From contig CAZUFC010000064.1 of the NCBI GenBank assembly GCA_964619725.1, positions 1 through 47,128 of the forward strand: a stretch of DNA of 47,128 nt, read 5' to 3'. Positions 1 through 47,128 of the stretch are shown in pieces. Positions within the stretch are counted from its first letter, which is position 1; each line of letters starts with the position of its first letter. The position numbers were made by a program, and so were the translations under genes. A model generated the notes under the pieces. The model was not told the DNA's origin. It did no database searches and saw nothing but the letters and a program-made list of their open reading frames with translations. Source of the stretch: an uncultured bacterium (GTDB lineage Bacteria; CSSED10-310; CAZUFC01).

Positions 1-66
1 TGGAATACTTGGAAAAATTTTTCTCCAAAATCCTGCACAGCGGAAAAAGCTCGAAAAGGATATCTC

Positions 67-95
67 TTGACCGAACCTTGTTCGTATGGTAAAAC
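67..95 (+). promoter_or_regulatory. Putative sigma70 promoter for the histidine kinase gene
   Basis: TTGACC (67-72), 17-bp spacer, TAAAAC (90-95), about 185 nt upstream of ATG 281. Confidence 0.4.
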
Positions 96-280
96 AATGC
101 TGTGGGGAGTCGGCTTAAATTGAACCATCAATATAGCCGACGTCATTTCTTACTATAAAATCAGAAACTTAAGAAAAAAATCTTGCGGTTCAGCGGGCAT
201 TGCAGGTCAAGCCTGAAGTAATAATCGTTAGATTATAATTTGTTTGCAACTCAAACAAAAATAAGCCACAGGGGAAGATA

Positions 281-3200
281 ATGCATGACGTGCCGACTTA
301 TGAAGAATTAATGCAAAAGGTTCAGGAGTTGAAGGCGGCAGCTCAGGAATCGAAGGAAATGAGGGAACGAGAGCGACACATCAAAAAAGTTCTTTTGGCG
401 ATTCGGAATGTGGATCAGTTAATAACGACGGAAACCGATCCTGAGCGATTAATCGCTCGGGTGTGCGAGAGTTTGACAGCGACGCTGGGATATTACAATG
501 CCTGGGTAATGTTGATTGATGAATCAGGGAGAGCTGAGGCGACGGCATCGGCGGGATTTAACGGCAAATTCGGGATAATGGAGGAGCAAATCAGGCGCGG
601 GAATTTCACGGCATGCATGGAGAAGGCTTTAAAAACGGATGAGCTTGTAGTCGTGGAAAACCCGGCAGTTCAATGCAGGGACTGTCCTTTGTCGATCGAA
701 TATGCTGACCGTTCCGGGTTATCATATCGTTTGTGTCATAATAATTCGCTTTATGGGATAATATCTGTATCAGTTCCTTCGGAATTTGCCTGTGATGAGG
801 AGTCTTTGCATCTGTTTAAGGAATTAGCCGGGGACCTGGCGTTCGCATTGGACAAAATAGGGGAATCCAGGGCTTTACGTCTCGCCAACGACATAATAGT
901 CCGCAGTCCTGCCGTGGCTTTTGTCTGGAAGAATGCGGCGGGGTGGCCGGTCGAGTTTGCTTCTGAAAATGTGGACCGGCTTTTCGGCTGGCATGCGAGC
1001 GAATTCACGTCAGGCAAGATACCTTATAGCGAGGTCATACACCCTGATGATCTCGAAAGAGTATCCCGGGAGGTGATTACGAGCAGCGAAGCCCCGACGG
1101 CGAAAACGGTGGACCATGAACATTACCGTATAATACGCCGGGACGGGGTAGTTCGCTGGGTTCAGGACATGACGCATATAAGGCGTTCTGAAGAGGGAAA
1201 AGTTACGGCGTTTGAAGGAATATTGCTTGACGTTACCGAGCGGCATAACATTGAAGAGGAGCTGAAGCGGAGTCGTGAACAATTTATGCTGGCGGTGAGG
1301 GGCAGCGCTGACGGCATATGGGACTGGAATTTGCGCGATAACAGTTTATTTCTTTCAGAGAAGTGGAAGGAAATGCTGGGTTACAGAGACGATGAGCTTT
1401 CCAATGCTTTTTCCACTTTTGAAGACAACCTTCACCCGGAAGACAGGCAGCGGGTCATGAATTATGTGAACCGTTATCTCAAAGGTGAATTTGACGAATA
1501 TGACATCGAATTCAGGATGCGTCATAAGGATGGGAGTTACCGTTGGATTCTGGCGAGAGGTCAGGCTGTCTTTGATGAAAACGGGATACCTTTCCGCATG
1601 GCCGGTTCTCATACTGATATTACCGAGCGGAAGAAGGCGGAGGAACATCTTTTGGGTTTGGCGTTGATCCTGGAGCATTCCGACAGCATTGCGGTTTTCA
1701 AGGATGTTTCGTTGCGTTACATAATGGTCAACCGGAAATACCTGGAGCTGACGGGTTACAAGAGCGTAGAGGAAGTGATAGGCAAGACGGATGAGGAACT
1801 TTTCAGGGATTTGGCGACCGAAGAGCAGATACATGATTATATGCAAAACGACCGTGACGCCCTCAAACTGCCTAAAGGACAGGTGAATCATTTTGAAGAA
1901 CATTTTCCCGGCGAGGACGGAAGGGACAGGATATTTTTGACTAAGAAGTTTCCTATTTATGAGGATGAAAAAGAAAAACTCATCGGAGTCGGGACGATCA
2001 GCATAGAGATAACGGACCGCAAACGCGCCGAAGAGGAGTTGGCTGAGAAGAAACGGGAATTCGAGCATATCTTTGATAATTCTCATGTAGGCATAATGTT
2101 TTTACGAGGGGGACGAATTTTTGCCAGGGGCAACCAGAGGTTAGCGGATATACTCGGATATAAGAATCCTGAAGAAATGGTCGGGATGGGTATGAGGAAA
2201 TTGCATTTGAATGAAGAGCGATACCGGGAATTTGGTGAAAGGCATTACGCCAAACTCGTGGAAGGGGAGCAGTTCCAGGTGGAATATCAGTTGCGCCGCA
2301 AGGACGGTATTCCCGTTTGGTGCACTTTATCCGGCAAGGCATTGGATACGAATGATCTGGACCGCGGCGTCATCTGGGTTATTGATGATTTGGAATCCCG
2401 CAAGCAGGCTGAGAGGGACCTGTTGGAATCAAACCGAAGACTGGCGGAAGCCACTGAACGCGCAAACCAAATGGCTATCCATGCGGAAAAGGCCAATGAA
2501 GCGAAGAGTGAATTCTTAGCCAACATGAGTCATGAGATACGAACGCCGTTGAACGGGGTAATCGGCATGACGGAATTGCTGCTGGATTCTGATCTTGACG
2601 ATGAACAACGCCGTTATGCTGAAATATTGAGCGCGAGCGGTGAATCATTATTAGACCTGATAAACGATATACTGGATTATTCCAAAATAGAAGCCCATAG
2701 ATTGGAACTGGAAATCATTGACTTCGACCTGGAAGGCTTAATGGAAGACTTGGCATCTGCAATGGCGCTTAAAGCGCATGAAAAGGGGCTCGAACTGATC
2801 AGCAACGTGAATCCGGGAACCCCGACTCTTCTTCGGGGAGACCCGGTTCGCCTGCGTCAAATACTGACGAACCTGATGGGCAACGCCGTAAAATTTACCG
2901 AAAAAGGGGAAGTGGCGGTCCAGGTAAAAGCAGAGTCGCAGACTGATGAGAATGCTTTATTGCGATTTTCAGTTAAAGATACAGGGATAGGCATTTCCCG
3001 GGAAAGTCAGAAGGAATTGTTTCAGAAATTTACTCAGGTGGACGCATCGAACACCCGAAAATATGGAGGTACCGGATTGGGATTAGCCATCTCCAAGCGC
3101 TTGGTTGAGTTGATGGAGGGTCAGATCGGCGTTGACAGCAAAGAAGGCAGAGGATCGGAATTCTGGTTTAAGGTCCGATTGGAAAAAAGTTCGGAAAAAT

Positions 3201-4486
3201 CGCATCATGAAAATGTCCCGCTGGAGGATTTATCAGGAATCAAAGCATTGGTGGTTGACGACAACGCAACCAACCGGGAAATATTACTCACCAGATTCTC
3301 TTCCTGGAATATGCGGGTAAAAGAAACCGAGGACGCCCCCTCAGCGCTTCAGGTCCTCGATTCTGCCGTCCAAGCAGACGATCCCTTTCATCTGGCGGTT
3401 ATTGATATGCAGATGCCGGGAATGAACGGCATCAGACTCGCAAAAACCGTCAGAGAGAAGCCTCAACTGGCGGACCTGAAAATGGTCATTTTAACCTCTT
3501 TGGGTATGAAAGGCAGTTCAGATCAATTCTATGAAGCGGGTTTTGATGCTTTTCTAACGAAACCTGTTCGACGCAGCGAATTGAGAGATGTGATTTCGAA
3601 TCTTATGGGGAAAAGCAACGATCAAGACTCAGGACCGTACGCAATAAGGTCCGGCAGCTCAAACCGCAGAAACAGAAAATACTTTGATGGCGCAGAATTG
3701 AGCCTATTGCTCGTTGAAGACAATTTTACCAATCAGCAAGTCACATTAGGAATGCTCAAAAACCTGGGACTTAATGCCGATATCGCCTCGAACGGTAAAG
3801 AAGCTCTTAGTGCGTTGGAAAAGAGGTCATACGATTTGGTCCTTATGGATGTTCAAATGCCCGAAATGGACGGCCTGGAAGCCACGCGCATCATTCGTAA
3901 CCCCGATTCAGATGTCCTGGATCACCAGACGCCCATTATCGCTATGACCGCTCATGCCTTGACCGGTGATAAAGAAAAATGTCTGGAAGCGGGTATGAAC
4001 GGTTATATCGCTAAACCCGTCTCATCGAAAAACTTGATTAATACATTGAAAGAATGGCTTCCGGAGCCTAAATCGGTATCGACGGACATCCGGGCGAAGC
4101 TGAAAAATTACGGTCAGAAAAAAGAAGAAAAAAATCTTAAAAATAAAGTTATATGGGACAGGAAGCTTATGATGGATCGGCTTATGCTTGACGATGACTT
4201 CGCAGCCACTGTCGTAAAGACTTTTCTTGAGGATGTTCCGGAAAAAATCGACATGCTGAAAAAGAATGTTCAAAACAGCGATTTCGAAGCTGCGCAAAGA
4301 ATTGCCCATACGATTAAAGGGGCTTCCGGAAATATTAATGCAGAGGCGTTACGTGAGAATATTTGCCTTGTGGAAAAAGCGTTGCAGGTAAAGAATATCT
4401 CGAAAGCCCGATCATTGCTGCCGGAAATCGAAAAAGCGTTTAAACTTCTTAATAGAGAAATCGACTCATTTCTGAATGAGAATTAA
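281..4486 (+). CDS. Cytoplasmic hybrid sensor histidine kinase (GAF-PASx4-HisKA-HATPase-REC-REC-Hpt)
   Basis: H-box EFLANMSHEIRTPLNG; N/G boxes NLMGNAVKFT, VKDTGIGI, GGTGLGLAI; two receivers (LVVDDN..DMQMP, LLVEDN..DVQMP); Hpt AHTIKGASGNI; PAS/PAC motifs ending DVTER, DITER, EITDR; no TM helix. Confidence 0.95.
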   Translation: MHDVPTYEELMQKVQELKAAAQESKEMRERERHIKKVLLAIRNVDQLITTETDPERLIARVCESLTATLGYYNAWVMLIDESGRAEATASAGFNGKFGIMEEQIRRGNFTACMEKALKTDELVVVENPAVQCRDCPLSIEYADRSGLSYRLCHNNSLYGIISVSVPSEFACDEESLHLFKELAGDLAFALDKIGESRALRLANDIIVRSPAVAFVWKNAAGWPVEFASENVDRLFGWHASEFTSGKIPYSEVIHPDDLERVSREVITSSEAPTAKTVDHEHYRIIRRDGVVRWVQDMTHIRRSEEGKVTAFEGILLDVTERHNIEEELKRSREQFMLAVRGSADGIWDWNLRDNSLFLSEKWKEMLGYRDDELSNAFSTFEDNLHPEDRQRVMNYVNRYLKGEFDEYDIEFRMRHKDGSYRWILARGQAVFDENGIPFRMAGSHTDITERKKAEEHLLGLALILEHSDSIAVFKDVSLRYIMVNRKYLELTGYKSVEEVIGKTDEELFRDLATEEQIHDYMQNDRDALKLPKGQVNHFEEHFPGEDGRDRIFLTKKFPIYEDEKEKLIGVGTISIEITDRKRAEEELAEKKREFEHIFDNSHVGIMFLRGGRIFARGNQRLADILGYKNPEEMVGMGMRKLHLNEERYREFGERHYAKLVEGEQFQVEYQLRRKDGIPVWCTLSGKALDTNDLDRGVIWVIDDLESRKQAERDLLESNRRLAEATERANQMAIHAEKANEAKSEFLANMSHEIRTPLNGVIGMTELLLDSDLDDEQRRYAEILSASGESLLDLINDILDYSKIEAHRLELEIIDFDLEGLMEDLASAMALKAHEKGLELISNVNPGTPTLLRGDPVRLRQILTNLMGNAVKFTEKGEVAVQVKAESQTDENALLRFSVKDTGIGISRESQKELFQKFTQVDASNTRKYGGTGLGLAISKRLVELMEGQIGVDSKEGRGSEFWFKVRLEKSSEKSHHENVPLEDLSGIKALVVDDNATNREILLTRFSSWNMRVKETEDAPSALQVLDSAVQADDPFHLAVIDMQMPGMNGIRLAKTVREKPQLADLKMVILTSLGMKGSSDQFYEAGFDAFLTKPVRRSELRDVISNLMGKSNDQDSGPYAIRSGSSNRRNRKYFDGAELSLLLVEDNFTNQQVTLGMLKNLGLNADIASNGKEALSALEKRSYDLVLMDVQMPEMDGLEATRIIRNPDSDVLDHQTPIIAMTAHALTGDKEKCLEAGMNGYIAKPVSSKNLINTLKEWLPEPKSVSTDIRAKLKNYGQKKEEKNLKNKVIWDRKLMMDRLMLDDDFAATVVKTFLEDVPEKIDMLKKNVQNSDFEAAQRIAHTIKGASGNINAEALRENICLVEKALQVKNISKARSLLPEIEKAFKLLNREIDSFLNEN

Positions 4487-4521
4487 TCATTGCGAAAGAC
4501 GATCCGTAAAAAATCTACAGC

Positions 4522-4630
4522 GAAGCGATGATTTCCTGATAAATAAAAATCGCTAATTTCTCGATCAAAAAGTCGCAGCACCTGTTCGCTACGGTATGCC
4601 GGGAAAAAATGAGTTTGGGGACAGGCGCTA
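4522..4630. repeat. Repeat family B, degenerate copy (non-autonomous element end)
   Basis: TGATAAATAAAAATCGCTAATTTCTCGATCAAAAAGTCGCAG...GAGTTTGGGGACAGGCGCTA aligns with 46963-47075 (TGATAAACAAAAAAATCGCTCATTTCTGGATCAAAAACCGCAG...GAGTTTATGGACAGGCACTA). Confidence 0.7.
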
Positions 4631-5806
4631 ATAAAGGTAATACTGCCTGACCCGTTCCCGGTATTCTTGAATCGAAACATCGAATTGACTGAGGATTGCG
4701 GAGGGCTCCGACCCCTTTTCCAGGTCTTCTCGAATTTTGGGATTCCCCGTCAGGATGTCGATGGGCATTTTTTCATTTTCATATTCGTATGGCGGCTGTT
4801 TCCATCTGAAATCATCTCGGTAGGAATGCATGACCTCATGCAACACGGTCAATCCCGTCAGATATGACTGATAGCGGTCTCGATCCGTAACGTGAATACG
4901 GCATCCCCCGCATAGTTTTCCTTTCCACTTTTGAAAAGTCGGCAGGAAATGCATGGGGCGAAAGCGAACGCCGGGGAGATTCTTCTCGTTTAATCTGTAC
5001 GACGTTTCATAGGGATCAATAAAGGGGGCCCCGAATATTTCAAAAGGGCGCGTTGTCCCTCGTCCTTCCGATACGTTTGTCCCTTCCAGCAGACACATTC
5101 CCGGATAGACGACGGCGGTTTCAAGAGTCGGCATATTGGGAGAAGGCATAACCCAGGGCAATCCCGACTCGTCAAACCACATGTTTCGTTTCCATCCTTT
5201 CATTGGCATGATTTCCAGTTCCAGATCGATTTTATGCTCTTTCGATATATAACGCGCCAGCTCACCCAGCGTCAAAGAATGCCTCACGGGGATCGGAAAA
5301 CGTCCCACGAAAGAAGCGTATTCCGTTAAAAGCAGATTCCCCTCAATATATTTTCCAGTTATAGGATTAGGGCGGTCCATCACCACAAGCGGTATGCCGG
5401 CTTCACTGCATGATTCCATTAAATAAGACAAGGTTGATCCGTATGTATAGTAACGAGTGCCCACATCCTGAAAATCCACTATCATTACGCTGAGATTTTC
5501 GATCCATTCGGGTAAAGGTTTTCGGTGAGCGCCGTATAATGAAAAAACGTCAATTCCTGTGCGGGGTTCTTTGAAACCTTGCCATTCGACCATATTATCC
5601 TGGGTTTGACCGTGGATGCCGTGTTGAGGGCCGAAAAGCGCTTTTACTTGTATTTCGGGATGCCCGTAAAGCAAGTCGAATGCATGGTTCAGATCGGCGT
5701 TAACCGAAGCAGGGTGAACGGCTAGTCCCGCATGGCGGTTTTTACAATAATCAGGAACGCACTCCAGGAATGCATCCAATCCGCTCTTAATTTGTTTTTT
5801 CTTCAT
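4628..5806 (-). CDS. namZ: Exo-beta-N-acetylmuramidase NamZ / DUF1343 (YbbC) family
   Basis: Motifs LFGPQHG, DFQDVGTRYYTY, DRPNP, SPNMPT, EGTNVSEGRGT; no obvious signal peptide. Confidence 0.9.
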   Translation of the reverse strand: MKKKQIKSGLDAFLECVPDYCKNRHAGLAVHPASVNADLNHAFDLLYGHPEIQVKALFGPQHGIHGQTQDNMVEWQGFKEPRTGIDVFSLYGAHRKPLPEWIENLSVMIVDFQDVGTRYYTYGSTLSYLMESCSEAGIPLVVMDRPNPITGKYIEGNLLLTEYASFVGRFPIPVRHSLTLGELARYISKEHKIDLELEIMPMKGWKRNMWFDESGLPWVMPSPNMPTLETAVVYPGMCLLEGTNVSEGRGTTRPFEIFGAPFIDPYETSYRLNEKNLPGVRFRPMHFLPTFQKWKGKLCGGCRIHVTDRDRYQSYLTGLTVLHEVMHSYRDDFRWKQPPYEYENEKMPIDILTGNPKIREDLEKGSEPSAILSQFDVSIQEYRERVRQYYLY

Positions 5807-5849
5807 GGATAGGTATCCGCAATGAATCCGTTGAATTTTTTCCGGCGCG

Positions 5850-7007
5850 TTATCCTTTTATTTGCGACTTCAACTTCTTGACTGCTTCATTAAAGGTTTC
5901 AATAATCCGGCCGGTTTCATCAAGCGTATCAGGTCTCACTCTCGTTTCCAGATCACCTTCAGATAATTCTTTGAAGCCTGCTTCGAGTCTCAGGAGAGGG
6001 GCCCGGATATTTTTTCGGTAATGATTCATCGCGACCATTACGATGAAGAAGGAAATGCTGATCATAACGGCCAACAACAAACGCATTTTAAAGAATATCT
6101 GTTCGTTTAGCGTATACATTTTATCCAGAACGAAGAATGCCGTATCCCGTTTTTCCGACGTTATTATTCCCCAACCCGGCGACTCCATCGATTCCGCCGT
6201 ACCGATCCATTCGACTCCTTTTTCGTCTGAATATTGATGCAGCCCCGCCGTAATGTCACGCTGATATTCCTGAACGATGGGCAGGTAACTGTAATCGGAA
6301 CGGGACAATGCAACGTCATAGTCTGGATGCAATATCGCCTTACCCTGTCGATCTACTACAAACGCATACCCAGTATCTCCAACCTTGAAATCGCTGATAA
6401 AAGCCTCCAGCGGCGTCAGATCGACCAGAACAAGCATGAGGCCCGCCGGCTTACCTTCAACATTCGGCATAGGATGGCCCATCATTAACATCAGTTCCTC
6501 TTCTTCGGGAATCCCGAATACTTCTCCGTAAAAAAATTCACGCGGTACGTTCTCGCTGATGTCCACGCTCATGATAACTTCGTGCGCCAGAGAACTCTCC
6601 TCATCCGAAAGACTCTGCATCGATAATATTTCTTCTCCCAGATCAGTCATCAGGATTATTTGTTTGAGAGAAGGAGTGGCGTCCAGATATTTCGTCAAAT
6701 AATCTTTTTTCTGGGAACGAGTCAGCTTGATGAACCACTCAGCCCTGATGATTCGCTCCATATTTATCCGTTGATTCTCCAGATACTCCGTGATGAAATC
6801 CTCTACATATCGCCGGGATTGATTGTGAACCTGGCGCACCTTGATCGTCATCTCCTCTTCATGCAGAGCGGTCAGACGATCGCAGTGAGGTTTAAATATG
6901 AAAAATTCCAGCAGGGCTATGCCGGACAACGGAACGGCCATAGCTCCGATCAGGATTAAAACCAGAGTTCTCACTATTTTTTTATTTCTTTTTAACTCAG
7001 CGGCCAT
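5850..7007 (-). CDS. Membrane Cache (dCache-like) + HAMP protein with no output domain
   Basis: N-terminal TM, extracytoplasmic KVGDTGYAFVVDRQGKAILHPD Cache motif, second TM, HAMP (PLLRL..GDLETRV..DETGRIIETFN), then stop. Confidence 0.85.
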   Translation of the reverse strand: MAAELKRNKKIVRTLVLILIGAMAVPLSGIALLEFFIFKPHCDRLTALHEEEMTIKVRQVHNQSRRYVEDFITEYLENQRINMERIIRAEWFIKLTRSQKKDYLTKYLDATPSLKQIILMTDLGEEILSMQSLSDEESSLAHEVIMSVDISENVPREFFYGEVFGIPEEEELMLMMGHPMPNVEGKPAGLMLVLVDLTPLEAFISDFKVGDTGYAFVVDRQGKAILHPDYDVALSRSDYSYLPIVQEYQRDITAGLHQYSDEKGVEWIGTAESMESPGWGIITSEKRDTAFFVLDKMYTLNEQIFFKMRLLLAVMISISFFIVMVAMNHYRKNIRAPLLRLEAGFKELSEGDLETRVRPDTLDETGRIIETFNEAVKKLKSQIKG

Positions 7008-7185
7008 TTTATTGACTCCTGTCTGCAGATTTGGTCAAAAAGTCTTAATGAATGAAAGCTAGAAGAAAACAGTAAGAATATCAATTGAAAAGCATTCGAG
7101 AGGCCGTCATTTTTTTCATTTGCCGGTCCGTCGGCAGTCAAAAACCGTTCACATAAGCGATTTTTCAGGTTAAGTCCAATGCCGT

Positions 7186-8235
7186 TCAAACTCTGGACAG
7201 CACGCCTTTATCCTGCAGTCGATGATAAGCGAGATCGTGATGGATGAATCCCTTTTTCACCAGGTCTATCAGTGATTGATCCATGGTCTGCATACTATCT
7301 TTACGGCCTCCCTGGATCAACGACGTCAACTGATGAGTTTTTCCTTCCCGGATAACGTTGCCTATGGCCGGCGTGCCCATCATGATTTCCACGGCAGGCA
7401 CTCGACCCTTTCCGTTTTTCATGGGTAAAAGCTGCTGGGAAACGACTCCTTTGATGGTCGCTGCCAGGACGTAGCGGATGTGATTCTGTTCGCTTTCGGG
7501 GAAGACGTCTATAATTCTGTCCACCGTTTTAACCGCGCTGTTGGTATGAATGGTAGCAAAAACCAGACTTCCGGTTTCTGCGGCGTTCAGCGTCAACGTT
7601 ATCGTTTCCAGGTCCCTCATCTCACCGACAATAATAATGTCAACATCCTGACGGCCGCCGGACCGCAAAGCCTTCGCGAAAGATTCCGTCTCCATCCCCA
7701 CCTCACGCTGCGTTATGATGCAGTTTTTATTGGTGTGAATGAATTCTATCGGGTCCTCTATCGTTAGAATGTGCTTCTTCTTCTTTCTGTTGATAATGTC
7801 AGTGAGCGACGCCAGAGTTGTCGTTTTTCCAGACCCTGTGGCGCCCGTGATCAGCACCAGTCCGCTGTTCAATTCCGTAAGGGAATAAAGCGCCTCAGGC
7901 AAATTCAAATCGTCCAGACTCAGAATCTGCTCGGGTATCAGACGAAATACGCCGCTGATTCCATGCTGCTGGTTGAAAACCGTCACGCGAAAACGTCCGA
8001 TGTCATCTGCCATATAGGCGAAATCATATTCAAGCTGCTGCTCGAATTTGCTTATCTGCTCATTGGTCATGATTTCCATCAGCGTTTCTTCGCCGACTTC
8101 ATAGCTGATGATCGGGTGGTCCAGATAAAAAAGTTCCCCGTCTATCCTTATCAACGGCGGCGCTCCAACGTTATAATGAAGATCAGACGCATTATGTTCG
8201 GCTGCTATTTTCAGCAATTTATCAATCTTAGGCAT
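7186..8235 (-). CDS. pilT: Type IV pilus retraction ATPase, PilT/PilU family
   Basis: ASDLH, Walker A GATGSGKTT, TIEDPIE, GEMRDLET, AAETG, TIHTNSA, AIGNVIRE (AIRNLIRE-like). Confidence 0.92.
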   Translation of the reverse strand: MPKIDKLLKIAAEHNASDLHYNVGAPPLIRIDGELFYLDHPIISYEVGEETLMEIMTNEQISKFEQQLEYDFAYMADDIGRFRVTVFNQQHGISGVFRLIPEQILSLDDLNLPEALYSLTELNSGLVLITGATGSGKTTTLASLTDIINRKKKKHILTIEDPIEFIHTNKNCIITQREVGMETESFAKALRSGGRQDVDIIIVGEMRDLETITLTLNAAETGSLVFATIHTNSAVKTVDRIIDVFPESEQNHIRYVLAATIKGVVSQQLLPMKNGKGRVPAVEIMMGTPAIGNVIREGKTHQLTSLIQGGRKDSMQTMDQSLIDLVKKGFIHHDLAYHRLQDKGVLSRV

Positions 8236-8270
8236 TTTCGTGACCTCAAATTTTGCTTTTAATCGCTTTA

Positions 8271-9350
8271 TCAGTTCCTGGTTGCAGCCAGAAGAAACCT
8301 TTTCTTGTTCGCCGCACGTATTTTCGCTTCCTTGTAATCGATCTTACGCCTGCGCACCAGTTCCATCAGCGAATCGTCCATCAATTGCATTCCCCGCTCT
8401 GATCCGGTCTGCATCACGGAATGTATTTGATATGTCTTGGAATCTCGTATCAGTCGCGCTATAGAGCCTGTTCCGACCAGTATTTCCGACGCCACAACCA
8501 TCTCTTTGCCATGCGCTGACGGTATCAGTTGTTGAGTAATTATACCTCTTAACGATTCCGAAACCATCATGCGAATTTGGAGTTTCTGAGTTCCCGGAAA
8601 AATATCGATGATCCGGTCTATCGTTTGCACGGCGCTTTTCGTATGCAGCGTACCGAATACCAGATGACCGGTTTCCGCAGCGGTTATAGCCATCGATATA
8701 GTCTCCAGGTCCCGCATTTCTCCGACCAGGATGATGTCAGGATCTGCCCTCAGAGCCTGTTTCAGAGCTATTGCGAAAGACCGCGTATGGCGCCCTACTT
8801 CACGCTGATTTACCAGGGACTTTTTGTTGGTATGAATGAATTCAATCGGGTCTTCCACCGTTATGATGTGTCTTCGCTTGTTTTCGTTGATGTAATTCAG
8901 TAAAGCTGCCTGGGTAGTCGACTTGCCGCATCCCCGCGGACCCGTCACCAGAACCAGCCCCTGATTAAACTTGGTGAATTCCTTTACGACAGGAGGAAAT
9001 CCGAGCGTGTCGATATGAGGTATCTTGTTGGGGATCACGTGGAAAACGGCGTCCATGCCTTTTCTTTGAAAAAAAGCATTGCATCTAAACCTGTTCAGAT
9101 TGGTTATCTTGTATGCGAAATCGACTTCCTTTTTTTCTATCAGATAACGCCTTAATCGAGGTTCCAGTATCTCAAATATCAGCTCTTTGGTCTCATGACT
9201 CGTCAGCGGCGTATGAGCAATAGGCAGAAGTTCGCTTTTTATCCTTGCTTTCGGCGGCAAACCGACGCATATATGAAGGTCCGATCCGCCGACTTCTATG
9301 GTTTTCATTAAAAATTGATCGATTTTTGCCATCGATGCTCCTTTAATCAA
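8271..9350 (-). CDS. pilT: Type IV pilus retraction ATPase, PilT/PilU family (second paralog; start may be the MAKID Met)
   Basis: GSDLH, Walker A GPRGCGKST, TVEDPIE, GEMRDLET, AAETGHLVFGTLHT. Confidence 0.9.
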   Translation of the reverse strand: MIKGASMAKIDQFLMKTIEVGGSDLHICVGLPPKARIKSELLPIAHTPLTSHETKELIFEILEPRLRRYLIEKKEVDFAYKITNLNRFRCNAFFQRKGMDAVFHVIPNKIPHIDTLGFPPVVKEFTKFNQGLVLVTGPRGCGKSTTQAALLNYINENKRRHIITVEDPIEFIHTNKKSLVNQREVGRHTRSFAIALKQALRADPDIILVGEMRDLETISMAITAAETGHLVFGTLHTKSAVQTIDRIIDIFPGTQKLQIRMMVSESLRGIITQQLIPSAHGKEMVVASEILVGTGSIARLIRDSKTYQIHSVMQTGSERGMQLMDDSLMELVRRRKIDYKEAKIRAANKKRFLLAATRN

Positions 9351-9477
9351 ATTCGCAATCCAGGGGGAAAACCGCCCGGACCGAAATATAACATAACAGA
9401 AAAAGAAAAGTAAAGAACAAACCCATTTCCTCGCCGGTCAACGCATACTCGCAACAGGAAACTCGAAGAGGTTGCTC

Positions 9478-9506
9478 TTGACATCAGCCTGGCTCCTCTG
9501 TATACT
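9478..9506 (+). promoter_or_regulatory. Near-consensus sigma70 promoter for the oppD-oppF-exbB-exbD-exbD-tonB operon
   Basis: TTGACA (9478-9483), 17 bp, TATACT (9501-9506). Confidence 0.75.
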
Positions 9507-9578
9507 CAATCCCGGCTTTAAGCTGTGAACCGTTGTTTTATCAAGAGGATAACAGATACTGCGCCGAACGGAGAAGGA

Positions 9579-10553
9579 ATGGAGACGCTATTATCAATTC
9601 AGGGATTAAAGACCTATTTTTACACCGATGACGGCGTAGTCAAAGCCGTCGACGACGTCAGCATCGAGATAGGTAAAGGCGAGTGCCTGGGATTAGTGGG
9701 GGAAAGCGGGTGCGGAAAAAGCGTGACGTCTTTATCCATAATGCGGCTTATTCCTACGCCGCCCGGTAAGATCGAAGCGGGAACCATCAGTTTCAACGGC
9801 AAGAATCTCCTGGAACTCGATGAAAAGTCGATGCGAAAGATAAGGGGAAACGACATTTCGATGATCTTTCAGGAGCCGATGACCTCTTTGAATCCGGTTT
9901 TTACGATCGGAAACCAGATAGGCGAGGCTATCGAGCTGCATCAGCAGAAGAAGGGCAAGGCGCTTGAGGAAGAGGCAGTGAAGGCTTTGAAGGCAGTAAG
10001 TATTCCTGATCCGTATCAAAGGTTGACGGAATATCCTCACCAGTTGAGCGGTGGAATGCGGCAAAGAGTAATGATAGCCATGGCTTTATCCTGCAGACCT
10101 TCTCTCCTGATAGCCGATGAACCGACGACGGCCCTGGACGTCACTATACAGGCTCAAATTCTGGAACTCTTGAAATCCCTGCAGGACAGATTCTCCCTTT
10201 CCATGCTTCTTATCACTCATGATTTAGGAGTGGTGGCGGAGACGGCTCATCGCATAGCGGTAATGTATGCGGGGCATATTGTCGAAGAATCGACCACATA
10301 TAACATTTTTAAAAACACCAAGCATCCTTATACTCAGGGTCTGCTGAAATCTATTCCCCGAATCGACCGGTCCAATATCCATAAAGAAAAGCTGGCGACG
10401 ATAAAAGGCGTGGTTCCTGAATTGACCAATTTGCCGCAGGGATGCCGGTTTCAGGACCGTTGTCCGCATGTTCGAGACGAATGCCGGCAAGGACTGCTTC
10501 CATTGAAGCAGATATCAGACGATCACAAGGTCCGTTGCGTGCTTTATTATTGA
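9579..10553 (+). CDS. oppD: Oligo/dipeptide ABC transporter ATP-binding subunit
   Basis: [32 protein letters not shown]-terminal [10 protein letters not shown] oligo_HPY region; start placed at ATG 9579 after GAGAAGGA. Confidence 0.9.
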
Positions 10554-10567
10554 GAAGGAACAGGAAA

Positions 10568-11611
10568 ATGAACGCAGAATCATCAAATTCGCGATTGTTG
10601 GACATCCGAAACATGAAAAAATATTTCCCCGTAACGAAGGGAGTCTTTTCCAAGGTACACGCCTGGGTTAAAGCCGTCGACGGAATTTCGTTCTACATCA
10701 AAAAAGGCGAGACGCTGGGTCTGGTGGGCGAAAGCGGATGCGGCAAAACCACAGCGGGACGTTGCATTCTAAGGCTGATCGAACCGACTGAGGGAGAAGT
10801 CCTTTTCGACGGAACAGACCTTCTCGAATTGAATAAAAAACAGATGAGAAGAATGAGACGCCAGTTGCAGATCATCTTTCAGGACCCTTATTCATCCCTT
10901 AATCCCAGAATGACCGTAGGAAACATCATCGGCGAAGCCATCTCCATTCATAAACTGGCGAAAGGAAAAGAAAAAGAAGATCGTATCAAGGAGTTGCTCA
11001 AGGTCGTCGGACTGGACCCTTCTCATATCAGACGTTATCCTCATGAATTCAGCGGCGGACAGCGACAGAGAATCGGCATAGCCAGAGCCCTGGCAGTCGA
11101 TCCGAAATTGATAATCGCAGACGAACCAGTCTCGGCCCTGGACGTCTCCATTCAAGCTCAAGTCATTAACCTGTTGATGGAACTTCAGGAAAAATTTGAT
11201 TTGACATACCTTTTTATCGCTCACGATCTCAGCGTCGTGGAACACATCAGTAATCGCGTAGCCGTGATGTACCTCGGGAAACTTATGGAACTAGCCGCCG
11301 GAAGAGAACTTTACGACAACCCGTTGCATCCATATTCCCAGGCTTTGCTTTCCGCAGTGCCTATTCCTGATCCGACCGCCAGGAAAAAAAGAATCCTGCT
11401 GGAAGGCGATGTTCCAACTCCGATTAATCCGCCTCCGGGATGTCCATTCCATGTCAGGTGCCCCAAGGCAATCGAGATATGCAGTAAAGAGATGCCGGAA
11501 TTTTATGACAGGGGAAACGAGCATTTCGTTGCCTGCCATTTGGTTAAGAGTGGATCGAACGATAGGAGCGGTGCAATAGAAGAACAATTGTCGAAAGACG
11601 GCAACAAATAA
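10568..11611 (+). CDS. oppF: Oligo/dipeptide ABC transporter ATP-binding subunit
   Basis: [52 protein letters not shown]; start ATG 10568 avoids overlap with oppD. Confidence 0.92.
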
Positions 11612-11628
11612 CGAGGAGGTTTATTTTA

Positions 11629-12279
11629 ATGCTCACTTTTTTTCAACAATTCAAAATTTTGGAGTTCTTCGACAAGGGCGGACCTGTTATGTGGCCATTG
11701 CTTTTCCTCTCGATTGTAGGATTGGCTTTTATTCTGGAAAGGTTCTGGCATTATCACAAAGTATCCATTAATACTCCCGAATTCCTCGATAAAATCCGCA
11801 AGGTATTAAAACAGAAAAAGATTAAAGAAGCTATTCAGGTTTGCGAGAATTATCGAGGACCGATTGCTTCCATTTTGAAGGCCGGCTTGCTGAAGTACGG
11901 CAAATCGAAAGAAGATATCGAGAAAGCGATAGGGACGAATGCCGGAATCGAAATGAGCCGACTGGAACGCGGATTGATATGGATTGCAACCATCGCTACG
12001 GTAGCGCCTTTGCTGGGATTCCTCGGAACGGTTTCCGGTATGATCAGCGCTTTTGAAACCATCGCTGTTCACGGCTTGAACAATCCGGCGCTTGTCGCAA
12101 TCGGAATTTCCGAGGCATTGATTACGACTGCCAGCGGTCTGGCCATTGCAATACCCATGCATTTGGCTTACAACTATTTCTCCAATCGAGTCGCCAAAAT
12201 CGTGCTTGATATGGAAGAAAGTTCCGGACTGCTGGTGGAATATCTGACGGAAATGGGAGAGGAGCCCACTGCCGCATAA
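11629..12279 (+). CDS. exbB: MotA/TolQ/ExbB proton channel
   Basis: GGPVMWPL, APLLGFLGTVSGMI, GISEALITTASGL; SD GAGGAGG. Confidence 0.92.
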   Translation: MLTFFQQFKILEFFDKGGPVMWPLLFLSIVGLAFILERFWHYHKVSINTPEFLDKIRKVLKQKKIKEAIQVCENYRGPIASILKAGLLKYGKSKEDIEKAIGTNAGIEMSRLERGLIWIATIATVAPLLGFLGTVSGMISAFETIAVHGLNNPALVAIGISEALITTASGLAIAIPMHLAYNYFSNRVAKIVLDMEESSGLLVEYLTEMGEEPTAA

Positions 12280-12300
12280 TAAGGAAAGGAACGCATAATA

Positions 12301-12708
12301 ATGGCTTTTGCAAGTGGAAGACGAGTTAAGGTTCAATCAAAAATCCCCAGTGATTCGATGGCCGATATCGCCTTCCTGCTGATCATTTTCTTCATGGTTT
12401 CTACCACTTTCAGCCAGGACAAAACGACGGTGGACCTGCCAAGAAGCGTGGAACGTCTCGAACTCCCTAAAGGCGGCATGATTATTTCCCTCCAGGATAC
12501 CGGAGAACTCAGGATTGAAGGCGATGAATCGACCATGATGGATGTGCAGCCGGCTGCCCGTCAGGAACTCGTCAAGAATTCCGAAAAATATTTCGTCCTG
12601 AAAATCGATGAAAAAGTGAAATATTATATGGTGGACAGGATACTCGACGAACTACGAAGCGCCGGCGCCAAGAATCTCAGTTTCCCTACTCTACAAGAAA
12701 TGGATTAG
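12301..12708 (+). CDS. exbD: ExbD/TolR family protein
   Basis: SMADIAFLLIIFFMV with the conserved TM Asp. Confidence 0.9.
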   Translation: MAFASGRRVKVQSKIPSDSMADIAFLLIIFFMVSTTFSQDKTTVDLPRSVERLELPKGGMIISLQDTGELRIEGDESTMMDVQPAARQELVKNSEKYFVLKIDEKVKYYMVDRILDELRSAGAKNLSFPTLQEMD

Positions 12709-12800
12709 CAGGAGTGAGGAGGTGAAAAGTTTTTCATCCTATTGAGACCGTCCCGGAATAGACTGGAGCGGATGCTGAACATGGATGAGAACGAACAATT

Positions 12801-13232
12801 ATGAGAATCAAAACAAAATTAAAAAGAACCGAAGGCATCCCCAATGATTCTCTGGCTGACATCGCCTTTCTGTTGATCATCTTTTTTATGGTGACGACGG
12901 CGTTTGCGGCGAGAAAAGGCATTGATTTCCAGTTACCCAAACAGGAAAAAACGCAGAATATGGATACCGAACAAATCGAATCCACTTTGATTCATATAAC
13001 CGACAGCGGCCGACTGCTGGTGGACGATCGACCTTTGAACCTGGAGGACATTCAACCCTATCTCATGCCCAAACTGGCTGTTAATCCTAAAAAATTCGTC
13101 ATTATTCAGACTGACGATGAAGCCGCATACGGTGATATGATAGACGTTCTTGATGAGCTGAAGCAGGCGAATGTGCAGAACATAGTGCTGCCTACGAAGG
13201 CCGAGATAGCATCCTGGGGAGATTATTTGTGA
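12801..13232 (+). CDS. exbD: ExbD/TolR family protein (second copy)
   Basis: SLADIAFLLIIFFMVTT; AAYGDMIDVLDEL. Confidence 0.9.
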   Translation: MRIKTKLKRTEGIPNDSLADIAFLLIIFFMVTTAFAARKGIDFQLPKQEKTQNMDTEQIESTLIHITDSGRLLVDDRPLNLEDIQPYLMPKLAVNPKKFVIIQTDDEAAYGDMIDVLDELKQANVQNIVLPTKAEIASWGDYL

Positions 13233-13263
13233 TGCTTTATTTTGTACCGGGAGGAGATGCCTT

Positions 13264-13968
13264 ATGAGCAATTTCTACGAAGAGGTGGAAAAAGATAAGG
13301 AAATCCGAAGTATTGAAGATAAAAAACGCGTGGAACGGATGCTCCTTTTTTCCATTTTGTTTCATATTCTCTTGATTTACGTTGTGTTTCCTGAATTCGG
13401 CGGCGCTGAAATAATTCAGGGACCCCAAAGGAAGGTCGTCACTGTCCGAAGACTGCCGCCGCCCAGAACCGAGGAGAAAACGCCTCCCAAAACGCGAAAA
13501 AGAGAAGTCAGAAAAAAACGAGCCGTCGCCAAACCGATTCCGGACCCTACGCCCAATGAACCTGAAATGGAATATGAGTTCGATTTTGAACCCGAAGTCG
13601 AAGAAGATATTATACCGCCTGATGCGATCGTTATTTTCGGCGACCCTGAAGGACCTCCGGCTCCCGATGCTGAAGGCCCCATCAGGATGACCAGCGATGT
13701 GGTAAGACCAAAAATAATCAAAAGGGTCGACCCGGTCTATCCTGAGCTGGCGAGACAGGCAGGCATTCAGGGGGTAGTTATCGTGGAAGCCGTCATAAGT
13801 AAGACGGGAAAAGTGACGGATGCGAAGGTGTTAAGAGGATTGGGAAAGAGCGGGTTGGACGAAGCGGCGATCAATGCCGTGTTGCAATGGGAATTTACGC
13901 CCGCAACACTTAACGGCATACCCATAGACGTTTATATGACGCTGACCGTCCAATTTAAGCTCAATTAG
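13264..13968 (+). CDS. tonB: Energy transducer TonB
   Basis: TM with SxxxH (SILFH), Pro-rich linker, C-terminal PVYPELARQAGIQGVV..LDEAAINAVLQWEFTPA. Confidence 0.9.
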   Translation: MSNFYEEVEKDKEIRSIEDKKRVERMLLFSILFHILLIYVVFPEFGGAEIIQGPQRKVVTVRRLPPPRTEEKTPPKTRKREVRKKRAVAKPIPDPTPNEPEMEYEFDFEPEVEEDIIPPDAIVIFGDPEGPPAPDAEGPIRMTSDVVRPKIIKRVDPVYPELARQAGIQGVVIVEAVISKTGKVTDAKVLRGLGKSGLDEAAINAVLQWEFTPATLNGIPIDVYMTLTVQFKLN

Positions 13969-14069
13969 TCAGCCCATTTTTACACCGGCATTTTTTGCTC
14001 GGCATGATGGAACGGACAGGCGCTGGATGAATTGAGCGAAAGGACGCCAGAGACTCTACATATAAACGG

Positions 14070-14124
14070 CCGGATTTCTCATCTTATCTCCTGAATTTCT
14101 TCGGAGATAAGATGGGAAATCCGG
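14070..14124. repeat. 22-bp inverted repeat (strong hairpin) between tonB and the ECF sigma gene
   Basis: CCGGATTTCTCATCTTATCTCC / GGAGATAAGATGGGAAATCCGG, one G-U pair, 11-nt loop, no U-tract on the + strand. Confidence 0.75.
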
Positions 14125-14280
14125 GAAACGGTTGAATAAAAACCGCAAATGTTATCTTTTTGCATGCCGGCATTTTCAGAGCAGGAACCGGAAACTCGTT
14201 TATCGGCATGGCTTAAGAAAGTCTTTACTTTTTGCAGTGTAATCGTTTAAATATGAAGAAAGTATTGGAGCGAAGCGTCT

Positions 14281-14967
14281 ATGGGGAAGCCTAAAAAGAA
14301 ACGCAGCAAAGCAGATTCGGTAGCGGAATCGATTGATTCATTCAGCGACGAAAGATTGCTGAGATGCATCCTGTCGAGAGACGAAGCGCCGGATGTAGCG
14401 CGGCGGGCATTTGAAGAACTTTTTTCTCGATATTGCCGAATCTGCCTTCATCACAATTATCGTATGCTTCATTCAGGCAAGCGTTCAGCCAAAAGAGCTC
14501 TTGCGGAATCGGAAGATATAGTCCAGCAGAAATTTATGAAGCTGTTGAAGCTGGAAAATTTTGATTTCAGGGAGGTCCCGGGACGGAAAAGCGGCGCTGT
14601 GGTCAGAGTATTCTTATTTCGCATCGACCATAATGACTGCATTAATTTCATAAAGCGAAGCCGGCGCATGGTGGAGTTTGAAGACCCTGATGTTGAAAGA
14701 TGGGAATGCGCTTTGTTCCAGGCGGGATATGGAGAAACAGACGTTCCGGATGAAGCGGCAGTAAAAAAAGAGCAGGAAGAACATCTTGCTGAGGCGCTGG
14801 AAACGCTTTCACCGGCTCAGAAAAGCGCTGTCGTATATTGGTCCCGGGGATACAGTTACCGTGAAATTGCCGATTTTATGGGGAAAACGCAGACTCAAAT
14901 CAGAGGATATATCACGCACGGATTGAAAAACTTAAGAGAACAATTTGACCGGTATTATGAGAGATAA
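14281..14967 (+). CDS. ECF-type RNA polymerase sigma-70 factor
   Basis: AFEELFSRY, SEDIVQQKF, FLFRIDHNDCINFIKR (region 2); LETLSPAQK..GYSYREIADFMG (region 4). Confidence 0.85.
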   Translation: MGKPKKKRSKADSVAESIDSFSDERLLRCILSRDEAPDVARRAFEELFSRYCRICLHHNYRMLHSGKRSAKRALAESEDIVQQKFMKLLKLENFDFREVPGRKSGAVVRVFLFRIDHNDCINFIKRSRRMVEFEDPDVERWECALFQAGYGETDVPDEAAVKKEQEEHLAEALETLSPAQKSAVVYWSRGYSYREIADFMGKTQTQIRGYITHGLKNLREQFDRYYER

Positions 14968-15003
14968 CAAAGGAATGTCGAATTCGTTCGCCAGGCGTTT
15001 ATT

Positions 15004-15750
15004 TTATTGAATTTTTTTAGCTTCATAATCGTCCAATTCTCCCATGGCTTTCCGATAACATGAAGGACACAAGCCGTGCGAGAAACGGGCATCGGTATGA
15101 TCTGAGATATAAGCTTCCATCCTTGTCCAAAGTCCTTTATCGTCGCGTATTTTTTTGCACTGCGCACATATAGGCAGGAGTCCCTGCAGAGTTTTGACTT
15201 CTGCTAAAGCTTTTTCCAGTGATGCTGTTTTTTCATTTACGAGATCGAGATATCGGCTGTTGCGCAGGGCTATAGCGGCCAGTTCGCCGAAAACTGAGGC
15301 GATTTCGGCATCTTCGTCTGTGAAATCCGAAGATTTGTTCGCTAATCCGATGATTCCTACCGTTTTTCTTTCTATATTCAAAGGCGCAAAAAGGACGTTC
15401 TTCATTTCTACATGTCCCTCAGGCAGGTATTGCACCCAATCAGCATTCATAAAATCATTTTCGTATACTGTCTTATGCGTTTTATACGCTTCAGCTCGCA
15501 GCCCCCGGATCGGCATGGGCAGCTCCGGGTCAACGGAACAGGGCTTTCCGCCTGATTCCAGAAAAAGCACTTCATTTTCCTGTCCGTCTTCGCTGAGCAG
15601 CGCCACGTATCCGGAAACCGCACCGGTCAATTCCCGACATAGATCAAAAATGGATCGTGCGCATTCACTGAAGGTTTGCTTTTCCAGTATAACGCGTGCT
15701 GCCTTGACGACTGCGTTTAATTTTATTTCTGCGGAAAAGGAGTTTTTCAA
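15004..15750 (-). CDS. GAF-domain protein with C-terminal Cys-rich (CxxC..SHGxCxxC) module
   Basis: GAF (LFAPL..VGIIGLANK..FTDED), coiled coil, LPICAQCKKIRD..FSHGLCPSC; TTG start after AAGGAG. Confidence 0.85.
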   Translation of the reverse strand: MKNSFSAEIKLNAVVKAARVILEKQTFSECARSIFDLCRELTGAVSGYVALLSEDGQENEVLFLESGGKPCSVDPELPMPIRGLRAEAYKTHKTVYENDFMNADWVQYLPEGHVEMKNVLFAPLNIERKTVGIIGLANKSSDFTDEDAEIASVFGELAAIALRNSRYLDLVNEKTASLEKALAEVKTLQGLLPICAQCKKIRDDKGLWTRMEAYISDHTDARFSHGLCPSCYRKAMGELDDYEAKKIQ

Positions 15751-16144
15751 TTTAATCTATCTCCTTGATCAGTTTCCATTTCATTAACCCCCTCACAGCA
15801 AAATCCGGAATCATATAGTCTGGGAACTGCTTTTTTACTTTAACGATGCGACCGGGAATCCTACAACCCCCGGATAATATAACAGTCTGTTAATGATTTT
15901 TCAATTACTCGGCCTGGATTCTCTTCCCCACACTCTTGAAAGCCATCAAAGTATAGAAGAATCCACATCTTTTCCGTTTAGAATGACATCATGTTCGGGA
16001 TCACGAAAAAATCTGCAGACGCTTGATAAGATTGGTTTTATAAGTATAATATCAATAACCGGATTTTCCGGAAAAGCGGCTGAACAAGCAGGAAAGCATA
16101 GCGGAGAAACATCAGCAAAATATCGATTAAAGGAGAAATGCGCT

Positions 16145-18937
16145 ATGCGTAAGGCAACCGGGATTCGTTTTCGAAAAACGCCTTTTTTTGTTTTCTACCT
16201 GTTATCTTTGACGTTTAATATTACGGGAGCGTCCGGAACAACCGTTTTAATTAATGAAATACACACCGGATGTCCGGATTGGGTCGAATTGGTTAATGCG
16301 GGAAACCAGCCCATTGATATTTCAGGATGGAGATTGAGGTGTTGGTGGAAAGGGCTGGAAACGTTTCAGATGGAGGAGCAGTATGTATTTCCTGAAGGTT
16401 GCGTTTTGCAACCCGGAGAATTCACCCTGGTGACGGATGAGCCTGTTTTTTGCTGCGATTCCTTTCATTTAAGCGTTTTCACCTGGTCCGACATGGAGGG
16501 CATATGTTGCGTTTTGGAGACTAAAGCAGGCGCCGGCATTGATTCGTTAGTGGTTTCCGGAATGACGGGCACGCCCGCTATCGAGTTGCCTGGAGGCGCT
16601 GAGTTTGATCCTCCATATCCTCAACGATACTATGGAAACGATTTTCATCGAAACGGATGGACGGATACTGATTCGGGAGCGGATTGGAAATGCTGTAATT
16701 TCACATCCCCCTGCGAGCCGAATCCGGGACAATTAGAATACACTCCGGGGCCTGAGCCGGTGCCCGCAGCAGGTAAAGCCGGTATAACCCTCTTGCTTTT
16801 GCTCTTTTCCATTTTCATTATGATAAAAAGCACGCGTCGGGTTTCGATAATAAATTTAATCCTTTTTTCGATTTCTGCAACTGTAGCGCATTCCGTCAAG
16901 GCTGAATTTGCAAGCGATCGCGTCGTTATAGCGATAGCGGACGGGATAAGATTCGAAGATGCCCTGGAATCGGACACTTTCGACGTCATGCCCAATATTA
17001 ACTTTGAATTACGGGAAAAGGGAACTTTTTGCAGATATTTCTACAATAACGGGCTGACCATAACCACTGCAGCCCATATCGCACTCTTGACCGGCGTCTA
17101 TATTCCCAAACCCAACAACAGAATTTCAAGAGACAGCGTTTTTCCTGAATACCCGACTATTTTTGAATATTTTCGGGGGAAGCTGCAGGAGCAGGGAGTA
17201 CCGTTGGAGGAATCCCGGACGCGAGTATGCCAGATATACGGAAAGCAGGTGGAATGCAATAATATGGCTTACAGTCTTCATCCGGCGTACGGACCGGAAT
17301 ACGCCGGGCGCATACGTTTTCCCGGCTGGGAATCAGGAGACACGGGTCCGCATCAGGATACAAGGGCTTACTTGACTGCTTTGGAAGAAATGGACGCGAA
17401 TCATCCTGAGCTGCTGCTGATCAATTTTGCTCAAACAGACCAGCGTGGACATTACGGAGTTCGGCAAAACTATGAATATTCTCTCCGCAAATTCGACGAA
17501 TACGCTCATGCGCTGTGGAAGCGCATACAGACGGACGAGTTTTATAAAAACAGGACGACGATGTTCATTTTAACGGATCACGGCAGGCATGACGATCAGC
17601 ATTCCGGCTTCAGGCATCATGGATGTCCATGCCGGGGTTGCAGGCGCGGATTTTTGCTGGCGATTGGTCCTGATACGCCGGAGGGCGCCGTATCCGATAC
17701 TGTCTATGATTACAGAGACTTGAGCGTCACGATCAGTCAAATGCTTGATTTTGAGGTTCCTTTATCCGAGGGCATGTACATGGATGATATTTTTTATTCT
17801 CGATGCAGACGAAAAAAGGAAAAGGGATATGATCCGGAAAGTTTAAGCAGAACCGAAGGCAGATCAAGGCATCCTCAGTTAACGGTATCGGGCGAAAATG
17901 CAGCCGTTGTCTGGATAGACGATACTCCGGGAGACTGGAAGGTAATGTTGAGCAAATCCTCGGACGGCGGAGAAAACTGGTCGGAAGCCTCGGTTTTGCC
18001 GTTAAACCTGGAAAATCAGAAGGTTCAGTGGGCAGATATCGGTTATTGTTCTGACGGAAGGTTGTTTGCTGCCGTTTCTGCTTACGAATCAGCGTCGCCA
18101 GAATCAGATTTTACTTGCTGGAAGGTACATCTGCTTAACGGGCATACCGGCGAAGTATATTGTTCGAGTGAAACGGGACAGATGGGGACGCCTGCAGAAA
18201 TTTTCACCGATGGCCTGTCGATGCAATGCACCTGGTCGTTCATTCATAACAATACGGAACTTCATCCTCCCTATCACGGCAAAGTGAACGTGTTTTTCAA
18301 GGATGCTCCGGGCATACTCTCCAGGGACAGCACAGCAACTGACGAGATGCTCGATCCTGCCTGCCCCGTCATCGTCAGGGACAGCGCGTTCTGTCATTGC
18401 GCTTTCCAGACTTTTCAAGACAGGTACTGGAATATCGGTTACTGCAGATCGACGGATAACGGCCACACATGGGAACCCTTTTCCCTCATGTTCGAATCAG
18501 TCGTGCCCGTTAACGCACATGCGCCGCAACTCGCCGTCGTCGACGATCATGTAGTCCTGATTTACTACAAGAGAAACCTGGAAGACGATCACGGCAATAT
18601 CGTTTATCACGTCAGCACGAATTACGGCGAAAACTGGGAAGAAACCGGGTTGCTCTCACAGGATGATGATGTTTATTATACGACGATGACAAGCGCAAAC
18701 GGCAAAATTGTCGCCGCCTGGTGCAAATTCGACGGTCAGAATTCTTCCCTATGCGCAAAAACTTCCACTGACGGCGGAATTTCCTGGAGCGAGGAAATTG
18801 TCCTGGAGGACGGCCCCGGCCTGCTCGTCGACCCGGATACAGCGCCGGTGGGCAACGATTTGGCCCTCCTGTGGGCCGATCAATCCGATGACAAATCTGA
18901 AATATATTTTAAAATCATTCCAGGGTTGTTTGAATGA
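16145..18937 (+). CDS. Exported multidomain protein: lamin-tail-like domain, internal IPTL-CTERM-like TM, second hydrophobic segment, alkaline-phosphatase-superfamily domain, BNR/Asp-box propeller
   Basis: VLINEI..DWVELVN..IDISGWRL (LTD); IADGIR, TTAAH, TDQRGH, TDHGRH, HH (AlkP-type metal ligands); Asp-boxes SSDGGENW, STDNGHTW, STNYGENW, STDGGISW; start ATG 16145 after AAGGAG (ORF track starts at 15893). Confidence 0.8.
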   Translation: MRKATGIRFRKTPFFVFYLLSLTFNITGASGTTVLINEIHTGCPDWVELVNAGNQPIDISGWRLRCWWKGLETFQMEEQYVFPEGCVLQPGEFTLVTDEPVFCCDSFHLSVFTWSDMEGICCVLETKAGAGIDSLVVSGMTGTPAIELPGGAEFDPPYPQRYYGNDFHRNGWTDTDSGADWKCCNFTSPCEPNPGQLEYTPGPEPVPAAGKAGITLLLLLFSIFIMIKSTRRVSIINLILFSISATVAHSVKAEFASDRVVIAIADGIRFEDALESDTFDVMPNINFELREKGTFCRYFYNNGLTITTAAHIALLTGVYIPKPNNRISRDSVFPEYPTIFEYFRGKLQEQGVPLEESRTRVCQIYGKQVECNNMAYSLHPAYGPEYAGRIRFPGWESGDTGPHQDTRAYLTALEEMDANHPELLLINFAQTDQRGHYGVRQNYEYSLRKFDEYAHALWKRIQTDEFYKNRTTMFILTDHGRHDDQHSGFRHHGCPCRGCRRGFLLAIGPDTPEGAVSDTVYDYRDLSVTISQMLDFEVPLSEGMYMDDIFYSRCRRKKEKGYDPESLSRTEGRSRHPQLTVSGENAAVVWIDDTPGDWKVMLSKSSDGGENWSEASVLPLNLENQKVQWADIGYCSDGRLFAAVSAYESASPESDFTCWKVHLLNGHTGEVYCSSETGQMGTPAEIFTDGLSMQCTWSFIHNNTELHPPYHGKVNVFFKDAPGILSRDSTATDEMLDPACPVIVRDSAFCHCAFQTFQDRYWNIGYCRSTDNGHTWEPFSLMFESVVPVNAHAPQLAVVDDHVVLIYYKRNLEDDHGNIVYHVSTNYGENWEETGLLSQDDDVYYTTMTSANGKIVAAWCKFDGQNSSLCAKTSTDGGISWSEEIVLEDGPGLLVDPDTAPVGNDLALLWADQSDDKSEIYFKIIPGLFE

Positions 18938-18995
18938 TTCGGAACCTTCCAGATTAATGGAAATTTACGATTTGACACATTAAGAAGGAGAAGAA

Positions 18996-20537
18996 ATGAA
19001 AAAAAGTGTGATGACGGTTTTAACGGCAATGATGATCATGTTGACTGGAGTGCATGCGGGGACTATACGGGTACCGGGTGATGAGACGACCATTCAGGCG
19101 GCGCTGGATGCTGCGGTCAACGGCGATACGGTATTGATCGCTGACGGGACTTACACGGGTCCCGAAAACCGGGGACTCGACACACAAGGCAAAGAAGTCT
19201 TCATCACGTCTGAAAACGGCCGTGACTATTGCGTTATTGACTGTGAATCAGCGGATCGAGGATTTCTCCTGGATGACGACGAGACATTGACTTGCCGTAT
19301 TGAGGGCATTACGATTCGCAACGGGTATCGCAGCGGAAACGACGGCTCCGGAGGGGCGATAGAGTGCTACGAGTCTTCACCGAGCATCATCGAGTGTCGA
19401 TTTGAGTTTAATGAAGCTACGAACGGAGCAGCCGTGCGGTGTACGCGGGGCAGCAGCGCGCATATCGAGGGTTGCGAGTTTATTGAAAACGAAGGAACGG
19501 ACGGCGGCGCTGTTCACGTTTCTTCCAATTCTCACCCAACGATCCACGGTTGCATCTTCGAATCAAACTATTGCACCAACGGCGGGGGCATTTATTGCAT
19601 GGAGAATTCATCACCGACAATTTCCAGTTGCATTTTCCAGGAAAATATAGCTACCAACGGCGGCGGCATTGCCTGCGATCATCACTCTTCACCCATCGTG
19701 ATCAACTGCCTGATGGCGAACTGCTCAGCCACCAACGGCGGAGGCGTGTATTGCTCCGATTCCTCGCCATCGCTTATCGCGTGCACCCTGGCCGACAATC
19801 TCGGCACCACGGCAGGCGGGATTTTTTCCTTGAGTTCGAATCCGACGGTGAGCTGTTCTATTATATGGAACGGCGGACGAGACGAGATATCAGGCTCCTG
19901 CCAGGTGACCTATTCTGACGTAAGCGGAGGATGGCCCGGCGCCGGCAACATGGACCAGAATCCTGAGTTCGTACAGGGTCCGGAGACTTCCTACTATCTC
20001 AGTCACATTGCATCCGGGCAGGGTTCGAACAGTCCCTGTATCGATGCCGGGGGAGCTGCTGCGAGTGCGGTCTGCATCACTCTGCCGACAGGCTCCGCAT
20101 GTCTTGATACGCTTTCTACGAGAACTGACGGCGGAGCCGATCAGGGAACGGCTGACCTGGGATATCACCATCCGGCTTCCATTCCGGCTGCGGTATCGCT
20201 GTGGATGCCCGACACCTATTTTACTCCCGGAGAAGATTGCTCCTGCATCGCCACGGTCGAAAACATGACGGACGACACACTGAGCGACCATCCTCTGTTC
20301 GTGATCCTGGATGTTTTCGGCTCCTATTACTTCGGTCCGAGCTTCAGCGATTTCGATTATTACTCCAGAAGTTTCCCGCCCGGCAGTGAAGCCGTCACGG
20401 TCCTTTCTACATTCACGTGGCCGCAGGGAGCCGGCTCAGCCGACGGCCTGATGTGGTACGGAGCGCTGACTAACCGGAATATGACTGCCCTGTTCGGTCT
20501 TTTGGGAACCTGGACCTTCGGTTTCGGAGAGCCCTGA
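18996..20537 (+). CDS. Secreted right-handed parallel beta-helix protein with a ~115-aa C-terminal domain
   Basis: Signal peptide, TIQAALDAA..GDTVLIADGTY cap, repeated NGGGIxC..SSPxIxxC turns, SPCIDAG..DLGYH end, C-terminal MPDTYFTPG..WYGALT..WTFGFG. Confidence 0.85.
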   Translation: MKKSVMTVLTAMMIMLTGVHAGTIRVPGDETTIQAALDAAVNGDTVLIADGTYTGPENRGLDTQGKEVFITSENGRDYCVIDCESADRGFLLDDDETLTCRIEGITIRNGYRSGNDGSGGAIECYESSPSIIECRFEFNEATNGAAVRCTRGSSAHIEGCEFIENEGTDGGAVHVSSNSHPTIHGCIFESNYCTNGGGIYCMENSSPTISSCIFQENIATNGGGIACDHHSSPIVINCLMANCSATNGGGVYCSDSSPSLIACTLADNLGTTAGGIFSLSSNPTVSCSIIWNGGRDEISGSCQVTYSDVSGGWPGAGNMDQNPEFVQGPETSYYLSHIASGQGSNSPCIDAGGAAASAVCITLPTGSACLDTLSTRTDGGADQGTADLGYHHPASIPAAVSLWMPDTYFTPGEDCSCIATVENMTDDTLSDHPLFVILDVFGSYYFGPSFSDFDYYSRSFPPGSEAVTVLSTFTWPQGAGSADGLMWYGALTNRNMTALFGLLGTWTFGFGEP

Positions 20538-20547
20538 GAACAGAAGG

Positions 20548-20598
20548 CAACCAGTCAAATATTTTATGAAAAAGCGCGACCCAGGTTTGATCAGTCCA
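20548..20598 (+). mobile_element. MITE family A, degenerate right-end fragment
   Basis: CAACCAGTCAAATATTTTATGAAAAAGCGCGACCCAGGTTTGATCAGTCCA resembles the right arm of copies at 24750, 39981 and 44103 (..GTCAAAAGTTTTG..CCCGGTTTGATCAGTC). Confidence 0.55.
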
Positions 20599-20603
20599 AA
20601 AAA

Positions 20604-20717
20604 ATTCAACAAAGCATAAAGCTGGAGCGAAAGTCAGCCTCTCATATTGTGACGTACAATCACTTCTTCGCAAAAAAAACTGCCGCCAATCCAGCATATA
20701 TGCAATTAGTGTAAGAC
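20604..20717 (+). repeat. Imperfect hairpin with attC-like layout
   Basis: ATTCAAC (RYYYAAC)-aaaGCATAAAGCTGGA ... TCCAGCATATATGC-aattagt-GTAAGAC (GTTRRRY with one mismatch). Confidence 0.3.
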
Positions 20718-20820
20718 GCGTCGTAACAGTAATCTTTCATAACGAAAACACAATTCAAGCTTCTGGTTCGCTGATTTACCTGTGCTTAAAAAGGCATTTT
20801 CATCGCTTTCAAACAGGTTT

Positions 20821-20848
20821 TTGACTTCAAAGATTTAATTCTTACAAT
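20821..20848 (+). promoter_or_regulatory. Putative sigma70 promoter
   Basis: TTGACT, 16 bp, TACAAT upstream of ATG 20889 (SD AGGAG). Confidence 0.45.
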
Positions 20849-20888
20849 GAGATACGGATACAGAATTTAATTTACAGGAGATTGAGTT

Positions 20889-21671
20889 ATGAAAACAAAA
20901 AACATATTACTTTTCTTTTTTCCTATGGCGACAGTAATAGGATTATACGGAGGCCTTTGTTGTGTAGGGATGGGTTCAGATTTGTTTTGGGACATGTCTT
21001 CCGCCGGACCTCCCCAATACGGCGAGCGGGAGCCGGTTCAACGGGAATCAGCGCGACTTTGTGAAGGAAGACCTCGCGGATTGTGGGCGGCTGACTGGGA
21101 TAACGACGGACTTCTTGATTTTATTTCCGGGTATTATGACGGCAGGGTTATGGTCAATCTTAACATTGGAACTGCCGGCGCTCCTCGTCTGCAGGATGGG
21201 GTATGGGTTGAGGATGCATACGGCGTTCTGGATGCAGGAACGGAATCCATGTCGGTATGTTTCGATTGGAATGAGGACGGCCGCAAGGACCTTCTGGCAA
21301 GCCGTTTCTGGGGGCTTTATTTTCATCCGAACGTTCAAACGGGTCTGAGCGCGCCCGGGGAGGCAGAAAATTTGACGGTTCAGGCGACGTCAGACCATAC
21401 CGTATCGCTGTCCTGGAATAATCCCTCTGATAATGATTTCGAAGGCGTAATAATCCTTCGTTCCGAATCCTCTATTGCCTGGCGTCCGATGGACAGGATG
21501 CGGTACCATGTCGTTCCGGGTACAGAAGCGGCTCCAGGCGTGGAAATAGTTTACAAGGGCAGCGCCGATCATTCAGCAGCGCCCTGGACGGATACCGGTT
21601 TGACTCCGGGAACGGATTCTAACCCGGATTTTCCTGTGGAAACATATTTCCAAAAGACCCGGGTATTTTAA
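20889..21671 (+). pseudogene. FG-GAP/VCBS-repeat + FN3-like protein, probably truncated or internally deleted
   Basis: Only two FG-GAP-type repeats (DWDNDGLLD, DWNEDGRKD); FN3-like VSLSWNNP..WTDTGLTPGT lacks the final strands, and the last ~14 codons run through a hairpin. Confidence 0.5.
21622..21664. terminator. Imperfect hairpin between convergent genes, possible bidirectional terminator
   Basis: ACCCGG..TTTT..GGAAA-cata-TTTCC-AAAA..CCGGGT followed by ATTTT. Confidence 0.35.
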
Positions 21672-21697
21672 TGATCGCTCTTTTTTAGTATGTAGGG

Positions 21698-23920
21698 TTA
21701 AAACCTGTTGCTGCTGTAAGAAGCTTTTTTTAAGAATATGAATATTCCGCTGATGACGGCTGTAAGAGTGAGTAAACCGAAAGGAGATGAAGTCGGTATG
21801 GGGAATAAAGGCGTAATGACGGGTGAAGGCGTGGCGGTACCTCCAGGCGTTAGGACCGGAGTGGGTGTTGCCGGCGTATAGCCGACCTGATTGAAGTGAT
21901 AACCCATATCTGCCGTTCCGGAATCGGTTACGGCATCCGTTCTCGTGGTCAGATCGGACAGGCAGACAGTTCCGAAATAAGTGGAAAAACAAATATCATC
22001 AGCATCTTGATTGCCGGCATCTACGCACGGACTGTCAAAAGCCTGACCTGCAGCCGTCTGACTCAGACAGTAATTGCCCGCTGCTCCTGATACGAACAGA
22101 GGATCAACATCTATATTGCCTTCTCCGGGGAATCCGCCCTGAATATTGGAATATTCTACAGTCGCAGCAAGCGAAGAATCATAGAATTCATCGGGATAAT
22201 CGTTCCAGAAAATGCAGTTTGCAAACTGGGAAGCCGCATTGTAATTCCTGATCGCGCCGCCGCCGACCGCTTGTGTGGAATTCTCGGTAAAAGTGCAATT
22301 CACAAGCACAGGAGCGGATGTATTATAACAGTATCCTCCAGCGCCGCCTGCGTATCCGGATTGATTGTTTACGAAAAGGCAATTGATGAAAGCCGGCGAG
22401 GAATAATTATAGACGAAGAATCCGCCTCCTCCGAGGCTGGCGACGTTGGATTTAAAAACGCAGTTGGCAATTACCGGCGAGGATGCATTCAGAACCATGG
22501 CGCCTCCGTAAGAGGCCGAATTACCGGTAAAAATACAATTATGTATGCTGGGAGATGAGTTACTTAAAAAAATGCCGCTTCCATACGCTGAAGAACCGTG
22601 TCTGAAAGTAAATCCGCTTACATAGGAATCTGAGGATTCTGAATGGGTGAAGTTTATAGCGTTTCCGCTGTTTTCACAGTCGATTATACATTCATACGGA
22701 CCGTTTTCGGAAATGAGTTTTATGGCTTTTCCGTAAAATTGCAGATTCTTGTTTCCGTTTCCCTTGTAGATGCCGGATGCGACCAAAATCGTGTCATTGT
22801 CCACTGAAGCGTTTATGGCGCTTTGAATGTTGGGATAATCCGTGGGCACGCCTATGGTTCGTCCGCCTCTGGCATAATGGAATCCCATGTCGACCTGTCC
22901 CGAATCTTCGGATTGGTCCGTCGAGGTCGTCATTTCATTCAGGCACAGATTCCCATATCCGTCAAAAAAGCATATGTTTTCGGACAGGTCGCTTCCCGCA
23001 TCGATACAGGGACTCTCCTCGGTATGTCCTGTAGATGTTCGGCTTAAATAAAAATGACCGTCTTCCCCGGTTACGAAAAGAGGGTCCTGGTTGATGTTGC
23101 CAGTTCCGGCGAATCCCCCTTGAATGTCCGAATAGCTGACATCAGGAGAGCCGGCATCTTCAAATATCTCGTCAGGCGTGTCGTTCCAGATAATACAGTC
23201 GGTTATGACGGGAAAACACAAATAACCGCAGTAAATGCCTCCGCCGCCGTATCCGCCGTCATTGCCGGTTATGGTGCAGTTTTTTATTACCGGAGAGGAC
23301 TCCTGGTCGCAATGAATCCCTCCGCCGTCAAAAAATGCAGAATTTCCCGTAATCGTGCAGTTGGTGATATCAGCATCAGAGTAACTGTCGAAACCGATTC
23401 CTCCGCCTCGATACGCGTTGTTGTTTTCAATCAAACAATCGTTTATTTTCGGCAGTGAATAATTACATTCGATCCCACCGCCGTTCCACGTCGCTCCATT
23501 GTTTTTTATTATGCAGCCTATGATCTGAGGATAACAAAATTCACAAAATATTCCACCGCCATAATTCGCCTGCCCGTTGACGATAGTCACTCCGCTTAAA
23601 ATTGAGCCGTCGTCTTCTCCGCTCTGAAAATGGAATCCCCTGTCTCCGCCTTCGCAATCAATGACGCAGGTCTCAGGTCCATAAAGCGAAGTCACGAGGA
23701 TTGATTTTCCTGAAAAATCGATTCCCCTGTTGCCCGACCCCGTATAAGTTCCCGCAAGTATTAAAACTGTATCGCCGTTCCCGGCAGCATCTATGCCGTC
23801 CTGGATGGTCGGATAATTGTCAGGCACGATCAACGTCGCGCCTTGAACCGTTAAAGGAAAAAAAAGGCATAGAATAAATGCCGCCTTCAGCAACCGGTTT
23901 ATTTTTGATTTTTTTTTCAT
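21698..23920 (-). CDS. Secreted tandem (2x) beta-helix protein with Pro/Thr linker and IPTL-CTERM-like anchor
   Basis: Signal peptide; two units each starting VP.xYPxIQ and ending SPC(I/V)DAG..DMG(F/Y)H; tail IPTSSPFG + TM + KK; start ATG 23920 after GGGGG (ORF track starts at 23962). Confidence 0.85.
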   Translation of the reverse strand: MKKKSKINRLLKAAFILCLFFPLTVQGATLIVPDNYPTIQDGIDAAGNGDTVLILAGTYTGSGNRGIDFSGKSILVTSLYGPETCVIDCEGGDRGFHFQSGEDDGSILSGVTIVNGQANYGGGIFCEFCYPQIIGCIIKNNGATWNGGGIECNYSLPKINDCLIENNNAYRGGGIGFDSYSDADITNCTITGNSAFFDGGGIHCDQESSPVIKNCTITGNDGGYGGGGIYCGYLCFPVITDCIIWNDTPDEIFEDAGSPDVSYSDIQGGFAGTGNINQDPLFVTGEDGHFYLSRTSTGHTEESPCIDAGSDLSENICFFDGYGNLCLNEMTTSTDQSEDSGQVDMGFHYARGGRTIGVPTDYPNIQSAINASVDNDTILVASGIYKGNGNKNLQFYGKAIKLISENGPYECIIDCENSGNAINFTHSESSDSYVSGFTFRHGSSAYGSGIFLSNSSPSIHNCIFTGNSASYGGAMVLNASSPVIANCVFKSNVASLGGGGFFVYNYSSPAFINCLFVNNQSGYAGGAGGYCYNTSAPVLVNCTFTENSTQAVGGGAIRNYNAASQFANCIFWNDYPDEFYDSSLAATVEYSNIQGGFPGEGNIDVDPLFVSGAAGNYCLSQTAAGQAFDSPCVDAGNQDADDICFSTYFGTVCLSDLTTRTDAVTDSGTADMGYHFNQVGYTPATPTPVLTPGGTATPSPVITPLFPIPTSSPFGLLTLTAVISGIFIFLKKASYSSNRF

Positions 23921-23959
23921 TTTTCCCCCGTTCGCAAAATCAACCCTTTTACAACTTTT

Positions 23960-23988
23960 CATATACTAATCCCCGAACCTATTGTCAA
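23960..23988 (-). promoter_or_regulatory. Putative promoter for the 23920 gene
   Basis: Minus strand TTGACA, 17 bp, TATATG; overlaps the upstream ATG 23962, supporting the 23920 start. Confidence 0.4.
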
Positions 23989-24107
23989 ATCGGAGCTTCA
24001 ACTTCATACATAGTCAGGATTCTTTAATTGGGCGTTTCGAGTCCATTTTTCGACGGTTATTTGATAATAAAACGAATCCAGGTATAAAATAACTTACGGA
24101 GGAAGGT

Positions 24108-24635
24108 ATGAAAAGAAACGCTGTTTATCTGACGACGCTGTTAATGGCTCTGGCTTATTGGTTTCTCGTACACCGCTGCCCTGAAGAACAGCCTGATAAG
24201 CAATCTGACGTCCGTGGGTACATCCGTCTCAGGATAGGCGGCGAAACATATTCGTCAGAAGATGCAAAATTTGTTTTTTCAACTTCGGAAGGCAAATACA
24301 GTCTGATGTCTTACCGGGAAGATACGGATGATCCCGCCTTTTTTCTTTCTGGCCCCTTTCCTGCCGATGAGCGCTTTTCTGATCGGGAACAAATGATCGG
24401 AATGAGACTGAATGTTGATTACAGCATCCAGGAAGATGAGAGTCCGGCAATTCCCGATAATAACAGGAAAGTCTTTACGGCAATTGACGGCAGTATACGG
24501 ATAGATGCCTTTGAGGATGGTTTTCTCAAGGGCGCCATTCAAGCTCGTTTTATGAAAAAACCTTCGGAGGAAAATTCGACGCCGGTAGAAGGGCAGGGTT
24601 ACTTTGATGCTCTTTATATACAGAAAGAATCCTGA
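24108..24635 (+). CDS. Hypothetical membrane-anchored or exported protein
   Basis: SD GGAGG, N-terminal hydrophobic helix, beta-rich remainder ending in G.F.A. Confidence 0.7.
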   Translation: MKRNAVYLTTLLMALAYWFLVHRCPEEQPDKQSDVRGYIRLRIGGETYSSEDAKFVFSTSEGKYSLMSYREDTDDPAFFLSGPFPADERFSDREQMIGMRLNVDYSIQEDESPAIPDNNRKVFTAIDGSIRIDAFEDGFLKGAIQARFMKKPSEENSTPVEGQGYFDALYIQKES

Positions 24636-24749
24636 TCCTTTGTCGGGGATCAAGTGAAAAAGATGCAAACGAAAGTCTGCTCCTGAATTCAGTTTTGTCG
24701 ATCGGGTCAACATCGGTCGAGAGCAGCATCCTCTCTACTGAGTAATCCC

Positions 24750-24904
24750 GGCATTGATCAAAAATATCTCTTTTGAGGTTACAATTCGACAAAATCTTCC
24801 ATCATTTTGTTTCGATTTATATCCCGATTTCGATCTCGATCCCGATTACTGAAACAAACTGTCAAAAATTTTGAAAGAAGTGTAACCCCGGTTTAATCTG
24901 TCCC
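24750..24904 (+). mobile_element. MITE family A, copy 1 (155 bp, 6 hexamer units)
   Basis: Ends GGCATTGATCAA..TTAATCTGTCCC; degenerate 8-bp flanks GTAATCCC/GGAATTCT (5/8); aligns with 39981-40129 and 44103-44322. Confidence 0.85.
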
Positions 24905-24913
24905 GGAATTCTA

Positions 24914-25744
24914 TCAAGTAACTCCTTTTAATCGCTGGCAGTTCGGACAGATGAAATGAGATGTTGAACCTGTTTTTATTTTTTCAACTGCTGTGCCGCA
25001 ATTCGGGCATTTTTTTCCTTCCTTGTAACCGACTCCCAATCTGTCCATATTGTACCCGCCTCGAGTGCCGAAAAAATCCTGTTCGAATGAGAGTCCTCCC
25101 GCATCGATGCTTTCCTGAAGAACATCCTGTATAGCATGGAAAAGTTCTGTTTTTTGTCGTTTGCTGAGAGCGGGGATTGGCGTTTTGGGATGCAGTCCGA
25201 CTCTGAAAAGTATTTCCTGTATGTAGACATTTCCTATGCCGGCGATATTTTTCTGGTTCATCAGAAACGGTTTAACGGCTCCCCTTCTCCCTTCCAGCAT
25301 GCGCAAGAATTTTTCCTCAGTCAACTCGCTGTCCAACGCATGAGGACCCAGGGCGGATAATTCTTTATGCCGGTACAAATGCGTTGCTTTTACCAGGTGT
25401 ATTTTACCGAACCACCAGAAATGAATGGTGTATCCGCTTCCGTCGTGGAACCGCATCAGGAATTGATATTTTCCCGAAGGATTTTGCCCGGAAGCAAGAT
25501 AGAACATTTCAGCGCCCATGCCCAGATTAGTCAGGAGAAGAGCGTCATCGTTCAGGGGAGTAATAAGCCATTTGCCCTTGGGATAAGTTTTGCCGAGTGT
25601 TCGATGAATCGTTTTTCGTTTAAATTCGGGAACAGAAATATTGAGATTTTTAGGTTGCCGGGCGACGATATTTTTTATTTTTTTTCCTTGTACCGTTTGG
25701 GATAATTGACGAGCCAAAACGGTTATTTCAGGCAATTCAGGCAT
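24914..25744 (-). CDS. Fpg/Nei family DNA glycosylase, atypical
   Basis: N-terminal PELPE, KGKW, H2TH LMNQKNIAGIGNVY, zinc finger CPNC..CPNCQ. Confidence 0.9.
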   Translation of the reverse strand: MPELPEITVLARQLSQTVQGKKIKNIVARQPKNLNISVPEFKRKTIHRTLGKTYPKGKWLITPLNDDALLLTNLGMGAEMFYLASGQNPSGKYQFLMRFHDGSGYTIHFWWFGKIHLVKATHLYRHKELSALGPHALDSELTEEKFLRMLEGRRGAVKPFLMNQKNIAGIGNVYIQEILFRVGLHPKTPIPALSKRQKTELFHAIQDVLQESIDAGGLSFEQDFFGTRGGYNMDRLGVGYKEGKKCPNCGTAVEKIKTGSTSHFICPNCQRLKGVT

Positions 25745-25763
25745 TTATTTCCATTAAGGAGTT

Positions 25764-27521
25764 TCACGCTCCTTTCCTGTATAGTTTTGTGGAACCGATA
25801 AGCATAGCGAAACCGAGAATAAGAATAAAGCTTCCAAGCCTGTTAAGAGCGGGGATAGGAGGCGGAGTGACGACGATAGTTGGAGTAGCGGTATAGTAAG
25901 GCGTTTGAGTGCTTGTCGGGGTTATGGTTGGAGTGTCTGTCGGAATTTCGGTCACGTAACTGGTGGGTGTTCGAGTAGGCGTAATGGTTGTTGTGGGCGA
26001 CAATGTGGGAGTTGCGCTGGAAGTCGGAGTGCCGGTTATAGTTGGGGTGAACGTAGGCAGCGGCGATTCTGTCGGTGAGAGCGTAGCTGTGAGCGTCGGC
26101 GAAAGAGTGGCTGTAGGAGAGGGCGTAGCGGTCGGAAGCGGGGTGGCGCAATTAAAGGTGAAGTAGCCGTTTTGAATTTCCCAGCCGCTCACGTCGTCAC
26201 GAAGATGAGAAAAATAGAGCAAACTCTGCTCTCCATTTTCACAGTCCGCGCATACCACATCAAAGTTTAAACCGACCAGGGTCCCGTTGCTGCCCGCAGG
26301 GATAAATTCAGGATAGGAGTAACCGGTAATTCGTATTTCACCGTTTGTCGGTTCGTTGCACCCGAACATCACCCAGCTCGGATCGAGTTCTCCGGCATCG
26401 CAGGAAAGATAATCGAGCATTTCCGGGTCATAGTTCACATAGAACACGAAAGCATCCACGTCCGTATCGGGATTCGCCATAGTCACGTCAATGGTCACGG
26501 CATCCCCTGTGCACCCTGATACATCGGCTATTTCAAGATGATCGTTTCCGACAGGAGTGGGTATCTGCGTGGGAACAGGAGTGGGACAGACATAAGTAAA
26601 TATGCCGTTATCGATTTCCCAGCCTTCCAGATCGTCCTGAAGCAGGCTGAAGGAAAGGTGACATTGATCATTATTCTGACAGGAAGCGCAATTGACTCGG
26701 AACCTAAGAACGGCCAGACTGCCTTCGCTGCCGGACGGTATAACCTCTGGATGAGAAAAACCGGTGACTATGACCGTTCCCGAAGTCGGTTCATTGCATC
26801 CGAACATGACCCATCCGGGGTCGAGTTCGCCTTCAAAACAATCGACGAATTCGAGCATATCCGGACAATAATTCAAGTGGAAAACGAACGCGTCTACAGG
26901 AGTATCCGGATTGGATATAAGGACCTCCACGTCGACGACATCCTCGTTGCATCCTGAAAAATCCTGCAACTGAATAATATCGCTGCTTACAGGCGTAGGA
27001 ATGACCGTGGGCGTCGGCGCTTCGCAGTAATACGTGAACACGCCGAACTCCGTATCCCAGCCGGAGATATCGTCCTGAAGATTAGTGAAATAAAGCATGC
27101 TCTGATCGCCGTTTTCGCAATTTTCGCATTTGACTGTAAAGCTGATCTGCATCAGCGAACCCTCGCTTCCCGCCGGAATACTTTCCGGATAAGAAAAACC
27201 GGTTGCCCTTATTTCACCCGGCGTCGGTTCATTGCAGCCGAAAAGCACCCAGCCGGGATTTAAAGAACCCTCCGAACATTCATTGAATTCAAGTTTTTCC
27301 GTATCGTAATGCAGGGTAAAACCGAAAGCATCAACGGTAGTATCAGGATTGGATATGTTCACATTGGTCACTACCGTATCTTGATTACAGCCGGTAAAGT
27401 TTTCCAGTGCAATCTTATCTCCCTTGTTCGCCGCATCCGTCGTTCCTGATGGGACAACCGTTCCGGCAATCAACAGAACAATCAGAAAAAGCGACGGGAA
27501 TGACGGGTAAATTTTTTTCAT
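25764..27521 (-). CDS. Three-cohesin mini-scaffoldin with Thr/Pro stalk and IPTL-CTERM-like anchor
   Basis: Signal peptide; three ~132-aa repeats (V.ISNPDT.VDAF.F.L.YD.E.L..G.L..W..FGCNEPT.G.I..TGFS.P..IP.GS.G.L..L.F.V); ~100-aa TPT-rich region; IPALNRLG + TM + KLYRK. Confidence 0.85.
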   Translation of the reverse strand: MKKIYPSFPSLFLIVLLIAGTVVPSGTTDAANKGDKIALENFTGCNQDTVVTNVNISNPDTTVDAFGFTLHYDTEKLEFNECSEGSLNPGWVLFGCNEPTPGEIRATGFSYPESIPAGSEGSLMQISFTVKCENCENGDQSMLYFTNLQDDISGWDTEFGVFTYYCEAPTPTVIPTPVSSDIIQLQDFSGCNEDVVDVEVLISNPDTPVDAFVFHLNYCPDMLEFVDCFEGELDPGWVMFGCNEPTSGTVIVTGFSHPEVIPSGSEGSLAVLRFRVNCASCQNNDQCHLSFSLLQDDLEGWEIDNGIFTYVCPTPVPTQIPTPVGNDHLEIADVSGCTGDAVTIDVTMANPDTDVDAFVFYVNYDPEMLDYLSCDAGELDPSWVMFGCNEPTNGEIRITGYSYPEFIPAGSNGTLVGLNFDVVCADCENGEQSLLYFSHLRDDVSGWEIQNGYFTFNCATPLPTATPSPTATLSPTLTATLSPTESPLPTFTPTITGTPTSSATPTLSPTTTITPTRTPTSYVTEIPTDTPTITPTSTQTPYYTATPTIVVTPPPIPALNRLGSFILILGFAMLIGSTKLYRKGA

Positions 27522-27583
27522 TTTTAACCTCTCTCGCTGTTGATGATTAACGTTAGCGTCACGTAACTTTTCCAGATGTTCAT

Positions 27584-30500
27584 TTAGTCCAGCAGTCCGT
27601 AACCCGTCGTTGTCTCTTTTAAATAATGCTCCCTCGATTGGAACCGCAGCTCATCGCCGTTTTTTTGAAACCGCAGGTCGCAGAAGGTAAAGCGACCGGC
27701 GCCCGCAGTGAATTCCGTCAAATCGTCCTTCAGATCAAAAAGACTGAGAGCGCTTTGTTCGCCAATTCTGCAGTCCGCTGAGAGGACTTTGAATTTGAGC
27801 AGCGCCAGGGTACGATTTTCACCGGCGGGAATATAGTCCGGATAGGCAAAACCAGCAAATTTAAGATAACCAGGCTCCAATTCATTGCACCCGAACATGA
27901 TCCATTGCAAATCCTGTTCGACTACTTCCCAATCGGTCAACTCAAGCATTTCAGAATCGAACTCAAGCGAGAATCCCAGGGCATCGATTTCCGTATTCGC
28001 GTTTCTGATCATAATTTCAACGGTAATTTCCTCATTGACGCAACCTGCGGCATCATTCACCCAAATGACGTCGGCTGCTTGATCAAGACTCTTTTCAGTA
28101 ACTGCATCGAGCGGCATGCCGTAGGGCTCGATTGATTCCGAATCGACTTCCGCATGCGGCGCATCTATTTTCGAATAGCGACCGAAAAGTTTTTCGTCGG
28201 CCTGATCGCCTGTGAACATTCCCTTGGCAATAGCGTCTGCGCATTCGCAATCTTCTCCCAGGATGAAAATATGCATGCACTGGGCATCTCCGATAGTCAC
28301 CTGTCCGTCACCCATGCAATCCGCCGAGCACCATTCTTCGTAGGAGGGCGAATAGGCGCCCAGAACGATCATATATGTCATCTGGCAGTCTTCACTGGTG
28401 ATTTCTCCATCATTGTTGACGTCGCCGTCGTTAATGCACGGTTCAGGCGTAAACGTCGGTTCAGGCGTCGGAACCATGGTCGGGGGTTCGGTCGGCATTG
28501 GAGTGAATGTTGGCATCATAGTCGGCGTCAACGTCGGGACGGGAGTCGGAGAATAATCGGTCCAGTCCAGGTAATAGACGTCTTCGCTTACTCGCTCCGC
28601 CCCTATATTGCTGTTGCCGGTATCCACACAATCATCCAGTCCGAATTGCGTGTCGAGGGGACCGTCTTCTTTTCCCCAGAAATTATACGATGCGTCGATG
28701 CAGGTTGAAGTCGTCGCATTGTAAACGGCATAACTGATGTGATCGCTGAAATAGTTCGTGTTGGAAGCAGAACCGCCGATAAGAGGTTGAGCGCTTGACG
28801 TAATATAAATGCCGTATCCGCTTCCTGCAGCATTATTCGAGTGTATGTTGCAATTAACGATCTCAGGCATCGAAGTGGACCCGACAGCATAAATTCCGTA
28901 GCCGCTATTATAACGAATTACCGCTCCGTCTATCAGGGAATGGTTCATCGCAGCGGAGGCTTCCTGGATGTAAATCCCGTAAGAAGGATTATTTTCTATT
29001 ACTCCGCCGTTTATGCTGACGGTTCCGGGTTCGGCGTAAACGCCGGAACTCGTGTTATCGTGAATCCAGCAGTCTGTCAATGTCGGACGTGCATTGTTGG
29101 TGTAAGCCCTGACGCCGTTGCCGGCGCCGTAGCTGATTTCACAATTCGAAAGAACCGGCGAACTTTCGTAACATTGCACGTTTTCATACGCGGCGCCGGC
29201 GCCTCCATACTCAATTACGCAATGCTGCAACGATGTGATGGCATCGTCGGAATGAGCGGCGAAGTAAATTCCGTGCCAGTCGCCCGGAGCCGGATTAGGC
29301 ATATCGGACGTGAATATTACAGGTTCCGAAGCCGTGCCTTCAGCGACAAGGGCTCCCGGATAGTTCGCGTTGGAATCGTGACCGATCCAGAGGTAAATGC
29401 TGTTGATCATTAATTCCGCACCCGGTTCGATCGTCCAGGTCGTAACCTGATCAGCTCCGTCTTTACCCTGAACAAATACATGCGCTGCTGAATGAATATA
29501 ATACGGAATTCCCTGATCGACCCACACGCTGTCTTTCGTTATGGTGTCGCCGTATACGTAGAACTGCTGATAATCGTTGTCGACGTAGGCGCAGCCTGTG
29601 ACGCCGTGTGTTTGCGAAGCGTACATCCTGACGGGATAATTTGAATTTTCTGAGAATGTGCAGCCGTTCACCGTCGCAGAATCGTATCCGCCGTTGCAGT
29701 ACAACCCCCAGTTGTTGCCCGTTACCGTCGAATCCTGGAGAGTTACATGTGAAGAATTGTTCACATATATGCCGTAGCTTTCGTTATCATGGATCATGCA
29801 ATTGATGAGAGAGGGATCGGCATTCGTATTGGCGTATAATCCATAGCTCGTTGAATTGCCGATATAGCAGTTTTCCAGGACAGGAGCAGCATTGGAGTGT
29901 GCATACACGCCGTATCCTGAATTATAATTGAAAATGCAATGGCGGAAAACAGGCGATGAATCATAGCAATAGATGTTTTCATAGCCGCTGTAACCGCCGT
30001 ATAGAACATTGCAGTATTCCATCAGGCATGATGCATCATCGGAATATCTTGAGAAATAAATTCCATCCCAATAACCGGGAGAAGCCGACCCGCGCGGTCC
30101 AAAAATAATACGTGCTGAGTCGGTTCCAAGCGCCTGTAATCCTCCGGTCAGCGTGCTGTTGCTGTCGTGACCGATGTACAATCCCCTCTGAGTATTGAAA
30201 TGCAGTTCTGAGCCGGCTTCAATCGTCAGTACGGTTATGTCCTCTTCTCCGTCCTGACCCTGAACGTAAACGTCGCCTTCTATATAATAGGGTTCGTTCA
30301 TTTCCCAGTAACTGTCATAGACGATGGTGTCTCCCCTGACGTTTATGAATTCATAAAGGTTATCCGCGTAAGAGCAATCCGATATATTCCTGACGTTGCC
30401 TGCATAAATGTGAATCGGATAAGCGTTATTCTCGGTGAATGAGCAGTTCGTTATAAGCGGCACGTCTGCAGCGCCGTTGCAATAGAGCCCATAGCTCTGA

Positions 30501-33500
30501 TTCAAAGAAATCGTTGAATCGCTTATCGTCAGCTCCGTTCCGTTATACAGATAGATGCCGTAGGAGGTGTTGTCATGGATGTTTGAAAATGTGATCTGAG
30601 GATTCGAGCCGTTGCGGCTGTAAACTCCTATGCCGCTCGCATAGCCTATCTCACAATTGTCTATTACGGGATTCGAGGCGTTATGGGCATAAACGCAGGC
30701 GCCGTTAGAATACAGTATCCGGGAATGGCGTATCGTCGGTGAACTGGCCGTGCAATAAATTCCCTCAAAACTGCTGTAACCGCCGTAGAGCAGATCGCAA
30801 TATTCCAGCAAACAAATCGAATCGTCGGCATAATCATAGAAATATATGCCGTCCCAATACCCAACGCTTTCGACATCGCCTGTAAAAATGATGTTTTCTC
30901 CGGATGTTCCCTGGGCTAAAAGCGCACCGGGATAATTCACATCATTGCTGCCGATAAAAAATCCTGTTGCGGAATTGAACTCAAGTTCCGTCCCTTCCTC
31001 AATTTCCAGAGTCGTTACTGTGTCATCTCCGTCTGTTCCCTGGACCGTTACGTCGCCCGCAATGTAATAAGGCTTAAGTTGATCATACCAGAAGGAGTCC
31101 AGACTCACGGTGTCTCCGACTACATAAATCCGGTCAAGTCCTCCGTTATAGACGTAGGAATTCAGAGGCAAACCTATTTTCCATACGTTTCGGGCATATA
31201 CGTAAATCGGATTGTTGATGTTGCCGACGAAAGAATTCCCGGTTATGTAAGGAGCCGTCGTCGCATTGTTGCAGTAAATGCCATAACCGCCGTTCCCGCC
31301 GATAATGTTGTCCGTTATCATGGTTTCGCAATCGCCGGACAGATAAATTCCCGCATATCCGCCCCCGCTGTCGGAAATGATGCTGTCGCTGATGCTACCG
31401 TTACAATTGGAAAAAACTATGTTGTACCAGCCGCTTTCCACAATCGTGCAGCCCTCGATCACTGGAGATGCGTAAGTCGCATAGAATCCCGTGTAAGCGG
31501 AATAACGGATGGTACAATTGTAAAGCTGAGGACTCGAATAATTGCAATGCACCGGGTAATGATAAGCATTTGAGAAATACTGTCCGCCGTACTCAATGGT
31601 CGTCCAGTCTAATTGACATAAAGCATCCTCAGCATAAACCGCAAAATAAATGTCTCCCCATGATCCGGGACTCGGAGAAACAGATGTGGAAGTTATTAAT
31701 ACGGGATTACTTTCTGTCCCTTCACAGAGAAAACCGCCGGGATAACTCGCATTCGAATCGTGACCGATATAAATTCTGGCCGTACTCGGCAGCTTGATCG
31801 TCGTTCCCTCCTGCAACGTTAAAGTCGTCACGCTGTCCGCACCGGACTCGCCTCTCACCGTGATGCCGCCTGACATGTAATAAGCGGTATCCTGGCCTTC
31901 CCAGACAGCATCCTTAGATATGGTCTGCGAAACGACATAAATGTCCTTGTCCAGAGCATTTCCCGTTATGTCGGGACAGAATGTCGCATAGATGTAAATC
32001 GTATAATCCGCAATGTTGTTCGTGATCGTGTTGTCCGAAATGACCGGGCCTGTTCCGGCATCGTCGCAGTATATCCCGTAGCCGGCATTTGAATCGATCA
32101 GACAATCGCTGATCGCAGGGTCAGACTCGTTGCCGTTCAAATAAATCCCGTGACTACCGTTGTTTAAAATATCGCAGGCCGTAATCGTCGGACTGCTTTC
32201 ATTCGCGTATATTCCATACGAAGTGCAATCGCTGATTTCGCAATTCAGGATGCCGGGCGATGAATAATAACAGTAAATTCCATAACTGTAGGCGTTCGTG
32301 ATGATTGAATCTTCAATTATTGGATTCGCATAATTGCAATATACTGACCGAATATCGTAACCGCCGTTTTCCAGGATGCAATATTTCAGATGACAGGTAA
32401 AATCATCGCTGAAATTGGAAAAATAAATGCCGTCCCAGTATCCTGAGCCGACTCGCCTGAATATGATTTCTTCATCTGCAGCGCCGATTGCGCTGATTGA
32501 ACCGGGCTGATTGGGATCGGAATCATGCCCGACGGTTATGCCCAGAGTTCCCGTAAATTCAACTATTGTCCCGGGCTCAATCGTTACTTTGGTTAAGAAA
32601 TCAGGCCCGTGCTGCCCCCGGATGTAGACTTCACCCGTAATCCGGTAAGGAATATCATAATTTTCCCATATAGCATCCTCGGCCACCGTCGCGCCCAAAC
32701 ACTCTATGTAAGAATTCCCATTTCCAGAAAAGGAATTGCCCGACGTATATCCGATACGATTAGAGCCCAGGCGCAGAGGGACACTCGTGTTGTCGTTGAA
32801 AGTCGAGTCCGCTATGGAAATCATACAGGTATTAGCGGAGCAGTATATGCCGTAGCCGTTGTTCCCGGAAAAATCTCCGGAACTGATCGAGAGCGTGCCC
32901 GTGGTATCCGCATATATGCCGTAGGACGAATTGTCGAAACTGGATGAGTAACTCAGGGTAGGACTGGATGTGTTCTGGCTCCTGATTCCATAAGATGAGC
33001 AATCATGAATCTGCACGTAATCGAGAACCGGCGCGCTGTCCCCCAGTATCCTAATTCCGTAATTGCTGCTTTCCCTCAATTCGCAATGACTGAATTCAAC
33101 GTCTGATGACTCCAGGTAAATCATCGTAGAATAGTTGCCGCCGCCATATTCGATCGTCGTATGTTCTAGTACGCTCGCATCCGAATACTGCCTGAAATAA
33201 ATGTTGTACCAATAGCCGCGGGTATGCTCCGTCTGATTCGAAGTGATTAAAACTGGATTCGCTTCGATTCCCTGACAGACTAGCGTTCCCGGACTTGTCG
33301 TCGTCCCGATGTACATCGCACGATTCTGATTGAACCGTATCTCAACTCCCTCGCCGATCGTCAATGTCGCCCCATCATACACCGTGATGTCACCCGTCAC
33401 GATGTATATCCCGTCCGTCGCCGGACTGGTCTCACCTAAAAACGTATCCACGGTTATGTTCCCGGAAATGTTTACCCACGCTCCAACTTCAATGCTCAGC

Positions 33501-33550
33501 ACCAGCGAAATTATCGCTGAAATTAATAAACTTCTCCCCACTTTTTTCAT
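27584..33550 (-). CDS. Giant secreted beta-helix repeat protein (6 units) with Pro/Thr linker, dockerin and C-terminal cohesin
   Basis: Signal peptide; six ~260-aa units (TLTIE.G..F..IG..PG.L.A.GT..GYWDGIYF..EYGG); DASYNFWG cap; dockerin DGDVNNDGEITSED..ADCMGDGQVTIGDA (~28235-28438); cohesin (~27680-28075); SD GGAGG. Confidence 0.88.
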   Translation of the reverse strand: MKKVGRSLLISAIISLVLSIEVGAWVNISGNITVDTFLGETSPATDGIYIVTGDITVYDGATLTIGEGVEIRFNQNRAMYIGTTTSPGTLVCQGIEANPVLITSNQTEHTRGYWYNIYFRQYSDASVLEHTTIEYGGGNYSTMIYLESSDVEFSHCELRESSNYGIRILGDSAPVLDYVQIHDCSSYGIRSQNTSSPTLSYSSSFDNSSYGIYADTTGTLSISSGDFSGNNGYGIYCSANTCMISIADSTFNDNTSVPLRLGSNRIGYTSGNSFSGNGNSYIECLGATVAEDAIWENYDIPYRITGEVYIRGQHGPDFLTKVTIEPGTIVEFTGTLGITVGHDSDPNQPGSISAIGAADEEIIFRRVGSGYWDGIYFSNFSDDFTCHLKYCILENGGYDIRSVYCNYANPIIEDSIITNAYSYGIYCYYSSPGILNCEISDCTSYGIYANESSPTITACDILNNGSHGIYLNGNESDPAISDCLIDSNAGYGIYCDDAGTGPVISDNTITNNIADYTIYIYATFCPDITGNALDKDIYVVSQTISKDAVWEGQDTAYYMSGGITVRGESGADSVTTLTLQEGTTIKLPSTARIYIGHDSNASYPGGFLCEGTESNPVLITSTSVSPSPGSWGDIYFAVYAEDALCQLDWTTIEYGGQYFSNAYHYPVHCNYSSPQLYNCTIRYSAYTGFYATYASPVIEGCTIVESGWYNIVFSNCNGSISDSIISDSGGGYAGIYLSGDCETMITDNIIGGNGGYGIYCNNATTAPYITGNSFVGNINNPIYVYARNVWKIGLPLNSYVYNGGLDRIYVVGDTVSLDSFWYDQLKPYYIAGDVTVQGTDGDDTVTTLEIEEGTELEFNSATGFFIGSNDVNYPGALLAQGTSGENIIFTGDVESVGYWDGIYFYDYADDSICLLEYCDLLYGGYSSFEGIYCTASSPTIRHSRILYSNGACVYAHNASNPVIDNCEIGYASGIGVYSRNGSNPQITFSNIHDNTSYGIYLYNGTELTISDSTISLNQSYGLYCNGAADVPLITNCSFTENNAYPIHIYAGNVRNISDCSYADNLYEFINVRGDTIVYDSYWEMNEPYYIEGDVYVQGQDGEEDITVLTIEAGSELHFNTQRGLYIGHDSNSTLTGGLQALGTDSARIIFGPRGSASPGYWDGIYFSRYSDDASCLMEYCNVLYGGYSGYENIYCYDSSPVFRHCIFNYNSGYGVYAHSNAAPVLENCYIGNSTSYGLYANTNADPSLINCMIHDNESYGIYVNNSSHVTLQDSTVTGNNWGLYCNGGYDSATVNGCTFSENSNYPVRMYASQTHGVTGCAYVDNDYQQFYVYGDTITKDSVWVDQGIPYYIHSAAHVFVQGKDGADQVTTWTIEPGAELMINSIYLWIGHDSNANYPGALVAEGTASEPVIFTSDMPNPAPGDWHGIYFAAHSDDAITSLQHCVIEYGGAGAAYENVQCYESSPVLSNCEISYGAGNGVRAYTNNARPTLTDCWIHDNTSSGVYAEPGTVSINGGVIENNPSYGIYIQEASAAMNHSLIDGAVIRYNSGYGIYAVGSTSMPEIVNCNIHSNNAAGSGYGIYITSSAQPLIGGSASNTNYFSDHISYAVYNATTSTCIDASYNFWGKEDGPLDTQFGLDDCVDTGNSNIGAERVSEDVYYLDWTDYSPTPVPTLTPTMMPTFTPMPTEPPTMVPTPEPTFTPEPCINDGDVNNDGEITSEDCQMTYMIVLGAYSPSYEEWCSADCMGDGQVTIGDAQCMHIFILGEDCECADAIAKGMFTGDQADEKLFGRYSKIDAPHAEVDSESIEPYGMPLDAVTEKSLDQAADVIWVNDAAGCVNEEITVEIMIRNANTEIDALGFSLEFDSEMLELTDWEVVEQDLQWIMFGCNELEPGYLKFAGFAYPDYIPAGENRTLALLKFKVLSADCRIGEQSALSLFDLKDDLTEFTAGAGRFTFCDLRFQKNGDELRFQSREHYLKETTTGYGLLD

Positions 33551-33774
33551 TTAAAAAATCTCCTCCGTTAACTGAATTGAACCGATGGTTGTCTCAGGAA
33601 CTTTTCTCCCGCATTATAAAAATGCAAAAGTCCCCCCTGTTTGAAAAACACACTTGACCGTTTTTTTCTTCTCATGCCTTTTCCTGCGGCGCCTGTCCCG
33701 CAGTTGATGATGTGATGATTCAGTTCGACCAATACTCGAAGAAAAAAATCTTCATTTGATCACAATCAAGATTA

Positions 33775-33804
33775 ATTTTATTGAAAAAATAATGCAAAAG
33801 TCAA
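33775..33804 (-). promoter_or_regulatory. Putative promoter of the dockerin/scaffoldin operon
   Basis: Minus strand TTGACT, 18 bp, TAAAAT, about 225 nt upstream of ATG 33550. Confidence 0.4.
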
Positions 33805-34065
33805 GCGAAGCGATGGAATTTTTCGAGTTCCAATCATAAGTAAATTATTGTATAATTATATTTTTGAGTATTCAGACAGGATTGGACTTCAATGGCATTC
33901 GAATTGGAGAGTTCCGGACATTTCTGATGAAAGGAGATTGACAAAGGCTGACAGGTAGTTTAAAGATTTATTCAGTGATTCGGCGGTAAAGAATGGCGAA
34001 GCTGTGCAGCAGTAAAGAGCTTGCATCGTCTAACGAGACGCTTGCGGACATAAGGAGGTAAAGAA

Positions 34066-35187
34066 ATGGCGGATCAGGCGAGTACTTTATTGGAGCTGGC
34101 GAAGGTCCGTGCGGATAATCGTGAGGTATTAAACGCGATAGCAGGTGTTCAGGGGACGGCCCTGGGATTGAAAAATTATGATCCAGCGACGGACCTGCCG
34201 TCGGGTGATCCTTGCATTATCGTATATGTACCGCACAAGATACATGAGAAATTTTTATCAGAGGCGATGACCATCCCGGAGCGTCTGACGAGCAGAGACG
34301 GGCTACTGGAAGCGCTGACGGACGTAGTTGTAACCACAGTTCCCGATACTGCGGAAGAAGCGCCTGAATTGAGCGAAGAAAATAAAGCGCTTATCGGAAC
34401 GCTTCAGTGGATGGACGGCAAGATGGACTATATCGGTCCCGGCGTTCAGATAGGAGCGGCTGAAGTTGGAAGCGAATCGCTGGAGACATATGTCGGTACG
34501 GTGGGTTATATCGTTCGTTCCAAAACAGACCCTGAGCTGATCGGCTTCCTCACAAACCAGCATGTAGGACTTCATGCCGGACATTCTCTTTATATTCCGG
34601 GATTCAGGCAGAATGCACTTCGTATCGGCGTAACCCGGGTCGTTCTGGAGCATAAACCGGACGATGAATGGATTACGGGAATCGACGAAAAATTCGCATA
34701 TGTTCGTACGGATTCAGCATTTGTCGTTGTTGAAGAAAACATCGTACCTCACCTGAAAAATGAAATATTGAACGTAGGCCCCATAGGCGAGGTTTACGCA
34801 CCGGATTTGAATTCCATGGAGATCATAGGGAAGCCGGTGAAAAAAATCGGAAGAACCACAGGATTGCAATACGGCGTAATCACGGCATTCGGATACGGCA
34901 TACCGGGCAGCGACGAAATGATCGACAGATACATAAACAAGGAACCGGCCAATTTCTATACCGACTTTCTTATCGCCCCCCGAACGCCCAGTCGGATATT
35001 CAGCACGCACGGCGATTCCGGTTCCCCCATTCTGCTCGATACGAACGACGCTGACGCTGACAGACCTTTGGCTCTCCTCTGGGGCGGATGGCCTGCGGAC
35101 ATAGGCAGGAACAAGGGAGTCGAAGATTTAACCTACGGCATAAACCTAAACAGGATCCTGAACGAATTGAATCTGGAATTTCTCTAG
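34066..35187 (+). CDS. NAL1-like trypsin-fold serine protease, no signal peptide
   Basis: Triad motifs GFLTNQH, VRTDSAF, HGDSGSP; KIGRTTGL; LLWGG; SD AAGGAGG. Confidence 0.88.
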   Translation: MADQASTLLELAKVRADNREVLNAIAGVQGTALGLKNYDPATDLPSGDPCIIVYVPHKIHEKFLSEAMTIPERLTSRDGLLEALTDVVVTTVPDTAEEAPELSEENKALIGTLQWMDGKMDYIGPGVQIGAAEVGSESLETYVGTVGYIVRSKTDPELIGFLTNQHVGLHAGHSLYIPGFRQNALRIGVTRVVLEHKPDDEWITGIDEKFAYVRTDSAFVVVEENIVPHLKNEILNVGPIGEVYAPDLNSMEIIGKPVKKIGRTTGLQYGVITAFGYGIPGSDEMIDRYINKEPANFYTDFLIAPRTPSRIFSTHGDSGSPILLDTNDADADRPLALLWGGWPADIGRNKGVEDLTYGINLNRILNELNLEFL

Positions 35188-35346
35188 CGCAATTTTCTCA
35201 TAAAAAATGGTAATGAAAGTGTTCAGGTTTTATCAGATTCGAGCGTGTCGGACTGGAGGACTGCGGAAGCATAGCAGCGTTTGAAGCTGCAGAGATATGG
35301 ACGTTTGCAGCAGGTTTTGTATGAGGCATCCGGGTTAAGCGAATTA

Positions 35347-37074
35347 TCAAGCGGAAAGAAGGCTTCTTTGTTTGAGGGCAACGGGCAGTATAATCATTAA
35401 TAAAATACCCAGCCCACCCAGAAACAAGGCCGTTCGTTGAATGCCGGTCCATTCGAAAGCGAGTTTCACTTCGTGAATCCCGGGCGCTATATTGAAAGAA
35501 ATAAAACCATAAGGGTCTTTAGGAGAGATTTTTACAATTCGGTCATCAATGTATGCCCGCCAGCCCGGAAAATACAATGTACGAACCGTCAGAGAGCAGG
35601 ATTCTGCGGCATCGACAATAGCGACTATCCGGGTATTTGTGTCGATTTCGACGACCGATCTCGACAGGCATTGATTCGGTTCTATCAGCGATTCGGGATC
35701 GGTCCGTGCGCCCAGGTCGTTGCGAGGGTCTCGTTTAACCCAAACAGGCGTATATTCGTCTGCCGCTACTGTCGTAGTCCCGCATTTCATGCAGGTTTCG
35801 CGGCCGAGGGAATGTTTTGATTGTACTATTACGGTGGGCCGGGAATGATGCCACGCTTGCGGAAGAAGGATCGCAACGATCAATACCGCTGTCGGCCACC
35901 ACCGCGAATTGGAATTCTTTTTAAATAGAGGGGTCAGGGCCGGCAGTCCAAGCACGGCAAAAAACCCGGCAATGCCTGCGAACCGCCAGGGGTATCCCAC
36001 ATACTGAAGCAGGGGGACGGCATCCCATAATGGTTTGGCCGGCGGCATCATTAAAAAAATCGTTATCAGGCTGCAAAAACCCGCCGTTAATGTCGCCGGA
36101 GCAATTGTTTTTTGCGCTCGCCTGCGTGTAATGAAATATGAAAAAAATATGCCTGCCGGAATGCCGAGAAGAAGCAGAAAGCCTAATCCCCCAAATTCCC
36201 AGGAGGGATCAGCCAATCTTGGAAAGGAAATGAAATGCTGTTTGTAGTCGACCCGTGGACTGTCGATCAATCGACCGATATTGATGAGCGAGCGATGTTG
36301 AAACGCTGGAAGCCAGTAAGGCGCAGCAGCAAGGAGTCCGGCAGACATGGCGAGACAAGTTTTAAAGCAGGTTCGAATTTTCCTTCCGCGCAGTATGGCA
36401 AATCCCCATAACGTAATAAAGGGAAAGCTTATGAACCAGACGGCATTATGAGCGGTAATTAATGCGGCTGTGCCGACTGCAAGCAGGATCGCTCCTGTGC
36501 GTTCCCGTCCATTTTGAAAATCCAGGAAACCGAGAACCGGCAGGGGCAAAACAGCCAGGGCGAGAGATTCAGCCAGGGCTCCTCTGGTAAAATATACCGC
36601 CATACGATAGGGAAACAGCATCCATGCAGCAGCAGCCAGCACAGCGGCAGATCGGCTTCCCAAACGTAAACCGATCCTGTAGATAAACCAGCCTGAAGCC
36701 GTCAATGAGATCATGGCGATGATCTTTACCGAGGCGATCACGCCCGAACCGGCCAATTGCAGAAAGCCGGAAATCATAGAAAACAAAGGTGGATAAAAAT
36801 ACAGCAGGGGATATCCATATCCCCCGAACAATTCCCGGGACCACCGGGGAAATATTTGTCCCTCACTGATAGCCCGGCCGACCGCTGAACTCCTCATTAA
36901 TCCGCCCACCATGTCATGCGCACCCCAGGAATAACGGAAATTCAACACATTTCTGAAGGCAAACAGCGTAAAAATCAGGAACAACGTCAGCATAAGCGCA
37001 TCCTGCCGACATAACTTCGGGGGCGCTTTTAACGCCGGTTTCAGCTTTTTTGCCGTTTTGTCTTTGCCGATCAT
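35347..37074 (-). CDS. Polytopic membrane protein, PTPS-related/YfhO-like putative GT-C glycosyltransferase
   Basis: FPRWSRELFGGYGYPLLYFYPPL, RGALAE, QYVGYPWRF, C-terminal YFPGWRAYIDD..GIHEVKLAF; start ATG 37074 after GAGG (ORF track starts at 37125). Confidence 0.8.
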   Translation of the reverse strand: MIGKDKTAKKLKPALKAPPKLCRQDALMLTLFLIFTLFAFRNVLNFRYSWGAHDMVGGLMRSSAVGRAISEGQIFPRWSRELFGGYGYPLLYFYPPLFSMISGFLQLAGSGVIASVKIIAMISLTASGWFIYRIGLRLGSRSAAVLAAAAWMLFPYRMAVYFTRGALAESLALAVLPLPVLGFLDFQNGRERTGAILLAVGTAALITAHNAVWFISFPFITLWGFAILRGRKIRTCFKTCLAMSAGLLAAAPYWLPAFQHRSLINIGRLIDSPRVDYKQHFISFPRLADPSWEFGGLGFLLLLGIPAGIFFSYFITRRRAQKTIAPATLTAGFCSLITIFLMMPPAKPLWDAVPLLQYVGYPWRFAGIAGFFAVLGLPALTPLFKKNSNSRWWPTAVLIVAILLPQAWHHSRPTVIVQSKHSLGRETCMKCGTTTVAADEYTPVWVKRDPRNDLGARTDPESLIEPNQCLSRSVVEIDTNTRIVAIVDAAESCSLTVRTLYFPGWRAYIDDRIVKISPKDPYGFISFNIAPGIHEVKLAFEWTGIQRTALFLGGLGILLMIILPVALKQRSLLSA

Positions 37075-37417
37075 TTTCCTCTTTGCCTCCTGCGCAGTAT
37101 AACAGTCATTGTCCAGAACCGGCAAATCATTATCGATTGAAAAGCTGAATTGATTTTGGGAGAGAAAAATGGTATCCGTTTACAGAGTGAAGGGGCAAGC
37201 ATTGTTCGATTCTTCAGAGGGGCGCAGTAATAGCCGCAGGATATCGCAGCCGGGGAGGAACGGTAGATGAACATGACGAAAAAGAGGCATATAATTCACA
37301 ATCAACGTTGAAAGTTGCGGCGAGATAAAGATTCCGACTTATCGAATTTTTGTCCTGTGATCTGACGTAAAATTTAAAGTTTAAGTTTTTCCAAACTTTA
37401 AAGAAAGGAGACTTCGA

Positions 37418-37627
37418 ATGGAACATAGAAACTGGCAATGTCCGAAATGCAACAATCAGCAGTTTGAAACGGGTCAGTTTGCTGCAACTGGAGGCGGTTT
37501 ATCGAAATTCTTCAATATTCAGAACAAAAAATATTCCACCGTTACCTGCTCAAGGTGCCGGTACACGGAAATATATCAGGCTGATACGAGCGCTTTGAGC
37601 AATATTCTGGATTTCTTCGGCAATTGA
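37418..37627 (+). CDS. Small zinc-ribbon protein (YpzJ/DUF2082-like)
   Basis: CPKC..ATGGGLSKFFNIQNKK..CSRCRYTEIY..NILDFF; SD AAGGAG. Confidence 0.85.
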   Translation: MEHRNWQCPKCNNQQFETGQFAATGGGLSKFFNIQNKKYSTVTCSRCRYTEIYQADTSALSNILDFFGN

Positions 37628-37639
37628 TAAGCGCTCGGT

Positions 37640-39958
37640 ATGACGATTCAGATGAAAAAAGAGCGAAAAATTCCCAAAGCAAAAGCAGCGGGGGGAATTT
37701 TAATTATAGTGGGATTGCTTTTGGTCAGGATTTTTTCGGGGTTATCGCCTGACGCGCCGCGAGTATTGCAATTATTGTCTGCGGATACTTTATACAATGT
37801 ACCTTTGCAGTTGCAGATGAATATTCCTTTGTTGCTGGGCTTTTTATTGACAGCTTCGGGATTCGTTTTATGGCTGTTGTGCTCCGGGAAATCGGATGAA
37901 AAAGAAGAGGGAGCGCTACAAAAGGGGCCGGTTTGGGTGTTTCCGGGATTGATCGTTTTGATTCTGGCAGCGGCTTTTCTGCGCTTTTGGCGGCTGTCGT
38001 CTTTACCTCCCGGTTTTTTTGTGGATGAAGGATTCAATGCTCTTGACGGCCTGAATATTGCGCTGGGCCAGGAACTTCCCATTTATGCAATAGGCAACGG
38101 CGGCCGTGAGGTGTTGTTCGAATATTTGATGGCTTTATCTTATCTGTTTTTCGGCGCGACCGTATTCGCATCGAGATTTCCGGCGGCTGTGGCGGGTGTT
38201 CTGACTGTTCCCGCTGTTTATATCCTCGGACGTGAAATATTACGGGACAGGCGTTGGGCGCTCCTGTGCGCTTTTTTCAGCGCCGTAAGCGTGTGGCACT
38301 TGCATTTCAGCCGATTGCCTTTTCGGTATGTATTGCTGCCGCTTGTATGTGCGCTGTCCGCAGCCTGGATGCTGGAAGGGCTTCGCACCAGGAAGCTCAT
38401 TCCCTGGCTTCTGGCCGGCGTTGCTCTTGGATTGGGAGTCCATACCTATGTGCCGATTAGGCTGTTTCCTGCAGTATTATTACTGATTTTATCGGGAGCC
38501 TGGTTTCGGGGTGAGCGCCCTAAATTCCTCCACTTGTCGGCCTGTATTGTCGCTGCGGGCCTGCTGACGCTGCCTCTTGTCCTGTTTTTTCTTTCCGATG
38601 CGGGGCAGGTGATGCAGCGGGTCTCGCAGACGCTGCTCTATGGACCGGGACGGTACTGGTGGCCCGGAATACTTAACACCGGCAGCAGAACTATCGCCAT
38701 GTTCTGGCTTTGGGGCGACGTGCTTGTCAGACACAATTGTCCTACATATCCGGCGCTGAATTGGGCGACAGGCGCCTTTTTTATGCTGGGTTTGGGAACA
38801 GCCTTGCGACGATTCCGTAAAGGTCCCGGACCGGCCCTGGTCGGCTGGGCGCTGGTGATGAGTTTTCCGGCTATGATTTCATGCGGCGTTCCGTCCGCAT
38901 CAAGAAGCCTGGGCGCTTTTCCTGCTGTTATGATACTGGCGGCAATGGGCTTCAGAAGTTTTTACAACATTCTCTCAATAAAAACGGCCCGTTTTTTCTT
39001 ATTCGCAACGCTTGTTTTCCCCGTTATTTTGGGTTCCTATCGTTACTTTATCACCTGGCCTGAAATACTGGAGCGAATTCCTCTTAAAAATGAATCGGTG
39101 TGGGGTTTCTCAACACCTGAAGCAGGTCTGGTCGATAAATTGCTGCCGCAAGGAGAACCTATACCCCAACTGGAAACCAAACCTCTTTACTTCAGTCCGC
39201 AGCTATTTTTGCATCCTGCCCTGCAATTCCAGTTGTTCCGTAAGCTGGACTTGAAGATGGCAGGGAACCTCCGACCTGACTGGCGTCCCTCGGCTGTTTC
39301 AAATGACAGAATTATCCTTAACGTTACCAGAAGAAATCTGTGGTGGATTCGCAACTCCCCTCAAAAAAACATGTTTCTCTGGCAAACTGCCGAATACGGC
39401 ATGGATAACGCTCACATAACCGGACAAATTTACCACGCTTACGGAACCGGCGCTCCGGTTATGGACTCGGACCGACGACTGCTGGAAAGGTTGGGCGAAT
39501 TTTATCCCCGTGGGAGAGCATTCGGATTGGGGGAAGGTTTCGTTATGTTCCAGACATATCACGAGGATGCGCCTGAATTCGGAAAAGGTTTCATGGGATG
39601 GGAAACAGATGAAAAGGGTAATGAAACGTGGCGCTGGATGGGGTCTGAAGCTGAAATAAAAGTTCATTGCAGGGAGAATTGCCCTGAAAAACTGATAATC
39701 AAAGGCGAAGCGCCCATCGAAAATCTCAGTAAACCGCCTGTTTTATCCCTCGCTATCAATTCGAAGGAATTGTTCACTCAAAATATAAAAGACAAAAAAT
39801 TGCTGCTGAACATCGATCTGCCGCAGGATTTGCAACCCTCAGACCCCGCTGTTTTCAGAATAACCGTGGATGAAACCATGATTCCGGAACAAAGCGGTTT
39901 GTCCTCCGAAGATCAAAGAGAATTGGGACTGCGCATAATGGAACTGTGGACGATGTGA
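37640..39958 (+). CDS. ArnT/PMT-like (GT39/GT83) GT-C membrane glycosyltransferase with C-terminal beta domain
   Basis: LRFWRLSSLPPGFFVDEG, SRFPAAVAGVLTV, WHLHFSR, HTY; C-terminal WRWMG..DQRELG. Confidence 0.85.
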   Translation: MTIQMKKERKIPKAKAAGGILIIVGLLLVRIFSGLSPDAPRVLQLLSADTLYNVPLQLQMNIPLLLGFLLTASGFVLWLLCSGKSDEKEEGALQKGPVWVFPGLIVLILAAAFLRFWRLSSLPPGFFVDEGFNALDGLNIALGQELPIYAIGNGGREVLFEYLMALSYLFFGATVFASRFPAAVAGVLTVPAVYILGREILRDRRWALLCAFFSAVSVWHLHFSRLPFRYVLLPLVCALSAAWMLEGLRTRKLIPWLLAGVALGLGVHTYVPIRLFPAVLLLILSGAWFRGERPKFLHLSACIVAAGLLTLPLVLFFLSDAGQVMQRVSQTLLYGPGRYWWPGILNTGSRTIAMFWLWGDVLVRHNCPTYPALNWATGAFFMLGLGTALRRFRKGPGPALVGWALVMSFPAMISCGVPSASRSLGAFPAVMILAAMGFRSFYNILSIKTARFFLFATLVFPVILGSYRYFITWPEILERIPLKNESVWGFSTPEAGLVDKLLPQGEPIPQLETKPLYFSPQLFLHPALQFQLFRKLDLKMAGNLRPDWRPSAVSNDRIILNVTRRNLWWIRNSPQKNMFLWQTAEYGMDNAHITGQIYHAYGTGAPVMDSDRRLLERLGEFYPRGRAFGLGEGFVMFQTYHEDAPEFGKGFMGWETDEKGNETWRWMGSEAEIKVHCRENCPEKLIIKGEAPIENLSKPPVLSLAINSKELFTQNIKDKKLLLNIDLPQDLQPSDPAVFRITVDETMIPEQSGLSSEDQRELGLRIMELWTM

Positions 39959-39980
39959 TCCCCTTCGAATATTTAATGTA

Positions 39981-40129
39981 AGCATTGATCAAAAATGCGT
40001 CCCTTGAGGTTGCAATTCTTCCTAGTATCCCATCATTTTGTTTCGATTCCGATCGCGATACCGACCCCGATTACTGAAACAAATCGTCAAAAGTTTTGGA
40101 AGAAGTGTAATCCCGGTTTGATCAGTCAC
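39981..40129 (+). mobile_element. MITE family A, copy 2 (149 bp, 5 hexamer units)
   Basis: Exact 8-bp direct repeat TTAATGTA at 39973-39980 and 40130-40137; ends AGCATTGATCAAA..TTTGATCAGTCAC. Confidence 0.9.
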
Positions 40130-42880
40130 TTAATGTAGCGCCAGAATATGAAGGAAAAAAGGCGCGTTGACTTCTACATCAGGTCGATTGACGTGACAGA
40201 TTACTGCAGGACTGCCGACATTGATGACTGCGCTGTTTTCTGCAGCTCCAGTTGCGCCGATAAAAGCTAATCCCTCTTCAGCATTCATTTTCAGCATTGC
40301 GGGACCGCCCGCTGCATCAAGACCCTGGATGATAATTCCGGCTTCATGTTGCTCCGGGGATCCTGCGACAGATGCGGCGATAATGGAGTTTCCTGGCATA
40401 TTTTCAGTATAAGTGATGAGATAATCGCCCGAGTCATCTCTTGTAAAGGGAATAAGACCTCTATCCAGCAGCGTGCCCTCGTCTTGATCTAAAGAGACGA
40501 TGAACAATCCGGAACATGGTGCGCTTAAAATGCTCCCGGCGAATAAAATGTCGGCTCGATATTCATCGTTTATTTTACCGCTTCTGACGGTAATTTGTAC
40601 CGGAGTTTCTACTCCTGTTGATCCGATGAATTTCGTCCTTTTCCGTGCATTGCGGATGACAAGTTCATTTATTTTGAGAGGAATAAGCGCTTCAGGGCGG
40701 AAATTGCGACGAACAGGAACGGGAGAATCCAATCGGATACGGCCTAAGTTTTTATCGTTCAGCGCCAGGTCCAATTCAATGTTTTCCGGCATTAATCCAT
40801 CCCAATGAAAAGGAGAAATTTCGATTTCCAGCGTTTTCGTTTCATTTTCCGGACGAAAGAAGACCGTTTGCTCAATTTTCTCTCCGACGACGAACGGATT
40901 TTTTGCCTCCGGATACCTCTTGCCCCAACCCGGGGCAAGGTTTTTATTCGCATGCGGCGTTCCGAAACGGACCATCTTTTCACCGGGCATCTGCTCGCAT
41001 TTCCACGCTGCGATATGCTCGCTTTCCGTCTTCCGTTTTTTCAATCCCGGCAGTTCGTCCAACTGTTTCTTTAATCTTGCGATGGTCTTCTCTCTCAGCA
41101 ACGGACTGTTAATCCCATGAAACTTTGCCTTTTGATGGAGGACTATCCATTTAACGTTAAAAAATTGGAGCGTCTCACGGACTTTTTTTTCGGAGGGCAT
41201 TGAATATTTTTCCGGTTCAGTCAGATATGAGACCAGAGGGATGTTATGGAAATATTGGATCGTTTTCCAAGGAATACGGGACAGGTGTCCTGTCAGGATA
41301 GGGTTTTCATGAGCGCTTTGGTAGTATTGGAAAACGGTTCTTTCATAGGGGTCTGAATAATTGCCGGTCCTCCATCCTAAAGGAACGTCAAGAACTGTTC
41401 CCTCTGCGCCGGCAGACTCTATATGTCGATAAATTCCGGGAATGCCGGCATCGCTGACAGGATAGGGTTGCACCATGAATTCAAATGCCGTCAGCAGAAA
41501 TATTCCGAGAATAATAAAGTTCTGTGAAGCGACCGTCAGTCGGCTTCTTTTCATCCATTCTGACAGGCCTGTCGCTGCAAGCACAGACAGGGACAGGACG
41601 ACCAGGATGCTGAAGCGTCCCGGCATCCTGGCGGCGCCCGCCAAGGGTATTTTATAGAAAAGGATAAAAGGCAACGGGACTTTTAATGATTTTCCGAATA
41701 GGCTGAAGTTTTCTCTGCCGTTTATGTGCAGATATGGTCCGAGAGCAAGCAGGAAAGAGAAAACAAGTAATATCCACCAGAAGTTACGATGTTTCACGGA
41801 GGATTTTTTCCAGGGGTGCGCGAAAAGGATCACGATGAAAAAGGGCGTCAAACCGATATGATGGACCCATTCGTGCGGGTGACCGGAAAAGTTGAAAGTG
41901 AATTTTCCGCAGGGCGAGCCGTATTGAATATAAGCTGTCCAGTCCTCTAACGGAATGCTCCTTTCATCCCACGAATAGGATAGATCGAGTTCGGCAGGCC
42001 GTTTTCCGAATACCGGATGAATTGGTGAAAAAACAAACCAGCTAAGCAAATCAGCCGACCATCTGGCGCTGTCGCTTAAAGGCGGTTTCTGAAATTGGGA
42101 GTCCTCTTTCATCTGTTGAAAGGCCGGAAGAAGTATTGGAATAAAACCGAAAATGAACAAAATAGGTGCGATCAATGAACGCTTTAACGGCTTCCAGTAA
42201 AGCCTTCCGTTGATTATAATGAAATACAAGATGAAAATGGCGAATCCGTAAAGGGCATAGACGGCATAATAGTAGGAACTGTAAGCAGTTAACAACAAAA
42301 AGATTCCTGCTGCGAAGGCATAAGGCAGCGAACCGCGCTTAAAGTAACCTGATTGCTTTTCGAGGGGTAAACTCGTCCTCCTGATTATTTCGAACAGGCA
42401 AAGAAAGAAAAAAGGAAGCCATTGAGTGTTCAGAAGATTCATATGGCCTAGGCCGTGAGCGGTTCTATAAGGACAGAAGGCGAAAATGAAACCGGCGAAG
42501 AGTGACGGAAGAAATTTTTTCGTCAACCGGAAAGCCAGGCAGTAAGCGCCTGAGCCGCTTATGATGAAAGTCAGCAGAAACAGGGCATTGTAAGCAGCCG
42601 GCAAATTTGTGATGAATTGCAGTCCGACGGAAACTAAACAAACAAACGGACTGAAGGTATGAAAAACCAGCGAACCGCCCAGGGGATAAAGGATGAATGG
42701 ACAAAATAAAGGACAGGCGGCGGTTGAGAGCGATTCTTTCATCCACCAGAAATTCCACAAAAACATGTACGAATCATCACCCCAGCCCGCGATATGAGTA
42801 TCAAAATTCATAAGTACGGGATAGAACCAAAGAATCGTAATGCCGCACAATACGGCAAAGGCTGTTGATGCCTTTTTCAT
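40130..42880 (-). CDS. Polytopic GT-C-type (YfhO-like) membrane protein with C-terminal ILEI-like domain
   Basis: GDDSYMFLWNFWW, FAFCPYRTAHGLGHMN, SADLLS, ARMPGRF, QYYQSAH.PI.GH.SR; C-terminal GLFIVSLD..LAFIGATGA. Confidence 0.78.
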   Translation of the reverse strand: MKKASTAFAVLCGITILWFYPVLMNFDTHIAGWGDDSYMFLWNFWWMKESLSTAACPLFCPFILYPLGGSLVFHTFSPFVCLVSVGLQFITNLPAAYNALFLLTFIISGSGAYCLAFRLTKKFLPSLFAGFIFAFCPYRTAHGLGHMNLLNTQWLPFFFLCLFEIIRRTSLPLEKQSGYFKRGSLPYAFAAGIFLLLTAYSSYYYAVYALYGFAIFILYFIIINGRLYWKPLKRSLIAPILFIFGFIPILLPAFQQMKEDSQFQKPPLSDSARWSADLLSWFVFSPIHPVFGKRPAELDLSYSWDERSIPLEDWTAYIQYGSPCGKFTFNFSGHPHEWVHHIGLTPFFIVILFAHPWKKSSVKHRNFWWILLVFSFLLALGPYLHINGRENFSLFGKSLKVPLPFILFYKIPLAGAARMPGRFSILVVLSLSVLAATGLSEWMKRSRLTVASQNFIILGIFLLTAFEFMVQPYPVSDAGIPGIYRHIESAGAEGTVLDVPLGWRTGNYSDPYERTVFQYYQSAHENPILTGHLSRIPWKTIQYFHNIPLVSYLTEPEKYSMPSEKKVRETLQFFNVKWIVLHQKAKFHGINSPLLREKTIARLKKQLDELPGLKKRKTESEHIAAWKCEQMPGEKMVRFGTPHANKNLAPGWGKRYPEAKNPFVVGEKIEQTVFFRPENETKTLEIEISPFHWDGLMPENIELDLALNDKNLGRIRLDSPVPVRRNFRPEALIPLKINELVIRNARKRTKFIGSTGVETPVQITVRSGKINDEYRADILFAGSILSAPCSGLFIVSLDQDEGTLLDRGLIPFTRDDSGDYLITYTENMPGNSIIAASVAGSPEQHEAGIIIQGLDAAGGPAMLKMNAEEGLAFIGATGAAENSAVINVGSPAVICHVNRPDVEVNAPFFLHILALH

Positions 42881-43018
42881 GCTTCCCTGGCGGAGATATC
42901 GCTCTCGTCCGTCGACTCTATTTTTAAATGATTCTTCCAGCAGAAAAGTTCCATGAAAAAATTTACCCTTGCCGATACATTTTTACTCCGTTTGTCTTTA
43001 AAACAATCAAAATATTGC

Positions 43019-43807
43019 TTATCCGCTTATCTTCTGACATTGCGGGCAGACATATGCGCTTCGCTGATTTACTTTGACCTTTTCCAGTTTTTTCCCGTCC
43101 CGGGGACAAAGGCCGTCCCCGCGGCGATGAGGAATCACGAAATGTGACGGCATCCGCCCTGGATCAGCCTGCACATCGATAGCTTTTTCCAGCGTTTCCT
43201 TAATGTTATCAAAAAGGTCGGCCAATTGTTTTTCAGTTAATTCTTTCACTTCCGTCTTAGGATGCATTCGGGCCTGGAATAGCGCCTCGTCCGAATAAAC
43301 ATTACCGATGCCGGCGAAAATTTGCTGGTTCATGAGGGCGGATTTTATAACGCCGCGCCTTCCTTTCATTTTTTCGATGAATTCCTTTTTATCGATCATG
43401 AGAACATCAGGTCCAAGTTTCTGCTGTTTTATATACTGTTGGGGTTCTTTCACCATCATCACTTTTCCGAGCATGCGCATACTGACGTACGCCAGGTGAT
43501 ATCCGTTTGTAAAGCTGAACAGAATTCGAGTATGTTCGGGCGTTTTTTCAATATCTTTGAAGTATTTCAACCTGCCGGTCATTCCGAAATGAAATAGCAA
43601 AAAATCATCATCCATTTTAACGAACATATTTTTGCCGTGGCGGAAAGCAGCGAGAAATTCTTTTCCCTTGAGGTTTTCCTTTAATTTACGTGTAGAAATG
43701 CCTTCCAGCGCTTTTTTATTTTTTACATCAACGTTTTTAATTTTTTTGTGGAGCGAAACGGCTTCCAGGTATCGTTTGAAAACTTCTATATCAGGAAGTT
43801 CAGGCAT
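43019..43807 (-). CDS. Fpg/Nei family DNA glycosylase
   Basis: PELPD, RHGK, HFGMTG, H2TH LMNQQIFAGIGNVYSDEALFQA, finger CPRD..QRSAYVCPQCQ; SD AGGAGG. Confidence 0.92.
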   Translation of the reverse strand: MPELPDIEVFKRYLEAVSLHKKIKNVDVKNKKALEGISTRKLKENLKGKEFLAAFRHGKNMFVKMDDDFLLFHFGMTGRLKYFKDIEKTPEHTRILFSFTNGYHLAYVSMRMLGKVMMVKEPQQYIKQQKLGPDVLMIDKKEFIEKMKGRRGVIKSALMNQQIFAGIGNVYSDEALFQARMHPKTEVKELTEKQLADLFDNIKETLEKAIDVQADPGRMPSHFVIPHRRGDGLCPRDGKKLEKVKVNQRSAYVCPQCQKISG

Positions 43808-44073
43808 TTTGTCTCCTCCTTGATTGGATAAAGCTGAAAAACAAAGCGGGAATAATCCTTTTTTAAGTCAGAGAGATTATCATTTTTTTTTCCGGCAGGC
43901 GTATTCAAAGCAGATTCATAATGAGAAAACAGGCCGGTTTGAACTTACAGAATTTAATCATGTTAACCTTTCCCTGCTGTTCGATTTTTATAAAATTCGC
44001 AGTGAATGTCAAATGCAGGCAAATAACATCAGGCGTCAGCGCGGGAGAAAAGAGAAAGATCGCCCGGGCTCCC

Positions 44074-44340
44074 CGGCATGCCGAATGAAAAATGAGTTTA
44101 TGGGCATTGATCAAAAAAGCCTTTTTTGAGGTTACAATTCGACAGAATCGTCTGTCATTTTGTTTCGATTTCGATCACGATAGCGATACCGATTGCGATA
44201 CCGACCCCGGAACCGATTGCGATACCGACCCTGACCCTGACCCCGACCCCGATACCGATTGCGATGTCGACACAAATTGTCAAAAGTTTTGAAAGAATTG
44301 TAACCCCGGCTTGATCAGTCCCAGTTTATGGACACGCGCT
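44074..44340. repeat. Repeat family B end, interrupted by MITE A copy 3
   Basis: Removing 44103-44330 restores CGGCATGCCGAATGAAAAATGAGTTTATGGACACGCGCT, similar to 4592-4629 and 47056-47074. Confidence 0.65.
44103..44322 (+). mobile_element. MITE family A, copy 3 (220 bp, 18 hexamer units)
   Basis: Exact 8-bp direct repeat AGTTTATG at 44095-44102 and 44323-44330; TIR GGCATTGATCAA / TTGATCAGTCCC (10/12); inner IR GGTTACAATTC / GAATTGTAACC; CGANNN hexamer array 44166-44273. Confidence 0.92.
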
Positions 44341-44652
44341 GACGAATTTTGTTTCTCAGGGTTTCTTTGGTATATTAATAGGGTCTATCAAATGCGAGGG
44401 GACCTACCAAACAAAGGCGCTAGCTGGTTTCGGTTCAAAATTCTGAGTTTCTTTCATTATCCTCATTGAAAAGCGGTAATATCTGCATCTCTGCTATGCA
44501 TACGAATTCGACGACCAGAAGACAAGGCACCGGAAAATCAACGGAGGATAATTGACTGCGGATAAGCCGGGTAAGGCTGTAATCGGTACCTTCCTCGCCA
44601 ATTCCAATCATTTTCTGCTGTATTCGGCAGGAGCAGAGAAGAGGAGTATATC

Positions 44653-45237
44653 ATGAAGAAAAAAGAAAAACTCAGGGACGGTGAAGAAGTCGTCATCCGA
44701 GAATGGCACAGGGAAGATATGGATCGTTCCTACCATTTCTTCAATTCCTTACCGAAGGAGGAAAGGCGTTATCTGAGAATAGACGTGACAGATCGCAAGC
44801 AGTTGGAGAAAAAACTGAGTACGGTTGAAACGGGCGATGATGTCCGATTAATTGCACTGCAAGATGACGAGATCATCGGTCAGGGAACACTGGAAATTTC
44901 GCCGGAAGGATGGCGGGAGAGTCAGGGAGAGCTTAGGGTTTTTGTTGCAGAACCATACCGGCTTAAAGGATTGGGAACGATACTCATAAGGGAGCTGTAT
45001 TTTATCGGCGTTCAGCGAAAGTTGAAAATGATCGTCGCTAAACTGATGAGGCCTCAACAGGCCGCAAAGAAGATATGCCGCAGTTTCGGATTTCAGGAAG
45101 AACTGATGATTCCCAACTACGTAACGGATCGAGACGGCCATCTGCAGGACCTGGTGATCATGGTTTGCGATATTGATGAGATGTGGCAAAGACTGGAAGA
45201 GCACTACGAGCAGACGGACTGGCGCAGATGCCGGTAA
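44653..45237 (+). CDS. GNAT family N-acetyltransferase
   Basis: LRDGEEVVIR, VFVAEPYRLKGLGT (motif A), SFGF; SD GAGGAG. Confidence 0.85.
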   Translation: MKKKEKLRDGEEVVIREWHREDMDRSYHFFNSLPKEERRYLRIDVTDRKQLEKKLSTVETGDDVRLIALQDDEIIGQGTLEISPEGWRESQGELRVFVAEPYRLKGLGTILIRELYFIGVQRKLKMIVAKLMRPQQAAKKICRSFGFQEELMIPNYVTDRDGHLQDLVIMVCDIDEMWQRLEEHYEQTDWRRCR

Positions 45238-45258
45238 TAAAAGGATTTGGCGGTAGAG

Positions 45259-46791
45259 TTATTTCAGGACGAGGCAATGCAGGCCGCCTTCACCTGCGGG
45301 ATAATTGGCTACTTCTATAACCTTTACCCCGTGTGATTCATATATTCCTTTTAATTTAAGAAAGTCAGGATTAGGATTGTCCGGCGCCGTATGCAATTCG
45401 GTCCAGAGATTCTTGAAAGCGGGTTCTATGGAATTCCAGAATTTTTCAGAAGGTTCGGCAGCCCATTTTTCAACGGCTGTATTGAGTTTTTCAAAAGAGA
45501 TAAGGAGTTTCTGATTCGGGTCGGGTTCTGTTTCCTTTGTTGAGGGGATGTGGCGTGGGAATTTGCCCAGCATCACAGTTTGTGTTCCGGTTTCAGGTTC
45601 TATATATGCAATAGCGTTTACCGGGTTCCTGACCGGGTTATCTCTAAAAGGAAGCCGCACTACTTCATAGCCGCGATTTTCCAATTGTTTGCTGGTCATG
45701 TCGTATTCCCGCTGAATATTGATCCATAGTTCTTCATTCAACGGAGCATTCGTATCGGCATCAATGGGTCTCTGTTCGTAAGTCGGAACGAAAGCGACGG
45801 TTTTTGAACCCTTTCTGACGATATTAACGATCATATCCAGATGAAATAATTCGTCGCTGACCATATGAGGATACGTTAATGCTTCCTCCCCTGCTATGAT
45901 GGTTTCCAGGTTGAAAAACGCTTTGCTGTAATGTTCCCTGGTTTCTTCAATCAGGTCGAAAGGAATAACCTGCCCCAGGAAACTCTGTTCATATTTCGTC
46001 TCTAGGTATCGAAGAACTCTGTGCCTGCCGATAATCAAGCCTAGTTTCCCGTCAGGCAGCCAGACCAGGCTTAAATCTCCGCCCTCAGGATCGATCCCTT
46101 CATAGATGCTCAGTTCGCCCAATCGGCAGATGACGAAATCGTCCGGGTAACTCCTGGCCAGGCTCACTGCAGAATTAAGATGGGGATAAACCTGATTGAC
46201 TCCGATTCCCAGTACCGTCCGTCCCTTACGGTCATAACCGATGACTTCTCCAATATCCTGTAAGTAAATTATTGCAGCAGGCGCTTTGAAAAAACGTATT
46301 CTTTTGCGGATATCATCTTCAGACCATCTGAGTCTTTCCGACAAATAAGACCGGAACAGCTCATCCTCAGTCCCGCTCGCTTCAAGCACATAAAGGGGAT
46401 CGGGAACAGCCACGAAGAAGACCGAGTTCGCAGGCATGTCCGTCATTATGCTGCCGTGCGTAAATTCAAAATTGAGCCAGTAAACCTGACGTCGTATATA
46501 ATCCGTTTTGGATGTTTCATAACCCTCATCAAAAATCGTCGTCTCCGGCAACAGGTAATAATCCAGGTTCAAGGGTTCCAGGCCTATGACCACTCGATTT
46601 AAATGCCTTTCGGAATCGGGCAGGAGAACATAACCCTTTTCAGGTATCCGAAGAGGTTGAAACGGTTCCGAAGCGATGACGTTTAAGCAGAAGAATAAAA
46701 TACAAAAGATCATAGGGAACCATAGGACCCATGATCGTTGACTTACATTGTGAATTTCCTGTTTTTTTGTTTTTTCAATGAAAAATTTCAT
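45259..46791 (-). CDS. Exported pentein-fold (amidinotransferase/deiminase) protein
   Basis: YLQD, EGGD, FHLDM and C-terminal GEGGLHC catalytic-type motifs; hydrophobic N-terminal segment ending VIA-SE; start uncertain (46854, 46791 or later). Confidence 0.75.
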   Translation of the reverse strand: MKFFIEKTKKQEIHNVSQRSWVLWFPMIFCILFFCLNVIASEPFQPLRIPEKGYVLLPDSERHLNRVVIGLEPLNLDYYLLPETTIFDEGYETSKTDYIRRQVYWLNFEFTHGSIMTDMPANSVFFVAVPDPLYVLEASGTEDELFRSYLSERLRWSEDDIRKRIRFFKAPAAIIYLQDIGEVIGYDRKGRTVLGIGVNQVYPHLNSAVSLARSYPDDFVICRLGELSIYEGIDPEGGDLSLVWLPDGKLGLIIGRHRVLRYLETKYEQSFLGQVIPFDLIEETREHYSKAFFNLETIIAGEEALTYPHMVSDELFHLDMIVNIVRKGSKTVAFVPTYEQRPIDADTNAPLNEELWINIQREYDMTSKQLENRGYEVVRLPFRDNPVRNPVNAIAYIEPETGTQTVMLGKFPRHIPSTKETEPDPNQKLLISFEKLNTAVEKWAAEPSEKFWNSIEPAFKNLWTELHTAPDNPNPDFLKLKGIYESHGVKVIEVANYPAGEGGLHCLVLK

Positions 46792-46914
46792 TTTTTCCCG
46801 GCGACGACTCCTTACCACCTTCAACATTTTACTTATTCCATGAAATACAGTCAATTTTTATCATGCATATTCGACTGATATTCGCGCTTTTGAGCACGCT
46901 TTTGTGAATTTTTT

Positions 46915-47075
46915 AAGACAAGGAAGGCAGGAATTTTCGAAGGAGTCGTAACCTGTCCGGCTGAAGCCTTGAATTCATTGATAAACAAAAAAATCGCTCA
47001 TTTCTGGATCAAAAACCGCAGTGACTGTCCAGCATTAAATTTTGAATCGACAATCGAGTTTATGGACAGGCACTA
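46915..47075. repeat. Repeat family B copy (left boundary uncertain)
   Basis: Aligns with 4522-4630; ends GAGTTTATGGACAGGCACTA. Confidence 0.65.
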
Positions 47076-47077
47076 AT

Positions 47078-47128
47078 TAGTTTTTGTCCATAAACGGCGA
47101 ATTTTTCCCAATACTGCGTCAGTCTTCG
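47078..47128. repeat. Start of a further family B element running off the window
   Basis: TAGTTTTTGTCCATAAAC is a near reverse complement of the adjacent GTTTATGGACAGGCACTA end. Confidence 0.55.

Follow-up and report, generated by a model that had tools for sequence, protein, structure and literature searches.

A tailed three-cohesin scaffoldin paired with a giant dockerin-bearing beta-helix protein in an uncultured diderm bacterium

Described cohesin-dockerin systems and the present locus

The role of cohesins and dockerins outside cellulosomes has been called an open question (PMC5244752, PMC9012536). The planctosome, the assembly of Ca. Stygibacter, the Chlorobium pair Cag_2037/Cag_2038 and the ANME proteins that join a cohesin to PGF-CTERM have already been proposed as non-cellulosomal systems and are precedents for the gene pair described here, which encodes a scaffoldin and a giant dockerin-bearing beta-helix protein, its passenger. 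Tailed non-cellulosomal cohesins may also, reportedly, have been described by Peer et al. in 2009.

The planctosome of Nemodlikiaceae (PMC6461901), a hypothetical model, likewise combines a diderm host, no cellulases, an anchoring cohesin protein and a dockerin plus cohesin adaptor chain, and it carries peptidases as do the relatives of our bacterium; its anchor protein has one cohesin and a proposed attachment through a lamin-tail domain, and the accessible part of its description contains neither beta-helix rods nor a sorting tail. The complex of Ca. Stygibacter (PMC8542988), inferred from genomes and belonging to another uncultured phylum, Cloacimonadota, shares with our locus a multi-cohesin scaffoldin with a C-terminal attachment domain, and its dockerins are borne by C25 and S8 peptidases, like those of loci L023 and L026. 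Its single scaffoldin, of 3,755 aa, comes with CBM2/CBM3 and with cargo of GH18/GH57, whereas here many short CBM-free scaffoldins each have a passenger gene of their own. Adjacent cohesin and dockerin genes, a diderm host and giant extended proteins also occur in Chlorobium chlorochromatii (Cag_2037/Cag_2038; 10.64898/2026.03.19.712371), where the genes are co-expressed and the interaction has been modelled. In the available text, that system is a single locus with one cohesin on an RTX/lyase protein, type I secretion and Ig-repeat stalks, and it lacks the multi-cohesin tailed scaffoldin seen here. ANME archaea (PMC9012536) have scaffoldin-like proteins with up to five cohesins and, again, no cellulases; two proteins of ~190-200 aa, KEMCBELL_01630 and EMICMLNO_00322 (S4 Data), carry a PGF-CTERM archaeosortase signal, an anchor belonging to the same enzyme family as the exosortase here. 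Each of the two has one cohesin, the archaeal envelope has a single membrane, and the cargo named comprises ABC binding proteins and S-layer domains; the text on these proteins leaves the anchor undiscussed.

Among monoderms, Ruminococcus flavefaciens ScaE and R. bromii Sca2 are tailed cohesin proteins that catch dockerin proteins, peptidases occur among the dockerin cargo, and in the amylosome the protein Amy4 has, like the passenger, both a cohesin and a dockerin, which in Amy4 recognise each other (PMC4611034). Those systems use a sortase/LPXTG-type anchor and GH13 cargo; in contrast, our host is a diderm, the tail is of the exosortase type, the rods look non-catalytic, the modules are rich in Cys, and the two-gene cassette is present eleven times. 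With the clostridial cellulosome and its type I cohesins the locus shares the cohesin fold (Z 16-17, rmsd ~2 and 18-19% identity to 6kgc, 5nrm and 2vn6) and a two-loop, three-helix dockerin. The recognition residue at position 10 is here Ile, Pro or Ala instead of Ser, and a CBM3 primary scaffoldin is missing. Sortase, SLH and GH9 were not found in the genome (90.9% complete), the controls being matched, and GH48 gave 0 matches with an equally silent control. The statement of the initial annotation that no glycoside hydrolase is evident agrees with the 13 of 25 dockerin proteins scanned, the window's included, none of which has a GH family.

The window, a stretch of 47,128 nucleotides (contig CAZUFC010000064.1), comes from a bacterium of the lineage CSSED10-310, whose diderm nature, proposed initially, is supported by 6 Omp85 and 7 secretin matches in the genome. 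The two genes are adjacent and co-oriented, as had been claimed, with a spacing of 62 bp (Table 1), and the Pfam Cohesin and Dockerin_1 models both score above their cut-offs, the dockerin marginally. The observations of the initial annotation are confirmed with one omission, the fourth cohesin on the passenger, and its interpretation is partly supported; its description of the system as undescribed was overstated, since non-cellulosomal assemblies in diderms and archaea have been published. A literature search for cohesin, dockerin and exosortase together yielded a review with domain counts only; the supplements covered were those of PMC9012536, and more precedents are possible. The accessible text of a paper on CSSED10-310 (PMC8248873) does not mention cohesin or dockerin domains.

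Table 1. Features of the gene pair, in window positions
Feature	Position	Strand	Description or basis
Scaffoldin gene	25764..27521	-	585 aa: signal peptide, three cohesins, Thr/Pro stalk, sorting-type tail
Tripartite tail	25767..25856	-	Ile-Pro-Ala motif, Gly, hydrophobic helix, basic end; tail profile
Thr/Pro stalk (aa 460-556)	25854..26144	-	97 aa; composition
Scaffoldin cohesin 3	26148..26546	-	Pfam and local cohesin profile
Scaffoldin cohesin 2	26586..26984	-	Local cohesin profile
Scaffoldin cohesin 1	27024..27422	-	Local cohesin profile
Passenger gene	27584..33550	-	1988 aa: signal peptide, six beta-helix units, Pro/Thr linker, dockerin, linker, cohesin
Terminal cohesin (aa 1826-1958)	27677..28075	-	144 bits on local profile; absent from the initial annotation
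Dockerin-to-cohesin linker	28076..28234	-	53 aa, low confidence; AlphaFold model
Dockerin	28235..28444	-	Two calcium-loop/helix repeats; six Cys conserved in local family
Pro/Thr linker (aa 1664-1703)	28442..28561	-	Pro 33%, Thr 30%
Six tandem beta-helix units	28571..33472	-	~262 aa each; Tyr 9.2%, Lys 0.6%, pI 4.06
Probable Sec signal peptide of passenger (aa 1-24)	33479..33550	-	Sequence inspection
Sigma-70-like site	33775..33804	-	225 nt upstream of passenger start; 10/12 matches, weak

The scaffoldin and its sorting-type tail

Pfam Cohesin (PF00963) scored 98 bits on the scaffoldin (cut-off 24.1) in three stretches. A profile built from cohesins of this genome placed them at 27024-27419, 26586-26981 and 26148-26546, the positions given initially for the three cohesin-like repeats. 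When a profile from 32 scaffoldin cohesins was compared with the PDB, the top matches were cohesin structures (best E 1.6e-5). By sequence comparison, the three repeats are homologous to the passenger's terminal cohesin, on which alone the fold was modelled, with 37% mean identity. The search for a cellulose-binding module on the scaffoldin gave only a CBM_11 match below threshold (19.9 vs 27), inside cohesin 1. The long Thr/Pro stalk is evident from its composition (37% Thr, 23% Pro) and is presumably O-glycosylated.

The scaffoldin ends in a tail that had been likened to the IPTL-CTERM anchor. The tripartite likeness stands; TIGR04174 (IPTL-CTERM) matched neither the scaffoldin nor any of 14 isolated tails, and none of these 14 was matched by the curated sorting models. 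Scanning the genome with TIGR04174 gave 0 matches, with an equally silent control. The pairing of IPTL tails with XrtH may, reportedly, be described by Haft et al. 2012. The tail is a member of a local family shared by about 200 proteins of the genome, a tripartite tail of the kind that sits on many unrelated proteins with presumed export: left out of the profile, it still scores 18.2 bits, and 233 of 10551 ORF ends reach at least 12 bits on the tail profile (197 at 18), compared with 0 of 5258 internal control segments at 12 bits. This profile superseded a regular-expression census (152 ORFs) that missed the window's scaffoldin. At least 12 bits are reached by 11 of 12 scaffoldin tails, and the passenger C-terminus, which has no membrane tail, stays below 5 bits.

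The genome has one exosortase-family gene, and the family is present in 14 of 14 phylum genomes, tails having been counted in the bacterium's own genome alone. Its product scores 65.7 bits on TIGR04178 (exosortase/archaeosortase family; cut-off 23), 76.6 bits on exosortase H (TIGR04177), under the cut-off of 86 (a relative's copy, 79.9), and 78.2 on the archaeosortase B model (cut-off 150). Cys, Arg and His lie at the expected exosortase motifs and are conserved in two aligned sequences; we assume that they are the triad residues. A Cys/Arg/His catalytic triad is named for exosortases and archaeosortases in 10.1101/2023.06.07.544157. Of the exosortase anchoring proposed initially, the sorting-type tail and a single exosortase with these three residues are supported, and the exosortase H cut-off was missed. 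Judging from sequence, the tail is most likely cleaved by this sole exosortase-family protease; five rhomboid proteases encoded in the genome are alternative tail processors.

The passenger and its relatives

The six beta-helix units recognised initially are each marked by W-x-x-I-Y-F (residues 112, 370, 629, 897, 1159 and 1423) and share 25-46% identity pairwise; since a self-BLAST of the passenger showed the full-length match only, the units were delimited by this motif and by alignment. Beta_helix scored 382 bits on the protein. Giants of 8482 aa and 6140 aa that lack a dockerin and carry tails directly contain the same unit, so that in the passenger the dockerin occupies the place of such a tail. 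The signal peptides of both proteins were judged by eye from the N-terminal sequence.

Dockerin_1 (PF00404) scored 23.0 bits on the whole passenger, a marginal value given the cut-off of 22.9; scanning the genome raised this to 29.1 bits (E 1.1e-5). The module has the two EF-hands attributed to it: two calcium loops, each followed by a helix, and a dockerin fold in the AlphaFold model (helices 17-28, 35-41 and 51-61; Z 10.6 and rmsd 1.7 over 66 residues to 8x39). Loop positions 1, 3, 5, 9 and 12 are D,N,D,T,D in loop 1 and D,M,D,T,D in loop 2, the Met at calcium position 3 being atypical. Published recognition sites of dockerins are positions 10, 11, 17, 18 and 22 (PMC6780208, PMC8063739). Both halves share the residue at position 10 in 77% of 39 dockerins, compared with 29% for mismatched halves, and the groups at this position (Pro; Ile/Val/Met; Ala) track the dockerin tree (FastTree); the window dockerin is partly asymmetric, with Ser/Glu versus Ile/Gly at positions 10/11.

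The model of the terminal cohesin matches known cohesins (Foldseek E 3e-12; Z 16.9 and rmsd 2.0 over 130 residues to 6kgc), and a quick tree places the domain in the same clade as the cohesins of the neighbouring scaffoldin. From its sequence, it looks still able to bind a dockerin. Cohesins bind dockerins on the 8-3-6-5 face, and conservation of the inferred face in terminal cohesins, described below, is an indirect sign of such binding. AlphaFold sets the dockerin against this cohesin with a pTM of 0.78, the ceiling for one domain alone being ~0.52; judged from pTM and pLDDT, both domains are well modelled (mostly pLDDT >90) and the linker is disordered. The terminal cohesin may, as modelled, occupy the passenger's own dockerin.

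The genome census gave 25 dockerin ORFs and 54 cohesins. Among 12 intact ORFs that have cohesins only, eleven immediately follow a tail-less dockerin gene, making eleven cassettes, and none of the five dockerin ORFs with a tail of their own directly precedes a cohesin-only ORF. Seven tail-less dockerin ORFs have no scaffoldin directly downstream (C18, C25, C101, C116, C276, C277 and the broken C12), and that of C265 stops at the contig edge. Dockerin divergence correlates with that of the neighbouring scaffoldins (Mantel r 0.81), which we rejected as evidence of binding because duplication of whole cassettes alone predicts it. Dockerin matches (E <1e-26) and cohesin matches fall in the same 9 of 13 phylum relatives, which probably belong to CSSED10-310. 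These relatives keep the cohesin and dockerin modules, swap the anchor and carry peptidases. Another C-terminal module of the lineage is an unnamed 120-aa domain with no weighty match in Pfam, NCBIfam, PDB or Atlas; by hhalign it is not detectably a cohesin (probability 0.6%).

Proposed surface display and competing readings

The reading that we favour, with a probability of about 0.55, is that anchored scaffoldins display adhesive or structural rods on the cell surface through calcium-dependent binding, the rod's own cohesin serving as a cap or branch point. In its favour stand the sequences and folds of the cohesins and dockerin, the pairing of the genes, the scaffoldin tails, the dockerin in the place of a tail, the joint occurrence of both modules in 9 relatives, the agreement and grouping of recognition position 10, and the single exosortase in a genome where sortase and SLH were not found. 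Both proteins, with their signal-like N-terminal segments, would be exported by Sec; the scaffoldin tail would be cut by the exosortase, leaving the processed scaffoldin anchored in the envelope, and the stalk would hold the three cohesins off the cell surface. The tail-less rod would then attach through its dockerin, in the presence of calcium, to the scaffoldin cohesins, with up to three rods per scaffoldin, a binding that we infer from the folds and from the established chemistry of cohesin-dockerin pairs. The terminal cohesin of the rod could cap the rod's dockerin until displaced by a scaffoldin cohesin; alternatively, it could take a second rod, so that the assembly branches. Several points count against display. 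The cohesin of the same chain, bound in cis, might win the dockerin over the scaffoldin; no scaffoldin adjoins seven of the tail-less dockerin ORFs; the tail does not match TIGR04174, and the exosortase falls short of the XrtH cut-off; the rhomboid proteases are other candidates for processing; and the dockerin is partly asymmetric. The locus presents small adjacent pairs in a diderm, in eleven cassettes with sequence classes that predict partners, and a built-in second cohesin that is a cap, a branch point or a relic. The plug-and-socket parts of the cellulosome seem to have been reused to hang non-enzymatic rods on a cell surface. If confirmed, display would extend scaffoldin anchoring to the bacterial exosortase route, provide designer scaffolds with new Cys-rich pairs that may be orthogonal, and show a single kit loaded with structural rods in one lineage while another lineage hangs peptidases on it.

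More speculatively, and with considerable doubt, the dockerin, linker and cohesin could form a self-capped latch that, by exchange, opens onto a class-matched scaffoldin, within a lineage-wide modular surface address code. An exosortase-type tail, the unnamed domain and the dockerin would be interchangeable in this code, several classes would not cross-react, and the outcome would be ordered coats of giant rods here and peptidase assemblies in relatives.

It is conceivable, though rather unlikely, that the rods polymerise into a mesh, the dockerin of one binding the terminal cohesin of the next in trans, with scaffoldins just nucleating the chains and self-anchored giants, which have both dockerin and cohesin, cross-linking these to form a coat or matrix. 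A cohesin follows the dockerin by 21-53 aa in 20 of 25 dockerin ORFs, five proteins combine dockerin, cohesin and their own tail, and R. bromii Amy4 binds dockerins of its own type and has been suggested to form multimers (PMC4611034). In seven divergent terminal cohesins, the inferred binding face is kept (mean pairwise identity 0.52) and the back face is not (0.08), but the face positions were picked after the alignment had been viewed. The short linker equally permits closure in cis, which the AlphaFold model favours, and many dockerin proteins of the relatives end at the dockerin, without a cohesin.

That the rods are enzymes (polysaccharide lyases, epimerases or hydrolases) and form a complex acting on polymers of algae or microbes, we regard as unlikely. 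The folds closest to theirs are those of PL6 alginate lyases, AlgE epimerases, GH55, GH87 and tailspikes, two neighbouring alignment columns hold a conserved Asp in 5 of 6 units, and relatives hang peptidases on the same dockerin. However, all fold matches are generic (TM-score by query <=0.34, identity <=12%), Atlas neighbours are just generic beta-helix or NosD clusters, and the passenger has six copies of the unit, while stacks of 20-30 profile matches occur in other proteins. Of the adhesin- or lyase-like rods suggested initially, the lyase part is weak because no Lys, Arg or His is common to 5 of 6 units; we take an adhesive or structural role of the rod to be more likely than a catalytic one.

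Less probable still is a dockerin held permanently on its own cohesin, as a folding cap or, if the linker is cut, a releasable tether, with scaffoldins catching either other dockerins or just the cleaved ones. The confident closed model would fit, as would the Lys/Arg-rich composition of several linkers and the fact that, in the clade's three pairs, the terminal cohesin is closest to its own neighbouring scaffoldin (0.37-0.44). Such closure leaves unexplained why 11 of 12 scaffoldins follow a dockerin gene, and AlphaFold may dock the pair through likeness to solved complexes.

Finally, a plain uncleaved inner-membrane anchor with a periplasmic complex, for instance an envelope spacer, would suit the unmatched curated sorting models and the 7 secretins, which have no assigned system and leave exit through the outer membrane a matter of inference, but is very improbable given tailed proteins of up to 12,092 aa, too large for the periplasm, a tail that is internal in two proteins (one weakly matching 'midcut-by-XrtH' at the same place, E 0.19) and a conserved Ile/Val-Pro motif whose position 8 is Gly in 100 of the 134 tails, which fits a recognised signal even though the motif was the search criterion.

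Promoter and terminator scans of the locus remained at chance level, with 13 sigma-70-like sites versus 18.5 in shuffled sequence and hence no enrichment. The fpg gene lies 19 bp downstream of the pair and was left outside the system.

A cohesin-dockerin gene pair and its copies in the genome

The cohesin-dockerin pair proposed in the initial annotation is real and more elaborate than was reported there. Its two ORFs are separated by 62 bp, and a profile of the genome's own cohesins places the three cohesins of the scaffoldin (585 aa) where they had been read; the Thr/Pro stalk of the scaffoldin and the six beta-helix units of the passenger (1988 aa) are likewise present as claimed. In the Pfam scan suggested as a check, the passenger dockerin passes barely (23.0 bits versus a cut-off of 22.9); in sequence and predicted model it comprises two calcium loops along with three helices, and the model superposes on a solved dockerin with Z 10.6 and rmsd 1.7 over 66 residues. 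Behind this dockerin lies a fourth cohesin that had been overlooked, the best matches of its model being type I cohesins (Z 16.9, rmsd 2.0 over 130 residues); the cohesin fold was modelled for this terminal copy.

A census of dockerins had also been proposed. By local profiles, the genome (9.17 Mb in 344 contigs, of which the window is C64; 90.9% complete, 6.5% contaminated) holds 25 dockerin ORFs; its cohesin domains number 54 and are spread over 32 ORFs. A cohesin follows the dockerin after 21-53 aa in 20 of the 25 dockerin ORFs. Twelve intact ORFs carry cohesins only (1-5 each), 11 of them directly downstream of a dockerin gene lacking the C-terminal sorting-type signal described below (the tail); the sole loner is on contig C5. 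Five dockerin ORFs bear their own tail (on C7, C19, C34 and, twice, C182), with a scaffoldin next downstream in 0/5. Nine further dockerin ORFs lack a tail: one, on C8, has another dockerin gene behind it, itself followed by a scaffoldin, another runs to the edge of its contig, a third is interrupted by stops and six are without a directly downstream scaffoldin. Contigs C276 and C277 are near-identical, possibly strain variants, and further tailed giants of 8482, 6399, 6140 and 5416 aa occur in the genome.

Coordinates of features in the window, on other contigs of the genome and in related loci
Feature	Position	Strand	Remark
Scaffoldin	25764-27521	-	
Scaffoldin cohesins	~27024-27419, ~26586-26981, ~26148-26543	-	
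Passenger	27584-33550	-	
Terminal cohesin	27677-28075	-	
ORF with internal tail	15893-18937	+	lamin-tail, phosphodiesterase, BNR; tail at ~aa 280-340, then signal-like segment
Unnamed domain	20166-20534	+	end of ORF 18996-20537
Beta-helix protein	21698-23962	-	ends in scaffoldin-type tail
Fpg/Nei-type DNA glycosylase gene	24914-25744	-	begins 19 bp past scaffoldin stop
Fpg/Nei-type DNA glycosylase gene	43019-43807	-	
NARROW LEAF 1-like gene	34066-35187	+	
Three large membrane-protein genes	35347-42880		
531-aa ORF	45259-46854	-	
Dockerin-cohesin gene	C12:40015-40775	-	interrupted by stops
12,092-codon ORF	G000:C34:1691-37966	+	C-terminal order dockerin, cohesin, tail; end also in L015
214-aa membrane protein	L001:837-1481	-	overlaps exosortase gene end
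Dockerin gene, then cohesin-BACON gene	L030:1-2793	+	Candidatus Hydrogenedentales

The anchor and its exchange among relatives

The tail consists of Ile/Val-Pro, Gly at position 8, a hydrophobic helix and a basic end. Its suggested resemblance to IPTL-CTERM goes no further than likeness, since TIGR04174 was matched by 0/14 tails tested, and no Pfam family matched the tail at or above cut-off. Despite the absence of a curated match, the tail is a real family: a profile built from 134 tails, the window scaffoldin left out, gives that scaffoldin 18.2 bits and reaches at least 12 bits at 233/10551 ORF ends versus 0/5258 internal controls. As for the predicted exosortase H, contig C134 does carry one exosortase-family gene (TIGR04178, 65.7 versus 23) with conserved Cys, Arg and His, and its assignment to XrtH fails (76.6, below the cut-off of 86), so that the system lies outside IPTL-CTERM/XrtH by curated cut-offs. 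The family is present in 14/14 phylum genomes. We infer that the C134 enzyme processes the tail; an alternative is processing by rhomboid proteases, of which the genome has five. The membrane protein at locus L001, without an NCBIfam match, is a possible exosortase partner subunit. Neither sortase nor SLH was found in the genome, in searches with working controls, and the diderm host anticipated from TonB/ExbBD is supported by 6 Omp85 and 7 secretin matches. Type II secretion is reported to export tail-sorted proteins of the MYXO-CTERM type (PMC11980579), and by analogy we assume that it would do so here. The tail occurs in mid-sequence in two proteins, one on C155 and one in the window, the latter with a weak 'midcut-by-XrtH' match (E 0.19) over the same residues. 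Of the three neighbouring membrane proteins in the window, two match GT-C/PMT-type glycosyltransferase models and the third has an ILEI domain; they are candidate glycosylators of Thr/Pro stalks.

Scaffoldin ends and dockerin cargo vary among relatives, so anchor and cargo are both exchangeable around a conserved cohesin-dockerin core. Locus L022 has the same pair, a 2005-aa beta-helix, dockerin and cohesin protein followed by three cohesins, and a dockerin forms the end of its scaffoldin. Elsewhere, scaffoldins terminate in the tail (L034, L035, L048, L066, P0002, P0011) or carry at their end an unnamed domain of ~120 aa (L024, L036, L037, P0004, P0009, P0010). The latter, without Pfam, NCBIfam or PDB match, is found in 220 ORFs of the window's genome (cohesin, dockerin or tail on 0/220), lies within 15 aa of the protein end in 212/221 copies, and occurs in 10/13 phylum relatives and 0/27 other genomes. 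Dockerin cargo in L023, L024 and L026 includes C25 (gingipain-like), M14, S8 and C13 peptidases, which suggests a peptidase assembly in these relatives; in the window's own genome, dockerins are on 0/26 C25 peptidases, most of which, by eye, have the tail or the unnamed domain at their C-terminus. Within one family, the number of dockerin matches is 22-70 in each of six genomes. Four of the 10 loci with the best dockerin matches in named records (L023, L024, L025, L027) are titled candidate division CSSED10-310, for which a Gram-negative, heterotrophic character is predicted (PMC8248873); the window probably belongs to this phylum. A scaffoldin protein search covered 5143 candidates of comparable length and returned just 14 relatives, three from the window's own genome. 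Outside the phylum, locus L030 shows the same gene order, its dockerin gene being related and its cohesin-BACON gene having a membrane tail.

Indirect evidence for possible binding between the modules

Indirect evidence suggests that the cohesin and dockerin modules may still bind each other. Strong matches to both co-occur in the same 9/13 phylum relatives; outside the phylum, a weak dockerin match appeared in 1/27 genomes. Dockerin position 10, a site of specificity in published work (PMC6780208, PMC8063739), is identical in both halves in 77% of 39 cases versus 29% for mismatched halves, as is position 20 (67% versus 30%), with no excess at position 11 (18% versus 16%). Both halves share a position-10 class in 38/45 dockerins, and the Pro, Ile/Val/Met and Ala groups remain separate in a dockerin tree with position 10 masked, a class pattern that traces back to about two evolutionary switches; the agreement could also arise from gene conversion between the halves. 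The window cohesins, scaffoldin and terminal, group in a single clade together with cohesins of C20, C97, C5 and C276/277 (SH-aLRT 100 in a quick tree, 17 rows). A dockerin clade mirrors this grouping, which shared duplication explains as well as binding does. In seven strongly diverged terminal cohesins, mean identity is 0.52 on the inferred 8-3-6-5 face versus 0.08 on the back face, with one near-duplicate dropped, positions picked after viewing the alignment and a strand assignment that we in part presume. An AlphaFold model of the dockerin-linker-cohesin fragment, its linker disordered, has a pTM of 0.78; as the ceiling is ~0.52 for one domain alone (~0.79 for both together), the model fixes dockerin and cohesin against each other, a placement that may be driven by likeness to solved complexes.

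Proposed docking, the rod and known systems

Our current reading, to which we give a probability of roughly 55%, is that dockerin-bearing rods would attach to anchored scaffoldins in the presence of calcium, the passenger's terminal cohesin serving as a cap or branch point. A polymer or mesh formed in trans, partly compatible with such docking, is clearly less likely; a unit closed in cis is improbable, and an uncleaved anchor holding the system in the periplasm more improbable still.

The earlier remark that no glycoside hydrolase is evident is borne out by Pfam, which found 0 such families in 12 other dockerin proteins scanned from the genome and instead beta-helices (8), a laminin-G-like domain (1) and a PLD-like domain (1). 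GH9 is absent from the genome, with a working control; the GH48 scan gave no match, its control likewise silent. Two passenger units yield a confident all-beta model (pLDDT 88.3, pTM 0.84) whose hits in the PDB are generic beta-helices, with a TM-score by query of at most 0.34, and the Atlas neighbours of the unit are unnamed beta-helix clusters. Gly, an aromatic residue, Pro, Asn, Ile and one Asp are invariant across units, and in the alignment of all six no Lys, Arg or His is common to five. The beta-helix region has 9.2% Tyr and a pI of 4.06, and its unit also builds two of the giants, those of 8482 and 6140 aa, which are dockerin-free and directly tailed. Being repetitive, acidic and rich in aromatics, and having two alternative routes of attachment, the rod is more likely to serve in adhesion or coat building than in catalysis; catalytic rods, considered apart from the docking alternatives, seem unlikely.

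The system works like an anchoring scaffoldin system and is no cellulosome: cellulase, CBM, SLH and sortase features were not found. It can no longer be called undescribed, given related precedents: the planctosome, with an adaptor carrying dockerin plus cohesin (PMC6461901); Ca. Stygibacter, with a scaffoldin and peptidase cargo (PMC8542988); Chlorobium Cag_2037/2038 (bioRxiv 10.64898/2026.03.19.712371); R. bromii Amy4 and Sca2 (PMC4611034); and ANME, with multi-cohesin proteins and, listed in a supplement, cohesin-PGF-CTERM proteins (PMC9012536). The literature searched, its coverage of reviews incomplete, yielded no paper on a CSSED10-310 cohesin-dockerin system or on bacterial scaffoldins that combine several cohesins with an exosortase-type tail.

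Among the other genes of the window, one transcribed away from the cassette matches both plant NARROW LEAF 1 domains (PF25608, PF25819). The 531-aa ORF, without a Pfam match, has a C-terminal Gly-Gly-x-His-Cys motif, which we take to recall amidinotransferase/deiminase enzymes.

Follow-up and report, generated by a model that had tools for sequence, protein, structure and literature searches.

Does a gene carried by an uncultured bacterium encode a true counterpart of the plant protease NARROW LEAF 1 (NAL1), and if so, does its lineage stand close to one of the partners in a horizontal transfer between bacteria and plants? Both questions are raised by the gene at positions 34066 to 35187 of a 47,128-nucleotide contig, which is analysed here over its full length and is referred to as the window. 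NAL1 is a rice yield and leaf-shape gene whose alleles (SPIKE, GPS and others) serve in rice breeding; the cage structure of its protein was reportedly solved only in 2023-2025. The initial annotation of this locus noted that NAL1 is often described as plant-specific, and a 2026 paper does call it a 'plant-specific serine protease' (PMC12915138). A full-text literature search returned no report of prokaryotic NAL1 homologues or of a transfer origin for the family.

A complete bacterial gene for a NAL1-family protease

The features of the locus are as follows.

33551..34065, no strand: divergent intergenic region of 515 bp, AT-rich (38% GC), the presumed promoter region
34048..34058, plus strand: ribosome-binding site with AAGGAGG inside, read from the sequence, about 7 nt 5' of the ATG at 34066
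34066..35187, plus strand: entire gene of a NAL1-family serine protease (P0001) of 373 aa, from the ORF list and translation, TAG stop included
34075..34305, plus strand: N-terminal alpha/beta domain, residues 4-80 (Pfam PF25608; alignment to rice residues 89-172)
34411..35184, plus strand: chymotrypsin-fold serine protease domain, residues 116-372 (Pfam PF25819; Foldseek)
34561..34563, plus strand: codon CAT of catalytic His166, in the TNQHV motif, aligned with rice H234
34711..34713, plus strand: codon GAT of catalytic Asp216, in the RTDSAF motif, aligned with rice D291
35017..35019, plus strand: codon TCC of catalytic Ser318, in the GDSGS motif, aligned with rice S385

The start at 34066 is supported by the Shine-Dalgarno sequence AAGGAGG lying 7 nt upstream of the ATG. 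Three kinds of comparison identify the product, namely Pfam domain matches to NAL1_N and Nal1_C, PDB sequence matches to NAL1 only, and retrieval of rice NAL1 by Foldseek from an AF2 model. The Nal1_C profile (PF25819) is matched by residues 116-372 over positions 12-263 of its 268, at 7.5e-31 and 107.7 bits against a cut-off of 26.1, and directly N-terminal of this protease domain residues 4-80 match NAL1_N (PF25608) at 5.7e-13 and 48.9 bits against a cut-off of 27. When the PDB was searched by sequence with HMMER, all nine matches at E<=1 were NAL1, the best at E 3e-31. NCBIfam gave no model for P0001, and the anti-phage defence families of PADLOC-DB gave no match at E<=0.01 to P0001, P0054 or P0069.

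The AF2 model of P0001 has a pLDDT of 94.4 and a pTM of 0.93, with a pLDDT of 97 in its first two blocks, and Foldseek fills ranks 1-34 exclusively with rice NAL1 chains, which match the model over its full length (TMq 0.75-0.82) with a best E of 3.5e-34, compared with 5.6e-11 and a TMq of ~0.4 for the best non-NAL1 match, to L5/alpha-lytic-type proteases. The full-length bacterial counterpart of NAL1 that had been proposed from the gene's letters is thus genuine as regards the NAL1 core, and as judged by sequence the likeness of P0001 to NAL1 far exceeds chance. The motifs first quoted in support of this likeness are all present in the translation (QASTLLELAKVRA, GTALG, GYIVRSKT..IGFLTNQHV, DDEW..YVRTDSAF, FYTDFLI, GDSGSPILL..RPLALLWGG and GINLNRILNELNL). 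The further claim that similarity runs end to end applies to one partner of the alignment: it spans residues 3-372 of the bacterial protein, whereas of the 582 residues of rice NAL1 it takes in 89-443 only (chain 8has_A). The protein was also correctly said to be free of a signal peptide, as its first 40 residues are charged and form part of the folded N-domain.

Active site, nucleotide site and assembly

In the family tree considered below, the NAL1-like proteins of prokaryotes fall into three deep clades, A, B and C, with P0001 in clade A. The HMMER alignment places H166, D216 and S318 of P0001 on H234, D291 and S385 of rice NAL1, which one structural study gives as its catalytic triad (PMC12012508). 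All three residues are kept in 49/49 clade-A rows, and Asp216 is invariant in alignments A1, A2 and A4. The intact His-Asp-Ser motifs noticed at the outset are indeed aligned with the rice triad.

The N-terminal domain presents a more mixed picture. In rice NAL1 this domain holds ATP-Mg as a structural cofactor, through a site made of R120, R122, K123, K139, D166 and V167, according to the same study (PMC12012508). By alignment, K36, K58, D86 and V87 of P0001 are the equivalents of rice R120, K139, D166 and V167; a lysine or arginine occupies position 36 in 170 of the 175 rows and position 58 in all 175, and position 86 is an aspartate in 170 of the 175. The equivalent of rice R122 is Y38, an aromatic position (F/Y) in 48 of the 49 clade-A rows, and that of K123 falls in a gap of the P0001 alignment. 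By analogy with rice NAL1 the N-domain of P0001 might bind a nucleotide. The rice protein has four basic phosphate ligands, however, and as two of them (R122 and K123) are not kept in clade A, binding may differ there or be absent.

Assembly raises a related issue. Beta-strand 1 of rice NAL1 (residues 48-53) joins two trimers and is required for the active hexamer, and a version cut back to residues 88-458 forms a trimer of impaired activity, according to the structural study (PMC12012508). Since the rice core is an impaired trimer, the bacterial enzyme, if active, must become so by another route. An argument from the rice R438-D291 salt bridge, that a bacterial trimer would escape auto-inhibition, was dropped because the hand mapping of the residues conflicted with the MAFFT column. 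A complex prediction for two copies of P0001 with alignment A4, run without controls, gave a median score of 0.29 against a mark of 0.42, a value that carries no weight either way on self-assembly. How P0001 assembles, whether it cleaves peptides and what regulatory part it would play inside the cell are predicted by analogy with rice NAL1.

Phylogeny and the link to plants

The phylogenetic position of P0001 was assessed in a careful maximum-likelihood tree, which is unrooted and whose supports are given as UFBoot/SH-aLRT; the prokaryotic sampling behind it consists of the best 150 of 193 cluster representatives retrieved with P0001 as the query. The plant sequences form a single clade (100/100) on a stem of 1.09, with Rhododendron, Vitis, Adiantum, Closterium and Mesotaenium among its members, together with mosses, lycophytes and angiosperms; among the matches listed, all named eukaryotes are Zygnematophyceae or land plants. 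Clade A (100/100, stem 0.80) unites P0001 with sequences from Scalinduaceae, Gemmatimonadota and Pelagibius. The MAGs represented in clade B include those of Methanoperedens, Methanobacteriota, Thermodesulfobacteriota, Mariprofundaceae and Spirochaetota (loci L009-L013, L019 and L037). Plants group with clade B at 100/97, leaving clade A outside, and A, B and plants together are joined at 97/90; the same grouping recurs in two FastTree runs and a quick IQ-TREE run. Within clade B the sister of the plants is weakly resolved, plants plus B1 receiving 87/52, and the B1 rows are metagenomic proteins.

As the streptophyte proteins make up a single clade on a long stem, surrounded by prokaryotic sequences, transfer from prokaryotes to streptophytes is favoured, and a horizontal link between the two is the best reading of the tree. 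To this extent the idea of a transfer that accompanied the first description of the gene fits the evidence. What is not supported is the closeness of this particular lineage to a donor or recipient, which would have P0001 branch next to the plants.

That the source lineage, or its NAL1-like clade, lies near the donor or recipient has some initial appeal, given that P0001 is homologous to the NAL1 core over its full length and that clade A is the sister of plants plus clade B and not a remote branch; a tree joining plants to clade A, with a lnL 10.8 lower, is moreover not rejected by the AU test (p 0.207). Yet the well-supported and repeatedly recovered plants-plus-B grouping excludes clade A, and pairwise scores point the same way. 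Plant cores score about twice as many bits against clade B as against clade A: for four of the five plant queries the medians are 194-208 bits at ~36-37% identity for clade B but 99-110 bits at ~29-30% for clade A, which is below even clade C (132-144 bits), and Closterium P0157 gives 138 bits against clade B and 75 against clade A. A single residue separates the clades as well, the position of rice R122 being basic in 21/21 plant rows and 17/34 clade-B rows, as opposed to aromatic in nearly all of clade A. The distribution of the gene adds further evidence against this placement, since it is found in 0/13 phylum mates of the source genome and its product is closer to a Scalinduaceae counterpart than PilT is, which points to lateral spread (see below). 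Taken together, these observations make a position near the donor or recipient unlikely for this lineage, and clade A appears not to be the nearest prokaryotic clade to plants, with the AU result for plants plus A as a reservation.

Distribution and genomic context

NAL1-like cluster representatives number 193 at E<=1e-3. Named MAGs contributed 48 loci, found with alignment A3; since both of its search patterns are biased towards clades A and B and towards similar sequences, the set is not a census. These loci come from the bacterial phyla Planctomycetota, Gemmatimonadota, Pseudomonadota, Thermodesulfobacteriota, Spirochaetota, Cyanobacteriota, Chloroflexota, Verrucomicrobiota and Acidobacteriota, from archaeal MAGs of Methanoperedens, ANME-2 and Methanotrichaceae, and from others. 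The NAL1-like family is old, and wide but patchy in both bacteria and archaea. The patchiness is evident at close range: the gene was found in none of the 40 other genomes searched around the source genome, the 13 phylum mates included, and in 6 of the 81 genomes examined from the order of the Scalinduaceae MAG. P0001 is 69% identical to the protein of this MAG, compared with only 51% for PilT and the best copy in the same MAG, a difference that suggests lateral spread among bacteria, and the source lineage itself probably gained its NAL1-like gene laterally. In the other direction, a search with Closterium as the query returned 870 matches, the best 120 of which are all named streptophytes or unnamed records; no new prokaryotes near plants were found among those 120.

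The window gene is a single copy and stands alone. In the 515-bp spacer upstream (33551..34065) ORFs do not exceed 54 aa and a partner gene is absent, a promoter/terminator scan of this region returned 2 sites against 3.4 expected, which is not above shuffles, and the downstream neighbour of the ORF is a convergent gene. The surroundings of six clade-A loci (L002-L007) were compared by a Pfam scan of 47 of the 80 ORFs called around them; all six have different neighbours, and no conserved partner or operon was found across them. Small same-strand ORFs do lie upstream at four of the loci (L002, L004, L006 and L007) and were considered as partners, but they are mutually unrelated and missing from the window. 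No free-standing copy of the N-domain was found within 6 kb in 7094 six-frame segments from the window and the 48 loci, and the whole source genome contains one NAL1_N match, the P0001 gene itself. The gene has no dedicated genetic partner, in keeping with its first description as stand-alone.

Could the gene have entered the MAG as contaminating DNA, from a plant or another foreign source, or could the contig have been mis-binned? The source MAG of 9.2 Mb, which belongs to a small phylum, is split over 344 contigs and has an estimated contamination of 6.5%, because of which the placement of this contig in the organism is not certain, and the absence of the gene from all 13 phylum mates could be read in the same sense. 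The gene nevertheless sits in the middle of a 47-kb contig that also encodes TonB/ExbBD, PilT, ABC ATPases, a hybrid histidine kinase and Fpg and that offers no phage setting, and its product shares ~30% identity with plant NAL1 against 69% with the bacterial MAG protein. It carries a bacterial Shine-Dalgarno site, and its composition (GC 0.504, GC3 0.543) is like that of adjacent genes, the genes of the window averaging 0.476+-0.024 and 0.511+-0.040. Mis-binning of the whole contig, for its part, would leave the identity of the gene unchanged. Contamination is thus a very unlikely explanation of the gene, which is not plant DNA.

Direction of transfer

It is also conceivable that NAL1 moved from a plant or streptophyte alga into prokaryotes and then spread there. 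The tree is unrooted, and a root on the plant stem would make plants the sister of all prokaryotic sequences. Against this direction, the plant clade (100/100) contains no prokaryotic sequences and nests among them; the prokaryotic members are much more diverse, being split into three deep clades and spread over archaea and numerous bacterial phyla, whereas the named eukaryotic matches listed are confined to Zygnematophyceae and land plants. The prokaryotic proteins are furthermore devoid of the N- and C-terminal extensions of the plant ones, and the nearest folds outside NAL1 are bacterial alpha-lytic-type proteases. We therefore give the reverse direction very little credence. A last alternative is that P0001 is an ordinary S1 protease of the alpha-lytic/streptogrisin type, secreted or degradative, which resembles NAL1 through the shared chymotrypsin fold alone. 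Such enzymes do come next after NAL1 by fold (E 5.6e-11 to ~1e-9), but they match the protease domain only (TMq ~0.4, 16-20% identity) where NAL1 matches the full length (TMq ~0.8). The N-domain is specifically NAL1_N, the sequence search of the PDB at E<=1 brought up no family other than NAL1, and P0001 has no signal peptide. Together these points make this alternative hardly credible, and NAL1 scores far above generic S1 proteases.

A prokaryotic protease core probably older than plants

The explanation we prefer, and consider likely as a whole, is that P0001 is an intact, cytoplasmic, stand-alone NAL1-family protease that probably acts as a self-assembling intracellular regulator, in a family that is prokaryotic and was transferred once to streptophytes, with the window gene in clade A and laterally gained. 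The protein has a two-domain core, an N-terminal alpha/beta domain followed by a chymotrypsin-fold protease with His166-Asp216-Ser318, and it is devoid of both the hexamer-locking N-terminal strand and the TOPLESS-recruiting C-terminal tail of the plant proteins. Given that neither the plant N-terminal lock nor the C-terminal tail is present, P0001 is most likely a self-assembling intracellular regulatory protease, and its N-domain may pack on the protease domain of a neighbouring subunit, like in the rice trimer. To our knowledge, the known plant NAL1 substrates FZP and OsTPR2 are absent from bacteria.

On the plant side, we lean slightly towards a specific scenario in which plant NAL1 derives from a single prokaryote-to-streptophyte transfer, from a donor related to clade B. 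This one event would be older than the divergence of Zygnematophyceae and land plants; the ancestral core, a protease with a nucleotide-clamped N-domain, would have been kept in prokaryotic proteins of ~350-370 aa, P0001 among them, and plants would later have gained the lock of the hexamer at the N-terminus and the corepressor-binding tail at the C-terminus.

The prokaryotic homologues show that a core composed of an ATP domain plus a protease is older than plants. They also allow ancestral features (the triad and the K/K/D/V residues of the nucleotide site) to be told apart from plant additions (the hexamer-locking N-terminus and the EAR tail). Being small and soluble, prokaryotic NAL1-like proteins would suit biochemical and structural work, and if the single-transfer scenario is true, they would provide a tractable minimal model of how the protease assembles and switches. 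The value of P0001 itself is limited, as it is one among many prokaryotic members, belongs to the least plant-like clade and has uninformative neighbours.

Comparison with known systems

The closest characterized system is rice NAL1 (PDB 7Y77, 8PME-8PN2 and 8HAS-8HAU), with which P0001 has the two-domain core in common and on which it superposes over its full length at a TMq of ~0.8, the structural agreement that the initial annotation had proposed to look for. Even beta-strand 11 of the rice protein (264-271) has an equivalent strand at residues ~190-197 of P0001, at an overall identity to rice and other plant NAL1 of ~27-30%. The differences are concentrated at the ends. P0001 starts at about rice residue 87, leaving residues 1-88 and with them beta-strand 1 (48-53) with no counterpart, and it ends at rice 443-444, so that the C-terminal tail (~459-582) has none either; in maize this tail is where an EAR-like motif that binds TOPLESS-type corepressors sits (PMC12915138). 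Clade A in turn differs from rice NAL1 by an extra insert of ~10 residues (P0001 ~277-290) between the AFGY and YTD motifs. As P0001 branches in a clade other than the one joined to plants, it is not an orthologue of plant NAL1.

The clade-B proteins, of ~345-370 aa, have the same architecture as P0001: they carry both Pfam domains, are free of a signal peptide and are 37-39% identical to it. Among named prokaryotes it is these proteins, and not those of clade A, that come nearest to plant NAL1, reaching up to 39-41% identity and 240-246 bits against plant cores.

Outside the NAL1 family, the nearest folds are found for the protease domain among the alpha-lytic protease, Lysobacter L1 and L5, and NAPase types (PDB 2ALP, 5MRT, 5MRR and 2OUA). 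These share the His-Asp-Ser chemistry of P0001 over ~190-200 residues, with a TM on target of 0.70-0.80. Enzymes of the alpha-lytic type are secreted, made with a large pro-region and contain disulfides.

Identity of the gene

The reading frame at 34066..35187 on the forward strand encodes a genuine prokaryotic member of the family of the rice protease NARROW LEAF 1 (NAL1). Its position in the initial annotation is exact, its product is 373 amino acids long and every sequence motif quoted there is present in the translation, which has no export signal. Pfam assigns NAL1_N to residues 4-80 (5.7e-13, 48.9 bits, cut-off 27) and Nal1_C to residues 116-372 (7.5e-31, 107.7 bits, cut-off 26.1), and no NCBIfam model matches. 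At E<=1 the protein matches nine distinct sequences in the PDB, all of them rice NAL1 constructs (top 3e-31); rice residues 89-443 (chain 8has_A) align to residues 3-372, with H166, D216 and S318 opposite H234, D291 and S385, the catalytic triad of rice NAL1 according to PMC12012508.

The AlphaFold2 model, built from a 72-row alignment, has a pLDDT of 94.4 and a pTM of 0.93. In a Foldseek comparison of this predicted structure with the PDB, rice NAL1 chains fill the first 34 ranks (E as low as 3.5e-34, TMq 0.75-0.82). Behind them come Lysobacter L5/L1, NAPase and alpha-lytic protease, with TMq about 0.4 and E no better than 5.6e-11, and their fold match is confined to the protease domain. NAL1 therefore clearly outscores generic bacterial S1 proteases by both PDB sequence search and Foldseek. 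The protein has an intact two-domain NAL1 core, a complete triad and a confident NAL1-like fold.

Genomic setting

The host metagenome-assembled genome comprises 9.17 Mb in 344 contigs (90.9% complete, 6.5% contaminated). With 9.2 Mb it counts as large in its phylum group (2.6-9.2 Mb); its 13 nearest genomes are phylum-level kin only, none carrying its family or genus code. The other genes on the contig form an ordinary bacterial set.

Features of the window
7186-8235 (-) and 8271-9350 (-): tandem PilT-type ATPase genes
9525-10553 (+) and 10442-11611 (+): oligopeptide-type ABC ATPase ORFs, overlapping by 112 nt as listed
24914-25744 (-) and 43019-43807 (-): two Fpg/Nei-family DNA glycosylase paralogues, <18 kb apart
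25764-27521 (-): 585-aa protein with two Pfam Cohesin domains
27584-33550 (-): 1988-aa secreted-looking protein with at least eight right-handed beta-helix/NosD repeat blocks and a Pro/Thr-rich linker
about 7 nt 5' of the NAL1-like ATG (+): ribosome-binding site AAGGAGG, read from the sequence
34066..35187 (+): NAL1-like gene
elsewhere on the contig: hybrid histidine kinase and NamZ; ExbB/ExbD/TonB; membrane glycosyltransferase-like proteins

The second ABC ATPase probably starts further downstream than its listed ORF. The same adjacent PilT-type pair occurs in two Scalinduaceae genomes, at 51% and 37-39% identity. The beta-helix protein, whose C-terminal region looks dockerin- or cohesin-like by eye, directly adjoins the cohesin protein, and the two may form a cohesin-dockerin style surface assembly in this uncultured phylum.

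The initial description of a stand-alone gene holds. A 515-bp spacer (38% GC) with no ORF longer than 54 aa separates it from a divergent upstream gene, and its downstream neighbor is convergent. Its composition (GC 0.504, GC3 0.543) is similar to that of its neighbors (0.476+-0.024 and 0.511+-0.040). It accounts for the sole NAL1_N match and the sole Nal1_C match in the whole genome, which leaves no free-standing N-domain copy there, and an N-domain HMM detected none among the 7094 six-frame segments from the window and 48 related loci. PADLOC gave no match for the protein. No neighbor is conserved among the window and six loci of the same clade (clade A, below), whose flanks variously encode radical SAM/SPASM, lipase, ABC exporter, isochorismatase, PEMT and YceI-TPR proteins and whose small upstream ORFs are mutually unrelated. 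At one of them, the Scalinduaceae locus L002, the radical SAM/SPASM gene (4154-5506, +) lies two positions upstream of a 69%-identical NAL1-like gene, and a PD-(D/E)XK nuclease and a TraG/TrwB-type coupling protein lie further downstream; this region may be mobile, and nothing like its flanking genes stands beside the window's NAL1-like gene.

Distribution among prokaryotes

A word-indexed protein search (E<=1e-3) retrieved 75 proteins, every one with one or both NAL1 Pfam domains. The closest is a "hypothetical protein" of a Candidatus Scalinduaceae genome (69% identity), and further named matches come from Pelagibius, Rhodospirillaceae and Deltaproteobacteria. Against 50%-identity representatives, exhaustive searching with HMMER yielded 193 matches at E<=1e-3, including 102 at E<=1e-10. 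Scanning one genome per GTDB species found at least 48 loci in named records, a number that is not a census because the scan relied on two peptide patterns from one alignment (A3). Scalinduaceae, Pelagibius and Gemmatimonadales hold homologues 55-69% identical to the window's protein. At 29-40% identity stand archaea (Methanoperedens, other Methanobacteriota, ANME-2, Methanotrichaceae), Mariprofundaceae, Thermodesulfobacteriota, Burkholderiales, Phycisphaerales, Brocadiaceae, Entotheonella, Spirochaetota, Paraglaciecola, two cyanobacteria, Chloroflexota, Verrucomicrobiota, Acidobacteriota, Binatia and LCP-89.

Presence within any one lineage is sporadic. The gene was detected in none of 40 other genomes sampled around the host, 13 of the same phylum included; in the order of one Scalinduaceae genome (G001) it was detected in 6 of 81, three of the six being previously known holders. 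The window's PilT has just 51% identity to the best copy in either Scalinduaceae genome, against 69% and 60% for the NAL1-like protein, a disparity that fits lateral spread of the gene among bacteria.

Domain architecture varies across the family. Many members of clade C (L014-L018, L020, L024, L040; P0057-P0071) are about 500 aa long and carry some 150 additional N-terminal residues ahead of NAL1_N; in L016 this stretch is a second, weak and partial hit of the N-domain HMM. Other members are extended at the C-terminus (L025, 676 aa; L022, 510 aa; L042, 508 aa). Methanosarcina acetivorans, one of 14 control genomes, has a Pfam match to NAL1_N and none to Nal1_C; a culturable archaeon thus has a NAL1_N-type domain but no Nal1_C protease domain that can be detected.

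Relation to plant NAL1

Of 220 collected proteins, 134 cover the full query length, and 175 distinct rows were aligned after ORFs from named loci had been added. FastTree resolved both sets into the same four groups. IQ-TREE was run under LG+C20+F+G4 with PMSF on 71 of the 175 rows (13 A, 12 plant, 19 B, 27 C), omitting near-duplicates and the long-branch proteins P0130, P0126, P0148, P0150, P0136 and P0094.

Groups in the NAL1-family trees (rows among the 175; UFBoot/SH-aLRT and stem from the careful IQ-TREE run; median BLAST bits for four plant queries, then for Closterium P0157)
Clade A (window's protein, Scalinduaceae, Gemmatimonadota, Pelagibius): 49 rows; 100/100, stem 0.80; 99-110, 75 bits
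Streptophyte clade: 21 rows; 100/100, stem 1.09
Clade B (prokaryotic): 34 rows; 194-208, 138 bits
Clade C: 71 rows; 132-144, 102 bits
Plants+B: 100/97
A+B+plants: 97/90
Plants with the unnamed subclade B1: 87/52

The streptophyte clade contains Rhododendron and Vitis NAL1, Adiantum, several Closterium, Mesotaenium (Mesen1), Sphagnum, Selaginella, Diphasiastrum, Arabidopsis and many angiosperms; all named eukaryotes among the matches listed are Zygnematophyceae or land plants. A quick IQ-TREE run likewise joined plants to B (SH-aLRT 97). Raw similarity agrees with this grouping when five plant cores are compared by BLAST with all rows, grouped as in the 175-row FastTree tree: the top B matches, among them Methanoperedens (L009) and Methanobacteriota (L012), reach 240-246 bits at 39-41% identity, against 122-129 bits at about 30% for the window's protein.

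The initial annotation had suggested that this lineage may be near a donor or recipient of a horizontal transfer. That proposal fares poorly: plants group with B to the exclusion of A, and plant cores score lowest against A. A tree holding plants and clade A together is 10.8 lnL units lower, a difference that is not significant by the AU test (p 0.207). On these comparisons clade A is the prokaryotic group least similar to plants; it is not the nearest to them, so the second ground for refutation named in the initial annotation, a branching position away from the plant clade, largely applies. Every tree is unrooted, and on our own reading plant NAL1 is nested within prokaryotic diversity. It probably derives from a prokaryote, by transfer into the lineage ancestral to Zygnematophyceae and land plants.

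NAL1 was termed "this plant-specific serine protease" in 2026 (PMC12915138), and the text of PMC12012508 contains none of the terms bacteria, prokaryot or phylogen. No description of prokaryotic NAL1 homologues or of a transfer origin was found in the open-access full-text literature. The prokaryotic proteins are already captured by the Pfam models NAL1_N and Nal1_C, and the family may already figure in published catalogues of land-plant horizontal transfers. The wider point, independent of this window's gene, is that prokaryotes have a broad family of this "plant-specific" yield protease, whose origin probably lies in a transfer.

Comparison with the rice enzyme

As described in PMC12012508, rice NAL1 has 582 residues, with an N-terminal domain (1-88), an ATP-binding domain (89-172) and a serine protease domain (184-458). 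Similarity had been thought to run end to end; it extends through the ATP-binding and protease domains (rice 89-443), whereas rice residues 1-88 have no counterpart in the window's protein and the C-terminal tail is absent. In maize NAL1a this tail binds a TOPLESS-type corepressor through an EAR-like motif (PMC12915138).

The rice ATP-Mg ligands include R120, R122, K123, K139, D166 and V167 according to PMC12012508. K36, K58, D86 and V87 of the window's protein are the equivalents of R120, K139, D166 and V167 and are conserved throughout the family: across the 175 rows position 36 is K/R in 170, position 58 is K/R in all 175 and position 86 is D in 170. In clade A, by contrast, 48 of 49 rows have an aromatic residue (F/Y) at the R122 position, and K123 lies opposite a gap in the window's protein. 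By analogy with rice (PMC12012508), the N-domain would bind a nucleotide as structural cofactor through the conserved K36/K58/D86/V87 and would pack on the protease domain of a neighboring subunit to give a trimer, and the enzyme may cleave selected intracellular proteins.

The rice hexamer, according to PMC12012508, requires beta-strand 1 (48-53), in the N-terminal domain, to pair with beta-strand 11 (264-271), and rice NAL1(88-458) does not assemble beyond a trimer, whose activity is impaired. An equivalent of strand 11 is predicted at about residues 190-197 of the window's protein by alignment and model. The protein is without the plant hexamer lock, and the rice core to which it is equivalent is a poorly active trimer.
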